Source: a virus
Lineage: Duplodnaviria; Caudoviricetes
Direction: 5' to 3' (one strand)
Virus record (IMG/VR): IMGVR_UViG_3300010376_000051
Coordinates: 1-47,555 of that record
DNA length: 47,555 nt
This document shows, piece by piece, positions 1-47,555 of this stretch (the stretch's first letter is position 1; every line of letters begins with the position of its first letter). Position numbers and translations under genes: made by a program. Below the pieces are notes generated by a model, which was given only the letters and a program-made list of their open reading frames with translations, searched no databases and had not been told where the DNA came from.

Positions 1-288
1 GCTGCTGTCCAGGACGAGATTGATACCACCTATGTGCTCAACGAGCACGGCGAGCCGGTGCTGGATGAGCGCGGCCGGCGGAAGCGGAAGTTCACTGCGC
101 GGTACATTGCCCAGCAGCTGGCGGACCCGGCGAACGCTGCCCTCAAGGTCGAAATGGCCAAGATCGCCGACGAGCGCGCCAAGCGTCTTGCCAAGGAGGC
201 CCGCGAGGCCAACAAGGCCGGTGCCAGCCCCCAGGGGCCTTCGCTGGCGAGCATGTTCGGCACCCCGGACGCCATCGCCGCCGAGTAG
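1..288 (+). CDS. Hypothetical protein, 5'-truncated
   Basis: Frame 1 is open from base 1 (AAVQDEIDTTYVLNEHG...) to TAG at 286-288, followed by a terminator. Confidence 0.75.
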   Translation, partial: AAVQDEIDTTYVLNEHGEPVLDERGRRKRKFTARYIAQQLADPANAALKVEMAKIADERAKRLAKEAREANKAGASPQGPSLASMFGTPDAIAAE

Positions 289-312
289 CGGAACGCTACT
301 CCAGAGCCTTCC

Positions 313-340
313 AGGGAGCCCGCTAGGGGCTCCCTTTTTT
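313..340 (+). terminator. Rho-independent terminator
   Basis: AGGGAGCCC-gctag-GGGCTCCCT stem followed by a T run, just after the stop at 288. Confidence 0.9.
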
Positions 341-355
341 ATGGATCTATCTGCC

Positions 356-452
356 ACCTAACCCCAGGGGGTTAGGTACGCGATCGGAACTCCCGGTCGA
401 TTTTTGCGACAATGTTCCGGTCGCACAAATCGGGAACATGCAGCATGTTCCC
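356..452. repeat. Cluster of four inverted repeats
   Basis: ACCTAACCCC-ag-GGGGTTAGGT (356-377); CGATCGG-aactc-CCGGTCG (381-399, one G-T pair); CGATTTtTGCGAC...GTCGCAcAAATCG (398-432); GGGAACATGC-a-GCATGTTCCC (432-452). Confidence 0.85.
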
Positions 453-469
453 CTCGCCACACTCCATGC

Positions 470-498
470 TTGCATCTCGCCGCGCCACCCGATATAAA
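470..498 (+). promoter_or_regulatory. Putative sigma70-type promoter
   Basis: TTGCAT (470-475), 17 nt spacer, TATAAA (493-498), upstream of ORF 579. Confidence 0.65.
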
Positions 499-578
499 AA
501 GGCCAACGACCATCCACACATACATCTGTGGACAACATGACTTCCCGCAACCAAAACCCCAACTGAGGACAGACCAGA

Positions 579-1133
579 ATGAAAACCCTTTTGACCGCCG
601 TATCGGCCCTGGCATTTCTCTCCGTCCCGGCCGTAGCCGACTCGATCCACGTCAAGGACCTCGGCGTCCCAGAGTGCGTGATGCCCAACCCCACGCCGTT
701 TTTCACTGACGGCAGCGGTCACTATGTAAACGTCCCAATGGGAACCCAATCGAAGCCCAATGGCGCCGTCATTGCCAAGGACGTGTACGCTTCCTGGCCA
801 GAATTGGCCGGCCACAGCCCCTATTCCGCCCTCGTTGGCGATATTCAAGCCACCTTCGCCTTTTCTGAACCCCAAGCCAGCATCAGCTTCGCTTGGGGAA
901 CAGTCGGAAACACGGACGAAGTCCGCTTTTTCCAAAACCACGGGCTGGGAACCGCCCGGACTCTAGTCGGTCGGATGTCCGGCGCCAAACTCCTCCAAAA
1001 TCTCCACATGGCCGGCACCCCGAACGTCTACGTCCGACTCACTCTGGACAACGCTACTTTCAACCGCGTCGAGTTCTCTAGCACCGGCTATTCATTCGAA
1101 TTCGGCAACATCAACGCAATGTGCGGAAAGTAA
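579..1133 (+). CDS. Secreted beta-rich protein resembling Npun_F0296-type surface domains, without a sorting tail
   Basis: GAGG RBS. Signal peptide MKTLLTAVSALAFLSVPAVA|D. Pattern FAWGT...VRFF...NVYV...FNRVEFSS...FEFGN. Family resemblance is from memory. Confidence 0.6.
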   Translation: MKTLLTAVSALAFLSVPAVADSIHVKDLGVPECVMPNPTPFFTDGSGHYVNVPMGTQSKPNGAVIAKDVYASWPELAGHSPYSALVGDIQATFAFSEPQASISFAWGTVGNTDEVRFFQNHGLGTARTLVGRMSGAKLLQNLHMAGTPNVYVRLTLDNATFNRVEFSSTGYSFEFGNINAMCGK

Positions 1134-1197
1134 GGCGAAACAGTAGGAGAGAGATATACCGCAAGGAAGGGGCCTACGCATCGTACGGGCCACCATA

Positions 1198-1389
1198 ATG
1201 GACGGCAGCACCAACGACATCATCACCACCACCGTGGCCGAGTTCTGCCGCCTCAGTGGGCTCAGCCGCTCCACGGTCTACGAACTGATCAGCGACGGTA
1301 CTATCGCCAGCATCATGCAAGGCCGGCGCCGGCTGATCGTCCTCGAAAGCTGGCGCCGCCATGTTGCTTCACAGTGTGAGGTATCATGA
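1198..1389 (+). CDS. Excisionase-like / HTH_17 DNA-binding protein
   Basis: TVAEFCRLSGLSRSTVYELISDG...GRRRLI is the typical Xis/AlpA winged-HTH pattern. Confidence 0.85.
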   Translation: MDGSTNDIITTTVAEFCRLSGLSRSTVYELISDGTIASIMQGRRRLIVLESWRRHVASQCEVS

Positions 1390-1634
1390 ACACCATTAGC
1401 TACGAAACCGAGGTTGCATTGCAGGACCTACGCCACCGCGTTCTTAGTGGGCAGCCGGTGACCGCTGCTGAGTACCGGGAGATCATCATGGACATCTCTC
1501 GGGACCGATCTGCGGCATCAGCCGCGGCGAGCAAGGGGAAGAAGGCGAAAGCCACAGCGAAGACAACCACAAAGGGCGTAGATCTGGTGGCGTTGCTCTC
1601 ACAGAAGTCGGGGGCAACAGATGGTCCACAATGA
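1386..1634 (+). CDS. Hypothetical protein
   Basis: GAGG RBS and ATGA overlap with the upstream gene. Confidence 0.75.
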   Translation: MNTISYETEVALQDLRHRVLSGQPVTAAEYREIIMDISRDRSAASAAASKGKKAKATAKTTTKGVDLVALLSQKSGATDGPQ

Positions 1635-1893
1635 GCTGAAAAACATCCCACTTACCTATGAAGAGTGGGCACTTATGCGGGTGTTGACGTACTTAGGCGG
1701 TTCGCTTTTACCGAAACTCGCCGCAGGTGATCTGACACGTGTTGCCGATCTTAGCGAAGCTGCCAACATAGCCTTGGCATCGGCGCCGCCAGAAATTTTA
1801 CCATCGCTATTGAAAAGACTTGAAGTCAACACGGATATTTCGGAACCAGCCTATCAGTTGTTACGTAGTTATGTCCTACGTCATGCCCACTGA
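1621..1893 (+). CDS. Hypothetical protein
   Basis: Fills the gap in the operon and overlaps both neighbours. Confidence 0.6.
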   Translation: MVHNELKNIPLTYEEWALMRVLTYLGGSLLPKLAAGDLTRVADLSEAANIALASAPPEILPSLLKRLEVNTDISEPAYQLLRSYVLRHAH

Positions 1894-2839
1894 AGCCACC
1901 TTCCCCGCTGTCATCGACAGCACTATGCGGTCCAGCTTTAACTTGTGTCCGCATCACTTCTTTCGGCGGTATTGCCAGGGACTGAAACATGAGAGTGTTA
2001 ATGCTCATTTGCATTTTGGCGGCTGTCTTGCTAAAGGGTTGGAGGTCACACGGCGGGCGTGGGTAGGTGGAGAGCCGCAGCACCTTGCGGTGTTGAAGGG
2101 TGTTGAGGCCGTTATAAAGCAGTGGGCCTATTTCGAGCCACCCACCAATCCGTCCCGCACCGAAGCGGTTAAGACACTGGATAGCTGCATCCTCGCTTTG
2201 AGCGACTACTTCCGGGAATGGCCGCTCGACAACGATCCCATTCGGATTGCCAGCTTCGCCGGCGAGCCTTGCATCGAGTTTCGAGCCGCGTTGCCCATTC
2301 CGGGGTGCTTCCACCCTGATACCGGTGAAGCCATCCTCTATGCGGGCCGCTTTGACACATGCAACACTTACGGCTCATCGTATTGGGGCCTGGACGACAA
2401 GACCACTGGTTCGGTGCCGTATTCATGGGCCGACCAATGGAAGCTACGCGGCCAACTGACTGGCTACGCATGGCTCGCCCACGCTTACGACATGCCCGTA
2501 ATCGGGATGTTGGTCCGCGGTATATGTCCGACCGTCAACGGTACGCGTCTTGTACCAACAGTCGAGGTGCCCCAACCACCGTGGAAAATCCAACGATGGC
2601 TTTCGCAATTGCAGGCTGACGTTTGGCGGATGTTGGCCTGTTGGAACGATTTCCAACATGGCAAGCCGCGGATGCTTTATGGTGAGATCAACGACCACAA
2701 TGCCTTCCCTCAGATCCTCGATAGCGGATGCTACTCCTACAACCGGCCGTGTGAGTTCATGTCGCTGTGCGACAGCCAGCACCCGGAACGATGGGAAGAC
2801 GAGTACCAAATCCAACGATGGGAGCCTCTAGTACTATGA
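1883..2839 (+). CDS. PD-(D/E)XK exonuclease, Cas4/AddB-like (start could be 1871)
   Basis: DSTMRSSFNLCP; HFG; GRFD...DDKTT catalytic motif; QLTGY. C-terminal C-x6-C-x5-C plus the N-terminal Cys fit an Fe-S staple. Confidence 0.85.
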   Translation: MPTEATFPAVIDSTMRSSFNLCPHHFFRRYCQGLKHESVNAHLHFGGCLAKGLEVTRRAWVGGEPQHLAVLKGVEAVIKQWAYFEPPTNPSRTEAVKTLDSCILALSDYFREWPLDNDPIRIASFAGEPCIEFRAALPIPGCFHPDTGEAILYAGRFDTCNTYGSSYWGLDDKTTGSVPYSWADQWKLRGQLTGYAWLAHAYDMPVIGMLVRGICPTVNGTRLVPTVEVPQPPWKIQRWLSQLQADVWRMLACWNDFQHGKPRMLYGEINDHNAFPQILDSGCYSYNRPCEFMSLCDSQHPERWEDEYQIQRWEPLVL

Positions 2840-4713
2840 CTATCTCACGTTTGAGCTTCTGCCTTGTGGTGGCGATGGTAGCATGTCTCACCGCGCCGGC
2901 ATCGGCTAGGGTCCTCGTAGCAGGGCTCTCCACGCTCGGTACGCTCCACACATCAAGTCTGTTCAAGTCGTCGGACACTCCTCAATTCATCGATAGCGGT
3001 GACAACGCAGCCACCGTGCGCGGCGTCCAGTTCGTACCGCTGGCCAATGGCAGCATCACCGCCTGCCGTTTCTACAAGGCATCGACAAACACTGGTTCGC
3101 ATGTTTGTACGCTGTGGAATTCGGCCGGTAGTCAGTTGGCTTCGGTCACGTTCAGCGGTGAGACCGCGAGCGGGTGGCAGCAGCAGAGCTTCACATCCCC
3201 GATCGCGGTGACCGCCGGTGTTCAATACGTCATCGGTGTATTCATGCCAGTCGGGCGCTATTCGCTAAACCAGCCCCCATTCCTCAGCCTGAACTATTGC
3301 AGCGATGTGGATAGTTCCATATACATCCCGACCACTGGCGCAACCACCAACGGCAACGGCAACGGCCTGTACGTTATGACGAGTACATCAACCACAATGC
3401 CTACGAATACATATCAGGGACAGAATTATTGGATCGATGTCGTGTACAAATACACGGCAGTGCCGCTGGCGTGTCCCAGCGGCATTCAACGGGTACACGA
3501 CTTCATCGCGAAGTTTGGTGTCAATACACAGATACAGCAGCAGGCTAACGCCAACTCAACGATCGCTGATTTCCAATATTTGGGTCTGACCAATGACCGC
3601 GATTTCATTGTCGTGGCTGGCACCCTGACTGCGCTGGAGGCAATGGCTGCGGCCGGCATTCGGATGCACTTGGAAGAGGATGGTCCCGACGACGGCGTTA
3701 CCGCAGCAGTACCCGCTGCAACCTTCTTAGGGTGGATGCAAACCATCAATTCAACGTACCCCAACACGCTAGTTGGGTTGAGCGGCCCCAATGAGATCGA
3801 CGTGACGCTCAGCAATTTCATCTACGGTGCCCAGAACAGCTATCCGGCTGCCGTGCAATTGCAGAAGGACATCTATAACGGGGTGAAGGGCGGCACCTAT
3901 TCGGCACTTACCAACGTCCCAGTGTCCATTCTACCGGTGGCGAGCCCTGGCAATGGGACGGTCGAGAGCAACATTGGCAATCTGACCGCGTTCTGCGACC
4001 TCGCCAACATGCACGACTACTACGCCAACGATAACAATACCGCCCTTATTGGTGGTGCCGGCACCGGTCCCATCTACACCATACTGCCGGGGTGGCAGAT
4101 CCCCGTTCACACTATGTGCAACCGAGTACCGTTCGTCACAACCGAGACCGGCTACTGCACCGGCGGTGGGTCGTGTGGCAGCTTCAGCAATGTCAACGCG
4201 GACGTTCAGGCGAAGATGATCCTATCGGATTACTTCGACCATGCGATGGTATCGAATTGCATTGCTGTCTATCCGTTCGCGATGTTGGACGGGGCTGGTA
4301 ATGCCAATTGGGGCCTGTTCGACGGCACGAACACGGCCAAGGAAGCAGCGACCGCAATTCACAACCTCACGACCATCTTGGCGGATGGTTCTGCCAACGC
4401 CACGACATTCACACCGGGGAACGTGACATATTCCCTGTCGGGGATGCCAACGAACAGCAACAACATCGTTGTAGCGTTCGGCAATGGACAGTTCGGCATC
4501 ATCTTGTGGAACGAAACCCCGATTTGGAACTCTAGCACCCAACAACAAATCACAATATCGTCAAGCTCGGTGACATTGACCCTGCCCGCAGGGTCATCGG
4601 GTAGTGTGTACAATCCAATCTCGGGTACGAGTGCGATTTCAACATTTACGTCGACGAGTTCGGTGGCGTTGTCGCTGAACGATGCTCCGCTAATCGTCAT
4701 CTTCACTCCTTAG
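2836..4713 (+). CDS. Secreted DUF4082-domain plus clan GH-A-like glycoside hydrolase
   Basis: ATGA coupling at 2836. Signal peptide MTISRLSFCLVVAMVACLTAPASA|R. DUF4082 motifs RFYK...TLW...SGETASGWQ...NYWIDVVY. GH-A motifs GPNE (acid/base), HDY, TETGY (nucleophile), WGLFD. Confidence 0.75.
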   Translation: MTISRLSFCLVVAMVACLTAPASARVLVAGLSTLGTLHTSSLFKSSDTPQFIDSGDNAATVRGVQFVPLANGSITACRFYKASTNTGSHVCTLWNSAGSQLASVTFSGETASGWQQQSFTSPIAVTAGVQYVIGVFMPVGRYSLNQPPFLSLNYCSDVDSSIYIPTTGATTNGNGNGLYVMTSTSTTMPTNTYQGQNYWIDVVYKYTAVPLACPSGIQRVHDFIAKFGVNTQIQQQANANSTIADFQYLGLTNDRDFIVVAGTLTALEAMAAAGIRMHLEEDGPDDGVTAAVPAATFLGWMQTINSTYPNTLVGLSGPNEIDVTLSNFIYGAQNSYPAAVQLQKDIYNGVKGGTYSALTNVPVSILPVASPGNGTVESNIGNLTAFCDLANMHDYYANDNNTALIGGAGTGPIYTILPGWQIPVHTMCNRVPFVTTETGYCTGGGSCGSFSNVNADVQAKMILSDYFDHAMVSNCIAVYPFAMLDGAGNANWGLFDGTNTAKEAATAIHNLTTILADGSANATTFTPGNVTYSLSGMPTNSNNIVVAFGNGQFGIILWNETPIWNSSTQQQITISSSSVTLTLPAGSSGSVYNPISGTSAISTFTSTSSVALSLNDAPLIVIFTP

Positions 4714-4725
4714 CGGAGCTTAGAC

Positions 4726-5574
4726 GTGAAGATCAACGTCCTCTTGGAGGGTCAAATCCACACGGGCAAAACCACCGCGCTGCGGACGCTGCTGCCGGTG
4801 TGGATCGACAACAACAAGATGGAGCACCGTGGTGCTGGGCTTTCGACATTTGTTGTGTCGTTGGACCCTGGCATTGATGCGTCGCTGGGGCCTAATCTGT
4901 GTGATGGTGGTGCAACCGTTCGCAGCTTGGTTGCTCCAATCCACTACCACTACATCCCCCAACGGCCGATGGACAGTGAGGCAGCCAAAGCGTGGGCTGC
5001 GCGGGCGCACAACATGACCACCGACAATCTGATCAAGTTCCAAGACCCTGATCGCAACAAATACACCCAATTCCTGGATCTGTACGAGTTGATCGATGAC
5101 TTGGTCTGCGCGGGGTGCGCACAGCACTTCGGGTCCATCTTCAAGTTGGGACCGGAATGGGCGATCGCGTTGGACGGCTGCACCGGGCTAACCAACATTG
5201 CTCGCACCAATCATGTCGGCAGTCGCCCGGCACTGTCGCTTCCTGAATACGGGACGATCATGGGTAGTATCGAGACATTCATGGATCTGTGGTGGGGCAA
5301 CACCTTGTGCTCGGCAGTGTTGATCGCGCATGTCGAACGAGAGAATGACCCCCTGACAGGGTTGAGCTATATCACAACCTCAACTATCGGGCAGAAATTG
5401 GCCCCGAGGCTAGACAAAAAGCCTGACGATGTGATCTTGACCGAGAGGATCATTGACCAAAAGGGAGTGAAATACGTATGGAACACAGCCGAGAAGGGAA
5501 TGACCCTGAAGAGCCGACACCTGCCGCTGAGAAACGATTTACCGGCAGATTTTTCCCAAATGTTCAAGACCTAA
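4726..5574 (+). CDS. AAA_24 / Sak4-like P-loop ATPase
   Basis: Walker A GQIHTGKT, Walker B IALDG, LIAHVE motif. Lies between the nuclease and SSB-like genes. GGAG RBS and GTG start. Confidence 0.8.
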   Translation: MKINVLLEGQIHTGKTTALRTLLPVWIDNNKMEHRGAGLSTFVVSLDPGIDASLGPNLCDGGATVRSLVAPIHYHYIPQRPMDSEAAKAWAARAHNMTTDNLIKFQDPDRNKYTQFLDLYELIDDLVCAGCAQHFGSIFKLGPEWAIALDGCTGLTNIARTNHVGSRPALSLPEYGTIMGSIETFMDLWWGNTLCSAVLIAHVERENDPLTGLSYITTSTIGQKLAPRLDKKPDDVILTERIIDQKGVKYVWNTAEKGMTLKSRHLPLRNDLPADFSQMFKT

Positions 5575-5689
5575 TAAAATACCACCAAGAATACGAGTGG
5601 TGTAGGGCGCCGTTGGTGATCTGCATATGGGATGCCATCACCCTAGACATGATGGCCCAGGAATACCGCAACAAAGAGGAGTACTACGA

Positions 5690-5848
5690 ATGCCCAGATG
5701 GAAGATGACGATCAAAACCGACGCAGAAGAGGAGGTGTGGGAAGAGGACGAGATCGCAGATTTCCAGGCGATCGTGGAAGTGGGGCCGGCATGGACCGAT
5801 CCCGGCTACATGATCACTATCGAGTACCAACGTGGAGACGATGAATGA
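5690..5848 (+). CDS. Small acidic hypothetical protein (52 aa)
   Basis: GAGGAG RBS before ATG 5690; ATGA overlap with the next gene. Confidence 0.6.
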   Translation: MPRWKMTIKTDAEEEVWEEDEIADFQAIVEVGPAWTDPGYMITIEYQRGDDE

Positions 5849-6351
5849 GTATGTTTGACGACGACACCTTTCTCGGGACAAAACACTCCGAGGAGATCGA
5901 CACCAAATTCTACTTATGCCCGGAGGGCGACTATCTCGGCCAATGTATCGAGTTGCGAGCACGAGATGGTGTCAGCGATAAAGTTCCTGTCACATGGGCC
6001 AACCTGGACCTGATATGGGAGATCAAAGACGATAACGTCAAGACGCAACTCAACATGGACAAGGTTGTGGTCGCGCAGCAGATGTTCGTGGACTTGATCC
6101 TCGACAGCAATGGTGCAATTGCACTTCCAGTACGCCCTGATTGGGGCATGAACAAGAACCGTGATCTCAAGCGCGCCATCGACGCAACCGGGGTGAAGAA
6201 GACCAACTTCTCGATCAACGATCTGAAGTTTCAAACAGCTTGGTTGAAGATCAAACATGAGGTTGATAAGAAAGGAGCAACCAACGCTGACGGGACCCCG
6301 GTCAAATACGTCCGCGTTGCCGGGGTGGCGCCAGTAAATAGCCGTCGTTAG
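5845..6351 (+). CDS. Putative phage SSB-like protein
   Basis: PEGDYLGQC...W.I.D...V.Q..F.D beta pattern. Position next to a Sak4-like ATPase is typical. Confidence 0.6.
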   Translation: MSMFDDDTFLGTKHSEEIDTKFYLCPEGDYLGQCIELRARDGVSDKVPVTWANLDLIWEIKDDNVKTQLNMDKVVVAQQMFVDLILDSNGAIALPVRPDWGMNKNRDLKRAIDATGVKKTNFSINDLKFQTAWLKIKHEVDKKGATNADGTPVKYVRVAGVAPVNSRR

Positions 6352-6576
6352 GTGAGCGCAAAAAGTGGCGGGGTGGTATTGCCACCCCGTCATTGCTTCT
6401 GCGGAAGCAAGCACTACGCCCACGGGGTTTGCCACAAACACTACCAACGATGGTGGAGAGGGAGAGGACGATGGAGGATGGCGATGGATCGGTGGGCAGA
6501 GACAGGCATACTTCGCGTTCCCAACCGCGTACCCGACCGCGTACGTACCAACACATCGCAACACTCTACACTCTAG
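6352..6576 (+). CDS. Zn-finger protein resembling the N-terminal module of HNH endonucleases, nuclease domain absent
   Basis: CFCGSKHYAHGVCHKHYQRWWRG pattern; no HNH core follows. Confidence 0.5.
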   Translation: MSAKSGGVVLPPRHCFCGSKHYAHGVCHKHYQRWWRGRGRWRMAMDRWAETGILRVPNRVPDRVRTNTSQHSTL

Positions 6577-6698
6577 AGGGCGAAGTGTACCAATACGAAG
6601 TGATGGAGCACGCGCTAGTGTGGCAAATGAGCTACACCAGAACCACCACATGCCCGATGGCTGTGTGGGCTGATCACGGGTGGTGGGAGCAACGATGA
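6471..6698 (+). CDS. Hypothetical protein
   Basis: GGAGAGG RBS and ATGA coupling to the polymerase start. Overlaps the previous ORF. Confidence 0.45.
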   Translation: MEDGDGSVGRDRHTSRSQPRTRPRTYQHIATLYTLEGEVYQYEVMEHALVWQMSYTRTTTCPMAVWADHGWWEQR

Positions 6699-8404
6699 CC
6701 CGATGGATTGAACAGGGCTCGCCCACCGCGAAGTTGTGGCTGGTGGGTGAGGCCCCCGGCGAGAACGAGGTTGCGCGGGGCATCCCCTTCATTGGCGCCT
6801 CTGGTGCCATCCTGGATGGCTGCCTCCATGAAGCCGGCATCGAGCGCCGCGACTGTTACCTTACCAACATCTGTCACGAGCGCCCCCCATCATATATCAA
6901 CGCGAAGGGAGCAACAATCCACAATGACATCGAACAGTTCTTCGCCACTGCCCGCGACGCCCGACGAGACGGGATACCTCTCATTAATAATCGATACCCG
7001 CTCGGACCTGTCCGAGCAGGATTGGACCGACTTAATCAACAAATTCATCAGTTTGCGCCCACTGTTATTGCCGCCCTTGGAGGCACCCCCTTATGGGCTA
7101 CCACTGGTCAAAGTGGAATTACCAAGTGGCGTGGTAGCATATTTCAGGTGGACCCGGCTACTGCCATCGTAGCTGCTCCGCATCCTGCCGACTGCTTGCA
7201 AAACCGGTCGCCCCAACATCGGCCCCTGCTGGTGCATGACCTCGCGCGAGCGCGACGCGTTTTGGCCGATCCGTCACTAGCGACACCCCCGCAATGGGAC
7301 TTCTACACAGCCGAAACTATCACAGAATTGCGGGATGCACTGGATGAACTTCGTTATGGAACCAATCCCATAACATGTGATATCGAGACGTGGTTGGGCC
7401 AAATCCATTGTTTGGGACTGGCCGCGTCTGAGGTGCGAGCGATCTGCATTCCTTTCATCCGAGCCAACGGGGAAAGCTGGTGGTCGCCAGATGATGAACT
7501 AGAGATCATCCTAGCGCTGAGAGAAATCCTCACCCATCGCGCAATCACATTCCACAATGGCATCTACGACTGCCAATACATCGCGAAGCAGTGGGGTTTC
7601 CTCCCGTTACATAGCGACGACACGATGGTGATGCAACATGTGGCATTCCCCGGCTTCCTCGGCGGCAAAATCGACCCTGTTACCGGAAGGGTTGATAAGC
7701 GAGGTAGCAGCCTGTCTCTCTCATTTGTCGCATCTTTATACTGTAAGCACTACCGTTTTTGGAAGGATGACGGCCGGCTTTGGGACCCTACACTTCACGA
7801 TGAGCAACGATACTTCCATTACAACTGTGAGGATTGTTGTCGAACCTGGGAAGTCGCCGCGGCTCTGCGACGTATCTTGGTCCGAGACAAGTTGTGGGAC
7901 CAGTACCGGTTCGTGATGCGGACGCTGGCGCCTGTCTACAAGATGATGTTTGCGGGGTTTAATGTGGACGCGGAGAAAATGCGTGGCATGTACGCCGAGT
8001 GCGAAGTTGAGATGGATCGTGATCGCCGATGGCTATCAATCGCGACAGCGATTGAGGGGTTCAACCCTGAGAGCAACCCCCAAATGAAGGCCCTTTTCTA
8101 TAAGGATCTACAACAAAAACCAATCTACAAGGGCAAAGGACCCGAAAAGACGCAGACGTGTGATGATGCTGCCCTGGACAAAATCGCCCGCCGGACACCG
8201 CTGCTACGCCCGCTCACCGAACGCATCCAACACTACCGCTCAATGGAAACAGTCCGCAAGGACTGCAACGTGCGGATGTTGTCCGAAGATGGTCGGCTAC
8301 GGGGCACCATGAACCCCGCCTACGTCGAGACGTTCCGCTTCAGCAGCAACGAAACCGCCTTTGGCGAGGGCACAAACCTTCAGAACTTCAAGAGGCCGGG
8401 ATGA
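6695..8404 (+). CDS. DNA polymerase A, N-terminal part: family-4 UDG-like domain, 3'-5' exonuclease and thumb region
   Basis: UDG motifs LVGEAPG, PFIGASG, HPA. ExoI CDIET, ExoII FHNGIYD, ExoIII YNCED. Ends at TFRFSS...GTNLQNFKRPG-stop, before motif A. Confidence 0.9.
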   Translation: MTRWIEQGSPTAKLWLVGEAPGENEVARGIPFIGASGAILDGCLHEAGIERRDCYLTNICHERPPSYINAKGATIHNDIEQFFATARDARRDGIPLINNRYPLGPVRAGLDRLNQQIHQFAPTVIAALGGTPLWATTGQSGITKWRGSIFQVDPATAIVAAPHPADCLQNRSPQHRPLLVHDLARARRVLADPSLATPPQWDFYTAETITELRDALDELRYGTNPITCDIETWLGQIHCLGLAASEVRAICIPFIRANGESWWSPDDELEIILALREILTHRAITFHNGIYDCQYIAKQWGFLPLHSDDTMVMQHVAFPGFLGGKIDPVTGRVDKRGSSLSLSFVASLYCKHYRFWKDDGRLWDPTLHDEQRYFHYNCEDCCRTWEVAAALRRILVRDKLWDQYRFVMRTLAPVYKMMFAGFNVDAEKMRGMYAECEVEMDRDRRWLSIATAIEGFNPESNPQMKALFYKDLQQKPIYKGKGPEKTQTCDDAALDKIARRTPLLRPLTERIQHYRSMETVRKDCNVRMLSEDGRLRGTMNPAYVETFRFSSNETAFGEGTNLQNFKRPG

Positions 8405-8967
8405 AACTCATCGGAATTTGTGGCTACGCGGGCAGTGGCAAGAGCACGCTGGCTGAACAACTGGCCATCCGATATGGCTACGTGAGGACCAGCTTCGCCA
8501 CCCCACTGAAGGAGATGCTTTACACGCTATGTCCACGAACTGACATGGACCGTAAAGATGTGCCGACATCATACCTGTGTGGAAAGACACCCCGCGAAGC
8601 ACTCCAGTTCCTTGGAACTGAATGGGGCCGCTATATGATCGGCGAAGATCTGTGGGTCGATCAGTGGCAACATCGCATCGGTCACCAGCGGAGCGATGGT
8701 GCGTGGGAGTGGGGATATCACAAGGTTGTCGTTGACGATGTCCGCTTTCCGAACGAACTCAATCGCATCCACTCATTGGGCGGGAGTATCGTTTTAGTAG
8801 AAGGTGCGAACAGAAAGAGTGACCATTCAAGTGAGAACGTGCCACTACATGGTTGGGAGCATCCCGATCACTACGCTCATCGCTTCGCGATCACAGTCGT
8901 TGAAAACACCTTCGACACGCCGCAGCAATTGATGCTGGACGTGCTCGCGGCGGGGCTGGTGCCCTAG
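8401..8967 (+). CDS. Deoxynucleoside monophosphate kinase (T4 gp1 / T5 dNK family)
   Basis: IGICGYAGSGKST, FATPLKEM, PREALQFLGTEWGR, DDVRFPNE. ATGA overlap with the polymerase N-part stop. Confidence 0.92.
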   Translation: MKLIGICGYAGSGKSTLAEQLAIRYGYVRTSFATPLKEMLYTLCPRTDMDRKDVPTSYLCGKTPREALQFLGTEWGRYMIGEDLWVDQWQHRIGHQRSDGAWEWGYHKVVVDDVRFPNELNRIHSLGGSIVLVEGANRKSDHSSENVPLHGWEHPDHYAHRFAITVVENTFDTPQQLMLDVLAAGLVP

Positions 8968-8969
8968 CT

Positions 8970-9692
8970 GTGAAGCCACTCCCCAACACTCGTAGTGCCA
9001 TCATCCCCGACGCGGGGATGGCGTTTGTTGAAGTGGATCTGCGCCAAGCGGATGCGCAGGCAGTGGCGTGGATGTCGCAAGCGACACGGTTGCAATCCCT
9101 TCTGCGCCGAAGGCTCGACATCTACACCGAAACCGAGACCGGGATATGGGCAGAACCCAAGCTCGCCGTGGTACCCCGTCAATTGCGCAAGAACATCATC
9201 CACACAGGTGATTATGGGGGCGGTGCTGGTGTGATCGCGGAGAAATACACCGGCGACAGGGCCAGCGCAGAGTTCTTCCTGAATTCGTGGTTCAAAACGC
9301 ATCCCGAAATCAAAGAGTGGCATCGCGAGATAGAATGGCTTATGCGCCAATCTCGAACCCCCGAAATACGGAACGTATGGGGCTTCCGGCGCGTCTACGC
9401 CTATCAAGTGCCCGTAACACAACCGCTGGCATGGCTGGGCCAAAGCACAATCAGCATCACCAAAGATCACATGATGCTTCGCATCCATGACGATGCGCCC
9501 TGGGCTGAACTCAAAATGGAATACCACGATAGCCTTCTGCTTCAACTACCGAGGAGAATGTGCCCTGATCGGTTTACCGACATACTCAAACTATGCGACA
9601 TCGAAATCCCCTATCCCGACCCTCTCCACATACCATGTGAACTGAAATGGTCCCTGACGGATTGGGGTCATATGAAGGAGTGGCACGAATGA
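8970..9692 (+). CDS. DNA polymerase A, C-terminal catalytic part (motifs A, B, C)
   Basis: LPNTRSAIIPDAG; motif A VDLRQADAQ; motif B RKNIIHTGDYG; motif C YHDSL. GTG start 2 nt after the kinase stop. Confidence 0.9.
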   Translation: MKPLPNTRSAIIPDAGMAFVEVDLRQADAQAVAWMSQATRLQSLLRRRLDIYTETETGIWAEPKLAVVPRQLRKNIIHTGDYGGGAGVIAEKYTGDRASAEFFLNSWFKTHPEIKEWHREIEWLMRQSRTPEIRNVWGFRRVYAYQVPVTQPLAWLGQSTISITKDHMMLRIHDDAPWAELKMEYHDSLLLQLPRRMCPDRFTDILKLCDIEIPYPDPLHIPCELKWSLTDWGHMKEWHE

Positions 9693-9889
9693 AATGGATC
9701 GTTGTGCTGTTTACGCTGACTGGTCAGCCGGTCCCAATCCCACCGTCCCACATTGTGTTCTTTGACACAAAGGTGCAGTGTGAGAAAGCACGAGTGATCG
9801 TTGAAACGATCCTGAAAGAGAAGTGGCCGCAGGTGTATGGGCAGCAGTACCCACTCCGCGGTGAGTGTGTGCTAAAGGACGTGGTCTGA
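9689..9889 (+). CDS. Small protein with hydrophobic N-terminus and a Cys pair
   Basis: AAGGAG RBS, ATGA overlap, MKWIVVLFTL, FDTKVQCEKA...GECV. Confidence 0.65.
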   Translation: MKWIVVLFTLTGQPVPIPPSHIVFFDTKVQCEKARVIVETILKEKWPQVYGQQYPLRGECVLKDVV

Positions 9890-10080
9890 TGGTAGAACTC
9901 CGCATTATCTATTCCCCCAAAGATAAAGAGTGGCGGATCTACACGCCGGATGGTGCTTACTTGCCCACCACCGATCCAGTGATGTTATACATCAAGGGGG
10001 CTATGATCTACTATGACGAAGTAATACGTCGGGCGGGTGAATGTATTCCAGTTGATGCTTCATCCGACGTGCCTCTATAG
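9889..10080 (+). CDS. Hypothetical protein
   Basis: TGATG coupling; fills the gap. Confidence 0.55.
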   Translation: MVELRIIYSPKDKEWRIYTPDGAYLPTTDPVMLYIKGAMIYYDEVIRRAGECIPVDASSDVPL

Positions 10081-10084
10081 GATC

Positions 10085-11347
10085 ATGCCCCGCCGCGGAG
10101 ACTGGCTGCGAAACTACCTTGACACAGTAGTGTCAAGAAGCGAGGCGCCGGAGCGCTTCCACTGGTGGGTGGGTGCATCCATCATCGGGGGCGCTCTGCG
10201 TCGTCATGTCTACATCAACATGGAAACATTCCAATGGTTCCCCAACCTCTATGTGATCCTGGTGGGACCGCCGGGCATTGTCAAGAAAAGCACCACCATC
10301 AACGTCGGCGCCCGCCTGCTACGCAACATACCCGGCGTAAACTTCGGCGCCGATATCTCGACATGGGAAGGCTTCGTCCAACAACTGGATGACGCCAAAG
10401 ACATTCACACTCCCCAGATGAACGGTGCCAAACTCGACTTAGACACCCGACACAGCATCTCCTGCGCCCTCACTATGACAGTCAGCGAGTGGGGAACATT
10501 CTTCGACCCCAAAAATCGGCAGATGGTGGAGATGCTGACCGACTTGTATGATGGCAAGACCGACATACCCACCGTCAAATTCACCAAAACTCAAGGAACA
10601 AACTTCATCTCCAACCCGTTTGTCAACATTATCGCGGGTACAACACCGCTGTGGCTGCGTGACAACTTCAAATCGAACTTTGCAGGTTGGGGACTGAGCA
10701 GCCGATGCGTGTTTATGCACTGCCTGGAACCCGAACGAGAAATACCCTACCCCGATGAAGTCTGGAACGGAATGTATCACAACAGCATGGGACCACTGCG
10801 AGACGACCTGAAGTGGATCAGCGACTTACACGGTGAATGCAAATTGACCAAGGGTGCTCGCGCCTTTGGCCACGAGTGGTATCCCGTTCACATCGCTCGC
10901 AAACGTAGTTTGGATGCTGATCCTTACCATGATGAGTGGCTGAGCTATTACCTCGCCCGCAAATGGGACCACATCAACAAGCTGGCTATCATCCTAAGCG
11001 TATCCCAGCGCAACGACTTGTTGATCGACGAGAACATCATGCGAGAGGCTGAGAAGCGGTGCAACGAAGTCGAGGCTGAGATGGGCCGGGTGTTTGGGGG
11101 CGCAGCCGCTACCCAGCACAGCATCGATGGTGATACGCGGCTTGCGGTGTGGAAGGGGCTGACCGAACTAATGACGCGGCGAGCGGACGGCCGGGTCAAC
11201 AGCCGGGATGCCTATTCGTTCTGCCTGCCTTATATGGATTGGCGACAGTTCGAGGCGTTGATAAAACAACTCACCGCGGCTGGGTGGATTGAAGCATCAA
11301 CCGATGCCGAAGGCGTTTGGTATCGGCATCCAATCACCGGCGCTTGA
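10085..11347 (+). CDS. DUF3987-type P-loop NTPase (putative replicative helicase)
   Basis: EAPERFHWW, PNLYVILVGPPGIVKKSTT, SEWGTF, LTDLYD, IIAGTTP, GLSSR; possible C-terminal winged helix. Confidence 0.75.
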   Translation: MPRRGDWLRNYLDTVVSRSEAPERFHWWVGASIIGGALRRHVYINMETFQWFPNLYVILVGPPGIVKKSTTINVGARLLRNIPGVNFGADISTWEGFVQQLDDAKDIHTPQMNGAKLDLDTRHSISCALTMTVSEWGTFFDPKNRQMVEMLTDLYDGKTDIPTVKFTKTQGTNFISNPFVNIIAGTTPLWLRDNFKSNFAGWGLSSRCVFMHCLEPEREIPYPDEVWNGMYHNSMGPLRDDLKWISDLHGECKLTKGARAFGHEWYPVHIARKRSLDADPYHDEWLSYYLARKWDHINKLAIILSVSQRNDLLIDENIMREAEKRCNEVEAEMGRVFGGAAATQHSIDGDTRLAVWKGLTELMTRRADGRVNSRDAYSFCLPYMDWRQFEALIKQLTAAGWIEASTDAEGVWYRHPITGA

Positions 11348-11759
11348 AACTGAGCGCCATAGTGGCGGTATATACCAAGAACAAAACCGGATACGGCGCT
11401 TGATCTGCGACAATGTGCTCCCAGGGGATCGGTGTTCCATCAAGATAATGCCCCAGCCACGCAGCGCCAACTCCGGCGCCCGCCATGACCGCCAGAACGC
11501 TCCACAGCGGGATCAAGAAGGCTAAGTGCACATTCCTCTTCACAAACAGAATTCCAAAAACTGCCAGCACCGCGTCTATAATCAGTGCCCCAGCTACAAT
11601 TAGATGTCCTGAGTGAAACATAGCCATCTGGAGCGCTGTGAGCGCCGTGGCTCCAATCGAGCGGGGATACAGAGCCAGCAAAACGGCTTGTCCCACTACC
11701 ATCGCACCAACAAATACAACCACAAGACCTTCAAGGCACACTATTTTGCGGTATAACAT
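11334..11759 (-). CDS. Multi-pass membrane protein, holin candidate
   Basis: About four hydrophobic segments; last gene of the lysis cluster. Confidence 0.55.
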   Translation of the reverse strand: MLYRKIVCLEGLVVVFVGAMVVGQAVLLALYPRSIGATALTALQMAMFHSGHLIVAGALIIDAVLAVFGILFVKRNVHLAFLIPLWSVLAVMAGAGVGAAWLGHYLDGTPIPWEHIVADQAPYPVLFLVYTATMALSFKRR

Positions 11760-12006
11760 CGGGTTGGACCTTGTTCCAATGCAGCTTGTCTAAACGCTTT
11801 TTAGCATCATGCAAGCTATGCCGACCTTCGAAAAGATCCTGGTCCAACTCTTCTCGACGCTCGCGCTTTTTCGCTCCCTCGTGAGGTGGTGGGGTGGGAA
11901 AGTTATGGATAATAATCGTTTGGGCAGGCGGACCCGGAGGAACAACAGTCAGTTGCGCCGCGCAGGCCACGACCAGCAGCCCTGGCGAAATCCACAGAAT
12001 CCGCAT
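11731..12006 (-). CDS. Putative lipoprotein, o-spanin candidate
   Basis: Lipobox-like LLVVA|C, then a Pro-rich segment; follows a TM coiled-coil gene. Confidence 0.45.
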   Translation of the reverse strand: MRILWISPGLLVVACAAQLTVVPPGPPAQTIIIHNFPTPPPHEGAKKRERREELDQDLFEGRHSLHDAKKRLDKLHWNKVQPDVIPQNSVP

Positions 12007-12480
12007 TCATTTTACCTTCGGCAATAGCTGCTTGAGCGTTTCCAGCCCATCTGAAAACGACTGCATTGTGGTATTCTGTTTGTTGGCAATATCCGCAAGA
12101 GTATCGATCTTGGTCGCCAATGATAGAATTTTCTGCGCTGCGTCGTTCCGTTGGTCGACTATTTGGCTGCGAAGCTCCGTGTATTTGTTTTCTATATCAG
12201 CCCGGGTTTGAGTGTATCTGTCATCGCTCTGTGCTATGCGGTCTGTAAGCTGTATTTCAAGTTTACCGATGCGGACGGCGTTGTCATTCTCGGCTCGGGA
12301 AGCGCGGTCGTGCTCGGCTGTGACCGCAGCCAACAATGTTGCACTTTGCGCTGTTATGGTGTTGTCCAAGATCCACACAGCGCCTACGATGGCTACAACT
12401 ACAGATAGAATAACCGCCGCCGTTTGCGTCCACCCATTTAGCAGAGGTATGCCGCCGTTACTATTTCCGGCCGTCGGCAT
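12007..12480 (-). CDS. Single-TM coiled-coil protein, i-spanin-like candidate
   Basis: N-terminal TM (AAVILSVVVAIVGAVWIL) and a long heptad-like helix; directly after the endolysin. Confidence 0.55.
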   Translation of the reverse strand: MPTAGNSNGGIPLLNGWTQTAAVILSVVVAIVGAVWILDNTITAQSATLLAAVTAEHDRASRAENDNAVRIGKLEIQLTDRIAQSDDRYTQTRADIENKYTELRSQIVDQRNDAAQKILSLATKIDTLADIANKQNTTMQSFSDGLETLKQLLPKVK

Positions 12481-12518
12481 AGCTATTGCCTAAAAGGTGT
12501 CAACGAAACGTCCAAAAG

Positions 12519-13007
12519 CTACGTCAGTGGGGCGAAGGCGATGTCGGTCAGGCCGAGCGCTGCCATGAATTGGGTTTCGGTTGTTCGACCCAGGGGTGTG
12601 TTCCAAAATGCCTTGTAGTAGGCCCATAGGCCCGCTGGAGTGTGTGGTGGCAGGGGGTCGGGCACCTGCCAGTAGATCAGTCGGGCGCATGCTGCGGCGA
12701 GCACGAGATTGCCTGAGATTTGATCGATGATAGACGTGGGGACCGATGAGGCGAACTCGCTGATCGCCATCCGTTGATCAGAGCGAGCGCGCTGGAGGGC
12801 GCCTGCGAGCGTGTCGGGCTGGATCTGGAAGACAGACCGGGCAGGCCCCTCTATCTGGTCCAGGAACGTCCCCAGGTGGCTCTCGACGGCTGCCGTTGCC
12901 ATCAACAAGTCGGCCGCGACGAGGGTGGACGGGATGCCCGCCCTCGCCAGCGACACGAGCGCCGGTCTAATGGCGACGGCGCGGAACTGGATGGCGTCAA
13001 TCGTCAT
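12519..13007 (-). CDS. Putative endolysin (lysozyme / transglycosylase fold)
   Basis: LLMATAAVES (candidate catalytic Glu), GPARSVFQIQP, ARLIYW, YYKAFWNT. Start taken at ATG 13007. Confidence 0.75.
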   Translation of the reverse strand: MTIDAIQFRAVAIRPALVSLARAGIPSTLVAADLLMATAAVESHLGTFLDQIEGPARSVFQIQPDTLAGALQRARSDQRMAISEFASSVPTSIIDQISGNLVLAAACARLIYWQVPDPLPPHTPAGLWAYYKAFWNTPLGRTTETQFMAALGLTDIAFAPLT

Positions 13008-13173
13008 GGCACAATTCAGGTGTGCATGGAACCGTGACAACACGCTTCCGCCGCGAAAACCAACAACAACCACACAAGTTCTCGCTGCCGCCATCGTAAG
13101 GAGCGGGCTGCGGGTGCTCGCAGCGATGCGGGCAATGTTCGTGACCGGTGTTAGCCGCCACGTAGTGAGGCAT
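12997..13173 (-). CDS. Small Cys/His-rich protein (58 aa)
   Basis: TGATG coupling to the upstream lipoprotein; HEHCPHRCEHP...LCGCCW...PCTPELC; overlaps the endolysin start. Confidence 0.6.
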   Translation of the reverse strand: MPHYVAANTGHEHCPHRCEHPQPAPYDGGSENLCGCCWFSRRKRVVTVPCTPELCHDD

Positions 13174-13505
13174 CAGAACGGTAGTACCAAGTTGAATGGC
13201 GCCGGTATGGTCTTGCCGATGTCCTGGAGCAACATCGGGGCGATCACAGGACCGCACGCGGAAGCGACTGCTTGTTCGATGAGCCGCTTGCGCTCCTTCA
13301 GGACAAAGAGACCATCCTGGCTTGGGTTAGGCGTCGGCGAGGTCGCAGGGGCAAGCATCTGTAGACAGGTAGCTCCTGCAACGTCATTGCCTGCTTTGGC
13401 CAATGCCGCTGCATTGGAGATATCGCCGGAGACAAATTGTCCCAGCCCTCCGCTGGAGCAAGCGGCAAGCGCGCCCACGAGGCCGATAGTCGCGAGCCGG
13501 ATCAT
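13173..13505 (-). CDS. Lipoprotein
   Basis: MIRLATIGLVGALAA|CSS lipobox; two further Cys. Confidence 0.75.
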   Translation of the reverse strand: MIRLATIGLVGALAACSSGGLGQFVSGDISNAAALAKAGNDVAGATCLQMLAPATSPTPNPSQDGLFVLKERKRLIEQAVASACGPVIAPMLLQDIGKTIPAPFNLVLPF

Positions 13506-13768
13506 CGCCGCCCCACGATCGCAATGCCGCCAGCCCCAATAACATGGGTCACCGTTTCGAAAGTCGGCACAATCACATCATTCTCCACCTTGTCCGGCCC
13601 CCTAATTCGCATCTTTGTGATGCCCATGTCAACATCGGCTTCGAGTATGTCGCCGGGGAGGTCTTCGTGGGTGTCAAGCCGGACTATTCGCCACCTAGAG
13701 CGAAACTCCTCGGTGTGGTCCATGCCAAGACGTTTGGGTAGAGCGCTCATAGCAGTGTGTCCTATCAC
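13502..13768 (-). CDS. Hypothetical protein
   Basis: Fills the gap; ATGA overlap downstream. Confidence 0.6.
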   Translation of the reverse strand: MIGHTAMSALPKRLGMDHTEEFRSRWRIVRLDTHEDLPGDILEADVDMGITKMRIRGPDKVENDVIVPTFETVTHVIGAGGIAIVGRR

Positions 13769-13769
13769 T

Positions 13770-16136
13770 CTATGGCACCAAGACCGATGCAGCGGTGCTA
13801 ATATTATTGTTGCTGTCCATCACCCATAGATAGACTGTATTGCCGTGCGCGACGCCAGCTAGCTCTATTGGTGGAATCCAACTATTTGCTGCTGATGGCG
13901 GATAGGTGCCAGGAGCAGTGCTGCTCCAGAATGCGGTGTTGCCGCTCCATCGTGTATCTGACGCCAGCGGCGGCGTCGATGAAGTCGAGGCAAGCCATTG
14001 CACCGCACCATACTGCGCTGTAAAGCTAATCGCCGTAAACGGAACGGCGTAGGCGCCATTAGTGAAGTCATAGTATAGTGGTCCGATCGCGAAAGAACTC
14101 GTCGGCGGCGTAGTGAAACCGCTCGTGGCGCAACCAGTAACGGTGCCTGCGCCGCCAGCGCAGAAATTATTGGATTGTACCGGGCTTATCGTGGCCGAGT
14201 TGGTAAGATATTGGTTGCTCGGACTAGATAAATAGTTCTTTTGCCCGTTGAAACCCTGGACCAGAATTGGAATTGCCGTATAATTGCCTGAAAATGGATT
14301 CCCGAGCTTGCACAATATTCCCCAAGTGGGGCCGCCGGTCATTCGCAGCGCCGCCTGAGTCGAGCCCACAAGGCTATTATTCGTTACAAAGAAAGAATAA
14401 GATGCCGCGCTTTCGTTACAACTGGTATCAACAACAGTATTTATAGTCATTCCGACAACCGCGTTAGTACTAACGGAGCCCAACACCGTTTCTGTTCCTG
14501 GGCACGTGACGCCTGTGACTGTAATAGTGGAGGAATTCGCCGTGGCGGCTGTCCATTTATTATTATACCCCTGCGGGGAAAATCCAACAGTTAAGAATTG
14601 GTTTCCAGCCGATATGGTAGTGTTAGCTGCCGTAAAAGTGATAGTTCCACTAGTGCAAGAGGCCGCCGTCGCCTGCACGACTACCGCTGGCGCGCACGCT
14701 CCGGTTTCGCAAGCGGATATTTCGGCATCGCTGGCAATGATCTGGTTTCCGGTCCAGGACAAATCGCCGACGCCGCCCGAAGTGCCAGGATCGTTCAGCC
14801 CGCCGCCGGTGCCGAAAAAATGGTTAGGTGCATAGAACAGGCTATTAGTTACGGACGCATGAAGATCGCCGCTGCATTGACCGGTAGCCCCAGCCTGTGG
14901 GCAGTAGACGTTCGCCGGCCCTCCCACAGGCGAGCCCGTAAACCCAAATGCCGGAATAATAGCCGTGTCAGCGACTCCGTCGTTGTAATCATATTGTTGA
15001 TTACCAGTAAATGTCATACTCGACATAAATATTGGATTAAAGCCACCTTGATAGAATATATTATTTGATAGTGTTATGCCGCTGCTTTCTCCGTTAGCTT
15101 GGAATGTTTGTGAGTTATCATAAGTCGTACCACCTGAGTGAATTGGATCAGCGAACACACTATTATTTACTGCAACGCTATTGCTCTGAAACATATAAAA
15201 CTGCGCTTCGCCACTTATACTGGAATTGCTGAATGCCAAATGGCGGACATCATTGACTGTGATCGTATTGCAATTCTGGAAGTTTAGCAGGCCCCAAGTG
15301 CCGCCGCCATCTGTCGACTTCGAACCATCGAGAAAGATGTGGGCAACCGTGTCGGTATTACATGGTGAGATAAAAGAGATGGTTCCGGCGTGATGTGGGG
15401 CCGTCGCGTATGAATAACTCGTCCCGGTCGTGTAAACACACGTTATGCTCGTGCCCGCGGTCGGACACTGGTCAACCCCATTGATATTACTCACATGCCC
15501 CCAAACATCGAACGAATTCCCACTTCCGACACCTACGAGATTGATTGCCGTAGAGATGCTAACCTGAGAGCTATCAGCGGTACTGAGAGCCCAATTTCCG
15601 CCGGCGAGAAACACGGTATCGCCTGCGGCAGCCGCGTTCACCGCCGCTTGGATACAAGCGGCATGCCACGGACTGCCGGACGTGCCAGATCCGCCCCCAT
15701 TACCCGGACAGTAAGTTACTGCGGCATCTAGCTTGTGCCCTTCTGTGACAGTGAATTGCGTCGTCAATGATGCAAATCCCGTCGCGGCCGCCGTAATGCA
15801 AAGCGTATATGTACCAGCGGCAATCGTGTTCGTGTAAACATCTCCGCTAGTAATACTGAAATGTGTCGTATCCCCGCCGGAGCAACCTCCTCCAGACGCC
15901 ACTAGCGTATATGTTGGGCTTGTTAAATTGTTAAATGTCGGAGTCGCTGGCGACATGTTGGTGGTTAAGGTCCCTACGTAATAGGGTGCCGAAGCCGCGA
16001 ATTGAACCGTCGTCCCCGATAACTGCGTAGATAGAATTCCGCCAGCGCCTCCGCCGCCGTGATGTCTAAATGGATGAGCCTGCGCTATCGACAATAGCAC
16101 CAGCACTGCACAGAATGCAATATAACGCATTTTCAT
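13770..16136 (-). CDS. Signal-peptide-bearing beta-helix (pectin-lyase-like) protein with an Ig/cadherin-like N-terminal domain
   Basis: GAGG RBS. MKMRYIAFCAVLVLLSIAQA|H. GSGTSGSPW...IQAAVNAAAAGDTVFL beta-helix cap and N/S-rich rungs. 18 Cys in the mature chain (hand count). Confidence 0.75.
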   Translation of the reverse strand: MKMRYIAFCAVLVLLSIAQAHPFRHHGGGGAGGILSTQLSGTTVQFAASAPYYVGTLTTNMSPATPTFNNLTSPTYTLVASGGGCSGGDTTHFSITSGDVYTNTIAAGTYTLCITAAATGFASLTTQFTVTEGHKLDAAVTYCPGNGGGSGTSGSPWHAACIQAAVNAAAAGDTVFLAGGNWALSTADSSQVSISTAINLVGVGSGNSFDVWGHVSNINGVDQCPTAGTSITCVYTTGTSYSYATAPHHAGTISFISPCNTDTVAHIFLDGSKSTDGGGTWGLLNFQNCNTITVNDVRHLAFSNSSISGEAQFYMFQSNSVAVNNSVFADPIHSGGTTYDNSQTFQANGESSGITLSNNIFYQGGFNPIFMSSMTFTGNQQYDYNDGVADTAIIPAFGFTGSPVGGPANVYCPQAGATGQCSGDLHASVTNSLFYAPNHFFGTGGGLNDPGTSGGVGDLSWTGNQIIASDAEISACETGACAPAVVVQATAASCTSGTITFTAANTTISAGNQFLTVGFSPQGYNNKWTAATANSSTITVTGVTCPGTETVLGSVSTNAVVGMTINTVVDTSCNESAASYSFFVTNNSLVGSTQAALRMTGGPTWGILCKLGNPFSGNYTAIPILVQGFNGQKNYLSSPSNQYLTNSATISPVQSNNFCAGGAGTVTGCATSGFTTPPTSSFAIGPLYYDFTNGAYAVPFTAISFTAQYGAVQWLASTSSTPPLASDTRWSGNTAFWSSTAPGTYPPSAANSWIPPIELAGVAHGNTVYLWVMDSNNNISTAASVLVP

Positions 16137-16144
16137 TATATGCC

Positions 16145-17794
16145 TCACGGTATCGACGATATATGCCATGTAATATCCCACATAGCCGGAGCTGCTGTAA
16201 TTGACGCGCCACTAAGATTAGGCCATGTGCCAAACGTTTGCCCCATATACCCGATAAATCCATTTGTTGCATTGCGATTAGTATAGAACGACGCGGCCGT
16301 TGTGTTTACGCTTTCTAAAGGCTGGTAACCAAGATTTTGAGTGGGCGGGATCTGTCCATCAGCTACAGTAGAGCCGTTGTTGGTTATCGCACAAAACCAA
16401 TAATTACCTGGCGTAAGCGCAAATGGACCACCAGTTATGCTTCCAGTCACCGTTGCCGTCGACGTAGTAGCTATATTGCCCGTAGAACCAATAAGCGTAG
16501 ATGGCAAGCCGTTGGTTCCAGAATTATATATAGCCAATTGCGCATTAGAAGCCGCTTGTCCAGTTTCTATATTAAGACCAAGCGAATCGATGTGTACCGC
16601 AGCGTAGATCGTATTTGGCGAACAATAGATTTCCGTCGTGTTTTGCCCTTGCGTTGTGTTCAACCCCGCATGCGGCCACATCCCGTACCAGTCGCCCGAT
16701 ATATAGCCGCTGGTTGCTCCCACGGCAGCGCCAGTAGCAGCCACAGTCACTCGGCCAGCCGCATCGTAGGTGAGGTTGCAGGAAGTGCATGACCCAGCAG
16801 CAATGAGCGCCGGATTCGGTGAGACTGACAAATTGCCGGCCGATGACTTGTTAACAAGCGCCAGAAATCCCGAAGCTATTGTTACGCTAGCGCCAGCAGA
16901 CCCGCCATTTATCGCGTCAGCAGCATTCGGCGTTAGCGTCATCGATTGTCCAATCGTGTTGACGACTATACATCCATTTGTAGACAGGCCACTCGAAACT
17001 GGCAATGTCAGAGTTTGACTGCTGGTCGTGACTTCGAAAATGGCGCATGTCGACCACTGTGTGGCAGACACGGTCTGTGTCGTTCCCGCAACAACAGCCG
17101 TTTGTGGAACAGTCGCCAGCACATAACACGAACTCGCGCAAGCGGTAGCGGCACTCGTCGAATAGCTGACATAATACTCCAGTCCGCCGATGATCTCCCC
17201 GCCAATCAGCGCCGTGAGGCCAGAAGCGGTATTAGTAACCACAGGCAATGCACCGGTCGAATTAACGTTAAGCGTAGACGCTCCTGTATTTGTATTAGCA
17301 AACGTCGCAGCAATGACATACTGGTTAACAAGCGAATATCCTGACGGCGACGGCGAAAGTGTATAGGTATTCGTCCCGGACGCAGTCCCGACATATGTCA
17401 CGTAAGTTGCTCCGGCGCAGTCGCTTCCCGTCGCCGTAACCGCACCGGCGTTCGAGATATGAAGACATTGCGTCGATGCCGGTGCAGCCGGAAGTGTAAT
17501 GGGGCCACCAAGCGTTAAAGTAACCCCACTTATCTTGGTGATCGTCAACGCCCCACCAGCCGCCAGCGTAGCATCTCCCGAGACAGTCGCAGGCCCAACC
17601 GTGGTCGTAGTGGCACCCTGGTATTGAGCTACCGCCGGCGATGATCCGCTTTGAACAGTGCCGCTACCGCTCCCGCCACCACCCCCGCTCCCACCACTAA
17701 TGCCAATACCACTGCCTTCCCACTGTGCTGATGCAGGTGGGATGCTTAGTCCCAACAGGGCAACAACTACCTTGAACCATCGCGAGTATTTCAT
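16145..17794 (-). CDS. Signal-peptide-bearing tail-fibre-like protein
   Basis: MKYSRWFKVVVALLGLSIPPASA|Q, then a Gly linker. Fibre-type motifs ANTNTGASTLNVN and LTYDAAGRVT. 10 Cys. Confidence 0.7.
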   Translation of the reverse strand: MKYSRWFKVVVALLGLSIPPASAQWEGSGIGISGGSGGGGGSGSGTVQSGSSPAVAQYQGATTTTVGPATVSGDATLAAGGALTITKISGVTLTLGGPITLPAAPASTQCLHISNAGAVTATGSDCAGATYVTYVGTASGTNTYTLSPSPSGYSLVNQYVIAATFANTNTGASTLNVNSTGALPVVTNTASGLTALIGGEIIGGLEYYVSYSTSAATACASSCYVLATVPQTAVVAGTTQTVSATQWSTCAIFEVTTSSQTLTLPVSSGLSTNGCIVVNTIGQSMTLTPNAADAINGGSAGASVTIASGFLALVNKSSAGNLSVSPNPALIAAGSCTSCNLTYDAAGRVTVAATGAAVGATSGYISGDWYGMWPHAGLNTTQGQNTTEIYCSPNTIYAAVHIDSLGLNIETGQAASNAQLAIYNSGTNGLPSTLIGSTGNIATTSTATVTGSITGGPFALTPGNYWFCAITNNGSTVADGQIPPTQNLGYQPLESVNTTAASFYTNRNATNGFIGYMGQTFGTWPNLSGASITAAPAMWDITWHISSIP

Positions 17795-18123
17795 CTGGAA
17801 AAGTCCGTATTTCCTCTTGCCATGTTCCTCCGCATTTCATACACGCTTGGTTGATCCATCCGCTTGATCGGAACAAAAGGCACGTCCGCGTCTTCGTAGA
17901 CCGGCACGGCGGGTGGTGGAATATCGGATGGGGAAACGTATCGTCTATGATCGCGGTTTCGATCTTCTTTTGGCACGAGACCTTCGTGTATTCTCTCTTG
18001 GCGCAGTAGGCCGGCGCAGCGAAGAGAACAGCATTCACCTGCACGTTTCTTAGGGTGAAATGTCTTGTGACATGTCGGGCATTCTTTGGTCGGGATTGCC
18101 GGCCTACCCCCGCGGCGCATCAT
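17791..18123 (-). CDS. Zn-finger protein (HNH-associated type module)
   Basis: ATGA coupling at both ends; CPTCHKTF...CCSLRC. Confidence 0.65.
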   Translation of the reverse strand: MMRRGGRPAIPTKECPTCHKTFHPKKRAGECCSLRCAGLLRQERIHEGLVPKEDRNRDHRRYVSPSDIPPPAVPVYEDADVPFVPIKRMDQPSVYEMRRNMARGNTDFSR

Positions 18124-18557
18124 CCCTGCGCCCTCGGCGGTCGGAAGCACAAGATCATGCCATCGGGTGTCGATTGCACCCCACCGTAGGGGCCGTAGGA
18201 AGTCCCGAAGGGGTTCCGCGGAAACCAGCATGCCACCGCATCCAGCGGTCTCGGTTGGTCACTGGTATCGGGGATCACCTGCTTATCAGGTACCCGGAGC
18301 CACTTGTCCGGGGCTTGGTCACCGAACTCCGTCTTGGAGATGTAGACCCACCAGCCATCAAGATCGAGCCCATGGCCAGGGCTCTTCGAGTCGACCGCGT
18401 GGCAATCGGCGATGCCACAGCAGCTTTGCCCTATCGAGTTCTGAAGGCTGTTGAACCACGCCGCGTTGGGGGCATCCTTCGGATGAGCGACCGCGAGGGG
18501 CGGCAATGCCATCGCCCAAACTGCCGCAAATCCGAGATACTTCAAATAGGTTGGCAT
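18120..18557 (-). CDS. Secreted Cys-rich protein of a type I recall from Alphaproteobacteria
   Basis: Signal peptide MPTYLKYLGFAAVWAMALPPLAVA|H; WFNSL...SCCGIADC...W.RVPD..VI...AVACW...ILCF. Confidence 0.7.
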   Translation of the reverse strand: MPTYLKYLGFAAVWAMALPPLAVAHPKDAPNAAWFNSLQNSIGQSCCGIADCHAVDSKSPGHGLDLDGWWVYISKTEFGDQAPDKWLRVPDKQVIPDTSDQPRPLDAVACWFPRNPFGTSYGPYGGVQSTPDGMILCFRPPRAQG

Positions 18558-18721
18558 AGCTGCACCACCGGCCGAATTTGGTCGGCCCACCAACCCAAGA
18601 CAAACCGGCAAAACTGCATCAAGGTTTCGATGTCTTCTTTGCCGTTATAAACGGCCATGCAATGCTGGAAAAGGCTATGACCCTGGAGGGCCGCCAAGGC
18701 CGCTGCGTGTGCTGGGTCCAT
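18542..18721 (-). CDS. Hypothetical protein (59 aa, not in ORF track)
   Basis: GGAG RBS, MDPAHAAALAALQGHSLFQHC...LCQPI-stop; bridges the gap between neighbours. Confidence 0.5.
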   Translation of the reverse strand: MDPAHAAALAALQGHSLFQHCMAVYNGKEDIETLMQFCRFVLGWWADQIRPVVQLCQPI

Positions 18722-18899
18722 TCTGGTCTCCCAATTTAGGGATCACAACGTGGAATAGGGTCGCGGTCCCTGTTAGTGCTGTTGACACCGCTTCAAGATA
18801 GGGACGCAAGCCCGGTGGTACAACAGGAACAAATGCGGTAGCCCACACTGCTGCCACCATCAGCGACGACAGCGCGTAGGACCGGTACGTTTCGTTCAC
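18675..18899 (-). CDS. Small two-TM protein, holin-like candidate
   Basis: GTGA overlap with the upstream gene, two hydrophobic segments, polar tail. Confidence 0.5.
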   Translation of the reverse strand: MNETYRSYALSSLMVAAVWATAFVPVVPPGLRPYLEAVSTALTGTATLFHVVIPKLGDQNGPSTRSGLGGPPGS

Positions 18900-21049
18900 A
18901 TCCCACTCCCTTTGCAGCCGATACCGAAGGTGCCGTCCCCGGTGCAGCCACTAGGAGCTTGGGTCGGCGTTCCACTCGCGACGGTCGAGCCCGACTCTTC
19001 CCCTGCGCCCTGCGCTGCGGCCAACGTAATCGGTGAATTGTGCATGTCCTGGACGATGAACGCTTGCGACGCTCCATTGACGGTGTAGAACGAATTGTTG
19101 GTGGAGGAGTAGCTGGTCAATGTAGTAGTTGGGTTGCAATTGTTGCCGCCCAGTGAGCCATTTATACAGCCTGCTCCGTACCGCCACCCGCCTGCGAATG
19201 CGCCCCCGGTAGTGAGCACCACCACCGTGTTGCCTGTTCCTGAGTAGGTATATGAATGGCCGCCACAGTCATCGCCAGCCCCACCAAACCCACCCCGTTG
19301 ATCATCGCCCGTGCCGATCGCGGGAAAGCCGAGGTTCTCTGTGACGTAGTTGTTATTGGCAGTCATCGCATGACCACAGTCGCCGATAATCGCACCCTGG
19401 TATGGGGCAAGGCTGCCATGGCCGGGTGCGATACAAACATTATGAGTGAACGTTCCAGGGTTAGTTACCGTCTCATAACGAATGCAGGACGAACCGATAT
19501 TTATCATAGTGTCGCCAGTGACGGTGAAATTACCAGAGAACACATCTGCCCATGTCGCGGCGGCATATCCCAATTGATCGTGATGGTAGCCACCGGTTTC
19601 GACGAGCGAAGCTGCTCCAGCCATCTTATATGATGCGCAATTGCCGCCGCCACCCGCTACATTGCAGTCAGTCGACCCGTCTTGAAACTGCGAATTGCCC
19701 GTAAATTCCATCCCATTTAAAGTTTGAGTGCCAGAGGCACCTTGGGGTGACAGTCCTTCAAACGAGTTGCCTGTCACTAGATCATTGCTGAGCGTTTGCG
19801 AACCGCCGTGTAGACCAATCCCAATGCCACAACTAGGCCCAATGGTCGACCCGGTAATCACCCATCCGGTGTTTGTGTTAAATTCTACTGTCTGCGGAGC
19901 GCGATTGTTAACGGCAGGGCAATTGCCATTGTACCCATACCGCTTGACCGTGATGCAGCGGATGGTGAAATTCAGCGTTATGTTTGAGACAGAAGCACCA
20001 TCGGGGAATATTTGGTTCTGCGCATTTTGCCCGTCGAAGATGGTGTTAGCTCCGTTGGGACTCGCACAGTTCCCTTGCAGCACGGTGTTGCTAGACGAGT
20101 TACCGATACCAGGCGAGAAGATCATTTGGTTGCAGGTTGTGGTCGGAAGCACATAGGTCGTGTTCGCGGCGAGGATTGGTACGCCGAAGGGGCCGGCTGG
20201 CAAGGCCGCAATGCTTGCACACGTGGCACTAACAATCGTCCCGCTTTGTCCGGTGCCCGACAACGAGAACGCCGGAGCCGATCCAGCGGTGAAGGCGACA
20301 TTCAAATTGGCGCTTTCGGAGCCGGTTGTCGACGGCGAGAAGATGATCCAAATATAGCATCCTGAATTGTTTGCGAGTACGCCACTGCAATTCGTAGTAG
20401 CAGTGGAAAAGTCACCCGCGTTGGTGCCGGAATAAGTGATCGACGAGAACGTTAGGCTGCCCCCATTTTTATTGTAGACCATCACCCGTTCGGGTTCGCT
20501 TGTCGCTTTGGGCGCACTAGCTGAGCCGGCGATCGCATAAGGGAAAGCTAGCGATGAAAGCGTGTCAGCCAGACTACCATCAGCCTTGGCCGCATTGTCC
20601 GAGGTAAAGGCCACCGTAACGCCACTGGGATTAGTGCCAGTCCCGCTGAGCGAGGCGGTATTGGCGCTGCTGGTAGGGACCGAAAGCGTCGCCGTCCGGG
20701 ACCCTGTCGCACTCGGTGTAAACGTGACCGAGACAGCGCAATGAGCACCCACCGCAAGTGAAGTTGGACATGTGTTGGTTTGACTGAAATCAGCCGCGTT
20801 TGTCCCGGTGATGCTGATGGTCGGGATCGAGTAGGCCATCGTCCCGACATTTGTCGCGGTGACGTTCTGGACGGCGCTGCTGGTGTTAATGGCTTGATTG
20901 CCGAAGTTCACGCTTGTTGGGCTTAAGCTCAACGCCAATGAAGAGGGCGAAGCACCGACATGGCCAATATAGGCATAGATGGATATCGCTAGAGCATGAT
21001 GATACGTGAGACAAAGCAGAGCGCTCGCTACGACTATCCATCGTCGCAT
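18896..21049 (-). CDS. Signal-peptide-bearing protein with two ASH / choice-of-anchor-D Ig domains and a beta-helix
   Basis: TGATG coupling. MRRWIVVASALLCLTYHHALA|I. LSPTSVNFG...GTNAADFSQTNTC...CAVSVTFTP plus a second similar copy. 20 Cys. Confidence 0.8.
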   Translation of the reverse strand: MRRWIVVASALLCLTYHHALAISIYAYIGHVGASPSSLALSLSPTSVNFGNQAINTSSAVQNVTATNVGTMAYSIPTISITGTNAADFSQTNTCPTSLAVGAHCAVSVTFTPSATGSRTATLSVPTSSANTASLSGTGTNPSGVTVAFTSDNAAKADGSLADTLSSLAFPYAIAGSASAPKATSEPERVMVYNKNGGSLTFSSITYSGTNAGDFSTATTNCSGVLANNSGCYIWIIFSPSTTGSESANLNVAFTAGSAPAFSLSGTGQSGTIVSATCASIAALPAGPFGVPILAANTTYVLPTTTCNQMIFSPGIGNSSSNTVLQGNCASPNGANTIFDGQNAQNQIFPDGASVSNITLNFTIRCITVKRYGYNGNCPAVNNRAPQTVEFNTNTGWVITGSTIGPSCGIGIGLHGGSQTLSNDLVTGNSFEGLSPQGASGTQTLNGMEFTGNSQFQDGSTDCNVAGGGGNCASYKMAGAASLVETGGYHHDQLGYAAATWADVFSGNFTVTGDTMINIGSSCIRYETVTNPGTFTHNVCIAPGHGSLAPYQGAIIGDCGHAMTANNNYVTENLGFPAIGTGDDQRGGFGGAGDDCGGHSYTYSGTGNTVVVLTTGGAFAGGWRYGAGCINGSLGGNNCNPTTTLTSYSSTNNSFYTVNGASQAFIVQDMHNSPITLAAAQGAGEESGSTVASGTPTQAPSGCTGDGTFGIGCKGSGM

Positions 21050-23652
21050 CAGCACACCCCGGCGGTTTGGCTGAAGCACGGCAGAGAAACTTTGATCCCG
21101 CTGACGCCATCGCCTGTGTAGACAGAAGTGTTACCCGTCGCCAGAGCGATATTGAAAACAGCGCCCGACGCGTCTGCTTTCCCATAGCTCCAGGTAAGGC
21201 TTAACTTCCACCAACCGCCATATCGAGTAGAGGTTCCGGTGAGGCCGCTGAAGGTTGGTGCCCCGCCTGTGATCACCGCCGCTTGGGTTATAGCCCCTGT
21301 GTTGGCATCGATGACCATGTTGGCTGCTTGCGACTGTGCATTGTCTTGAATGACGATCCCACATTGGCGATTGCCCGTAAGAGGGGCACAAAGGTAACTC
21401 GCGTAAGCGGTCGCATTCGAGACGCTTGTTGTCCCATCTTTGATGGCATTATTGGCGGAACCCGATGCTTCGACGAATGTCGTACCGTTTGTGTTGCACG
21501 ACGGGTCCCATTGGCTACTTATTGTCTTGGTCCCGCCAAGGACAGTCCAGTTGGCGTTTATAATCGGGTCGCTAATTTTGTTGTTGGCGGCAGTGATAAC
21601 GACTGGATTGCACGCTGCGTTAGCATTCAGCGAAGGCAGAATGATGTATGTCTGCGGGCTGGTGGCTGAGACTTCTACCCAATCCGTTTCTTGGTTGTCG
21701 TGGGCAGTGTAACAGGGGGATACCGAGAGTGCCGTCGTGCTCAGCGGCACTCCGAGGAGCGACCCAGCGGCGGGGCCGCAGATGGACATCAGGCCGGGGC
21801 CTTGGGATGCGAACGCGAACGGGGTGTTGATAACAGGGCCGCTGGATGGCAGGGTTATTGAAGCGCCGCCGGCCGGAGCCTGAACGGGGACGATCTGCTG
21901 GGCGTAGGTAGGCCAGTTCCCGGAGGTGATCGTCACGTTTCCGGTGATCGCGGCACCCACGGCAACCGCGGACGGCGGTGCTAGGATCGGGACGTAGTTG
22001 CCCGAACCGTCAGTGAAGATTTGGACCGAAGCGCCAGGCAGTACGATGACTGTGTTGCTGGCAGTGATCGGAGAGGTTCCCTGAGTTCCCCAGGTGGCGC
22101 CAGCACCAAGCGCAATGGTCGCAGAGGCAGAAGAACCCGAGACCGGGACTTGGATGGTGACTGCTGAACCGGCCGGGAAATAGGTGGGCGAGCTTTGATT
22201 GATAGTGATCGTCCCCCCACCAGTGACCGGGATGATACCGTTGTTATCACTGCCACTCGCCGTGCATTGGGTTGAGCCGGTGTAGACCAGTGTGTATGAG
22301 GCCCCGCCTACTGCTGTGCATACAAAGACTGGCGTCGACACACCAGTAACCCACGTATCATCCGAGCGGAGGAAGAGGGTTGGCGTCGCACCCGGTGATG
22401 GGACACAGCCGGAAAGGGTCGAAGTAAAGGTCTGGCACAAAGTCGTGAGTTGGGTCGTTGTGAGGGCTGATGGCACTCCTGTACCGGCAGCGACTCGACC
22501 GAGGACCGTGTTGGTAGCGATGTTGGGGAATTGAGCGAGCGTGGCTTGACCCGAGATGTCAGTGAATGCAGGCTGGCTCGCGACCGGCACCCCCGAGGTC
22601 GAGATCGAGTTGATCCACTGGGACGTGGTCAACGCCAGGGACTCGACACCACCAAGGGTGCTAGCGCTTGGATTGGGCAAAACCGTTGATGTTACGAGCC
22701 CACCTGCGGTCAACTGGAGCAGCTTGTTAGCGCCCGTTAGGCCATAGGCAAGGGCCGCGCTCGGACACGTCGAGATACCTGAAGTATTCGCAAGAACACT
22801 ATTTGCTGCGATGGATGTTAAAGCGAAGTTGGAACCGGTTAATGTGATCCCACAATTGGCTGTGAATGCTGCCTGACCAATCTGAACCCATGTGATTGCA
22901 GTGGTGCCGACCGTGATGACTGCACTCTGGTTCATCCAGAATTGAGTTCCGGCCGCGTTCGCGGTGCCCGCGCCAGTGTTCAACACAGCTGCACCGATGG
23001 CTATGCCACCGGACGTAGCAGTTTGGAAGTCAGTAGCGCGGGTCAAAATCCACGGCTGTGAAGCTCCCGTGATCTGGGTGAGACTGTAAATCCCGTTTTG
23101 CGCCGGCGCCGCCTGATTTTGCACCAATACGCGTTGGCCCGCCGTATTTACAGTGATGCCGTCCACTACCAAAGCGGTGTTGTTGACGTTCGCAGTTAGG
23201 GTCGATGCGAATGGTGGACCAGAACCATTGACATAGGTTGGGCTGTTGGGCAACACAGCGGCCGTCGCCGCCATAACAGCCGCATGCCATGTTGTGGTGA
23301 CAGTACCAACACTGTCCACATAGCTTTTGGTTGCTGCGTCACTGGCGTTGGTCGGCGCGGCAAGACCGGTGATCGTCCCGCCGGTGAACGCCACGTTGGG
23401 CGACGACAAACCGGTGCTGAAATTGGTGTTTTGGGTTATTGTGGTGGGTAGGCTGAGGATCACATTGCCCGATGTGGGGACAGCTGTGACTTGACCAGAT
23501 GTCCCGGTCACACTGCTAACACCGGCTACTCCGCCGCCCCCACCGCCACCACCCCCACCACCACTGAATAACCCGCCGCCGAGGAATTGGGCCTGTGCAT
23601 GGACGCAAAACATCCACACCAGGACGAAGACGAGGATACGTTTCACCATCAT
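21049..23652 (-). CDS. Signal-peptide-bearing tail fibre / head fibre-like protein
   Basis: MMVKRILVFVLVWMFCVHAQA|Q, then poly-Gly. Phage fibre motifs PTNASDAATKSYVD and DG...GQRVLVQNQ...QNGIY...WILTRATDF. 14 Cys. Confidence 0.8.
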   Translation of the reverse strand: MMVKRILVFVLVWMFCVHAQAQFLGGGLFSGGGGGGGGGGGVAGVSSVTGTSGQVTAVPTSGNVILSLPTTITQNTNFSTGLSSPNVAFTGGTITGLAAPTNASDAATKSYVDSVGTVTTTWHAAVMAATAAVLPNSPTYVNGSGPPFASTLTANVNNTALVVDGITVNTAGQRVLVQNQAAPAQNGIYSLTQITGASQPWILTRATDFQTATSGGIAIGAAVLNTGAGTANAAGTQFWMNQSAVITVGTTAITWVQIGQAAFTANCGITLTGSNFALTSIAANSVLANTSGISTCPSAALAYGLTGANKLLQLTAGGLVTSTVLPNPSASTLGGVESLALTTSQWINSISTSGVPVASQPAFTDISGQATLAQFPNIATNTVLGRVAAGTGVPSALTTTQLTTLCQTFTSTLSGCVPSPGATPTLFLRSDDTWVTGVSTPVFVCTAVGGASYTLVYTGSTQCTASGSDNNGIIPVTGGGTITINQSSPTYFPAGSAVTIQVPVSGSSASATIALGAGATWGTQGTSPITASNTVIVLPGASVQIFTDGSGNYVPILAPPSAVAVGAAITGNVTITSGNWPTYAQQIVPVQAPAGGASITLPSSGPVINTPFAFASQGPGLMSICGPAAGSLLGVPLSTTALSVSPCYTAHDNQETDWVEVSATSPQTYIILPSLNANAACNPVVITAANNKISDPIINANWTVLGGTKTISSQWDPSCNTNGTTFVEASGSANNAIKDGTTSVSNATAYASYLCAPLTGNRQCGIVIQDNAQSQAANMVIDANTGAITQAAVITGGAPTFSGLTGTSTRYGGWWKLSLTWSYGKADASGAVFNIALATGNTSVYTGDGVSGIKVSLPCFSQTAGVC

Positions 23653-24017
23653 TTGTAGTATGAAACGTTGCAGGTTGCAGAGGCAGTCGCTTGTATTATC
23701 TGGACCACCGATAGCGGCTTCTCCGCGAAGACGATTTGGGTGTTGGTGTTCAGCGGCATCCCGATCGAAGCCGTGGGCGCTGTACCGTCATCCCTCCAGT
23801 TCACCATCTGCCCGGTGCAAAGAACCACCGCATAGATGGCGTTGGAGGGGATGCTGGGCAGCGGAGTTGCAGTAGCCAGCGAGGTCATCTGTTGATAACC
23901 AAGCGGTATGGTCAAGTACGGGGCGCCCATTACAGTAGGCCCAGGTGCCACAAAGCTCTGGGCCTGGGCGACGCCCATGAAGCTCAGCAAACACAGGAAA
24001 GGCGCTAGAAATCGCAT
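23649..24017 (-). CDS. Signal-peptide-bearing small virion-type beta protein (122 aa)
   Basis: GGAGG-like RBS region and TGATG coupling. MRFLAPFLCLLSFMGVAQA|Q. LGYQQ...WRDDGTAPTASIGMPL...NVSYY. 2 Cys. Confidence 0.7.
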   Translation of the reverse strand: MRFLAPFLCLLSFMGVAQAQSFVAPGPTVMGAPYLTIPLGYQQMTSLATATPLPSIPSNAIYAVVLCTGQMVNWRDDGTAPTASIGMPLNTNTQIVFAEKPLSVVQIIQATASATCNVSYYK

Positions 24018-27000
24018 CACTTCTGGAGTTCCTTTGTGAGTGCCTGAACAGCGCCGATCAGCTTCGCGATGACGCATTCTTGCCGATAGCTCTTGGGTGT
24101 CTTGCCGTCTTGCTCGTAGATGGCACACTCAGGCATGTCATGCGCCACGTTCTCCGCGGTGAGCCCATATTGCGGTTTGTTGAAGTTCCAATCCGCATTT
24201 GGCTTCTCGCGATCTTTCATCTTGAAGAAGGCGGGTTGGATGGCGCGCACCTGCTGTAAGTCGTTTTGAGGGGTGAATGGGTTGGGAAGTAGGTCCTTGA
24301 AGCGCAAACTGGAGATCGTACACGCACTTGTTTGGATGAGGAAAACGCCGCTCGCCGAAAGGCACAAGAAGTCCGCGTTGGTCCCGGTCGAGAGGGCTGG
24401 CGCCTGGACGTTTGTGGTGCCAGTCGGGATCTGGAAGACAGCGGTGCCCGCGTTGTTGGCCAGCTTGATGTCCGTTGAGGAACCTGAACCGGCCATCAAT
24501 AAGCCGCCGGTCGTGCTAGACCCAATCACACCCTCATTGTTGGCAGCAGTTGCGGGCAAGCTGCCCCCACCACCTACAACGACCTGCCCTGCGGCCGGCG
24601 CGCTCGGGGTCAAACTGGCGGTGAACTGGCCGCTACCTTGCAGATCAACCAAATAAAGGAATGGAGCCGTCCCGGTAGCGTTCCGATAGCAGTCCAATTC
24701 ATATTGGTGGTTCATTATTGGGGTAAATGGTGATGTGATGGTCTGACCGGATTGATACACCGTTGGGTTGCCACCCCATGTCAGTGACGCTCCACTAACC
24801 GCGTTTCTCTCTGTAAAACGCACTCGCCACGCTGTGTTGTTGAATGCTTGCGACACATTGCTGCAAATAGTGCTTGGGATCGTCAGTGTGACGCTGTTAA
24901 CGGTAATGTCGAAGTCGGTCCCGGCGTCGGTCTCTGCGAAGGTGTAGTTGGCCGCCAATCCCATCACCGGCCACTCGGCTTCGTAGAGCCCACCAGTAGC
25001 GAGGTTGAACCCCTGCGGAAACAAGCATGGGTGTTGGGTGTTGTTACACAACGCCGGATTATCGCTCAACGAAATTGTCGCCAGCTGTTGCAGTGTAAAC
25101 TCTTTCCACGAGCCGGTACCACCTGCGGTAAACGCAAGCGCATTGACAGGACTTGAGTTGGTTCCCTGGGAGAATGGTGCAATGCCTATACGATTGGTAC
25201 TTGTAGTGACGACTTCCGTGTAGGCCCAAATCATATTGTTGGGCGCATAGAAGCCTTGGTTGGAGTTGTTGCCCAGGGGGATACTGATGAGTTGAAAGTT
25301 GGGGTTGGTTTCGTTGACGTTGAAGAACTCAAATTGTCCCATCGCGCCAGCGTAGTTGGTGAAGATTGTTTTGTCCGACGCATCCATCATGATCGCCGAG
25401 GCGACGTTTAGCTCCCCACTGCCGACCGGGAAGTTGTTGAAGAAGGCGCTGTCAGGGCCGCCGAAGTAGAATGCGGCCGAGTTTGGATCGGCCATAATCG
25501 GTGCGATCCCGCCGTTCCATACGTTGTCCACGAAATAGGATTGGCCGGAACAGCCATGATAGATAGCTGCCCCATAGTGATTGCCGGCCGCGGGGTAGTT
25601 GTCGTCTGCTTTGATCTGGCTGTCCGTAAGATGCAAACCGCAGTTCGTGTCGCTTGTTTTGATACCGTTGGAGTCCATGAAGAAGTTTAGCGTTGCTCCT
25701 GAGAAGCTGGTGGGTGGCGCCTTGTTGAGCACATATTTGTTGGTGGTGGTGTTGCACCCCACAATCACAGTCCGGTCGAGGACGTTTGGAGAATTGCCCC
25801 TCGATATCAAGCCGACGTTGGTGTTGATGTTGTTGCAGCCACCCGATACTGTCAGATCAAGGCCCACTACCGTGATAGATTCCGAGCCGACTGCTGGCGT
25901 GGTGGTGTAGTTCTGGACCGTGTAGGTGCCAGTATTGAATGCGGTCACCCCACTGTTCACCGACCCACCCACAGATTGGATGTAGGTGCCTGCGGGTATG
26001 CCGGCGCCGACAAGGCTATCGCCCGGATAGATGGATGCGTTTGTCGCGGTAACTGTCATGGTGCAGATGAACGGGGCCGAGCCGCTACAAGATGCGATCG
26101 AGGCGGTGATCGTCGCTTGCGTATTCGACGCAGCGGCGGTGAAGGTGGCATTGGGAGTGGCATTGGTGCCCATCCAATTATTCACCCGCATGTGGTGCCA
26201 GCGTGTGGTCCCGTTGACACTCACATACCACACATTGATAGGCAGATCGGCACCATCGAAGCGATCGTAGGAAGAACCAGATGCGGTAGGCGTCACCAAA
26301 TCCACAAGGCCGTGGTTGGCCAAAGGCATGTTAGCATAACAGAGCGCGGTGATGTTGGTGTTGGCTAAAACAACGCTGAGCACCTTGACCGGGGACGAGC
26401 AAGCACCATAGATGAGACCAGCGCCGTTGACCTCAGTCAGCCCTTTGTCACCACTCCCATTTACCGAAGCTGCGTAGGAGATAGTAGAATTAAGCGCGGC
26501 GGCGTCGTCATGCCCATACCACAACGTTTGCGATATGGCAGTGGAGAATGTGGGGCACGGCAAAGATACGGTTATATCGGCGGCATCTGTGAATGCTGAG
26601 ATGGTGCCTACGTAGGGCAAGCCATTTGCCGCGCCAGTGATAGCATCGGTGATGGTTATGTTCTTGCCAACGTCGCCGGAAGTGAATGTAGCCGAGGGGA
26701 CGTTGATATTGCAGTTGCCACTACTGATGTTGGCGACAGCACTGAACGAGGTTACGTCGCCGTAAGCACCCCATGCACGGGGGTCCATGATGGAGCGGGG
26801 AGCGGCGATCCAACACTTGCTATCGGCGCTGGGAACTTGGGAGCCGACATCGCCACCTATGATCGAGCAGGCGCTGCCCGATGATAGAAACATGGTACAT
26901 GGGCTGTCACCAGCCGCCCGAACCCCACACCGCATAGCACGGGTGGTTGTCACCGTGGATAGCGCCATGAGCGCCGCGTTCGTGCTGAGATACGGGATAG

Positions 27001-27484
27001 TGGCTACAGCACCACCGCCGATTTGGGTCGTGACATATCCCACCGTGGCGATTTCATTCGATGGAGCACCCAATCCGGGTGCTGGCGCCGTGGGGATACC
27101 GAGCAGTCCAACACCGCTGGCTGTGCTGCTCTCAATCTGCGTGTTGTTGATGTACCGGTTGTAGGGGAGCGCGCTGGCGCCGCTGTAGGCGTTGAACGTC
27201 TCTAGCGCACCGCCCAGCGAGTTGGCACCAAAACAGAGTTGGTGGAAGCCGCCGGGCGCCGAAATCAGGGCATCGTTGATGCAAAGGGGCGTCCCGGTGT
27301 TGGTCAGCGTAAGCTGAGAGAACCCACCCTGCGCCTCGGCATCCCCAATCGCACCATTGAAGAGCCACGCCGCTCCATGGTGGTAGGTGATGTTGCCCGA
27401 CTGGAAGACAGGCTGGTTAGTCTGCGCCCTAGCACCTACCGACACCAAGAGCGCAAGAACAAACGCCAGTAAACGATAGCGCAT
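24017..27484 (-). CDS. Signal-peptide-bearing tailspike/fibre with C-terminal peptidase S74 intramolecular chaperone
   Basis: MRYRLLAFVLALLVSVGARA|Q. Tailspike cap DPRAWGAYGD...DDAAALN. S74 motifs SSLRFKD...YGLTAENV...PE...LIGAVQAL. 24 Cys. Confidence 0.85.
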   Translation of the reverse strand: MRYRLLAFVLALLVSVGARAQTNQPVFQSGNITYHHGAAWLFNGAIGDAEAQGGFSQLTLTNTGTPLCINDALISAPGGFHQLCFGANSLGGALETFNAYSGASALPYNRYINNTQIESSTASGVGLLGIPTAPAPGLGAPSNEIATVGYVTTQIGGGAVATIPYLSTNAALMALSTVTTTRAMRCGVRAAGDSPCTMFLSSGSACSIIGGDVGSQVPSADSKCWIAAPRSIMDPRAWGAYGDVTSFSAVANISSGNCNINVPSATFTSGDVGKNITITDAITGAANGLPYVGTISAFTDAADITVSLPCPTFSTAISQTLWYGHDDAAALNSTISYAASVNGSGDKGLTEVNGAGLIYGACSSPVKVLSVVLANTNITALCYANMPLANHGLVDLVTPTASGSSYDRFDGADLPINVWYVSVNGTTRWHHMRVNNWMGTNATPNATFTAAASNTQATITASIASCSGSAPFICTMTVTATNASIYPGDSLVGAGIPAGTYIQSVGGSVNSGVTAFNTGTYTVQNYTTTPAVGSESITVVGLDLTVSGGCNNINTNVGLISRGNSPNVLDRTVIVGCNTTTNKYVLNKAPPTSFSGATLNFFMDSNGIKTSDTNCGLHLTDSQIKADDNYPAAGNHYGAAIYHGCSGQSYFVDNVWNGGIAPIMADPNSAAFYFGGPDSAFFNNFPVGSGELNVASAIMMDASDKTIFTNYAGAMGQFEFFNVNETNPNFQLISIPLGNNSNQGFYAPNNMIWAYTEVVTTSTNRIGIAPFSQGTNSSPVNALAFTAGGTGSWKEFTLQQLATISLSDNPALCNNTQHPCLFPQGFNLATGGLYEAEWPVMGLAANYTFAETDAGTDFDITVNSVTLTIPSTICSNVSQAFNNTAWRVRFTERNAVSGASLTWGGNPTVYQSGQTITSPFTPIMNHQYELDCYRNATGTAPFLYLVDLQGSGQFTASLTPSAPAAGQVVVGGGGSLPATAANNEGVIGSSTTGGLLMAGSGSSTDIKLANNAGTAVFQIPTGTTNVQAPALSTGTNADFLCLSASGVFLIQTSACTISSLRFKDLLPNPFTPQNDLQQVRAIQPAFFKMKDREKPNADWNFNKPQYGLTAENVAHDMPECAIYEQDGKTPKSYRQECVIAKLIGAVQALTKELQK

Positions 27485-27485
27485 C

Positions 27486-28544
27486 CTAGAACTCGTTGGC
27501 TGCGAAGGTGGCAGTCGTGATCGTCGCCGTGCCGCTGGTGATATTCTGCACCGATAGATCGAACCAAACAGCGGTGCTCAAGGTCAAACCACTGATAACG
27601 CCTTCGCACACGAAAGGCACTTTCTCGGTGGTGGACGCGGCGTTGATGAACTGGACGCCAGCCCCATCTTGGGTGCCAGTCAAAGCGGCATTATTGGCAG
27701 GAGCCGTACCGGTGCCATGACTGCATGTCAAAGTGACACCGCTGCCAGAAGTGCCAACGTTGACAGTGCCGGTGATAGAGTACGCAACACGCCCCGTCAC
27801 GACCGGCGTCAATGTGGCTGGATTGGTGGCACCACCTAGACCCAACATCACCGCCGCACCGGTAGCACCCGAGATGCCGGATTGGTTGGATGGCTTGGTC
27901 ATCGCGAAAGCAGGCGTTCCACATGCTGGTGCCCCGGCACTGCCATACGCGAGTTGGCCGGCAGTGCATGCCGCAAGAGCCGTGGGGGTCGCACCCGCGC
28001 CACCACCAATGACGAAGCCGTTGAGGGTCAGGGCGGCCGAGGATGCGATCGTGCCGGACGCGGTGAACCCCAGGATGCCACCCGACGTACCTGACGTAAG
28101 GCCGGTGCCACCGTTGGCCACAGGGGTCGTACCCGAGCTACCGCTGGCCTTGCTGTACAGCCCAATCCAGTTGCCGGCGCTGTCCTGGCGGATCTGCGCC
28201 GCCGACCCACCGTTAATAACCAGCGTCGAACCGCCATTGATGGTTGGAGCAGCACCACCGCCAACTACGGGAGCAGAAGGTGTGACAGTGACCGCCCCGG
28301 CGCCTTGTGCATACACAAAGACGTTGAAGTCCTGCTGGAAGCCACCTTGAGTTCCTGGCGCGGGTAGCGACACAGCAATGGACGAGCCGGACGTGAACAC
28401 AAGCCCGTTACAACCGTCAAGCTGCCCAATGGTGTATGAAGTTCCGGTGACGATCTTCCCGGTGCCAGGGACGCCAACACTACAGCCGGCCCACGCCGTC
28501 ACCGGGGCGAGCACCAGCAGCAAAGCAAGCAGAAAACGCTTCAT
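27486..28544 (-). CDS. Signal-peptide-bearing tail-fibre-like protein
   Basis: GGAGG RBS. MKRFLLALLLVLAPVTAWA|G. PVANGGTG fibre repeat. 6 Cys. Confidence 0.75.
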   Translation of the reverse strand: MKRFLLALLLVLAPVTAWAGCSVGVPGTGKIVTGTSYTIGQLDGCNGLVFTSGSSIAVSLPAPGTQGGFQQDFNVFVYAQGAGAVTVTPSAPVVGGGAAPTINGGSTLVINGGSAAQIRQDSAGNWIGLYSKASGSSGTTPVANGGTGLTSGTSGGILGFTASGTIASSAALTLNGFVIGGGAGATPTALAACTAGQLAYGSAGAPACGTPAFAMTKPSNQSGISGATGAAVMLGLGGATNPATLTPVVTGRVAYSITGTVNVGTSGSGVTLTCSHGTGTAPANNAALTGTQDGAGVQFINAASTTEKVPFVCEGVISGLTLSTAVWFDLSVQNITSGTATITTATFAANEF

Positions 28545-28705
28545 CAGTAACCTCCGTAACCCTGCCGGGCGCCCATGCCCGATCCATAACTACGATGTTT
28601 TGGTGTAGATAGTTTCGCGGATTTTCGGCGGCGAGTGCTCTTGGTCCGCCCCTTCGTATTCCGGGACTGGCGCTCGAAGTCAGCGCTGGCATCCTGCTTC
28701 GACAT
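28544..28705 (-). CDS. Small basic protein (53 aa, not in ORF track)
   Basis: GGAGG RBS, TGATG coupling at both ends, MSKQDASADFERQSRNTKGRTKSTRRRKSAK...GYGGY. Confidence 0.7.
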   Translation of the reverse strand: MSKQDASADFERQSRNTKGRTKSTRRRKSAKLSTPKHRSYGSGMGARQGYGGY

Positions 28706-28743
28706 CAATACCTCCGGCCGCGCCGGCTGCGTCTACGTCTCAT
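28705..28743 (-). CDS. Arg-rich micropeptide MRRRRSRRGRRY (12 aa)
   Basis: ATGA overlap with the upstream stop, TGATG overlap downstream, GAGGA upstream. Confidence 0.6.
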   Translation of the reverse strand: MRRRRSRRGRRY

Positions 28744-28922
28744 TGGTGTCTTCCTCTGCTTTGACCACTTTGGTTCATCGCAATGGCGATGGCCTGCTTC
28801 CGACTCTTGACCTTCGGTCCACTCTTACTGCCGCTATGCAATTGACCATGCTTGAACTCGTGCATGACTTGGTGGACCTTTTCCTGCTTGCCCCGCTTGG
28901 TCCGGGGCTTCTTGGCAGCCAT
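28740..28922 (-). CDS. DUF6496-like small basic protein
   Basis: KVHQVMHEFKHGQLHSG...GPKVKSRKQAIAIA signature. Confidence 0.8.
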   Translation of the reverse strand: MAAKKPRTKRGKQEKVHQVMHEFKHGQLHSGSKSGPKVKSRKQAIAIAMNQSGQSRGRHQ

Positions 28923-29213
28923 TTAGTGCGCCCAACGTCCAGGTGCCCAAAACCACCTGCCCTCACGATGCCGCCAAGCAGGCCCGACCCAGCGGAACCC
29001 TGGCCGGTTTGGCTGCCAGTAGCCACGGTGCCAAACGTAGGCGTTGCCGCCCCAAGCCCAATATCCCGGTGCCCATCCCCAACCAGGCCGCGGCGCCGGA
29101 ACGACCTCGTAATAGGGTGCTGGCGGAGCGATCGTAATGCCGAATTGGACTTGCGCCTTGGCGGCAATCGGGATCGCCAGCAAAGCAGCGAGGGCGATGG
29201 CATACCGGTTCAT
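28923..29213 (-). CDS. Secreted YXWGXW / WXXGXW repeat protein
   Basis: Signal peptide MNRYAIALAALLAIPIAAKA|Q; WAPGYW, WHRGYW, WVGPAW, WAPGRW. Confidence 0.88.
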   Translation of the reverse strand: MNRYAIALAALLAIPIAAKAQVQFGITIAPPAPYYEVVPAPRPGWGWAPGYWAWGGNAYVWHRGYWQPNRPGFRWVGPAWRHREGRWFWAPGRWAH

Positions 29214-29215
29214 GA

Positions 29216-29332
29216 CTATCCCTTGTTCTGAAGCCGGCCGCTGGGAATACCACTCGCTTTGCGGGGAGTGGGCCTAGCCAATTTCGGCGACTTCACCCGT
29301 GTCTTCGACTTCTTCTGTACCTTCTTCGCCAT
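29216..29332 (-). CDS. Small Lys/Arg-rich protein (38 aa)
   Basis: AAGGA RBS, TGATG coupling, MAKKVQKKSKTRVKSPKLARPTPRK. Confidence 0.65.
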   Translation of the reverse strand: MAKKVQKKSKTRVKSPKLARPTPRKASGIPSGRLQNKG

Positions 29333-29934
29333 CACTGCTTCCTTCCAAACATGAATGTGACCACCACAATCGGTAGCCACAGGCCCAAAAGCACCAATTG
29401 CAACACATGCGGATCGGGCAGCGCCCGGTTCCACAACCACGCGGCTGCTGCCAGCGAACCAAGCGCTGGCGCTCGCTCCACGATAAAAAGGACCGCCTGC
29501 GCGAGCCATTTCAGGGAAGTCTCTAGAGCGCGGGCGGCCAGTAGGAATAGAGTGGCCACCACTTGGCGAAGCTGCGCCTCTGCCTTCGGCTTCATCGCAA
29601 CGGAGGCGGCGAGTTGGGTCATGGCTTCGCCGGTAGCAGTGGCCGCGTTCCGCAATTTTACTGTCTCGGCCGCGACCGCTTCTACCCGATCTGTTACAGC
29701 AGCTACGCTTTGTGCAGCAGCCCCTGCTGTTTCTTGCACTCGCTGAATATCGCCAGCGACCCGCTCGTTGTGCTTTCGGAGGATTTCCAGGATGTCGGAG
29801 GCGAGTTGTGGATCGCTTACAGGGGATGGTCCGGGGAAAGCATCCTCCACCGCACGATCATCTCCCACGGGCCGCTCTTCGATGAGCCTGATGTTGCCCA
29901 CACTAGTCCGGCGAGGCATCTTCGTCCTCTCCAT
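29332..29934 (-). CDS. Coiled-coil membrane protein with C-terminal TM segments
   Basis: Ala-rich helix followed by two to three hydrophobic stretches. Confidence 0.65.
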   Translation of the reverse strand: MERTKMPRRTSVGNIRLIEERPVGDDRAVEDAFPGPSPVSDPQLASDILEILRKHNERVAGDIQRVQETAGAAAQSVAAVTDRVEAVAAETVKLRNAATATGEAMTQLAASVAMKPKAEAQLRQVVATLFLLAARALETSLKWLAQAVLFIVERAPALGSLAAAAWLWNRALPDPHVLQLVLLGLWLPIVVVTFMFGRKQ

Positions 29935-30151
29935 TTATGGTTTGGCTTTCTCGGTAGGCGTCCCAAGCATTGGTGGCACCATCGCTGGGCTTCTGCCCCT
30001 TGCGACTGATGCCGTACCACCCCGATACTACCTTGAGAGCGTTGGTCCGATCACGGACATTTGTGCCGACAGTGCCGGCTTCTTTGACCAACTTGAGAGC
30101 AAGCTTGTCCAGTTCGATCAGGAGAACGTCGCTGACGGGGCGCCGGGGCAT
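29903..30151 (-). CDS. Hypothetical helical protein (82 aa)
   Basis: ATG at 30151 after an AT-rich intergenic patch; acidic tail. Confidence 0.6.
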   Translation of the reverse strand: MPRRPVSDVLLIELDKLALKLVKEAGTVGTNVRDRTNALKVVSGWYGISRKGQKPSDGATNAWDAYRESQTINGEDEDASPD

Positions 30152-30218
30152 AACGCCCGCTCTACCACACTTATTATCTCTAGCGACACCCACATATATA
30201 ATGATGTTTGCATGTATA

Positions 30219-32228
30219 TCATAGGGTCGGCATATTGGCCCTTACCTGTGGTGCGGTAGTCCCTGCTGCTGTCCCAGCATAGGGAGCGACATTCGGAGCC
30301 ACGACACGAGGGAACTGCCTAATGTTGGGACGGGCACCGAACAACTGCTTAGCAATTTCTTCGTATACTGGCTCAGCCTTCTTCTTGCCTGCTTCTCCCA
30401 TAGAACTCCAAAGCCGAGCCAAATTCAAATATCCCCAGAACATGGACTTGTGGGCGAAGTGGGCGGCCGCGGCAGCAGCATTCGCTATCATCTGGTTTGC
30501 TGATGCTTGGTCGACTGCGTTGGTGGGTATAGCTCCACCGAGCGAACTTTTGAAAGTCTCAGCCATATTATGTTCGGCCATGACACCTTTGACGAACTCG
30601 CGATATTTCGTTTCATTCTCAAAGAATGGCGCCATCTGCTTTCTCATTTTGGGGTTATCAAGAATGCCTTCTATCTCTTTAGCTTTGAACCCCACCATTG
30701 ATAGGCGGTCTCTCATGAGATTAGCGAGACCCAATCGAGCGAATTCTTTATCGTTCTGTGACAGCTTCGCGAACTCCCCAGCGTTTTCGGATGGCTCTCT
30801 CTCGAATGCTTTCTCCCCCCACTTAACGGCATCAATCGCCGCTGATGGACCCGCCCACGCGTCCCGCGCCTTTTTATAGACATCCGGGTGGTCCGTCTTA
30901 GCAACGAGATTATCAACTTCAGCAATATACGCTTCTCTAACTTTGGACATCCTGGAGCCCATGTAATCCATCTTGCCAGTGATGTCCCTGTGATCACTTA
31001 TGAAGTGATCCATCCCTCTCTTTACTAAGTCCAATGTGCGGAGGTTCGCGGGTGCGTCTACATATGCTTCTACTGTCCCGTTGTTGTTAGTCCGCACCTT
31101 GACCATTTCTCCGGGCTCATAAGGCATTTCTCCGTGCAGTATGCCCTTGTTTTGGTCGTCGATAGCTTTAGCGAAGTACCGGCGAATGTCTGGGTCGCGG
31201 AAGAATTGTTCCAATTCAGGAGACCAAAGACCTTCCAGCTTCTCGGCCTCTTGATAGAAGGGACGCGCCGCTTCCACGCGAGCCCTTTTAAGGACTTCTA
31301 TTGTGTCGTATGTTGACTGGCCGCGCTTCAACTGGTTGCCAATAAGCATCATTACTCGTGAGTCGGTCCGCTGATCACGACTGGTCAGTACGTCATGCGC
31401 GGTCAGGTACGGCTTAAGTCCGCTCTTAACCGCCTGCTGGCCTAACCCCTGGACCGCTGGACCGGCTATGTCTTGCACTACCAGAGGGACACCTTTAGCG
31501 CGGGCTTTGGCCACCCGCTTCATCATGTCTTCCGCTGTCAGGTGTTTGCCCGCTTCAAGATCGGATTGGGCTGCTTTTATGAGAGCATCATGGGCCTTTC
31601 GTATTGATTTTTCCACCTTCTCGATCGCCGGTAAGCCCAAAGCGTTTTTCACCGCGTTGATAGCAAGCGCTCCTGGTTGCGCAGTGGCATTGGCAATAGG
31701 ACCTGCTGCGCCGCCTAGCACACCGCCAGCAGCGATATTCTTTAGTCTCTCCTTTGTAGGGTCTTCACCTTCTACTGGCTGCAATGTAGACGCACCTGCA
31801 CCCGTCAGGGCTGGTATCTTGATATTTCGAGCAAACCACGATGCGGCCGGTTTCACACCTTGCGCGGCGAACTTGCCCGCGCCTAGCATACCCAATGGGA
31901 TGTTGATCGGATTGATGACATTACCTGCGATACGATCCCAATCGATACCCCGTAGACCGGCGGCCTTGCGGGCTGCTTGATATTGTGCCTCGCGAACCTT
32001 CTCGTACTCATTGATCTTCTTGGAAACTCCGTGAAGACCGACCACGTCGGTAGCAAGTGAGGCACCCCCAATAAAAGGGTCTGCTAGTCCATGAAGGAAG
32101 CCAGCGCCGCCGAAGTCCTTCTTCGGCTCTTTCTCGGGGCGATCGAAATCAGCTTCGGGTGGCTGCCAGCTAGATTGGGGTCGTGGCTGGTCGAAATCCG
32201 ATGCAGGTGGTTGCCACTCAGCCATCAC
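30219..32228 (-). CDS. Internal virion / DNA ejection protein
   Basis: Large helical Ala/Gly-rich protein with LDLVKRGMD and YKKARDAWAG patterns; third large gene after the nozzle. Confidence 0.7.
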   Translation of the reverse strand: MMAEWQPPASDFDQPRPQSSWQPPEADFDRPEKEPKKDFGGAGFLHGLADPFIGGASLATDVVGLHGVSKKINEYEKVREAQYQAARKAAGLRGIDWDRIAGNVINPINIPLGMLGAGKFAAQGVKPAASWFARNIKIPALTGAGASTLQPVEGEDPTKERLKNIAAGGVLGGAAGPIANATAQPGALAINAVKNALGLPAIEKVEKSIRKAHDALIKAAQSDLEAGKHLTAEDMMKRVAKARAKGVPLVVQDIAGPAVQGLGQQAVKSGLKPYLTAHDVLTSRDQRTDSRVMMLIGNQLKRGQSTYDTIEVLKRARVEAARPFYQEAEKLEGLWSPELEQFFRDPDIRRYFAKAIDDQNKGILHGEMPYEPGEMVKVRTNNNGTVEAYVDAPANLRTLDLVKRGMDHFISDHRDITGKMDYMGSRMSKVREAYIAEVDNLVAKTDHPDVYKKARDAWAGPSAAIDAVKWGEKAFEREPSENAGEFAKLSQNDKEFARLGLANLMRDRLSMVGFKAKEIEGILDNPKMRKQMAPFFENETKYREFVKGVMAEHNMAETFKSSLGGAIPTNAVDQASANQMIANAAAAAAHFAHKSMFWGYLNLARLWSSMGEAGKKKAEPVYEEIAKQLFGARPNIRQFPRVVAPNVAPYAGTAAGTTAPQVRANMPTL

Positions 32229-34627
32229 GGAGTCGGCGCTGCCGCCCCTTTTTTGGTTCCTGGCTTACCTGTAGGTGCCCAGATGAACGGTGTTCCGGCA
32301 GGAAGCGCGTCATACTCTTCTTTACTGGAAATATGCGCAGTGTTGGCCCCTTCGATCTCCCTTTTGGCACGAGGCGATAACATGGCATCAAACTGTTGAG
32401 GAGAGAAACCAGCGGCGACAGCTTGGGTTCTCATATTGCGCAATTGGCCGCCAAGAAGCTTCTTCGCCTCCCGCATAACGCCTGCTACGGCCTCCGGCGA
32501 ACTAGCCTTGTCCAGCTTATCCCTCAAATCAGTTCTATCGGCTAACGCTGTGGTGCCGATAATAGCACTGGCAACCTCCGCCAACGCGATTGACTTGACG
32601 AATTCAAAATCAACAGGTTCCTCGTGACCAAACTCACGTGCTACATATTGATTAAGGGCATTTAGGACTCTGACATCGCCATTGTGCAATGCCATGGCCG
32701 CGTCAAACATAGTATCCATGTGGTCAATCGCGACCGAGAATTTTCGAGCTTGGTTGCCTTGTTGCCCCGATGAGAACGTCCAAGAGGCCCGCTGTTTTGC
32801 GCTGTATCGAGTGGCGTCGTAATTGGGATCTAACTCGTAAACCCGAGACATGATCTTCTGGCCGGACGTGCCACCTCGTGAACTTGTGTATGGAGGTGCA
32901 TCGTATCTAATGATAGCATTGGCGAGGCGGTCTATTTCCCTGTCGCTTAACGGTTGCTGTGCCCCACTCTTCGGAATTACTCCGGTAACGTCCAAGTGAC
33001 GATGTTCCGCATCCGCACTCACCCATCCCAATCCATTTGGGTCGGCCACTGCCTCGACAGGCTGGGTTTGTCCCTTCACTGCCACCATTGTTGGTGGTCC
33101 ATACTTCTGCGTGGTCGCAGTCCCGATCTTTTGAGACCCAGCCGGTGTGTATGGTTGGGTTCCGTCGTAATTCATAGCGGCAGCGCCAGGACCTAGCCGG
33201 GGGTTCTCCCAGTACAATGTGGGTTTGCCATCCTGATCCAATCGGTTTGGATCTTGCTTGAGTACCCATCCCGACTGAACGAACTTCTGATTGTTGGTTT
33301 GTAGTGTGATCATCTTCCATTGGTTGGTATTCTCTATCGCCGCCATTCTTTGTTCTCTGGCGTCCTGGGCAGACAGCATCTTAGCGTCCCAATCGGCAAC
33401 GAACTCCGAGCCATGGATGCGGGCTTGGTCTGCCAGATCGGACAATCCGGCTGCCCTCAACGTCAGATCCAGTTGTCGATTGCGTTCAGTATCGGAAATC
33501 TCCTCATCTACCAGGACATCGTGCACTGATTGCCGTTGCATCTCGGCAATCTTAAAGAGCATATCAGTTTGGGTCTTCCAATTGTCATAGGCGATCTTGT
33601 AATTGCGTTGGTCGCCACTGTTGTATGCCTCCAATGCGGCTGCGCCAGCGTTGATAGAAGCACGCATCGGGGAGCGTGTTAGAAGGCCGCCCAAAATGCC
33701 TACAACCACGCCCAAACTACCCAATTTGGAGATCGTGTCGAGTTGCGGATTTTGGGGTGGACTCTTTATCGCTTGCATTACCTCATCTTGGGCCTGCTGT
33801 GCCTTGTCTTGGGCCTCCCGGACCCGCTTCATTCCTTCTTCGAAGCTCTGACCCTGCTTGCCGATCTGCTCCATGATAGCGCGAGCTTGCGCATTTAAAT
33901 TGTCGGCCCGCTGACCCGCCGCTTCTTGGACCTGTTTGATTTGGTCCATTGTGGATTGGTGATCCGCTGCCGACGCCAGCGACGTGTACTCATGCGCTAA
34001 CCGGCTGAAATCAACCTGTCCAGTCTCTACCGCTTCCTGAAGCGTACGCCCATTCTTATCGGTCCCATAAATATGGGTATCTTTGTATTGTTGGAGTTTC
34101 CTTCTGTCATCAGGGTTCCTGAAGTCAGGTATCCCCTGACCAGGATTATCTTTCATCCACCGTATTACGGTGTCATGCCATGTTTTCGGCTGCCATTGCC
34201 CCTCATCAGCGGCATGGGAAATGCCTGCCGGCCCCTCCGCACCGGTCCACTGCGGGAAACCATAATTGCCTTCTGGCCCAGGCGTACTCGGCCAAGTGCG
34301 ACTGTCACCCCCTTTGTACAAAGCGTTGGGGTTGTTGCCACTCTCCTTCTTGTTGACGACTTTCTGGTAAAATGCGTCCATCGGACTTGGCGGTTTTGGG
34401 ACCGCTGGCATCGGTGAGCGCGGTGGTTCGGGCATCTGTGGCCGCGGCGTTTGCGGCATAAACCCCGGCTGTCCAGGGGTTATAGGACCCAAAGGAGCTA
34501 CAGGACCGGGCGACTGCGGATAGACCGGTGGAAAAGGAGGCCCACCCGGCGGCCCGCCCCCACCAATTGGTGGCAGTGGGGGCTGGTTTGGGTCTTGATC
34601 GCTACCAGGGACGTAATTAAGTGCCAC
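32225..34627 (-). CDS. Internal virion protein with a putative lytic transglycosylase-like segment
   Basis: Pro-rich N-terminus; KKESGNNPNALY...GQWQPKTW lysozyme-like motifs; Gln-rich coiled coil. Confidence 0.65.
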   Translation of the reverse strand: MALNYVPGSDQDPNQPPLPPIGGGGPPGGPPFPPVYPQSPGPVAPLGPITPGQPGFMPQTPRPQMPEPPRSPMPAVPKPPSPMDAFYQKVVNKKESGNNPNALYKGGDSRTWPSTPGPEGNYGFPQWTGAEGPAGISHAADEGQWQPKTWHDTVIRWMKDNPGQGIPDFRNPDDRRKLQQYKDTHIYGTDKNGRTLQEAVETGQVDFSRLAHEYTSLASAADHQSTMDQIKQVQEAAGQRADNLNAQARAIMEQIGKQGQSFEEGMKRVREAQDKAQQAQDEVMQAIKSPPQNPQLDTISKLGSLGVVVGILGGLLTRSPMRASINAGAAALEAYNSGDQRNYKIAYDNWKTQTDMLFKIAEMQRQSVHDVLVDEEISDTERNRQLDLTLRAAGLSDLADQARIHGSEFVADWDAKMLSAQDAREQRMAAIENTNQWKMITLQTNNQKFVQSGWVLKQDPNRLDQDGKPTLYWENPRLGPGAAAMNYDGTQPYTPAGSQKIGTATTQKYGPPTMVAVKGQTQPVEAVADPNGLGWVSADAEHRHLDVTGVIPKSGAQQPLSDREIDRLANAIIRYDAPPYTSSRGGTSGQKIMSRVYELDPNYDATRYSAKQRASWTFSSGQQGNQARKFSVAIDHMDTMFDAAMALHNGDVRVLNALNQYVAREFGHEEPVDFEFVKSIALAEVASAIIGTTALADRTDLRDKLDKASSPEAVAGVMREAKKLLGGQLRNMRTQAVAAGFSPQQFDAMLSPRAKREIEGANTAHISSKEEYDALPAGTPFIWAPTGKPGTKKGAAAPTP

Positions 34628-34754
34628 GCTTCTTTCCCAACTTCAGCTTGGTCTTGGGCTTACCGGCATGCATTTCCGCTTCATGTTGATGCACGCCCTT
34701 TCGGACTTTCTCGTTGACCGCTTTCTTAGATGTCTTCTTCCGGGTTGCCATCAT
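34617..34754 (-). CDS. Small Lys/His-rich protein (45 aa, not in ORF track)
   Basis: AGGAG RBS; MMATRKKTSKKAVNEKVRKGVHQHEAEMHAGKPKTKLKLGKKRGT. Confidence 0.75.
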   Translation of the reverse strand: MMATRKKTSKKAVNEKVRKGVHQHEAEMHAGKPKTKLKLGKKRGT

Positions 34755-34762
34755 TCTGTCTC

Positions 34763-36130
34763 CTATGCTGCTGCCATCGGCGCGCCAGCCAGCGCCGCAG
34801 ACATCCGAGCAATGGCCAGTTGGGTCAGGTAGTCTTGCTGTAGCTGGGTATTCATCAAGTTGGAGTAGACTTGGTTGGCCGCGTTTATGGAGTTTTGACC
34901 AGCGTTGATCTGCGACAACCCGGTCTGGGCGACCCCTTGCAGATCGGCGAACTTTTGGGCAGCAGCAGCTTGTTGGATACCGGCGATTGCTTGGTCTTGC
35001 ATCGAACTGCCCGACAACCCCAAACCGGCGAAGTTGCTTGCTACGGTAGCTTCGGCCGCGGTGGTGGCTTGATCGATTGCTGCTTGGGCACCCGGTGGCA
35101 ACTGGCCTGTCAAGAGCGCGTTCGCTTCTTGTTGACCAGTGCCGATCAGTGCATTACCCGTTCTAAGCCCCGAAGCAGCCGAGCCAGCCTGTGGGCCAGC
35201 ATAGGGGATGCTGTTGTTCATCAACATCGACATCAACAGGCCACCACCTGCCAATCCGAGCCCCCCATAGTCTTTCAAAAACTGTCCCGTACTGCCTCCG
35301 AAAAGACCCGAGCTAGGTGGCACGTCTCCACCACCACCCGGACCTGCTGACAGCGGCACCCAATCACCGCTGGCGTTCAGATACCCACCGCCTGGACCTG
35401 TTGATCCAAGACCGGTGGCGAAGTCTCCTCCGCCCGGCGTTGTCAAAGCAGTACCGGCAGTGCCGGTAGGAGCGGCAGTGCCAAGGCTTTGGGTCAGTGT
35501 ACCACCGGGCGCCCCTGACGCTGCTGGGCCTGTCGCTGCAAGCTGGGTAGGGGCAGTGGGCAATGCACCCTGGATGGCGGCACTGCTTTCCGCTGCGCTG
35601 GCAGCACCTGTGCTTGGTGCCAAAGAACCGGGCGTGGCACCTGCACCGATCCCCGCAGCCGTCCCTGGCCCTGGAGCAGCCACCGCAGCGGCTGGGACGA
35701 CTGGAGGAGCAACTGTAGCACCGACACCTGCCGCCCCAGCCGATGCTGGCGCAACCGCCGCTGGCCCGCCTGGAACAGCACCCGGTAGCAACAGATCCGA
35801 TGCGCCCCCCGGTGCCGCCAATGCCGCCGTGTCAGTAGTACCTCCTAATATCCCGCCTAGCGGGTTCGCGGTGCCAAGGAAGCCCTGACCAGCGGCCAAC
35901 TCGCCCAATCCTGTGCCAACTCCGGCAAGCCCACCAGCTTCAATGCCGCCTAGAAGCGCTTGGCCGGGCTTCTCTCCCGATGCAATTCCGCCGACAGTTC
36001 CACCGATGGCAGAACCGACACCTACGTCAAGCGCTAGCGGCAGAGGCCCCAATACTGGAGCCAACACTGCGCCGCCGATGCCTCCTAGAACATCACCTAA
36101 AAGACCACCGATACCGCCACCACCACACAT
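34763..36130 (-). CDS. Internal virion / ejection (pilot-like) protein
   Basis: MCGG start, Gly/Ala-rich hydrophobic N-terminus, Gln/Ala-rich C-terminus with GLSGSS. Confidence 0.7.
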   Translation of the reverse strand: MCGGGGIGGLLGDVLGGIGGAVLAPVLGPLPLALDVGVGSAIGGTVGGIASGEKPGQALLGGIEAGGLAGVGTGLGELAAGQGFLGTANPLGGILGGTTDTAALAAPGGASDLLLPGAVPGGPAAVAPASAGAAGVGATVAPPVVPAAAVAAPGPGTAAGIGAGATPGSLAPSTGAASAAESSAAIQGALPTAPTQLAATGPAASGAPGGTLTQSLGTAAPTGTAGTALTTPGGGDFATGLGSTGPGGGYLNASGDWVPLSAGPGGGGDVPPSSGLFGGSTGQFLKDYGGLGLAGGGLLMSMLMNNSIPYAGPQAGSAASGLRTGNALIGTGQQEANALLTGQLPPGAQAAIDQATTAAEATVASNFAGLGLSGSSMQDQAIAGIQQAAAAQKFADLQGVAQTGLSQINAGQNSINAANQVYSNLMNTQLQQDYLTQLAIARMSAALAGAPMAAA

Positions 36131-36816
36131 TATGCTGCCTCATCCAATTCCGGCAGTTGCATATCACGCCGGAGATGCTTGACGAAGAACTGGCCGGCCA
36201 CGTCATGGCCGACCTTCTCGGCGAACTTCCGGATGTCCACCCCTGTTGAGGAGCCATACTGAAAGCCGCATGCACCAATGTCGATCGCCCACTTCATGCC
36301 AGCCCTATAGAGGCGGGTTACCTCTCGGGGCACCGAAATCCGGGACACCATGAAGGTCTCGTAGACGAACAGTTCCGGTTCCCACGGGGTCACTTCCGCG
36401 GTGAACAAGGCGCAGGCATCATCGGTGCGGAAGAAGGCCAACTTGCCGCCGCGACACGCCATGATCAACATCGGCCGGATCGTCTCTGCGCGAGCCCGCG
36501 GATACCGAGCCAGGAACCGGGGCAGCCCCCATTCCATAAGCTGATCGATCTCCGCTTCAACCACCCGGCGCACGCCTACATCAAATCCTGACATCGCTCT
36601 TGTTTCCTTTTGGAAAGTGATTGGTTCCCAAGCTGACAGTAGTGGGTTCTCGACGATTGTATCTACATGGTGGGGCTGAGCCAATTTCAGTACTGGCTGC
36701 TGGCCCATCGGGGGCAATACTACAGTTCTGACGTGGACGTGCGGCTTGGCGGCTTCAATCACCACCTTGCCGGCCCTAGCCACTGCCATTCGCGCTTTGG
36801 GGTCAGTGTACGGCAT
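36130..36816 (-). CDS. Hypothetical protein, possibly GNAT-like assembly factor
   Basis: Position just before the first ejection gene; LYRAGMKWAIDIGA pattern. An internal start at MSGFDV is possible. Confidence 0.45.
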   Translation of the reverse strand: MPYTDPKARMAVARAGKVVIEAAKPHVHVRTVVLPPMGQQPVLKLAQPHHVDTIVENPLLSAWEPITFQKETRAMSGFDVGVRRVVEAEIDQLMEWGLPRFLARYPRARAETIRPMLIMACRGGKLAFFRTDDACALFTAEVTPWEPELFVYETFMVSRISVPREVTRLYRAGMKWAIDIGACGFQYGSSTGVDIRKFAEKVGHDVAGQFFVKHLRRDMQLPELDEAA

Positions 36817-37160
36817 TATCCATTTATCCCCAACTTCTTGTGAGCCAGTATATGCTCATTTGCATGGAGAAACCATATAAATTCGGCTTCTGAGGGGTCG
36901 TCGAAATTGATGCCGGTGAAATCGTTGCCCCCGATGTGGAGGATGTTGTCCATTTGGTTGTGCATGAACTGGTGGCGGAGCAGGAAGCTCCCGTAGTCGG
37001 TCTGCGGTAGAGGGTCCAGAACGTAAACGGACAAGTGGCGAGCATTCCGCTTCGCTCGAAGGGCGTCTACAATGAGTTGATGCGAAGCGGCATTGGAGAA
37101 CGTCCACTCGTTCAGATCGCTTTGCGATCGAGGGATGTTATAGAGCAGAGCGACGCTCAC
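36816..37160 (-). CDS. Hypothetical virion-associated protein
   Basis: Coupled at both ends; His-rich helices. Confidence 0.65.
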   Translation of the reverse strand: MSVALLYNIPRSQSDLNEWTFSNAASHQLIVDALRAKRNARHLSVYVLDPLPQTDYGSFLLRHQFMHNQMDNILHIGGNDFTGINFDDPSEAEFIWFLHANEHILAHKKLGING

Positions 37161-39445
37161 ACTTTTAGCCTTCGCGGGTTTTGCTGGAGGATTTCGTGCT
37201 TGACCAACACAAAATCGGGTGATGTTGATGTCATGGTGAAACCGATGCAGAAGCCCAAGCTGTCAGGTACCACGGAGCGGCCCCAATATGTAAGAGGACT
37301 AGCTTGCTGCGCGCTAGCGAATGGACCCTGAGTTACTGCTTGGGAGCTTGACTCGGTATCGATGGTGAAATTGAGTGAGACTACGTGATTGGTAGCAGCC
37401 CACAAGGCATACATCTGGAGCGGCTTCTTTTCCTGAAGGATGGTGGGCTCGCTGCCGAGGCGGGATTGAAGGGTTTTTGTCGTTGAGTGAGTAGTTTGGG
37501 CGAAGAGGGGCCACACTGTTGTGCCATCCGACCCGTAAGCGTTGATGTCGCTGCCCCATTCTAGAGTTTTCATCAACGTCAAGCTGACACTTGGGGTGGC
37601 TGTCCACCATCGTTTGCCATCCCATAAAAATATGGCATTACGCTGAGAGCCACTGATCGGGTCGATTATAGGTAGCAACAATGCGTAAACGTGAACACCG
37701 AATATGGTGGCGATCGCGGACTGTGGACCCTGGGGCATCGCGTTTAGCCACTGGTTCACACCTACTGAGTTGAATACACCGTCCAGGGGAGTCGAGATTT
37801 TCTGGACCGCGCCACCGTATATGGCGTGGACCCCAAAGGAGTTGACCATGACCAAGGCGCGGCTATAGACGGTACAGCTATCCCGATATGGGGAGCCGAT
37901 TTGGGGGTCGATGTTAAGGTTGCTGAATGTGGTTATAGGAGGAGAACCGCTGGTCTGCACTCCCGAGATGTAATTGACCGAACTGTCCCCTATTAGATAC
38001 AGGAAACCATTGCTTTCGAGTAGGCGGGTAATCTGATAGCGGAGGATGCTGTCGGTAACGGGGAATACACCGGCACCATCCGGAGGACCGAAGTCACTGA
38101 CCGTGTTGGGAGCGCTAAAGAAGGTCTTCACCCGTTGGAAAGTGGTGCTGATCCACACGATGCTTTCATAGACTTCGACGGTGTTGCCGCTCACACCGAA
38201 TGGCATGAGTTGGATCACCGCGGCGGCCGGTCCACTCGTGGCGATGAAACCTACAGTGACCGCACCGGTCGCTGTTGGGTATCCTGCACCGGTGAATGTT
38301 TGCGGTTGGTTCCCGAGCAAGACGGATGTTATGGTGCCTGCGCCACTGAGAACAGCAGTGCCTGTTGCGCCAGAGCCTGTCGCAGCCAGGAATATCACTT
38401 GGGGTGATGCACCATAACCGCTACCAATCGCGGTCATCGTCACCGAGGTAATGACGCCATTCTGGACGGTCGCGGCGCCCTGGAAGTTCATACCACCACC
38501 ACCAGATGTGGCGATGCTGGGATTAGAGTAACCGTGACCCGGCGACACTACCGTCAATTGCGATATCACTCCACCACTAATCCCGGTCACTATTATGCTA
38601 GCACCGGTTCCTGTAGCATCAGTGATAACTATCGTGGGGATGGAAGTGAACCCTGAGCCGCCGTTAATGATGAAGGCGCCGGTTATACAGCCGTTTTGGA
38701 CTACCGCTGTTCCGTATGCGCTGCTTCCAGATCCACCACCTGTGAATGTCAACAGTGCTTTCGGCGCATCGGATGCGACCCACCCTGAACCCGCTGAGTT
38801 TGGGGTTACGAGAGTGACACCGCCGTTGGCGATAGTCGCGGTGAATGTAGCGCCGCTGCCCGATCCCCCCACAATTCCCACAGTGGGTGGGCTGGTGTAA
38901 CCAGTGCCCGGCGACTGCAACGTAACCTCGGGTCCGATAGTCCCCGCCGAATACAGAACCGCACCATCCCAAATCCAGTAGTCGTTCTTGTCCGCGTCGG
39001 AAGTGAACAACAAGTAGACTGTGCCATACTGCCGCATAGCGGGGATGTGCGCTGCGGCAGTAGGAAACGTACCAGCGGGCGCGATGGCATAGGTCGTTTG
39101 AGGGAGATTGATCAGTTTCCCCTGCGCACTACCATCGCTCAGCAGCGCAACAATCGATGGACCATTGTTGACACCACCGGGCTGCAAGCCGAAGAAGTCG
39201 TAGTCCAGGATTGTCAGACCCATGGGGGCAATATACGCGGCAGCATCGATATCTGGCATGGCCCGCAGATTGTTGGGGCCAATCGGCATCATGTTGTCGC
39301 ACCACGCGCAGTGTTGAGGATCAACACCCGACCGCGGCGGTTTTGTGTCAATACCCTCCCATCCTGCGAACTCGACTACGTCCGCATTCTCGGGAAGACC
39401 AGGGGTTGGCTGGGGCGCTGCTGCTAGAGACGTACTGCGCGCCAT
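37157..39445 (-). CDS. Tail nozzle / tubular protein B-like, with inserted GxGY repeats
   Basis: FAGWEGIDT start, beta-propeller-like segments, QKISTPLD; position after the adaptor genes. Confidence 0.7.
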   Translation of the reverse strand: MARSTSLAAAPQPTPGLPENADVVEFAGWEGIDTKPPRSGVDPQHCAWCDNMMPIGPNNLRAMPDIDAAAYIAPMGLTILDYDFFGLQPGGVNNGPSIVALLSDGSAQGKLINLPQTTYAIAPAGTFPTAAAHIPAMRQYGTVYLLFTSDADKNDYWIWDGAVLYSAGTIGPEVTLQSPGTGYTSPPTVGIVGGSGSGATFTATIANGGVTLVTPNSAGSGWVASDAPKALLTFTGGGSGSSAYGTAVVQNGCITGAFIINGGSGFTSIPTIVITDATGTGASIIVTGISGGVISQLTVVSPGHGYSNPSIATSGGGGMNFQGAATVQNGVITSVTMTAIGSGYGASPQVIFLAATGSGATGTAVLSGAGTITSVLLGNQPQTFTGAGYPTATGAVTVGFIATSGPAAAVIQLMPFGVSGNTVEVYESIVWISTTFQRVKTFFSAPNTVSDFGPPDGAGVFPVTDSILRYQITRLLESNGFLYLIGDSSVNYISGVQTSGSPPITTFSNLNIDPQIGSPYRDSCTVYSRALVMVNSFGVHAIYGGAVQKISTPLDGVFNSVGVNQWLNAMPQGPQSAIATIFGVHVYALLLPIIDPISGSQRNAIFLWDGKRWWTATPSVSLTLMKTLEWGSDINAYGSDGTTVWPLFAQTTHSTTKTLQSRLGSEPTILQEKKPLQMYALWAATNHVVSLNFTIDTESSSQAVTQGPFASAQQASPLTYWGRSVVPDSLGFCIGFTMTSTSPDFVLVKHEILQQNPRRLKV

Positions 39446-39446
39446 C

Positions 39447-39719
39447 TCAGAGGTCTACCCCCATTTTTATCAACGTATCTTTCACCCGTTGGATTTGCTG
39501 CTTGATAAATGGAAGCACTATCTCGGGTGTGAGTTGGATGACCACTTCAGTATTTTGGGCAGGAGTGCCAGGGACTGGTGCATAGCCATGGGCCATGTCC
39601 GCAACCATAAGACGGGCCTGCTTGAAGACGTGGGGCTCAGCTCGCATCTCAGCGTCCAGCCACAACTTCAGCTCCTTCTCCAGTTCGGATGCTCGCTGGA
39701 GGTCATTTATGTGCATCAC
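39447..39719 (-). CDS. Hypothetical protein
   Basis: Coupled ORF between adaptor and nozzle. Confidence 0.65.
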   Translation of the reverse strand: MMHINDLQRASELEKELKLWLDAEMRAEPHVFKQARLMVADMAHGYAPVPGTPAQNTEVVIQLTPEIVLPFIKQQIQRVKDTLIKMGVDL

Positions 39720-40681
39720 ACGCGACCATAGTAGCTGCTGACCGTGCCGGGCTGAGCGAATGCCCTAGCGCGACGCATGTGAACTTGAAACAACCCGCCC
39801 GTTCTGTCGTTGAAGTAGGTCTGAGCCAATGGGAGCATTTGTGGCACTTCCGCGGATCTGCTCATTAGCGCCAAGTGAGCAGCGTAGAAGGGCACTGCTT
39901 TGGTCCAAGGCTCGGGGATCGCTTCATAGATGGTTTCATCAGTCAAATCCACGGGCAGGCAAAGACAGTCCCATTGCATTTGGTATGGTTGATCAGGCAA
40001 GGGGTACATCTTCAGACTACCTGCCACACCCTGCCCAAACTGGCATACCCACACAGGAGGTGCATAGAAGGATGCCACGTATTGACGGATCATGGCTTGG
40101 TATTTGCTGAATGAAACGGATGAACGAGACCACTGCCAGTTATTCCATACGAAGCTAACGCTTCGCACTGATAGGATGCTTCGAATGCCGGGGAATGGAG
40201 TTAGATCGATGTTTTTGAAGTAGTAGGTCTCCTGACCAAATACGGTTGTGTTTGATGGTGATATAGTGGCTATCAAAGCGCCGCCAGTACCCGCACTATC
40301 GCTTACCGTCACAGTGGGTTGAAAATAGCCTGCACCGCCGAATGTCACACTGGCGTTGCTTAGACTACCGCCCACTTGTTGGACAGTGCCTAGCGCCTGC
40401 GCTCCCCTGGGGAACGGTAGATCCCCGCTAGGCGCATCTGGTGCCGAGATGGCCACGACCGGATTGACGTATCCATGACCCGGTGTGACTACTTGTAGCT
40501 GAAGCACCTGCCCCGCACACGGTGTTAGTAGGCGGATGCATTGACCTTGAGCTGCCACTTCCGCACGGGCCGTATTGATGAACGCCAGCAGGTCGTCGAT
40601 GTTGTAGAGGGCTTCATGTTGGTCATACCCGACCAGTCGCTGGACCTCTTTGAGGTAGTAAGTGTAGGGGGCGTCGGTCAT
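39716..40681 (-). CDS. Head-tail adaptor / tubular protein A-like, paralogue 2 with an insertion
   Basis: FINTAR..VA...IR; YPLPDQPY; IPEPWTKAVPFYAAHLAL. Confidence 0.7.
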   Translation of the reverse strand: MTDAPYTYYLKEVQRLVGYDQHEALYNIDDLLAFINTARAEVAAQGQCIRLLTPCAGQVLQLQVVTPGHGYVNPVVAISAPDAPSGDLPFPRGAQALGTVQQVGGSLSNASVTFGGAGYFQPTVTVSDSAGTGGALIATISPSNTTVFGQETYYFKNIDLTPFPGIRSILSVRSVSFVWNNWQWSRSSVSFSKYQAMIRQYVASFYAPPVWVCQFGQGVAGSLKMYPLPDQPYQMQWDCLCLPVDLTDETIYEAIPEPWTKAVPFYAAHLALMSRSAEVPQMLPLAQTYFNDRTGGLFQVHMRRARAFAQPGTVSSYYGRV

Positions 40682-41412
40682 CGTTGTCCACCGGGCTGAC
40701 CCGTCAGCGGCATATTGGCCGAAGCGCCAGTAGCACCAGTATTACCAGGATACTGCCGGGGCAACCGAGATGGCGTGGTCATCTGAGTGGCCCGCCACTC
40801 AAACAACTGGTAGCGGTCGAACATCATCGTTGCGTCGGAGTAGCGTTGAGCGTTTAGAAGGGCCAGATAGGCGGCGTAGTATTGGATGGCTTCAGTCCAC
40901 GGCGCAGGGATCAGTTCAATTTCTGTGGGAGCGCCCGTCAACGCAATCGGATACTGGACGCTGTCCAAGCCGATCGTGTAAGGCATATCTGGTACCGGAT
41001 CGAAGTACAGCGAGCCCCCGATGCCAGGATTAAGCTGGGCCGCCATAGTGGGCAGCCCAGGATTGTTGATGATCTGGCACAACCGGAATGTAAAGAAGTA
41101 CTCCCACGGTCGCATTTCGATGCGACGCCACCCGGCTGGCGGTCCCACAAGGACTTGCACCCGAGCCATCCTGACCGATAGAAGGCCAGCAACACCTGTG
41201 GGGAGGCCAGTGGCAGCCGTAAATAGGGCTGACTGTTGGGCAGCGGCAAGCGACAGGGTCGCTTGGCCCCGGATACTTTCCGAGGCACCAGCGATTTGGA
41301 CGCGAGCGTCGTTGATGTACGTGTTTAGATTGGCGACCGTATATTCTACGGCGCCGAAGTCATCTAGCAGTGATTGGACTTGGGCCTGATAGCCGGGGAG
41401 CGGTGAGGCCAT
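40678..41412 (-). CDS. Head-tail adaptor / tubular protein A-like, paralogue 1
   Basis: YINDAR..IA...IR; FDPVPDMPY; IPAPWTEAIQYYAAYLAL. Confidence 0.72.
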   Translation of the reverse strand: MASPLPGYQAQVQSLLDDFGAVEYTVANLNTYINDARVQIAGASESIRGQATLSLAAAQQSALFTAATGLPTGVAGLLSVRMARVQVLVGPPAGWRRIEMRPWEYFFTFRLCQIINNPGLPTMAAQLNPGIGGSLYFDPVPDMPYTIGLDSVQYPIALTGAPTEIELIPAPWTEAIQYYAAYLALLNAQRYSDATMMFDRYQLFEWRATQMTTPSRLPRQYPGNTGATGASANMPLTGQPGGQR

Positions 41413-41418
41413 CCATCC

Positions 41419-42300
41419 TCAGACCCATGCGCCGATGCTTTGGAGGATGATCGTATCACTAGCCGCGGTGGCGATGCCGAAGTTCACCGTCGCCGTCGCC
41501 GACGTTCCCGCACCCGCCACCGTCAGAGTGATGGACGACTGCGGAGTGCCGGGGTTGTCCAACACGACCGCCGTCAGCGTACCCGCACCGGTCAAAGTGC
41601 TAGTCAGCACCGGGATTGTGATCGAACCCAGCGTTGGGTCTTGAGGGTGGGGGATGACCTGCCACGTCGGGGCTGTCGAGTAGCCAGCACCTTGTGCAAC
41701 CACCGTCACCGAGTTGATCGCACCAGCCGACACGGTGCATGTCGCCGTGGCAGGCACCCCACCAAGCGCCGTCGCCGTGGAGGGCAGACCCGTAAGCATC
41801 GGAGGCGGGGCAGTGGCGACCAGCGTCGGGGCGAAGGTAAAGTTGGTTCCACCAGTCGTGCCCTTGGGATCAGCACCGATCGTAACAGTGTTGCTGATCT
41901 GACCGCCGATGATGCCATGCCACAGCGACCCGCCCTGGTTCGACGTGATGGTGGTCGAACTCTGGACATAACCCGATCCGGCGCCGGTGACGTTGCCCGA
42001 AACGGGCACGCCTTTCGGGTTCAGGATGCGGATGTTGGCTCCATCCCCGTTGACGATGCCTGTCCGGGCAATGGCCGTGGCGGCTACCGAAGTGGGCTGC
42101 CACATGCCCGTGACTGGATCGAGGAACTGGAGGCAGCAGAACGATCCAAGGTCGTAGTACCACCAACCCGCCGGTACTAGAATGACGTTGCCGGCCGCCA
42201 GCGCGATTGAGTTCGACTGCGGCTGGACCGCGAAGTTGGTCGGCAGGCCGGGAGTTACCGGCTGGGGGAATGGAAGGCCGATGCCCTGACCAGCAATCAT
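41419..42300 (-). CDS. Virion structural protein (decoration-like)
   Basis: Directly after the capsid gene; Thr/Gly/Ala-rich beta protein with GSGY/GAGY modules; no signal peptide. Confidence 0.6.
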   Translation of the reverse strand: MIAGQGIGLPFPQPVTPGLPTNFAVQPQSNSIALAAGNVILVPAGWWYYDLGSFCCLQFLDPVTGMWQPTSVAATAIARTGIVNGDGANIRILNPKGVPVSGNVTGAGSGYVQSSTTITSNQGGSLWHGIIGGQISNTVTIGADPKGTTGGTNFTFAPTLVATAPPPMLTGLPSTATALGGVPATATCTVSAGAINSVTVVAQGAGYSTAPTWQVIPHPQDPTLGSITIPVLTSTLTGAGTLTAVVLDNPGTPQSSITLTVAGAGTSATATVNFGIATAASDTIILQSIGAWV

Positions 42301-42311
42301 CTCAAACTACC

Positions 42312-43337
42312 TCAAAACGGTGCGCCGGTGATGCCGGTGAAGATCGCTCCACTCACCGGCTTGGTGGTGATGACATTATAACCCGTGTAGGCCACGCCCA
42401 CCAAGGCTAGCTGCCCCAAGGGAACCAACGAATAGAAGCCAGTGAAATCCCACTGCGCATCCTCGCTGATGTACATAGCAGTGTACTTGGAATTGAACAT
42501 GATGGCAGTCCCGGTTGGACAGTAGTAGTCCAGATAGAAGGGGACGCCGTTGATGTTAACGTTGGGGAACCCAGAGCGGATCGTTGTGTCAAGATCGAAG
42601 TTGCGACCGGGGAACACGTTGATCTGCTCGACCCCAATGAATTGGGCGGCCAAAACGGCGAAATCGCCGGGCGACATGATGACTGCGTCGGGCACTTCAC
42701 CCCCGGCCAGCTTCGTCACCTGAATAAGGTAGGTGGACCATGCCGACCGGGTGTTGTTGGCGGCGACACTGGTGAACTTGTTGCCAGCCCAGAAGGTGTT
42801 GCCCGTGGCCGTGCGGGTGATGCCCCCGTAGGTGGGGACGGCAGAGCCATCGTCCATCGCTTCGATGAAACCCTGGGGCATCAGGGGCATCGCCGAGTTG
42901 TTCGTGAACAAGGCAGTGGCGAATTGGTTCGCCATCACCGCGTACACATCATTCATCCGAACGTCCAGGATCGGGACGATCGCCTCGGTGCTTTGGATGA
43001 AGGCTTCACCCATCACCAGCGGCACTGGAACGGTGTAGTAGGAGAGCATCCACTGCGCAGGCTGGACACCAGGGATGATCTGGGGCTTGTTGAAATTGCC
43101 CGCGTAGCCAGCCCACTGTCCCTGGACCATCGATTGGCCCTGCACAGGTGCTGTGATCTGGTTCAAGCCGCCTGCCGCCCTTTGAGCGGCTCCCATCAAC
43201 ATGAACAGTGAAGGCGAGCTTTGGTAGAGCTGCACCACAACCGTGTCCATGTACGCCCTTCGGGTGAGGGCGTTCAACTCAGTGAAGACGGGACCTGTCG
43301 GGGGGGCGATACCGGTGCCTGCTAATGGGAAAGCCAC
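42312..43337 (-). CDS. Major capsid protein
   Basis: 341 aa after a scaffold-like gene. ELNALTRRAY, YGGITR...FW, PDAVIMSP, SGFPNVNINGVPFYLDYYCP, FNSKY are HK97-fold capsid patterns. Confidence 0.85.
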   Translation of the reverse strand: MAFPLAGTGIAPPTGPVFTELNALTRRAYMDTVVVQLYQSSPSLFMLMGAAQRAAGGLNQITAPVQGQSMVQGQWAGYAGNFNKPQIIPGVQPAQWMLSYYTVPVPLVMGEAFIQSTEAIVPILDVRMNDVYAVMANQFATALFTNNSAMPLMPQGFIEAMDDGSAVPTYGGITRTATGNTFWAGNKFTSVAANNTRSAWSTYLIQVTKLAGGEVPDAVIMSPGDFAVLAAQFIGVEQINVFPGRNFDLDTTIRSGFPNVNINGVPFYLDYYCPTGTAIMFNSKYTAMYISEDAQWDFTGFYSLVPLGQLALVGVAYTGYNVITTKPVSGAIFTGITGAPF

Positions 43338-43350
43338 TGCCTTCGTGCTC

Positions 43351-44016
43351 CTATGCCGCCGGTTTCAGCGAGCGGCCAAACTCGTCGATCTCGCCGCGCC
43401 GCAATTGCTGTAACATCTGGGGAATTCTCTTTTGGCGATATTTGAGAGGATCGGAGAGGCGCAACTTCATATCCGCCGCGCTATCTTCGGTCTCGGCCTT
43501 GAACCAGTCCAGATTGCCACCCCTGATCGCAGGTAGATCCGTTTCGGTCGGCGGGTTGCGATCCCGCCACAGCAGGAATGCTGCCTGATAACTGGGGATC
43601 TCTTCGTCTTGCATGATGCGCTCGACGCTTTTTACGCCCTCGTCGTCGAGCTTCTTGTCCCGGCGTAGCCACGACCGCCCTTGCTCGACAGTTTTGGTTG
43701 CCCGCATCTCGCGATCCTTGGTCTCGCGCTCTTCGTCCTTTTTCTTCAGCGCTTCGATGAATTCGTCTTGCTTCTTTTCCATAGCGGCGATCCGGTCATA
43801 AGCCGGCTTGGCCGCATCGATTTCAGGAATTGGGAGGTCAGGGTACTCTTCCTTCACCAACTCTAGCCACTTAGACCGGCGAGGCCCATTCTGGATCTTT
43901 TGCAGTTCCGCCATCGTCTTCGCTGACTGAGCGAAAGCAACAGTTCGGTCCTGGAACTTGATCCCATTCTGGGACATCGCAGCGGCAGTGGCGTCGTCGA
44001 TTTCGATCAGAGGCAT
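43351..44016 (-). CDS. Capsid scaffolding protein (putative)
   Basis: Highly charged helical protein immediately upstream of the capsid gene. Confidence 0.7.
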   Translation of the reverse strand: MPLIEIDDATAAAMSQNGIKFQDRTVAFAQSAKTMAELQKIQNGPRRSKWLELVKEEYPDLPIPEIDAAKPAYDRIAAMEKKQDEFIEALKKKDEERETKDREMRATKTVEQGRSWLRRDKKLDDEGVKSVERIMQDEEIPSYQAAFLLWRDRNPPTETDLPAIRGGNLDWFKAETEDSAADMKLRLSDPLKYRQKRIPQMLQQLRRGEIDEFGRSLKPAA

Positions 44017-44022
44017 TTTGGG

Positions 44023-44505
44023 CTACTCGATGTACATGATGGTGCCGATGGCGGTGCCCGTATAGGACAGCGACAAGGCGCGAACAGCGACACCATTGAG
44101 AGCGGTGTTGGGAATGATGATGTTGTCACCATCGTCGAGGGCGCGCCACCTGAACGTTCCGCGCTGGTTCAGAGCGGGGTTCAACATGCTCAGACCAGAG
44201 CCTGCGGCTGCGATAGCGGCTGGCTCACTGGTGAGGTTGTTGTTGAAGGTGGCAAGCGAGGCTGGATCGGCACCGTCCAAGGGGTTCGGGACGAAAGCAG
44301 TGCCGGTGATGAGCGATGTTGACGTGAACCGGGAGACATCGGGCAGGACTTGGGTGTCGTTTGTGGTGTTGAGCGCACCCGCCAACCCGAAGACGATTTC
44401 GTAGATGCCGATCCGGCGCGTCGTACCGCCAGTCTGCAACGCACCAAGCGACTTGTACGCCGTGCTGACAGTACCTTGTAAAAGTTGTGCAGCGTAGCGG
44501 GGCAT
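44023..44505 (-). CDS. Hypothetical structural protein (beta-rich)
   Basis: Clean ORF in the head cluster. Confidence 0.65.
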   Translation of the reverse strand: MPRYAAQLLQGTVSTAYKSLGALQTGGTTRRIGIYEIVFGLAGALNTTNDTQVLPDVSRFTSTSLITGTAFVPNPLDGADPASLATFNNNLTSEPAAIAAAGSGLSMLNPALNQRGTFRWRALDDGDNIIIPNTALNGVAVRALSLSYTGTAIGTIMYIE

Positions 44506-44514
44506 CGGCGTCTC

Positions 44515-44679
44515 TTAACGGCTCGAAACGTGTTTGATGCTGATTTTTTCGTTCTTCATCAGCTTCGGCAGATGCGAGGCACGAGCGCCCATATCAGCCT
44601 GGGTCAAATTGACCCTCACGATCTTGGGATCGTCCTTCGGCACTGACGATGGCAAGTTGCCAAACATGTCCTTCGGCAT
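44515..44679 (-). CDS. Small hypothetical protein (54 aa, not in ORF track)
   Basis: AGGAG RBS; MPKDMFGNLPSSVPKDDPKIVRVN...KHVSSR-stop; fills the gap. Confidence 0.75.
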   Translation of the reverse strand: MPKDMFGNLPSSVPKDDPKIVRVNLTQADMGARASHLPKLMKNEKISIKHVSSR

Positions 44680-44688
44680 TTGGGTCTC

Positions 44689-45129
44689 CTAACCCGCTGG
44701 AATTGGTCCTGGCGGTGTTGGCGGTGGTGCACCCCCTGGGGCGCCACCTTGTCCCATCGCCGCCATAATGTTCATCATCGGAGCATTCTGCCGGTGTTGA
44801 AGCATGAATTGCTCCATACCCGCCCGTTCCATGCCCGGTGTCACTACTCCTTCGGGCAGTTGCTTGCCCAGAACTTCCAAGGCTTTCAGGATGGCTTGAC
44901 CCAACTCTGTTTCGGCGCCCATTCCTGGGGTGCCGATCGCCTTCTCCAGAAGTTGCTTCGCGTGTGAAATCAGGGCGACGCCTTCCCCTTGCAGTCCACG
45001 ATGAGGTACGGGTGCGCTGATTGGGGAGGAACCAAATGGTGGTTGACCCGGCAGCGTACCAGCACCCGCCACGGGCGACGGGGGACGACCGCCCATGGCT
45101 TGCAACAGTGCTGGATTAAGGGGAGGCAT
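44689..45129 (-). CDS. Pro/Gly/Met-rich head-cluster protein
   Basis: AAGGA RBS; low-complexity ends around a helical core (LLEKAI...ELGQAILKAL). Confidence 0.75.
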   Translation of the reverse strand: MPPLNPALLQAMGGRPPSPVAGAGTLPGQPPFGSSPISAPVPHRGLQGEGVALISHAKQLLEKAIGTPGMGAETELGQAILKALEVLGKQLPEGVVTPGMERAGMEQFMLQHRQNAPMMNIMAAMGQGGAPGGAPPPTPPGPIPAG

Positions 45130-45147
45130 CGTCCTTTGGTGCCGGCT

Positions 45148-45183
45148 TTAGCGCTTGTGCCGACGGTGCCGACGCTTCCGCAT
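45148..45183 (-). CDS. Arg-rich micropeptide MRKRRHRRHKR (11 aa)
   Basis: Strong GGAGGT RBS just upstream of the ATG; first ORF of the head cluster. Confidence 0.7.
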   Translation of the reverse strand: MRKRRHRRHKR

Positions 45184-45332
45184 CACAACCTCCGTTGGGT
45201 TTCACACACTCGGGCCTCAGAGGGTTCCTCGTTTCCACCACCCATCGGCATCGCCGCGGTAGCGCTCTCCAGGGGTCCGATCAGCCACAGAGCCTATATT
45301 TAAAGGCAAGCCTCCCATACACACATTCTTGC

Positions 45333-45361
45333 TTGCATTGTGATGTCGTTGCTGCTACATG
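45333..45361 (+). promoter_or_regulatory. Putative sigma70-type promoter for the HTH-KTSC pair
   Basis: TTGCAT, 17 nt, TACATG. Same -35 hexamer as at 470. ATG follows 8 nt later with no RBS. Confidence 0.45.
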
Positions 45362-45369
45362 ATGTACTC

Positions 45370-45603
45370 ATGACAAATCCATCAAACCCCGATTGGATCG
45401 GTGCCAAACAAGTCGCCGGCATGCTCGGCATCAACCTGCAAACATTATACAAGTGGCATAGAGAAGACCGAGCACCGCCATTCTGGGCAAGCGTAGGACC
45501 GAATGGTGCGGTGTGGAGACGCTATGAGAGATCAGAAGTAATTAAATGGATCGAGGCAGGAAGAGTGGAAGGCAAACATGGCCCAAATGGAACGGGTTCT
45601 TAG
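45370..45603 (+). CDS. AlpA / excisionase-like HTH regulator
   Basis: IGAKQVAGMLGINLQTLYKW...PP...RYERSEVIKWIE. Confidence 0.85.
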   Translation: MTNPSNPDWIGAKQVAGMLGINLQTLYKWHREDRAPPFWASVGPNGAVWRRYERSEVIKWIEAGRVEGKHGPNGTGS

Positions 45604-45811
45604 TTCGCACGTCCTGGATATCGGCTTCGCCGATGGAGAACTGCATGTGCGCTACGCGCCGACTGTGGCAGAGCCACAGGGACCCCTGGTCATCTACAAA
45701 GATGTACCCGCTGACGTAGCAGAGCAGGTTATGGGGTCACCTTCGGTGGGCGCGGCCCTCCATGCGAATGTCAGAGGCCGCTTCGACTTCCACTACCCGG
45801 AGCGCGCCTAG
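45578..45811 (+). CDS. KTSC domain protein
   Basis: MERVLSSHVLDIGF...LHVRY...YKDVP...SPSVGAALHANVRGRF. Confidence 0.85.
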   Translation: MAQMERVLSSHVLDIGFADGELHVRYAPTVAEPQGPLVIYKDVPADVAEQVMGSPSVGAALHANVRGRFDFHYPERA

Positions 45812-46095
45812 TGACTGACTCCTACCGAACCACCGTGAGCGTGCCCACCACCGATCGCAAAAGCATGGGGTGCTGACCGAGAACCCGAGAAGTCATACGG
45901 CGACCAATGAGACACGGCTTCGGTCTTCGACATATCGACCATTTTACCTGAGATACCACGTCCACTACCATTCACATGATACCCAACATCGCTATACGGG
46001 TGATCGCTTGGACGCCCTAAGAGCATTACTAAAATCACGAACGGGATCACGATTGTACCTATGAGACAGTTGTCTCCTTTGTCTCTATCATACAA
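45808..46095 (-). CDS. Possible small membrane-anchored protein
   Basis: One hydrophobic stretch and a Gly/His tail; start uncertain. Confidence 0.35.
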   Translation of the reverse strand: MYDRDKGDNCLIGTIVIPFVILVMLLGRPSDHPYSDVGYHVNGSGRGISGKMVDMSKTEAVSHWSPYDFSGSRSAPHAFAIGGGHAHGGSVGVSH

Positions 46096-46120
46096 CTCGT
46101 GACGCTTTTATGAAGATTGT

Positions 46121-47555
46121 CTAAGACACCACGTTGAATGTCGTGGTCGGGCTCAGCGGCATGTTGCCCCGAGCTACGTAAACGGACCACTTCCCGACCT
46201 CGCTTAGATCGCCCCTCCCGAATGTGTAAATCAACACCGGCCAGCCAAAAGCTGTAGCCGGCACCACCGCTGAGTAGGTGATCGCCGTCGGGGTGGTTAA
46301 CATCGCACCAGATGGCTTCACGAACACCAAATTGGTGTCTTTGAAGCTGATCACACCGGGCGCACATATATAAACGGTGAACCCGATTTCGTTTAGCAAG
46401 GGGACTGGTTCATCAGGGTATATGTTGAATAGCGACCCGTACTGGATAACACGGCTCAACCACCGCCCATTTGGGGTGGTAAATGGAGGTGGTGCTGGGG
46501 GGATAATGATTGACGGAAAGATGTCCAACCCATTTGGGTTGATCCCGCCCCGAGCCGTGACAACGTTCTTTACTAGGATATCCTGACCTAACCACCCAGC
46601 GAACACCACTGTTGGGGGCGTGATCGGCGGTCTGTCAATTCTGCTAGTGTATTCAGGTAGTGCCTGATACCGGCGAAACGCTGGCAAGTCAGGGAAGTTT
46701 ATGAACCATCCATCAGGCCGCTGTGGTGGTACTGGTGATGGGGGCAGGTCAGCCCCAGTTAGTGGTTTACCTCTTCGAGGTATCAGATCATTGATAGTCA
46801 CCGACCACCCGTAGGGTTGGACAGATACCACCACTGAGACGAAGTCAATTCGCCATGTAAATTCAGGCAGTGCTTCTTTCCTGGCGAACCGCGGCAATTC
46901 CAGGCTTGTGACACTCCATCCATAAGGTTGTACCAACACCGGCCGCACTGGCAGGTCCAAGCCAGTAAGCACCTTCCCACGTCGTGCGAACCCTTCAGGC
47001 AGTGTTACCGACCATCCCCATGGCTGTTGCTGCTGCTGAGTTGTCGTGAAATCCAGTCGCCATGTGTATTCAGGGAAGGCTTGGCGGCGGATAAATTGGT
47101 TCAAATCGGATGCGACTATCGACCATCCCCAGGGCTGGGTTGATATCGGCTCTGGTGGTAAATCCAAGCCTGTTAGAGTGGCTTCCAAGTGCCGGGGCGC
47201 AGCCGGCAGTTCAGGTAATACAACTGACCACCCCCATGGTTGCTGGGGGGCGAAGCTAATCCGCCACATGTATTCAGGCATCGCCTGCCGTCGGACGAAC
47301 TGCGGCAGATCAGGCGTGACAATGTTCCATCCACTGGAGTAGGGCTGAATAGGCTGGGGAGGAAGATCGACGCCAGCCACAGTGAAGTGGTGGGGTGCAG
47401 GTAGATCCACCGAGATGACAAGCTGCCAGCCATAAGGCTGGACCACCGCTGGGCCGGCGGCAGGTTGGTCGATCCTTAATGAGAGTTCAGGTAATGCTTG
47501 ACGCTTCACAGCTTGAGGAAAGTCAGGAATTATGACCGACCAGCCCCGGATCGGA
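46121..47555 (-). CDS. QPxGW-repeat protein with a C-terminal Ig/BppU-like domain, 5'-truncated
   Basis: The frame stays open beyond 47509 to the window edge (PIRGWSVIIPDFPQAVKRQALPE...). C-terminal FVKPSG...IYTFGRGDLSEVGKW. Confidence 0.8.
   Translation of the reverse strand, partial: PIRGWSVIIPDFPQAVKRQALPELSLRIDQPAAGPAVVQPYGWQLVISVDLPAPHHFTVAGVDLPPQPIQPYSSGWNIVTPDLPQFVRRQAMPEYMWRISFAPQQPWGWSVVLPELPAAPRHLEATLTGLDLPPEPISTQPWGWSIVASDLNQFIRRQAFPEYTWRLDFTTTQQQQQPWGWSVTLPEGFARRGKVLTGLDLPVRPVLVQPYGWSVTSLELPRFARKEALPEFTWRIDFVSVVVSVQPYGWSVTINDLIPRRGKPLTGADLPPSPVPPQRPDGWFINFPDLPAFRRYQALPEYTSRIDRPPITPPTVVFAGWLGQDILVKNVVTARGGINPNGLDIFPSIIIPPAPPPFTTPNGRWLSRVIQYGSLFNIYPDEPVPLLNEIGFTVYICAPGVISFKDTNLVFVKPSGAMLTTPTAITYSAVVPATAFGWPVLIYTFGRGDLSEVGKWSVYVARGNMPLSPTTTFNVVS
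46622..47555 (-). repeat. Degenerate alternating coding repeat, about 70 aa period
   Basis: Nine GW-containing units that alternate between RRQAxPEYxWRxDF and LTGxDLP tails. Confidence 0.85.

What the first reader, a model, noticed from the sequence alone, without database searches (positions are those of the whole stretch)
13770..28544. Complete phage fibre/spike set appears to be Sec-exported and disulfide-bonded
Seen in sequence: all seven fibre/spike/adhesin-like ORFs (starts 28544, 27484, 24017, 23652, 21049, 17794, 16136) begin with a basic n-region, hydrophobic h-region and AxA cleavage site. The mature chains have 6, 24, 2, 14, 20, 10 and 18 Cys by hand count, always even and mostly in near-neighbour pairs. 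Capsid, scaffold, adaptors, nozzle and ejection proteins have no signal peptide and few Cys. I see no signal-less tail fibre in the window. Established: tailed-phage fibres normally fold and attach in the cytoplasm through an N-terminal anchor domain. Inference: these appendages are exported, oxidised in the periplasm and joined to particles at or after lysis. Alternatively they form a phage-encoded cell-surface or extracellular structure. This is the best candidate for an undescribed system here.
Basis: partly seen in the sequence, partly recalled or inferred. Interest (0 to 1): 0.92.

Follow-up and report, generated by a model that had tools for sequence, protein, structure and literature searches.

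The report
Phage fibres built for periplasmic export
A short-tailed phage puts bacterial secretion-type signal sequences and paired cysteines on seven fibre-, spike- and decoration-like proteins, while signal-less relatives of the same domains lack the cysteine pairs, so these proteins likely fold in the periplasm and would join the cytoplasm-built particle only at or after lysis, a route I did not find described for tailed phages.

Summary
Observation confirmed: seven ORFs (28544-13770, minus strand) between ejection and lysis genes carry Sec/SPI-type leaders (own heuristic; no SignalP here) and 6, 24, 2, 14, 20, 10, 18 mature Cys. Leader and Cys pair go together in homologues: the N-terminal domain of the 1155-aa fibre has the pair in 90 of 90 leader-bearing and 0 of 6 leaderless homologues (two tree events), and is predicted to trimerise (0.95 vs control 0.00). 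Five of the seven carry domains also found in leaderless phage fibres or a capsid-adjacent protein; one carries bacterial surface-protein domains and one has no match. Export and disulfide folding are well supported; attachment to virions is untested. 'No signal-less fibre' is too strong: the window is a fragment with leaderless candidates, and several relatives keep leaderless fibres as well. Cultured BcepC6B gp19 and PBR31 gp35 have the same leader-plus-paired-Cys make-up and allow a direct test. The scan noted this on other DNA before (58 AI notes); ten literature searches found no description. Best reading: exported appendages that dock after lysis (0.58).

The parts
27486..28544 (-). 352-aa leader-bearing fibre-like protein; N-terminal ~110-aa domain also found leaderless in G001 and G002; 6 mature Cys
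24017..27484 (-). 1155-aa leader-bearing fibre/spike: N-terminal 'TPGH' domain (res 21-130, Cys68/Cys84, predicted trimer), weak S74 chaperone match at the C-terminus; 24 mature Cys
23649..24017 (-). 122-aa leader-bearing version of a small phage protein family whose leaderless member lies two ORFs after the major capsid gene in MW202577.1 (likely head decoration); Cys67/Cys116
21049..23652 (-). 867-aa leader-bearing fibre; res ~80-300 shared with leaderless fibre/decoration proteins of cultured phages (phrog_2647); 14 mature Cys
18896..21049 (-). 717-aa leader-bearing protein with two choice-of-anchor D (Ig-like) domains, typical of bacterial secreted proteins; 20 mature Cys
16145..17794 (-). 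549-aa leader-bearing fibre; res 137-213 match domain 2 of the leaderless post-nozzle fibre of relatives, a gene this phage lacks; 10 mature Cys
13770..16136 (-). 788-aa leader-bearing low-charge protein, no family match; 18 mature Cys
18120..18557 (-). small leader-bearing ORF inside the cluster, 5 mature Cys, not fibre-like
30219..43337 (-). leaderless podovirus core upstream: major head (phrog_9953), post-capsid low-charge protein, two adaptors, nozzle with insertion, ejection-type proteins; context and candidate docking surfaces
12007..13505 (-). lysis region downstream: Rz-like spanin (phrog_2466) and a lipoprotein-type ORF, indicating a two-membrane host with a periplasm

Best explanation
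Seven late-region genes of this podovirus-type phage encode fibre-, spike- and decoration-like proteins with Sec-type leaders and paired cysteines; they are predicted to be exported, cleaved, trimerised and oxidised in the host periplasm, and most likely dock on finished particles when lysis mixes periplasm and cytoplasm. Shown by sequence and calls: leaders, Cys pairing, position between ejection and lysis genes, shared domains with leaderless phage appendages, coupling of leader and Cys pair. Predicted by a model: trimer of the N-terminal domain. Inferred from established knowledge: SecYEG/signal peptidase I export and DsbA-type oxidation. Inferred and untested: docking on the particle through the conserved N-terminal domains (TPGH, the 28544 domain, the 122-aa protein), with the remaining proteins hung on by short N-terminal peptides and Gly linkers; role in host or matrix recognition. 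The likely gain is disulfide-stiffened appendages and the ability to recruit host secreted domains that only fold outside the cytoplasm.
For: (1) TPGH domain: Cys pair in 90 of 90 leader-bearing and 0 of 6 leaderless distinct homologues; the leaderless state needs 2 changes on the tree; L056 holds both forms side by side. (2) 122-aa family: 10 of 10 leader-bearing rows have even mature Cys, 7 of 10 the same pair; 0 of 3 clearly leaderless rows and not the MW202577.1 homologue. (3) 28544 domain: N-terminal Cys pair in 4 leader-bearing proteins, not in the 2 leaderless ones. (4) Virion-type ancestry: 18 phage records; 4 of 4 cultured homologues checked are leaderless with 0-2 Cys; post-nozzle fibre domain; capsid-adjacent homologue; 10 of 78 TPGH homologues carry PF13884 S74. 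(5) Homotrimer model 0.95, best control 0.00, runs agree in at least 82% of contacts, pLDDT at least 71; mark reached by 20 of 30 solved pairs and 1 of 23 single chains. In the monomer model (pLDDT 83.5) the two Cys lie on consecutive strands. (6) The window and near-complete G003 lack the family's leaderless post-nozzle fibre and G003 has no other leaderless fibre-like gene besides the post-capsid protein and nozzle. (7) 13.7 kb of coding DNA, genes abutting or overlapping, spanin downstream. (8) Same domain in a second podovirus layout, between head region and adaptors (L061).
Against: No virion proteome, no docking partner identified, no SignalP run, no Cys-Cys distance measured. G005, G007, G008, L056 keep leaderless fibre-like genes beside exported ones and the G009 fragment has only leaderless ones; BcepC6B has a leaderless fibre (gp18) next to gp19, so exported forms can be accessory or off-particle. 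Two of the seven have no phage-type domain. P0091 has the Cys pair without a called leader (possibly a truncated gene call). Leaderless Cys-rich proteins exist (G005 846 aa, 14 Cys; G009 1049 aa, 11 Cys). 9 of 90 leader-bearing TPGH proteins are odd. P22 tailspike has eight Cys, all reduced (PMC3357383, passages), so parity alone proves nothing. The 6 leaderless domains are only two events, on a quick tree with few columns.
Confidence: 0.58

Rival explanations
1. The proteins are exported and oxidised but never join the particle: they are released at lysis as free adhesins, decoys or matrix-degrading enzymes that help progeny escape or disperse.
For: Two of seven resemble bacterial secreted proteins or nothing; further exported non-fibre ORFs in the early region (DUF4082 protein 2836-4713, Npun_F0296-domain protein 579-1133); leaderless fibres coexist in several relatives and in BcepC6B.
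Against: Does not explain why a capsid-adjacent protein family and N-terminal domains of leaderless virion-type proteins were given leaders and kept, nor what recognises the host in G003 and this phage.
Confidence: 0.2
2. They build a phage-encoded structure on the surface or in the periplasm of the infected or lysogenic cell (adhesin, receptor mask, superinfection block), as Bdellovibrio MAT fibres or prophage Eib/Lom proteins do.
For: MAT proteins show that signal peptide + conserved N-terminal beta domain + S74 + disulfides make cell-surface fibres (PMC10769870, passages). BcepC6B and PBR31 are annotated with integrases.
Against: No lipobox, no outer-membrane anchor family and no clear transmembrane segment in the seven; genes lie in the late run between ejection and lysis genes; the window encodes its own DNA polymerase and primase.
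Confidence: 0.15
3. The leaders are not used for export (internal starts, or hydrophobic N-termini with another role); the fibres assemble in the cytoplasm and disulfides form after lysis as proposed for Jabs and Milano.
For: Virion disulfides without export are known (Jabs preprint 10.64898/2026.07.24.740622 and PMC10172136, passages). Several of the seven starts have weak Shine-Dalgarno matches.
Against: Leader sequences vary freely while n/h/c layout and the cleavage motif are kept in about 90 homologues; Gln at +1 in 35 of 51; no usable internal start; Cys pairs track the leader, whereas core proteins are Cys-poor.
Confidence: 0.07

Closest known systems
Podovirus tail fibres/tailspikes and head decoration proteins (P22 gp9, T7 gp17, K1F endosialidase with S74; T4 Hoc/Soc, lambda gpD; names and their late, in-vitro attachment recalled, not from a call)
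   Same: Gene slot between ejection and lysis genes, low-charge beta-rich mosaic chains, shared domains, predicted trimer, weak S74 match.
   Different: Known ones have no signal peptide and fold in the cytoplasm; P22 tailspike Cys are reduced. No known anchor domain matched.
Bdellovibrio bacteriovorus MAT fibres (PMC10769870; abstract and passages seen)
   Same: Signal peptide followed by a conserved ~130-aa beta-rich domain, trimeric mosaic fibre, S74 in a subset, disulfides.
   Different: Chromosomal, displayed on the predator cell surface; no sequence or fold match of the TPGH domain to solved chains.
Disulfide-linked virions: Jabs, Milano, Pam3 (as cited in the Jabs preprint, passages) and crAss001 (PMC10172136, passages)
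   Same: Disulfides in tailed-phage particles, including fibre hubs; where they form is stated as an open question.
   Different: Cys are in core proteins and proposed to oxidise at or after lysis; 'signal peptide' occurs 0 times in the Jabs text and 'signal' 0 times in the crAss001 text. Here core proteins are Cys-poor and only leader-bearing appendages are Cys-rich.
BcepC6B gp19 (NC_005887) and PBR31 gp35 (MT119766), cultured podoviruses
   Same: Leader, 4 and 2 mature Cys, slot before the holin; C-terminal domain shared with L056 exported fibre and G001 leaderless protein.
   Different: Single small exported protein beside a conventional spike gene; annotated only as tail fibre / putative structural protein; the PBR31 paper's main text mentions a signal peptide only for gp40 (PMC10975493, passages; supplements not seen).
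Prophage-encoded surface proteins Eib and Lom; filamentous phage coat proteins (recalled)
   Same: Phage genes whose products use Sec.
   Different: Eib/Lom stay in the outer membrane via a barrel anchor, not found here; inoviruses assemble wholly at the membrane without lysis.

Membership tests
Sec/SPI substrate | basic n-region, hydrophobic h-region, small residues at -3/-1, no lipobox or Tat motif | tested here: met
   7 of 7 by heuristic; 0 of 3990 internal windows; SignalP not available
Sec/SPI substrate | export and cleavage in the cell | not testable with these tools
   needs fusions or N-terminal mass spectrometry
Disulfide-bonded periplasmic protein | conserved Cys pairs tied to export | tested here: met
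   90 of 90 vs 0 of 6; 7 of 10 vs 0 of 3
Disulfide-bonded periplasmic protein | paired Cys within bonding distance | tested here: inconclusive
   consecutive strands in model; coordinates not returned; single-sequence model of the 352-aa protein failed
Phage tail fibre/tailspike | trimeric elongated chain | tested here: met
   N-terminal domain of the 1155-aa protein only: 0.95 vs 0.00; a model, other six not tested
Phage tail fibre/tailspike | cytoplasmic synthesis without signal peptide | tested here: not met
   all seven have leaders
Phage tail fibre/tailspike | known N-terminal virion anchor domain | tested here: inconclusive
   no significant match
Phage tail fibre/tailspike | present in purified virions, binds host receptor | not testable with these tools
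   uncultured phage; no close cultured relative
Peptidase S74 chaperone fibre | C-terminal PF13884 domain | tested here: inconclusive
   E 0.006, 17.3 bits, below the 22-bit cut-off; 10 of 78 homologues annotated PF13884
Bdellovibrio MAT family | MAT N-terminal domain after the signal peptide; chromosomal, surface display | tested here: inconclusive
   same layout, no match to solved chains; MAT N-domain sequences not compared; here phage-encoded
Trimeric autotransporter / outer-membrane adhesin (Eib type) | C-terminal outer-membrane anchor | tested here: not met
   no such Pfam or NCBIfam hit in the seven

The most novel reading that the evidence does not exclude
Tailed phages of this soil lineage assemble in two compartments: the particle is built in the cytoplasm, its whole host-recognition and decoration outfit is stockpiled, trimerised and disulfide-locked in the periplasm, and the virion becomes infectious only when lysis lets the two meet; in this phage and G003 there is no other fibre, so infectivity depends on host Sec and Dsb.
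Probability: 0.45. Interest if true: 0.93.

Novelty: new variant of a known kind. Interest (0 to 1): 0.8.

Why it matters
Tailed-phage morphogenesis is taken to be wholly cytoplasmic. An exported appendage set would add a post-lysis maturation step, make host Sec/Dsb and the mode of lysis determinants of progeny infectivity, give one answer to where virion disulfides form (stated as open in the Jabs preprint), and explain how phages recruit secreted bacterial domains as adhesins. It also means annotation pipelines may misfile such genes as morons, and receptor-binding proteins of this class may need periplasmic expression to fold. Two cultured phages make it testable now.

Tried and rejected
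No cultured close relative: capsid finds only two 35-36% metagenomic records; fibre domains find nothing useful. No PDB sequence match. Fold searches of the TPGH model gave no significant match (best Z 3.0; weak top rows were phage fibres, not counted). Single-sequence model of the 352-aa protein failed (pLDDT 35). ESM Atlas: 1155-aa N-terminus only 0.79; 122-aa protein 0.94 to unnamed viral clusters. Promoter/terminator scan at chance level. No leaderless copy of the TPGH or 28544 domain in six frames of the window, so docking via a co-encoded leaderless twin is rejected for this window. Internal starts bypassing the leaders: none with a Shine-Dalgarno match. The profile search of the 1.84-billion library could not be run, so family size is a lower bound. 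Host: one 43% nozzle relative in an Acetobacteraceae MAG contig, a hint only. Papers checked without bearing: PMC11924767 (0 hits for six terms), PMC13001222, PMC13412088 (dsbA effects read as receptor effects), 10.1101/2025.11.20.689424. Literature searches listed no paper describing exported tail fibres (listings and abstract starts seen; open-licence library only). No fibre-to-particle complex was modelled.
Full report
Setting. The window is the whole of a 47,555-base virus record. Its right arm runs on the minus strand from scaffold and major head protein (phrog_9953) through a post-capsid low-charge protein, two adaptors, a nozzle with an inserted beta-rich region and three Cys-free ejection-type proteins to the cluster in question and a lysis region with an Rz-like spanin; the left arm holds DNA polymerase, primase, kinase and exonuclease. 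The functional labels adaptor, nozzle and ejection rest on gene order, weak PHROG hits and my recall of podovirus layout. Terminase and portal are missing, and near-complete relatives are 60-66 kb, so this is a fragment. The spanin implies a two-membrane host; the only host hint is a 43% nozzle relative in an Acetobacteraceae MAG contig.

Observation. All seven ORFs start with an n/h/c leader ending in A-x-A and have 6, 24, 2, 14, 20, 10, 18 mature Cys. No SignalP is available; a heuristic called 7 of 7, none with lipobox or Tat motif, and 0 of 3990 internal windows. 37 of 47 consecutive Cys pairs are within 30 residues, and no internal start with a Shine-Dalgarno match follows a leader. Thirteen core ORFs have no leader and 0-5 Cys. 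Two other leader-bearing ORFs of the window have odd counts (9 and 5).

Relatives. Twenty loci with a related capsid were found; ten records were read whole and eight further loci of the 10 and 1 were read. Among low-charge proteins on the morphogenesis strand, 42 of 44 leader-bearing ones from 15 records have even mature Cys, against 33 of 83 leaderless ones with at least one Cys; median Cys per 100 residues 1.9 versus 0.58; 35 of 51 leader-bearing proteins begin with Gln after cleavage (ten rows excluded as lipoprotein, membrane, truncated or mis-started). These rows are related, so the p-values are not independent tests.

Natural experiments. (a) The N-terminal 110 residues of the 1155-aa protein ('TPGH' domain, my label) have 78 homologues plus those in the loci. 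After removing duplicates, partial hits and two broken rows, 90 of 90 with a leader have the Cys68/Cys84 pair and 0 of 6 leaderless ones do; the leaderless state needs two changes on a quick tree, nested among leader-bearing rows. L056 encodes both forms side by side. 81 of 90 have even mature Cys. (b) The 122-aa protein: of 14 aligned rows (14 hits, one near-copy left out, plus the query), 10 have a leader and all have even mature Cys, 7 the same pair; 3 clearly leaderless rows lack it; P0091 has the pair without a called leader and may be truncated. A leaderless homologue with one Cys lies two ORFs after the major head gene of MW202577.1. (c) The N-terminal domain of the 352-aa protein occurs in four leader-bearing proteins with an N-terminal Cys pair and two leaderless ones without it.

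Are they virion-type? Residues ~80-300 of the 867-aa protein match 18 phage records, several annotated tail fibre or head decoration; the four cultured homologues checked are leaderless with 0-2 Cys. Residues 137-213 of the 549-aa protein match the second domain of a leaderless post-nozzle fibre present in nine related records and absent here. The 1155-aa protein ends in a sub-threshold S74 match, and 10 of 78 homologues carry PF13884. Its N-terminal domain models well (pLDDT 83.5; Cys on consecutive strands), has no solved relative and is predicted to trimerise: 0.95 against best control 0.00, contacts agreeing at 82% or more, pLDDT at least 71, mark reached by 20 of 30 solved pairs and 1 of 23 single chains. 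The 717-aa protein instead has two choice-of-anchor D domains and the 788-aa protein no match; these may be captured secreted proteins. Twelve of 31 other leader-bearing proteins begin with a short peptide and a Gly- or His-Gly-rich stretch, possibly docking tags; untested.

Is the exported set the only one? In the window no leaderless copy of the two N-terminal domains exists. G003 (98% complete) has four exported proteins and no leaderless fibre-like gene besides the post-capsid protein and nozzle; G001 (98%) has one 260-aa leaderless protein and one long exported fibre. But G005, G007, G008 and L056 keep leaderless fibre-like genes too, and the G009 fragment shows only leaderless ones. The post-capsid protein and the nozzle insertion could serve host recognition here.

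Cultured handles. Following an earlier AI note I checked BcepC6B gp19 and PBR31 gp35: both have a leader and 4 or 2 mature Cys and share a C-terminal domain with proteins of this family; BcepC6B gp18 beside it is leaderless.

Mechanism. Most likely the chains go through Sec, are cleaved, trimerise and are oxidised in the periplasm during late infection, then bind finished particles when the membranes fail. That P22 tailspike, T4 fibres and decoration proteins attach to finished particles in vitro is recalled, not from a call (search 111 gave no passage). Export and oxidation are strongly implied; docking is inference (0.58). Rivals: free released adhesins or enzymes (0.20), a cell-surface structure (0.15), leaders unused (0.07).

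Known systems. Bdellovibrio MATs combine signal peptide, N-terminal beta domain, S74 and disulfides on the cell surface (PMC10769870, abstract and passages). Virion disulfides are known without export and their origin is called open (Jabs preprint, passages; crAss001, passages). P22 tailspike Cys are reduced (PMC3357383, passages). Ten searches of the open library listed no paper on exported tail fibres; subscription papers and supplements were not seen. The scan's own notes hold 58 findings with the same words in other genomes, none on look-alike DNA; they are leads, not support.

Verdict. Real, conserved, and not found in print; export well supported, virion attachment untested. New variant of a known kind, interest 0.8; categorically new two-compartment assembly if attachment and dependence are shown (probability 0.45, interest 0.93).

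Noticed in passing
window 579-1133 (+) and 2836-4713 (+): Two more leader-bearing ORFs in the replication arm: an Npun_F0296-domain protein and a DUF4082 protein with a possible hydrolase domain (9 Cys, odd); look like captured bacterial secreted proteins.
   Followed up: partly
window 6680-8404 and 8970-9692 (+): DNA polymerase A is split in two ORFs with a dNMP kinase between; the first part has an N-terminal UDG-like domain.
   Followed up: no
window 28550-29510 (-): Several tiny, highly basic ORFs and a leader-bearing WXXGXW-repeat protein (28923-29213) sit just before the cluster.
   Followed up: no
window 46121-47509 and 44023-44505 (-): Leaderless proteins upstream of the scaffold: a Pro/Trp-rich repeat protein whose C-terminal domain and neighbour have homologues in the tail module of G005.
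   Followed up: partly
G004 59573-60052, G005 1574-2065, G006 ~51060-51533, G007 24506-25000: Short (~160 aa) leaderless proteins sharing only the first ~30 residues of the TPGH domain lie directly before the exported fibre; possible cytoplasmic adaptors. Absent from the window.
   Followed up: partly
G007 22534-23889 (-), G004 19587-20738 (+): Leaders with twin-arginine-like motifs, suggesting Tat export of some members.
   Followed up: no
G001 25241-28399: Four adaptor paralogues in tandem where the window has two: ring number varies in the family.
   Followed up: no
L061 1474-7432: A different podovirus layout carries four leader-bearing proteins, two with the TPGH domain, between head region and adaptor genes.
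   Followed up: partly
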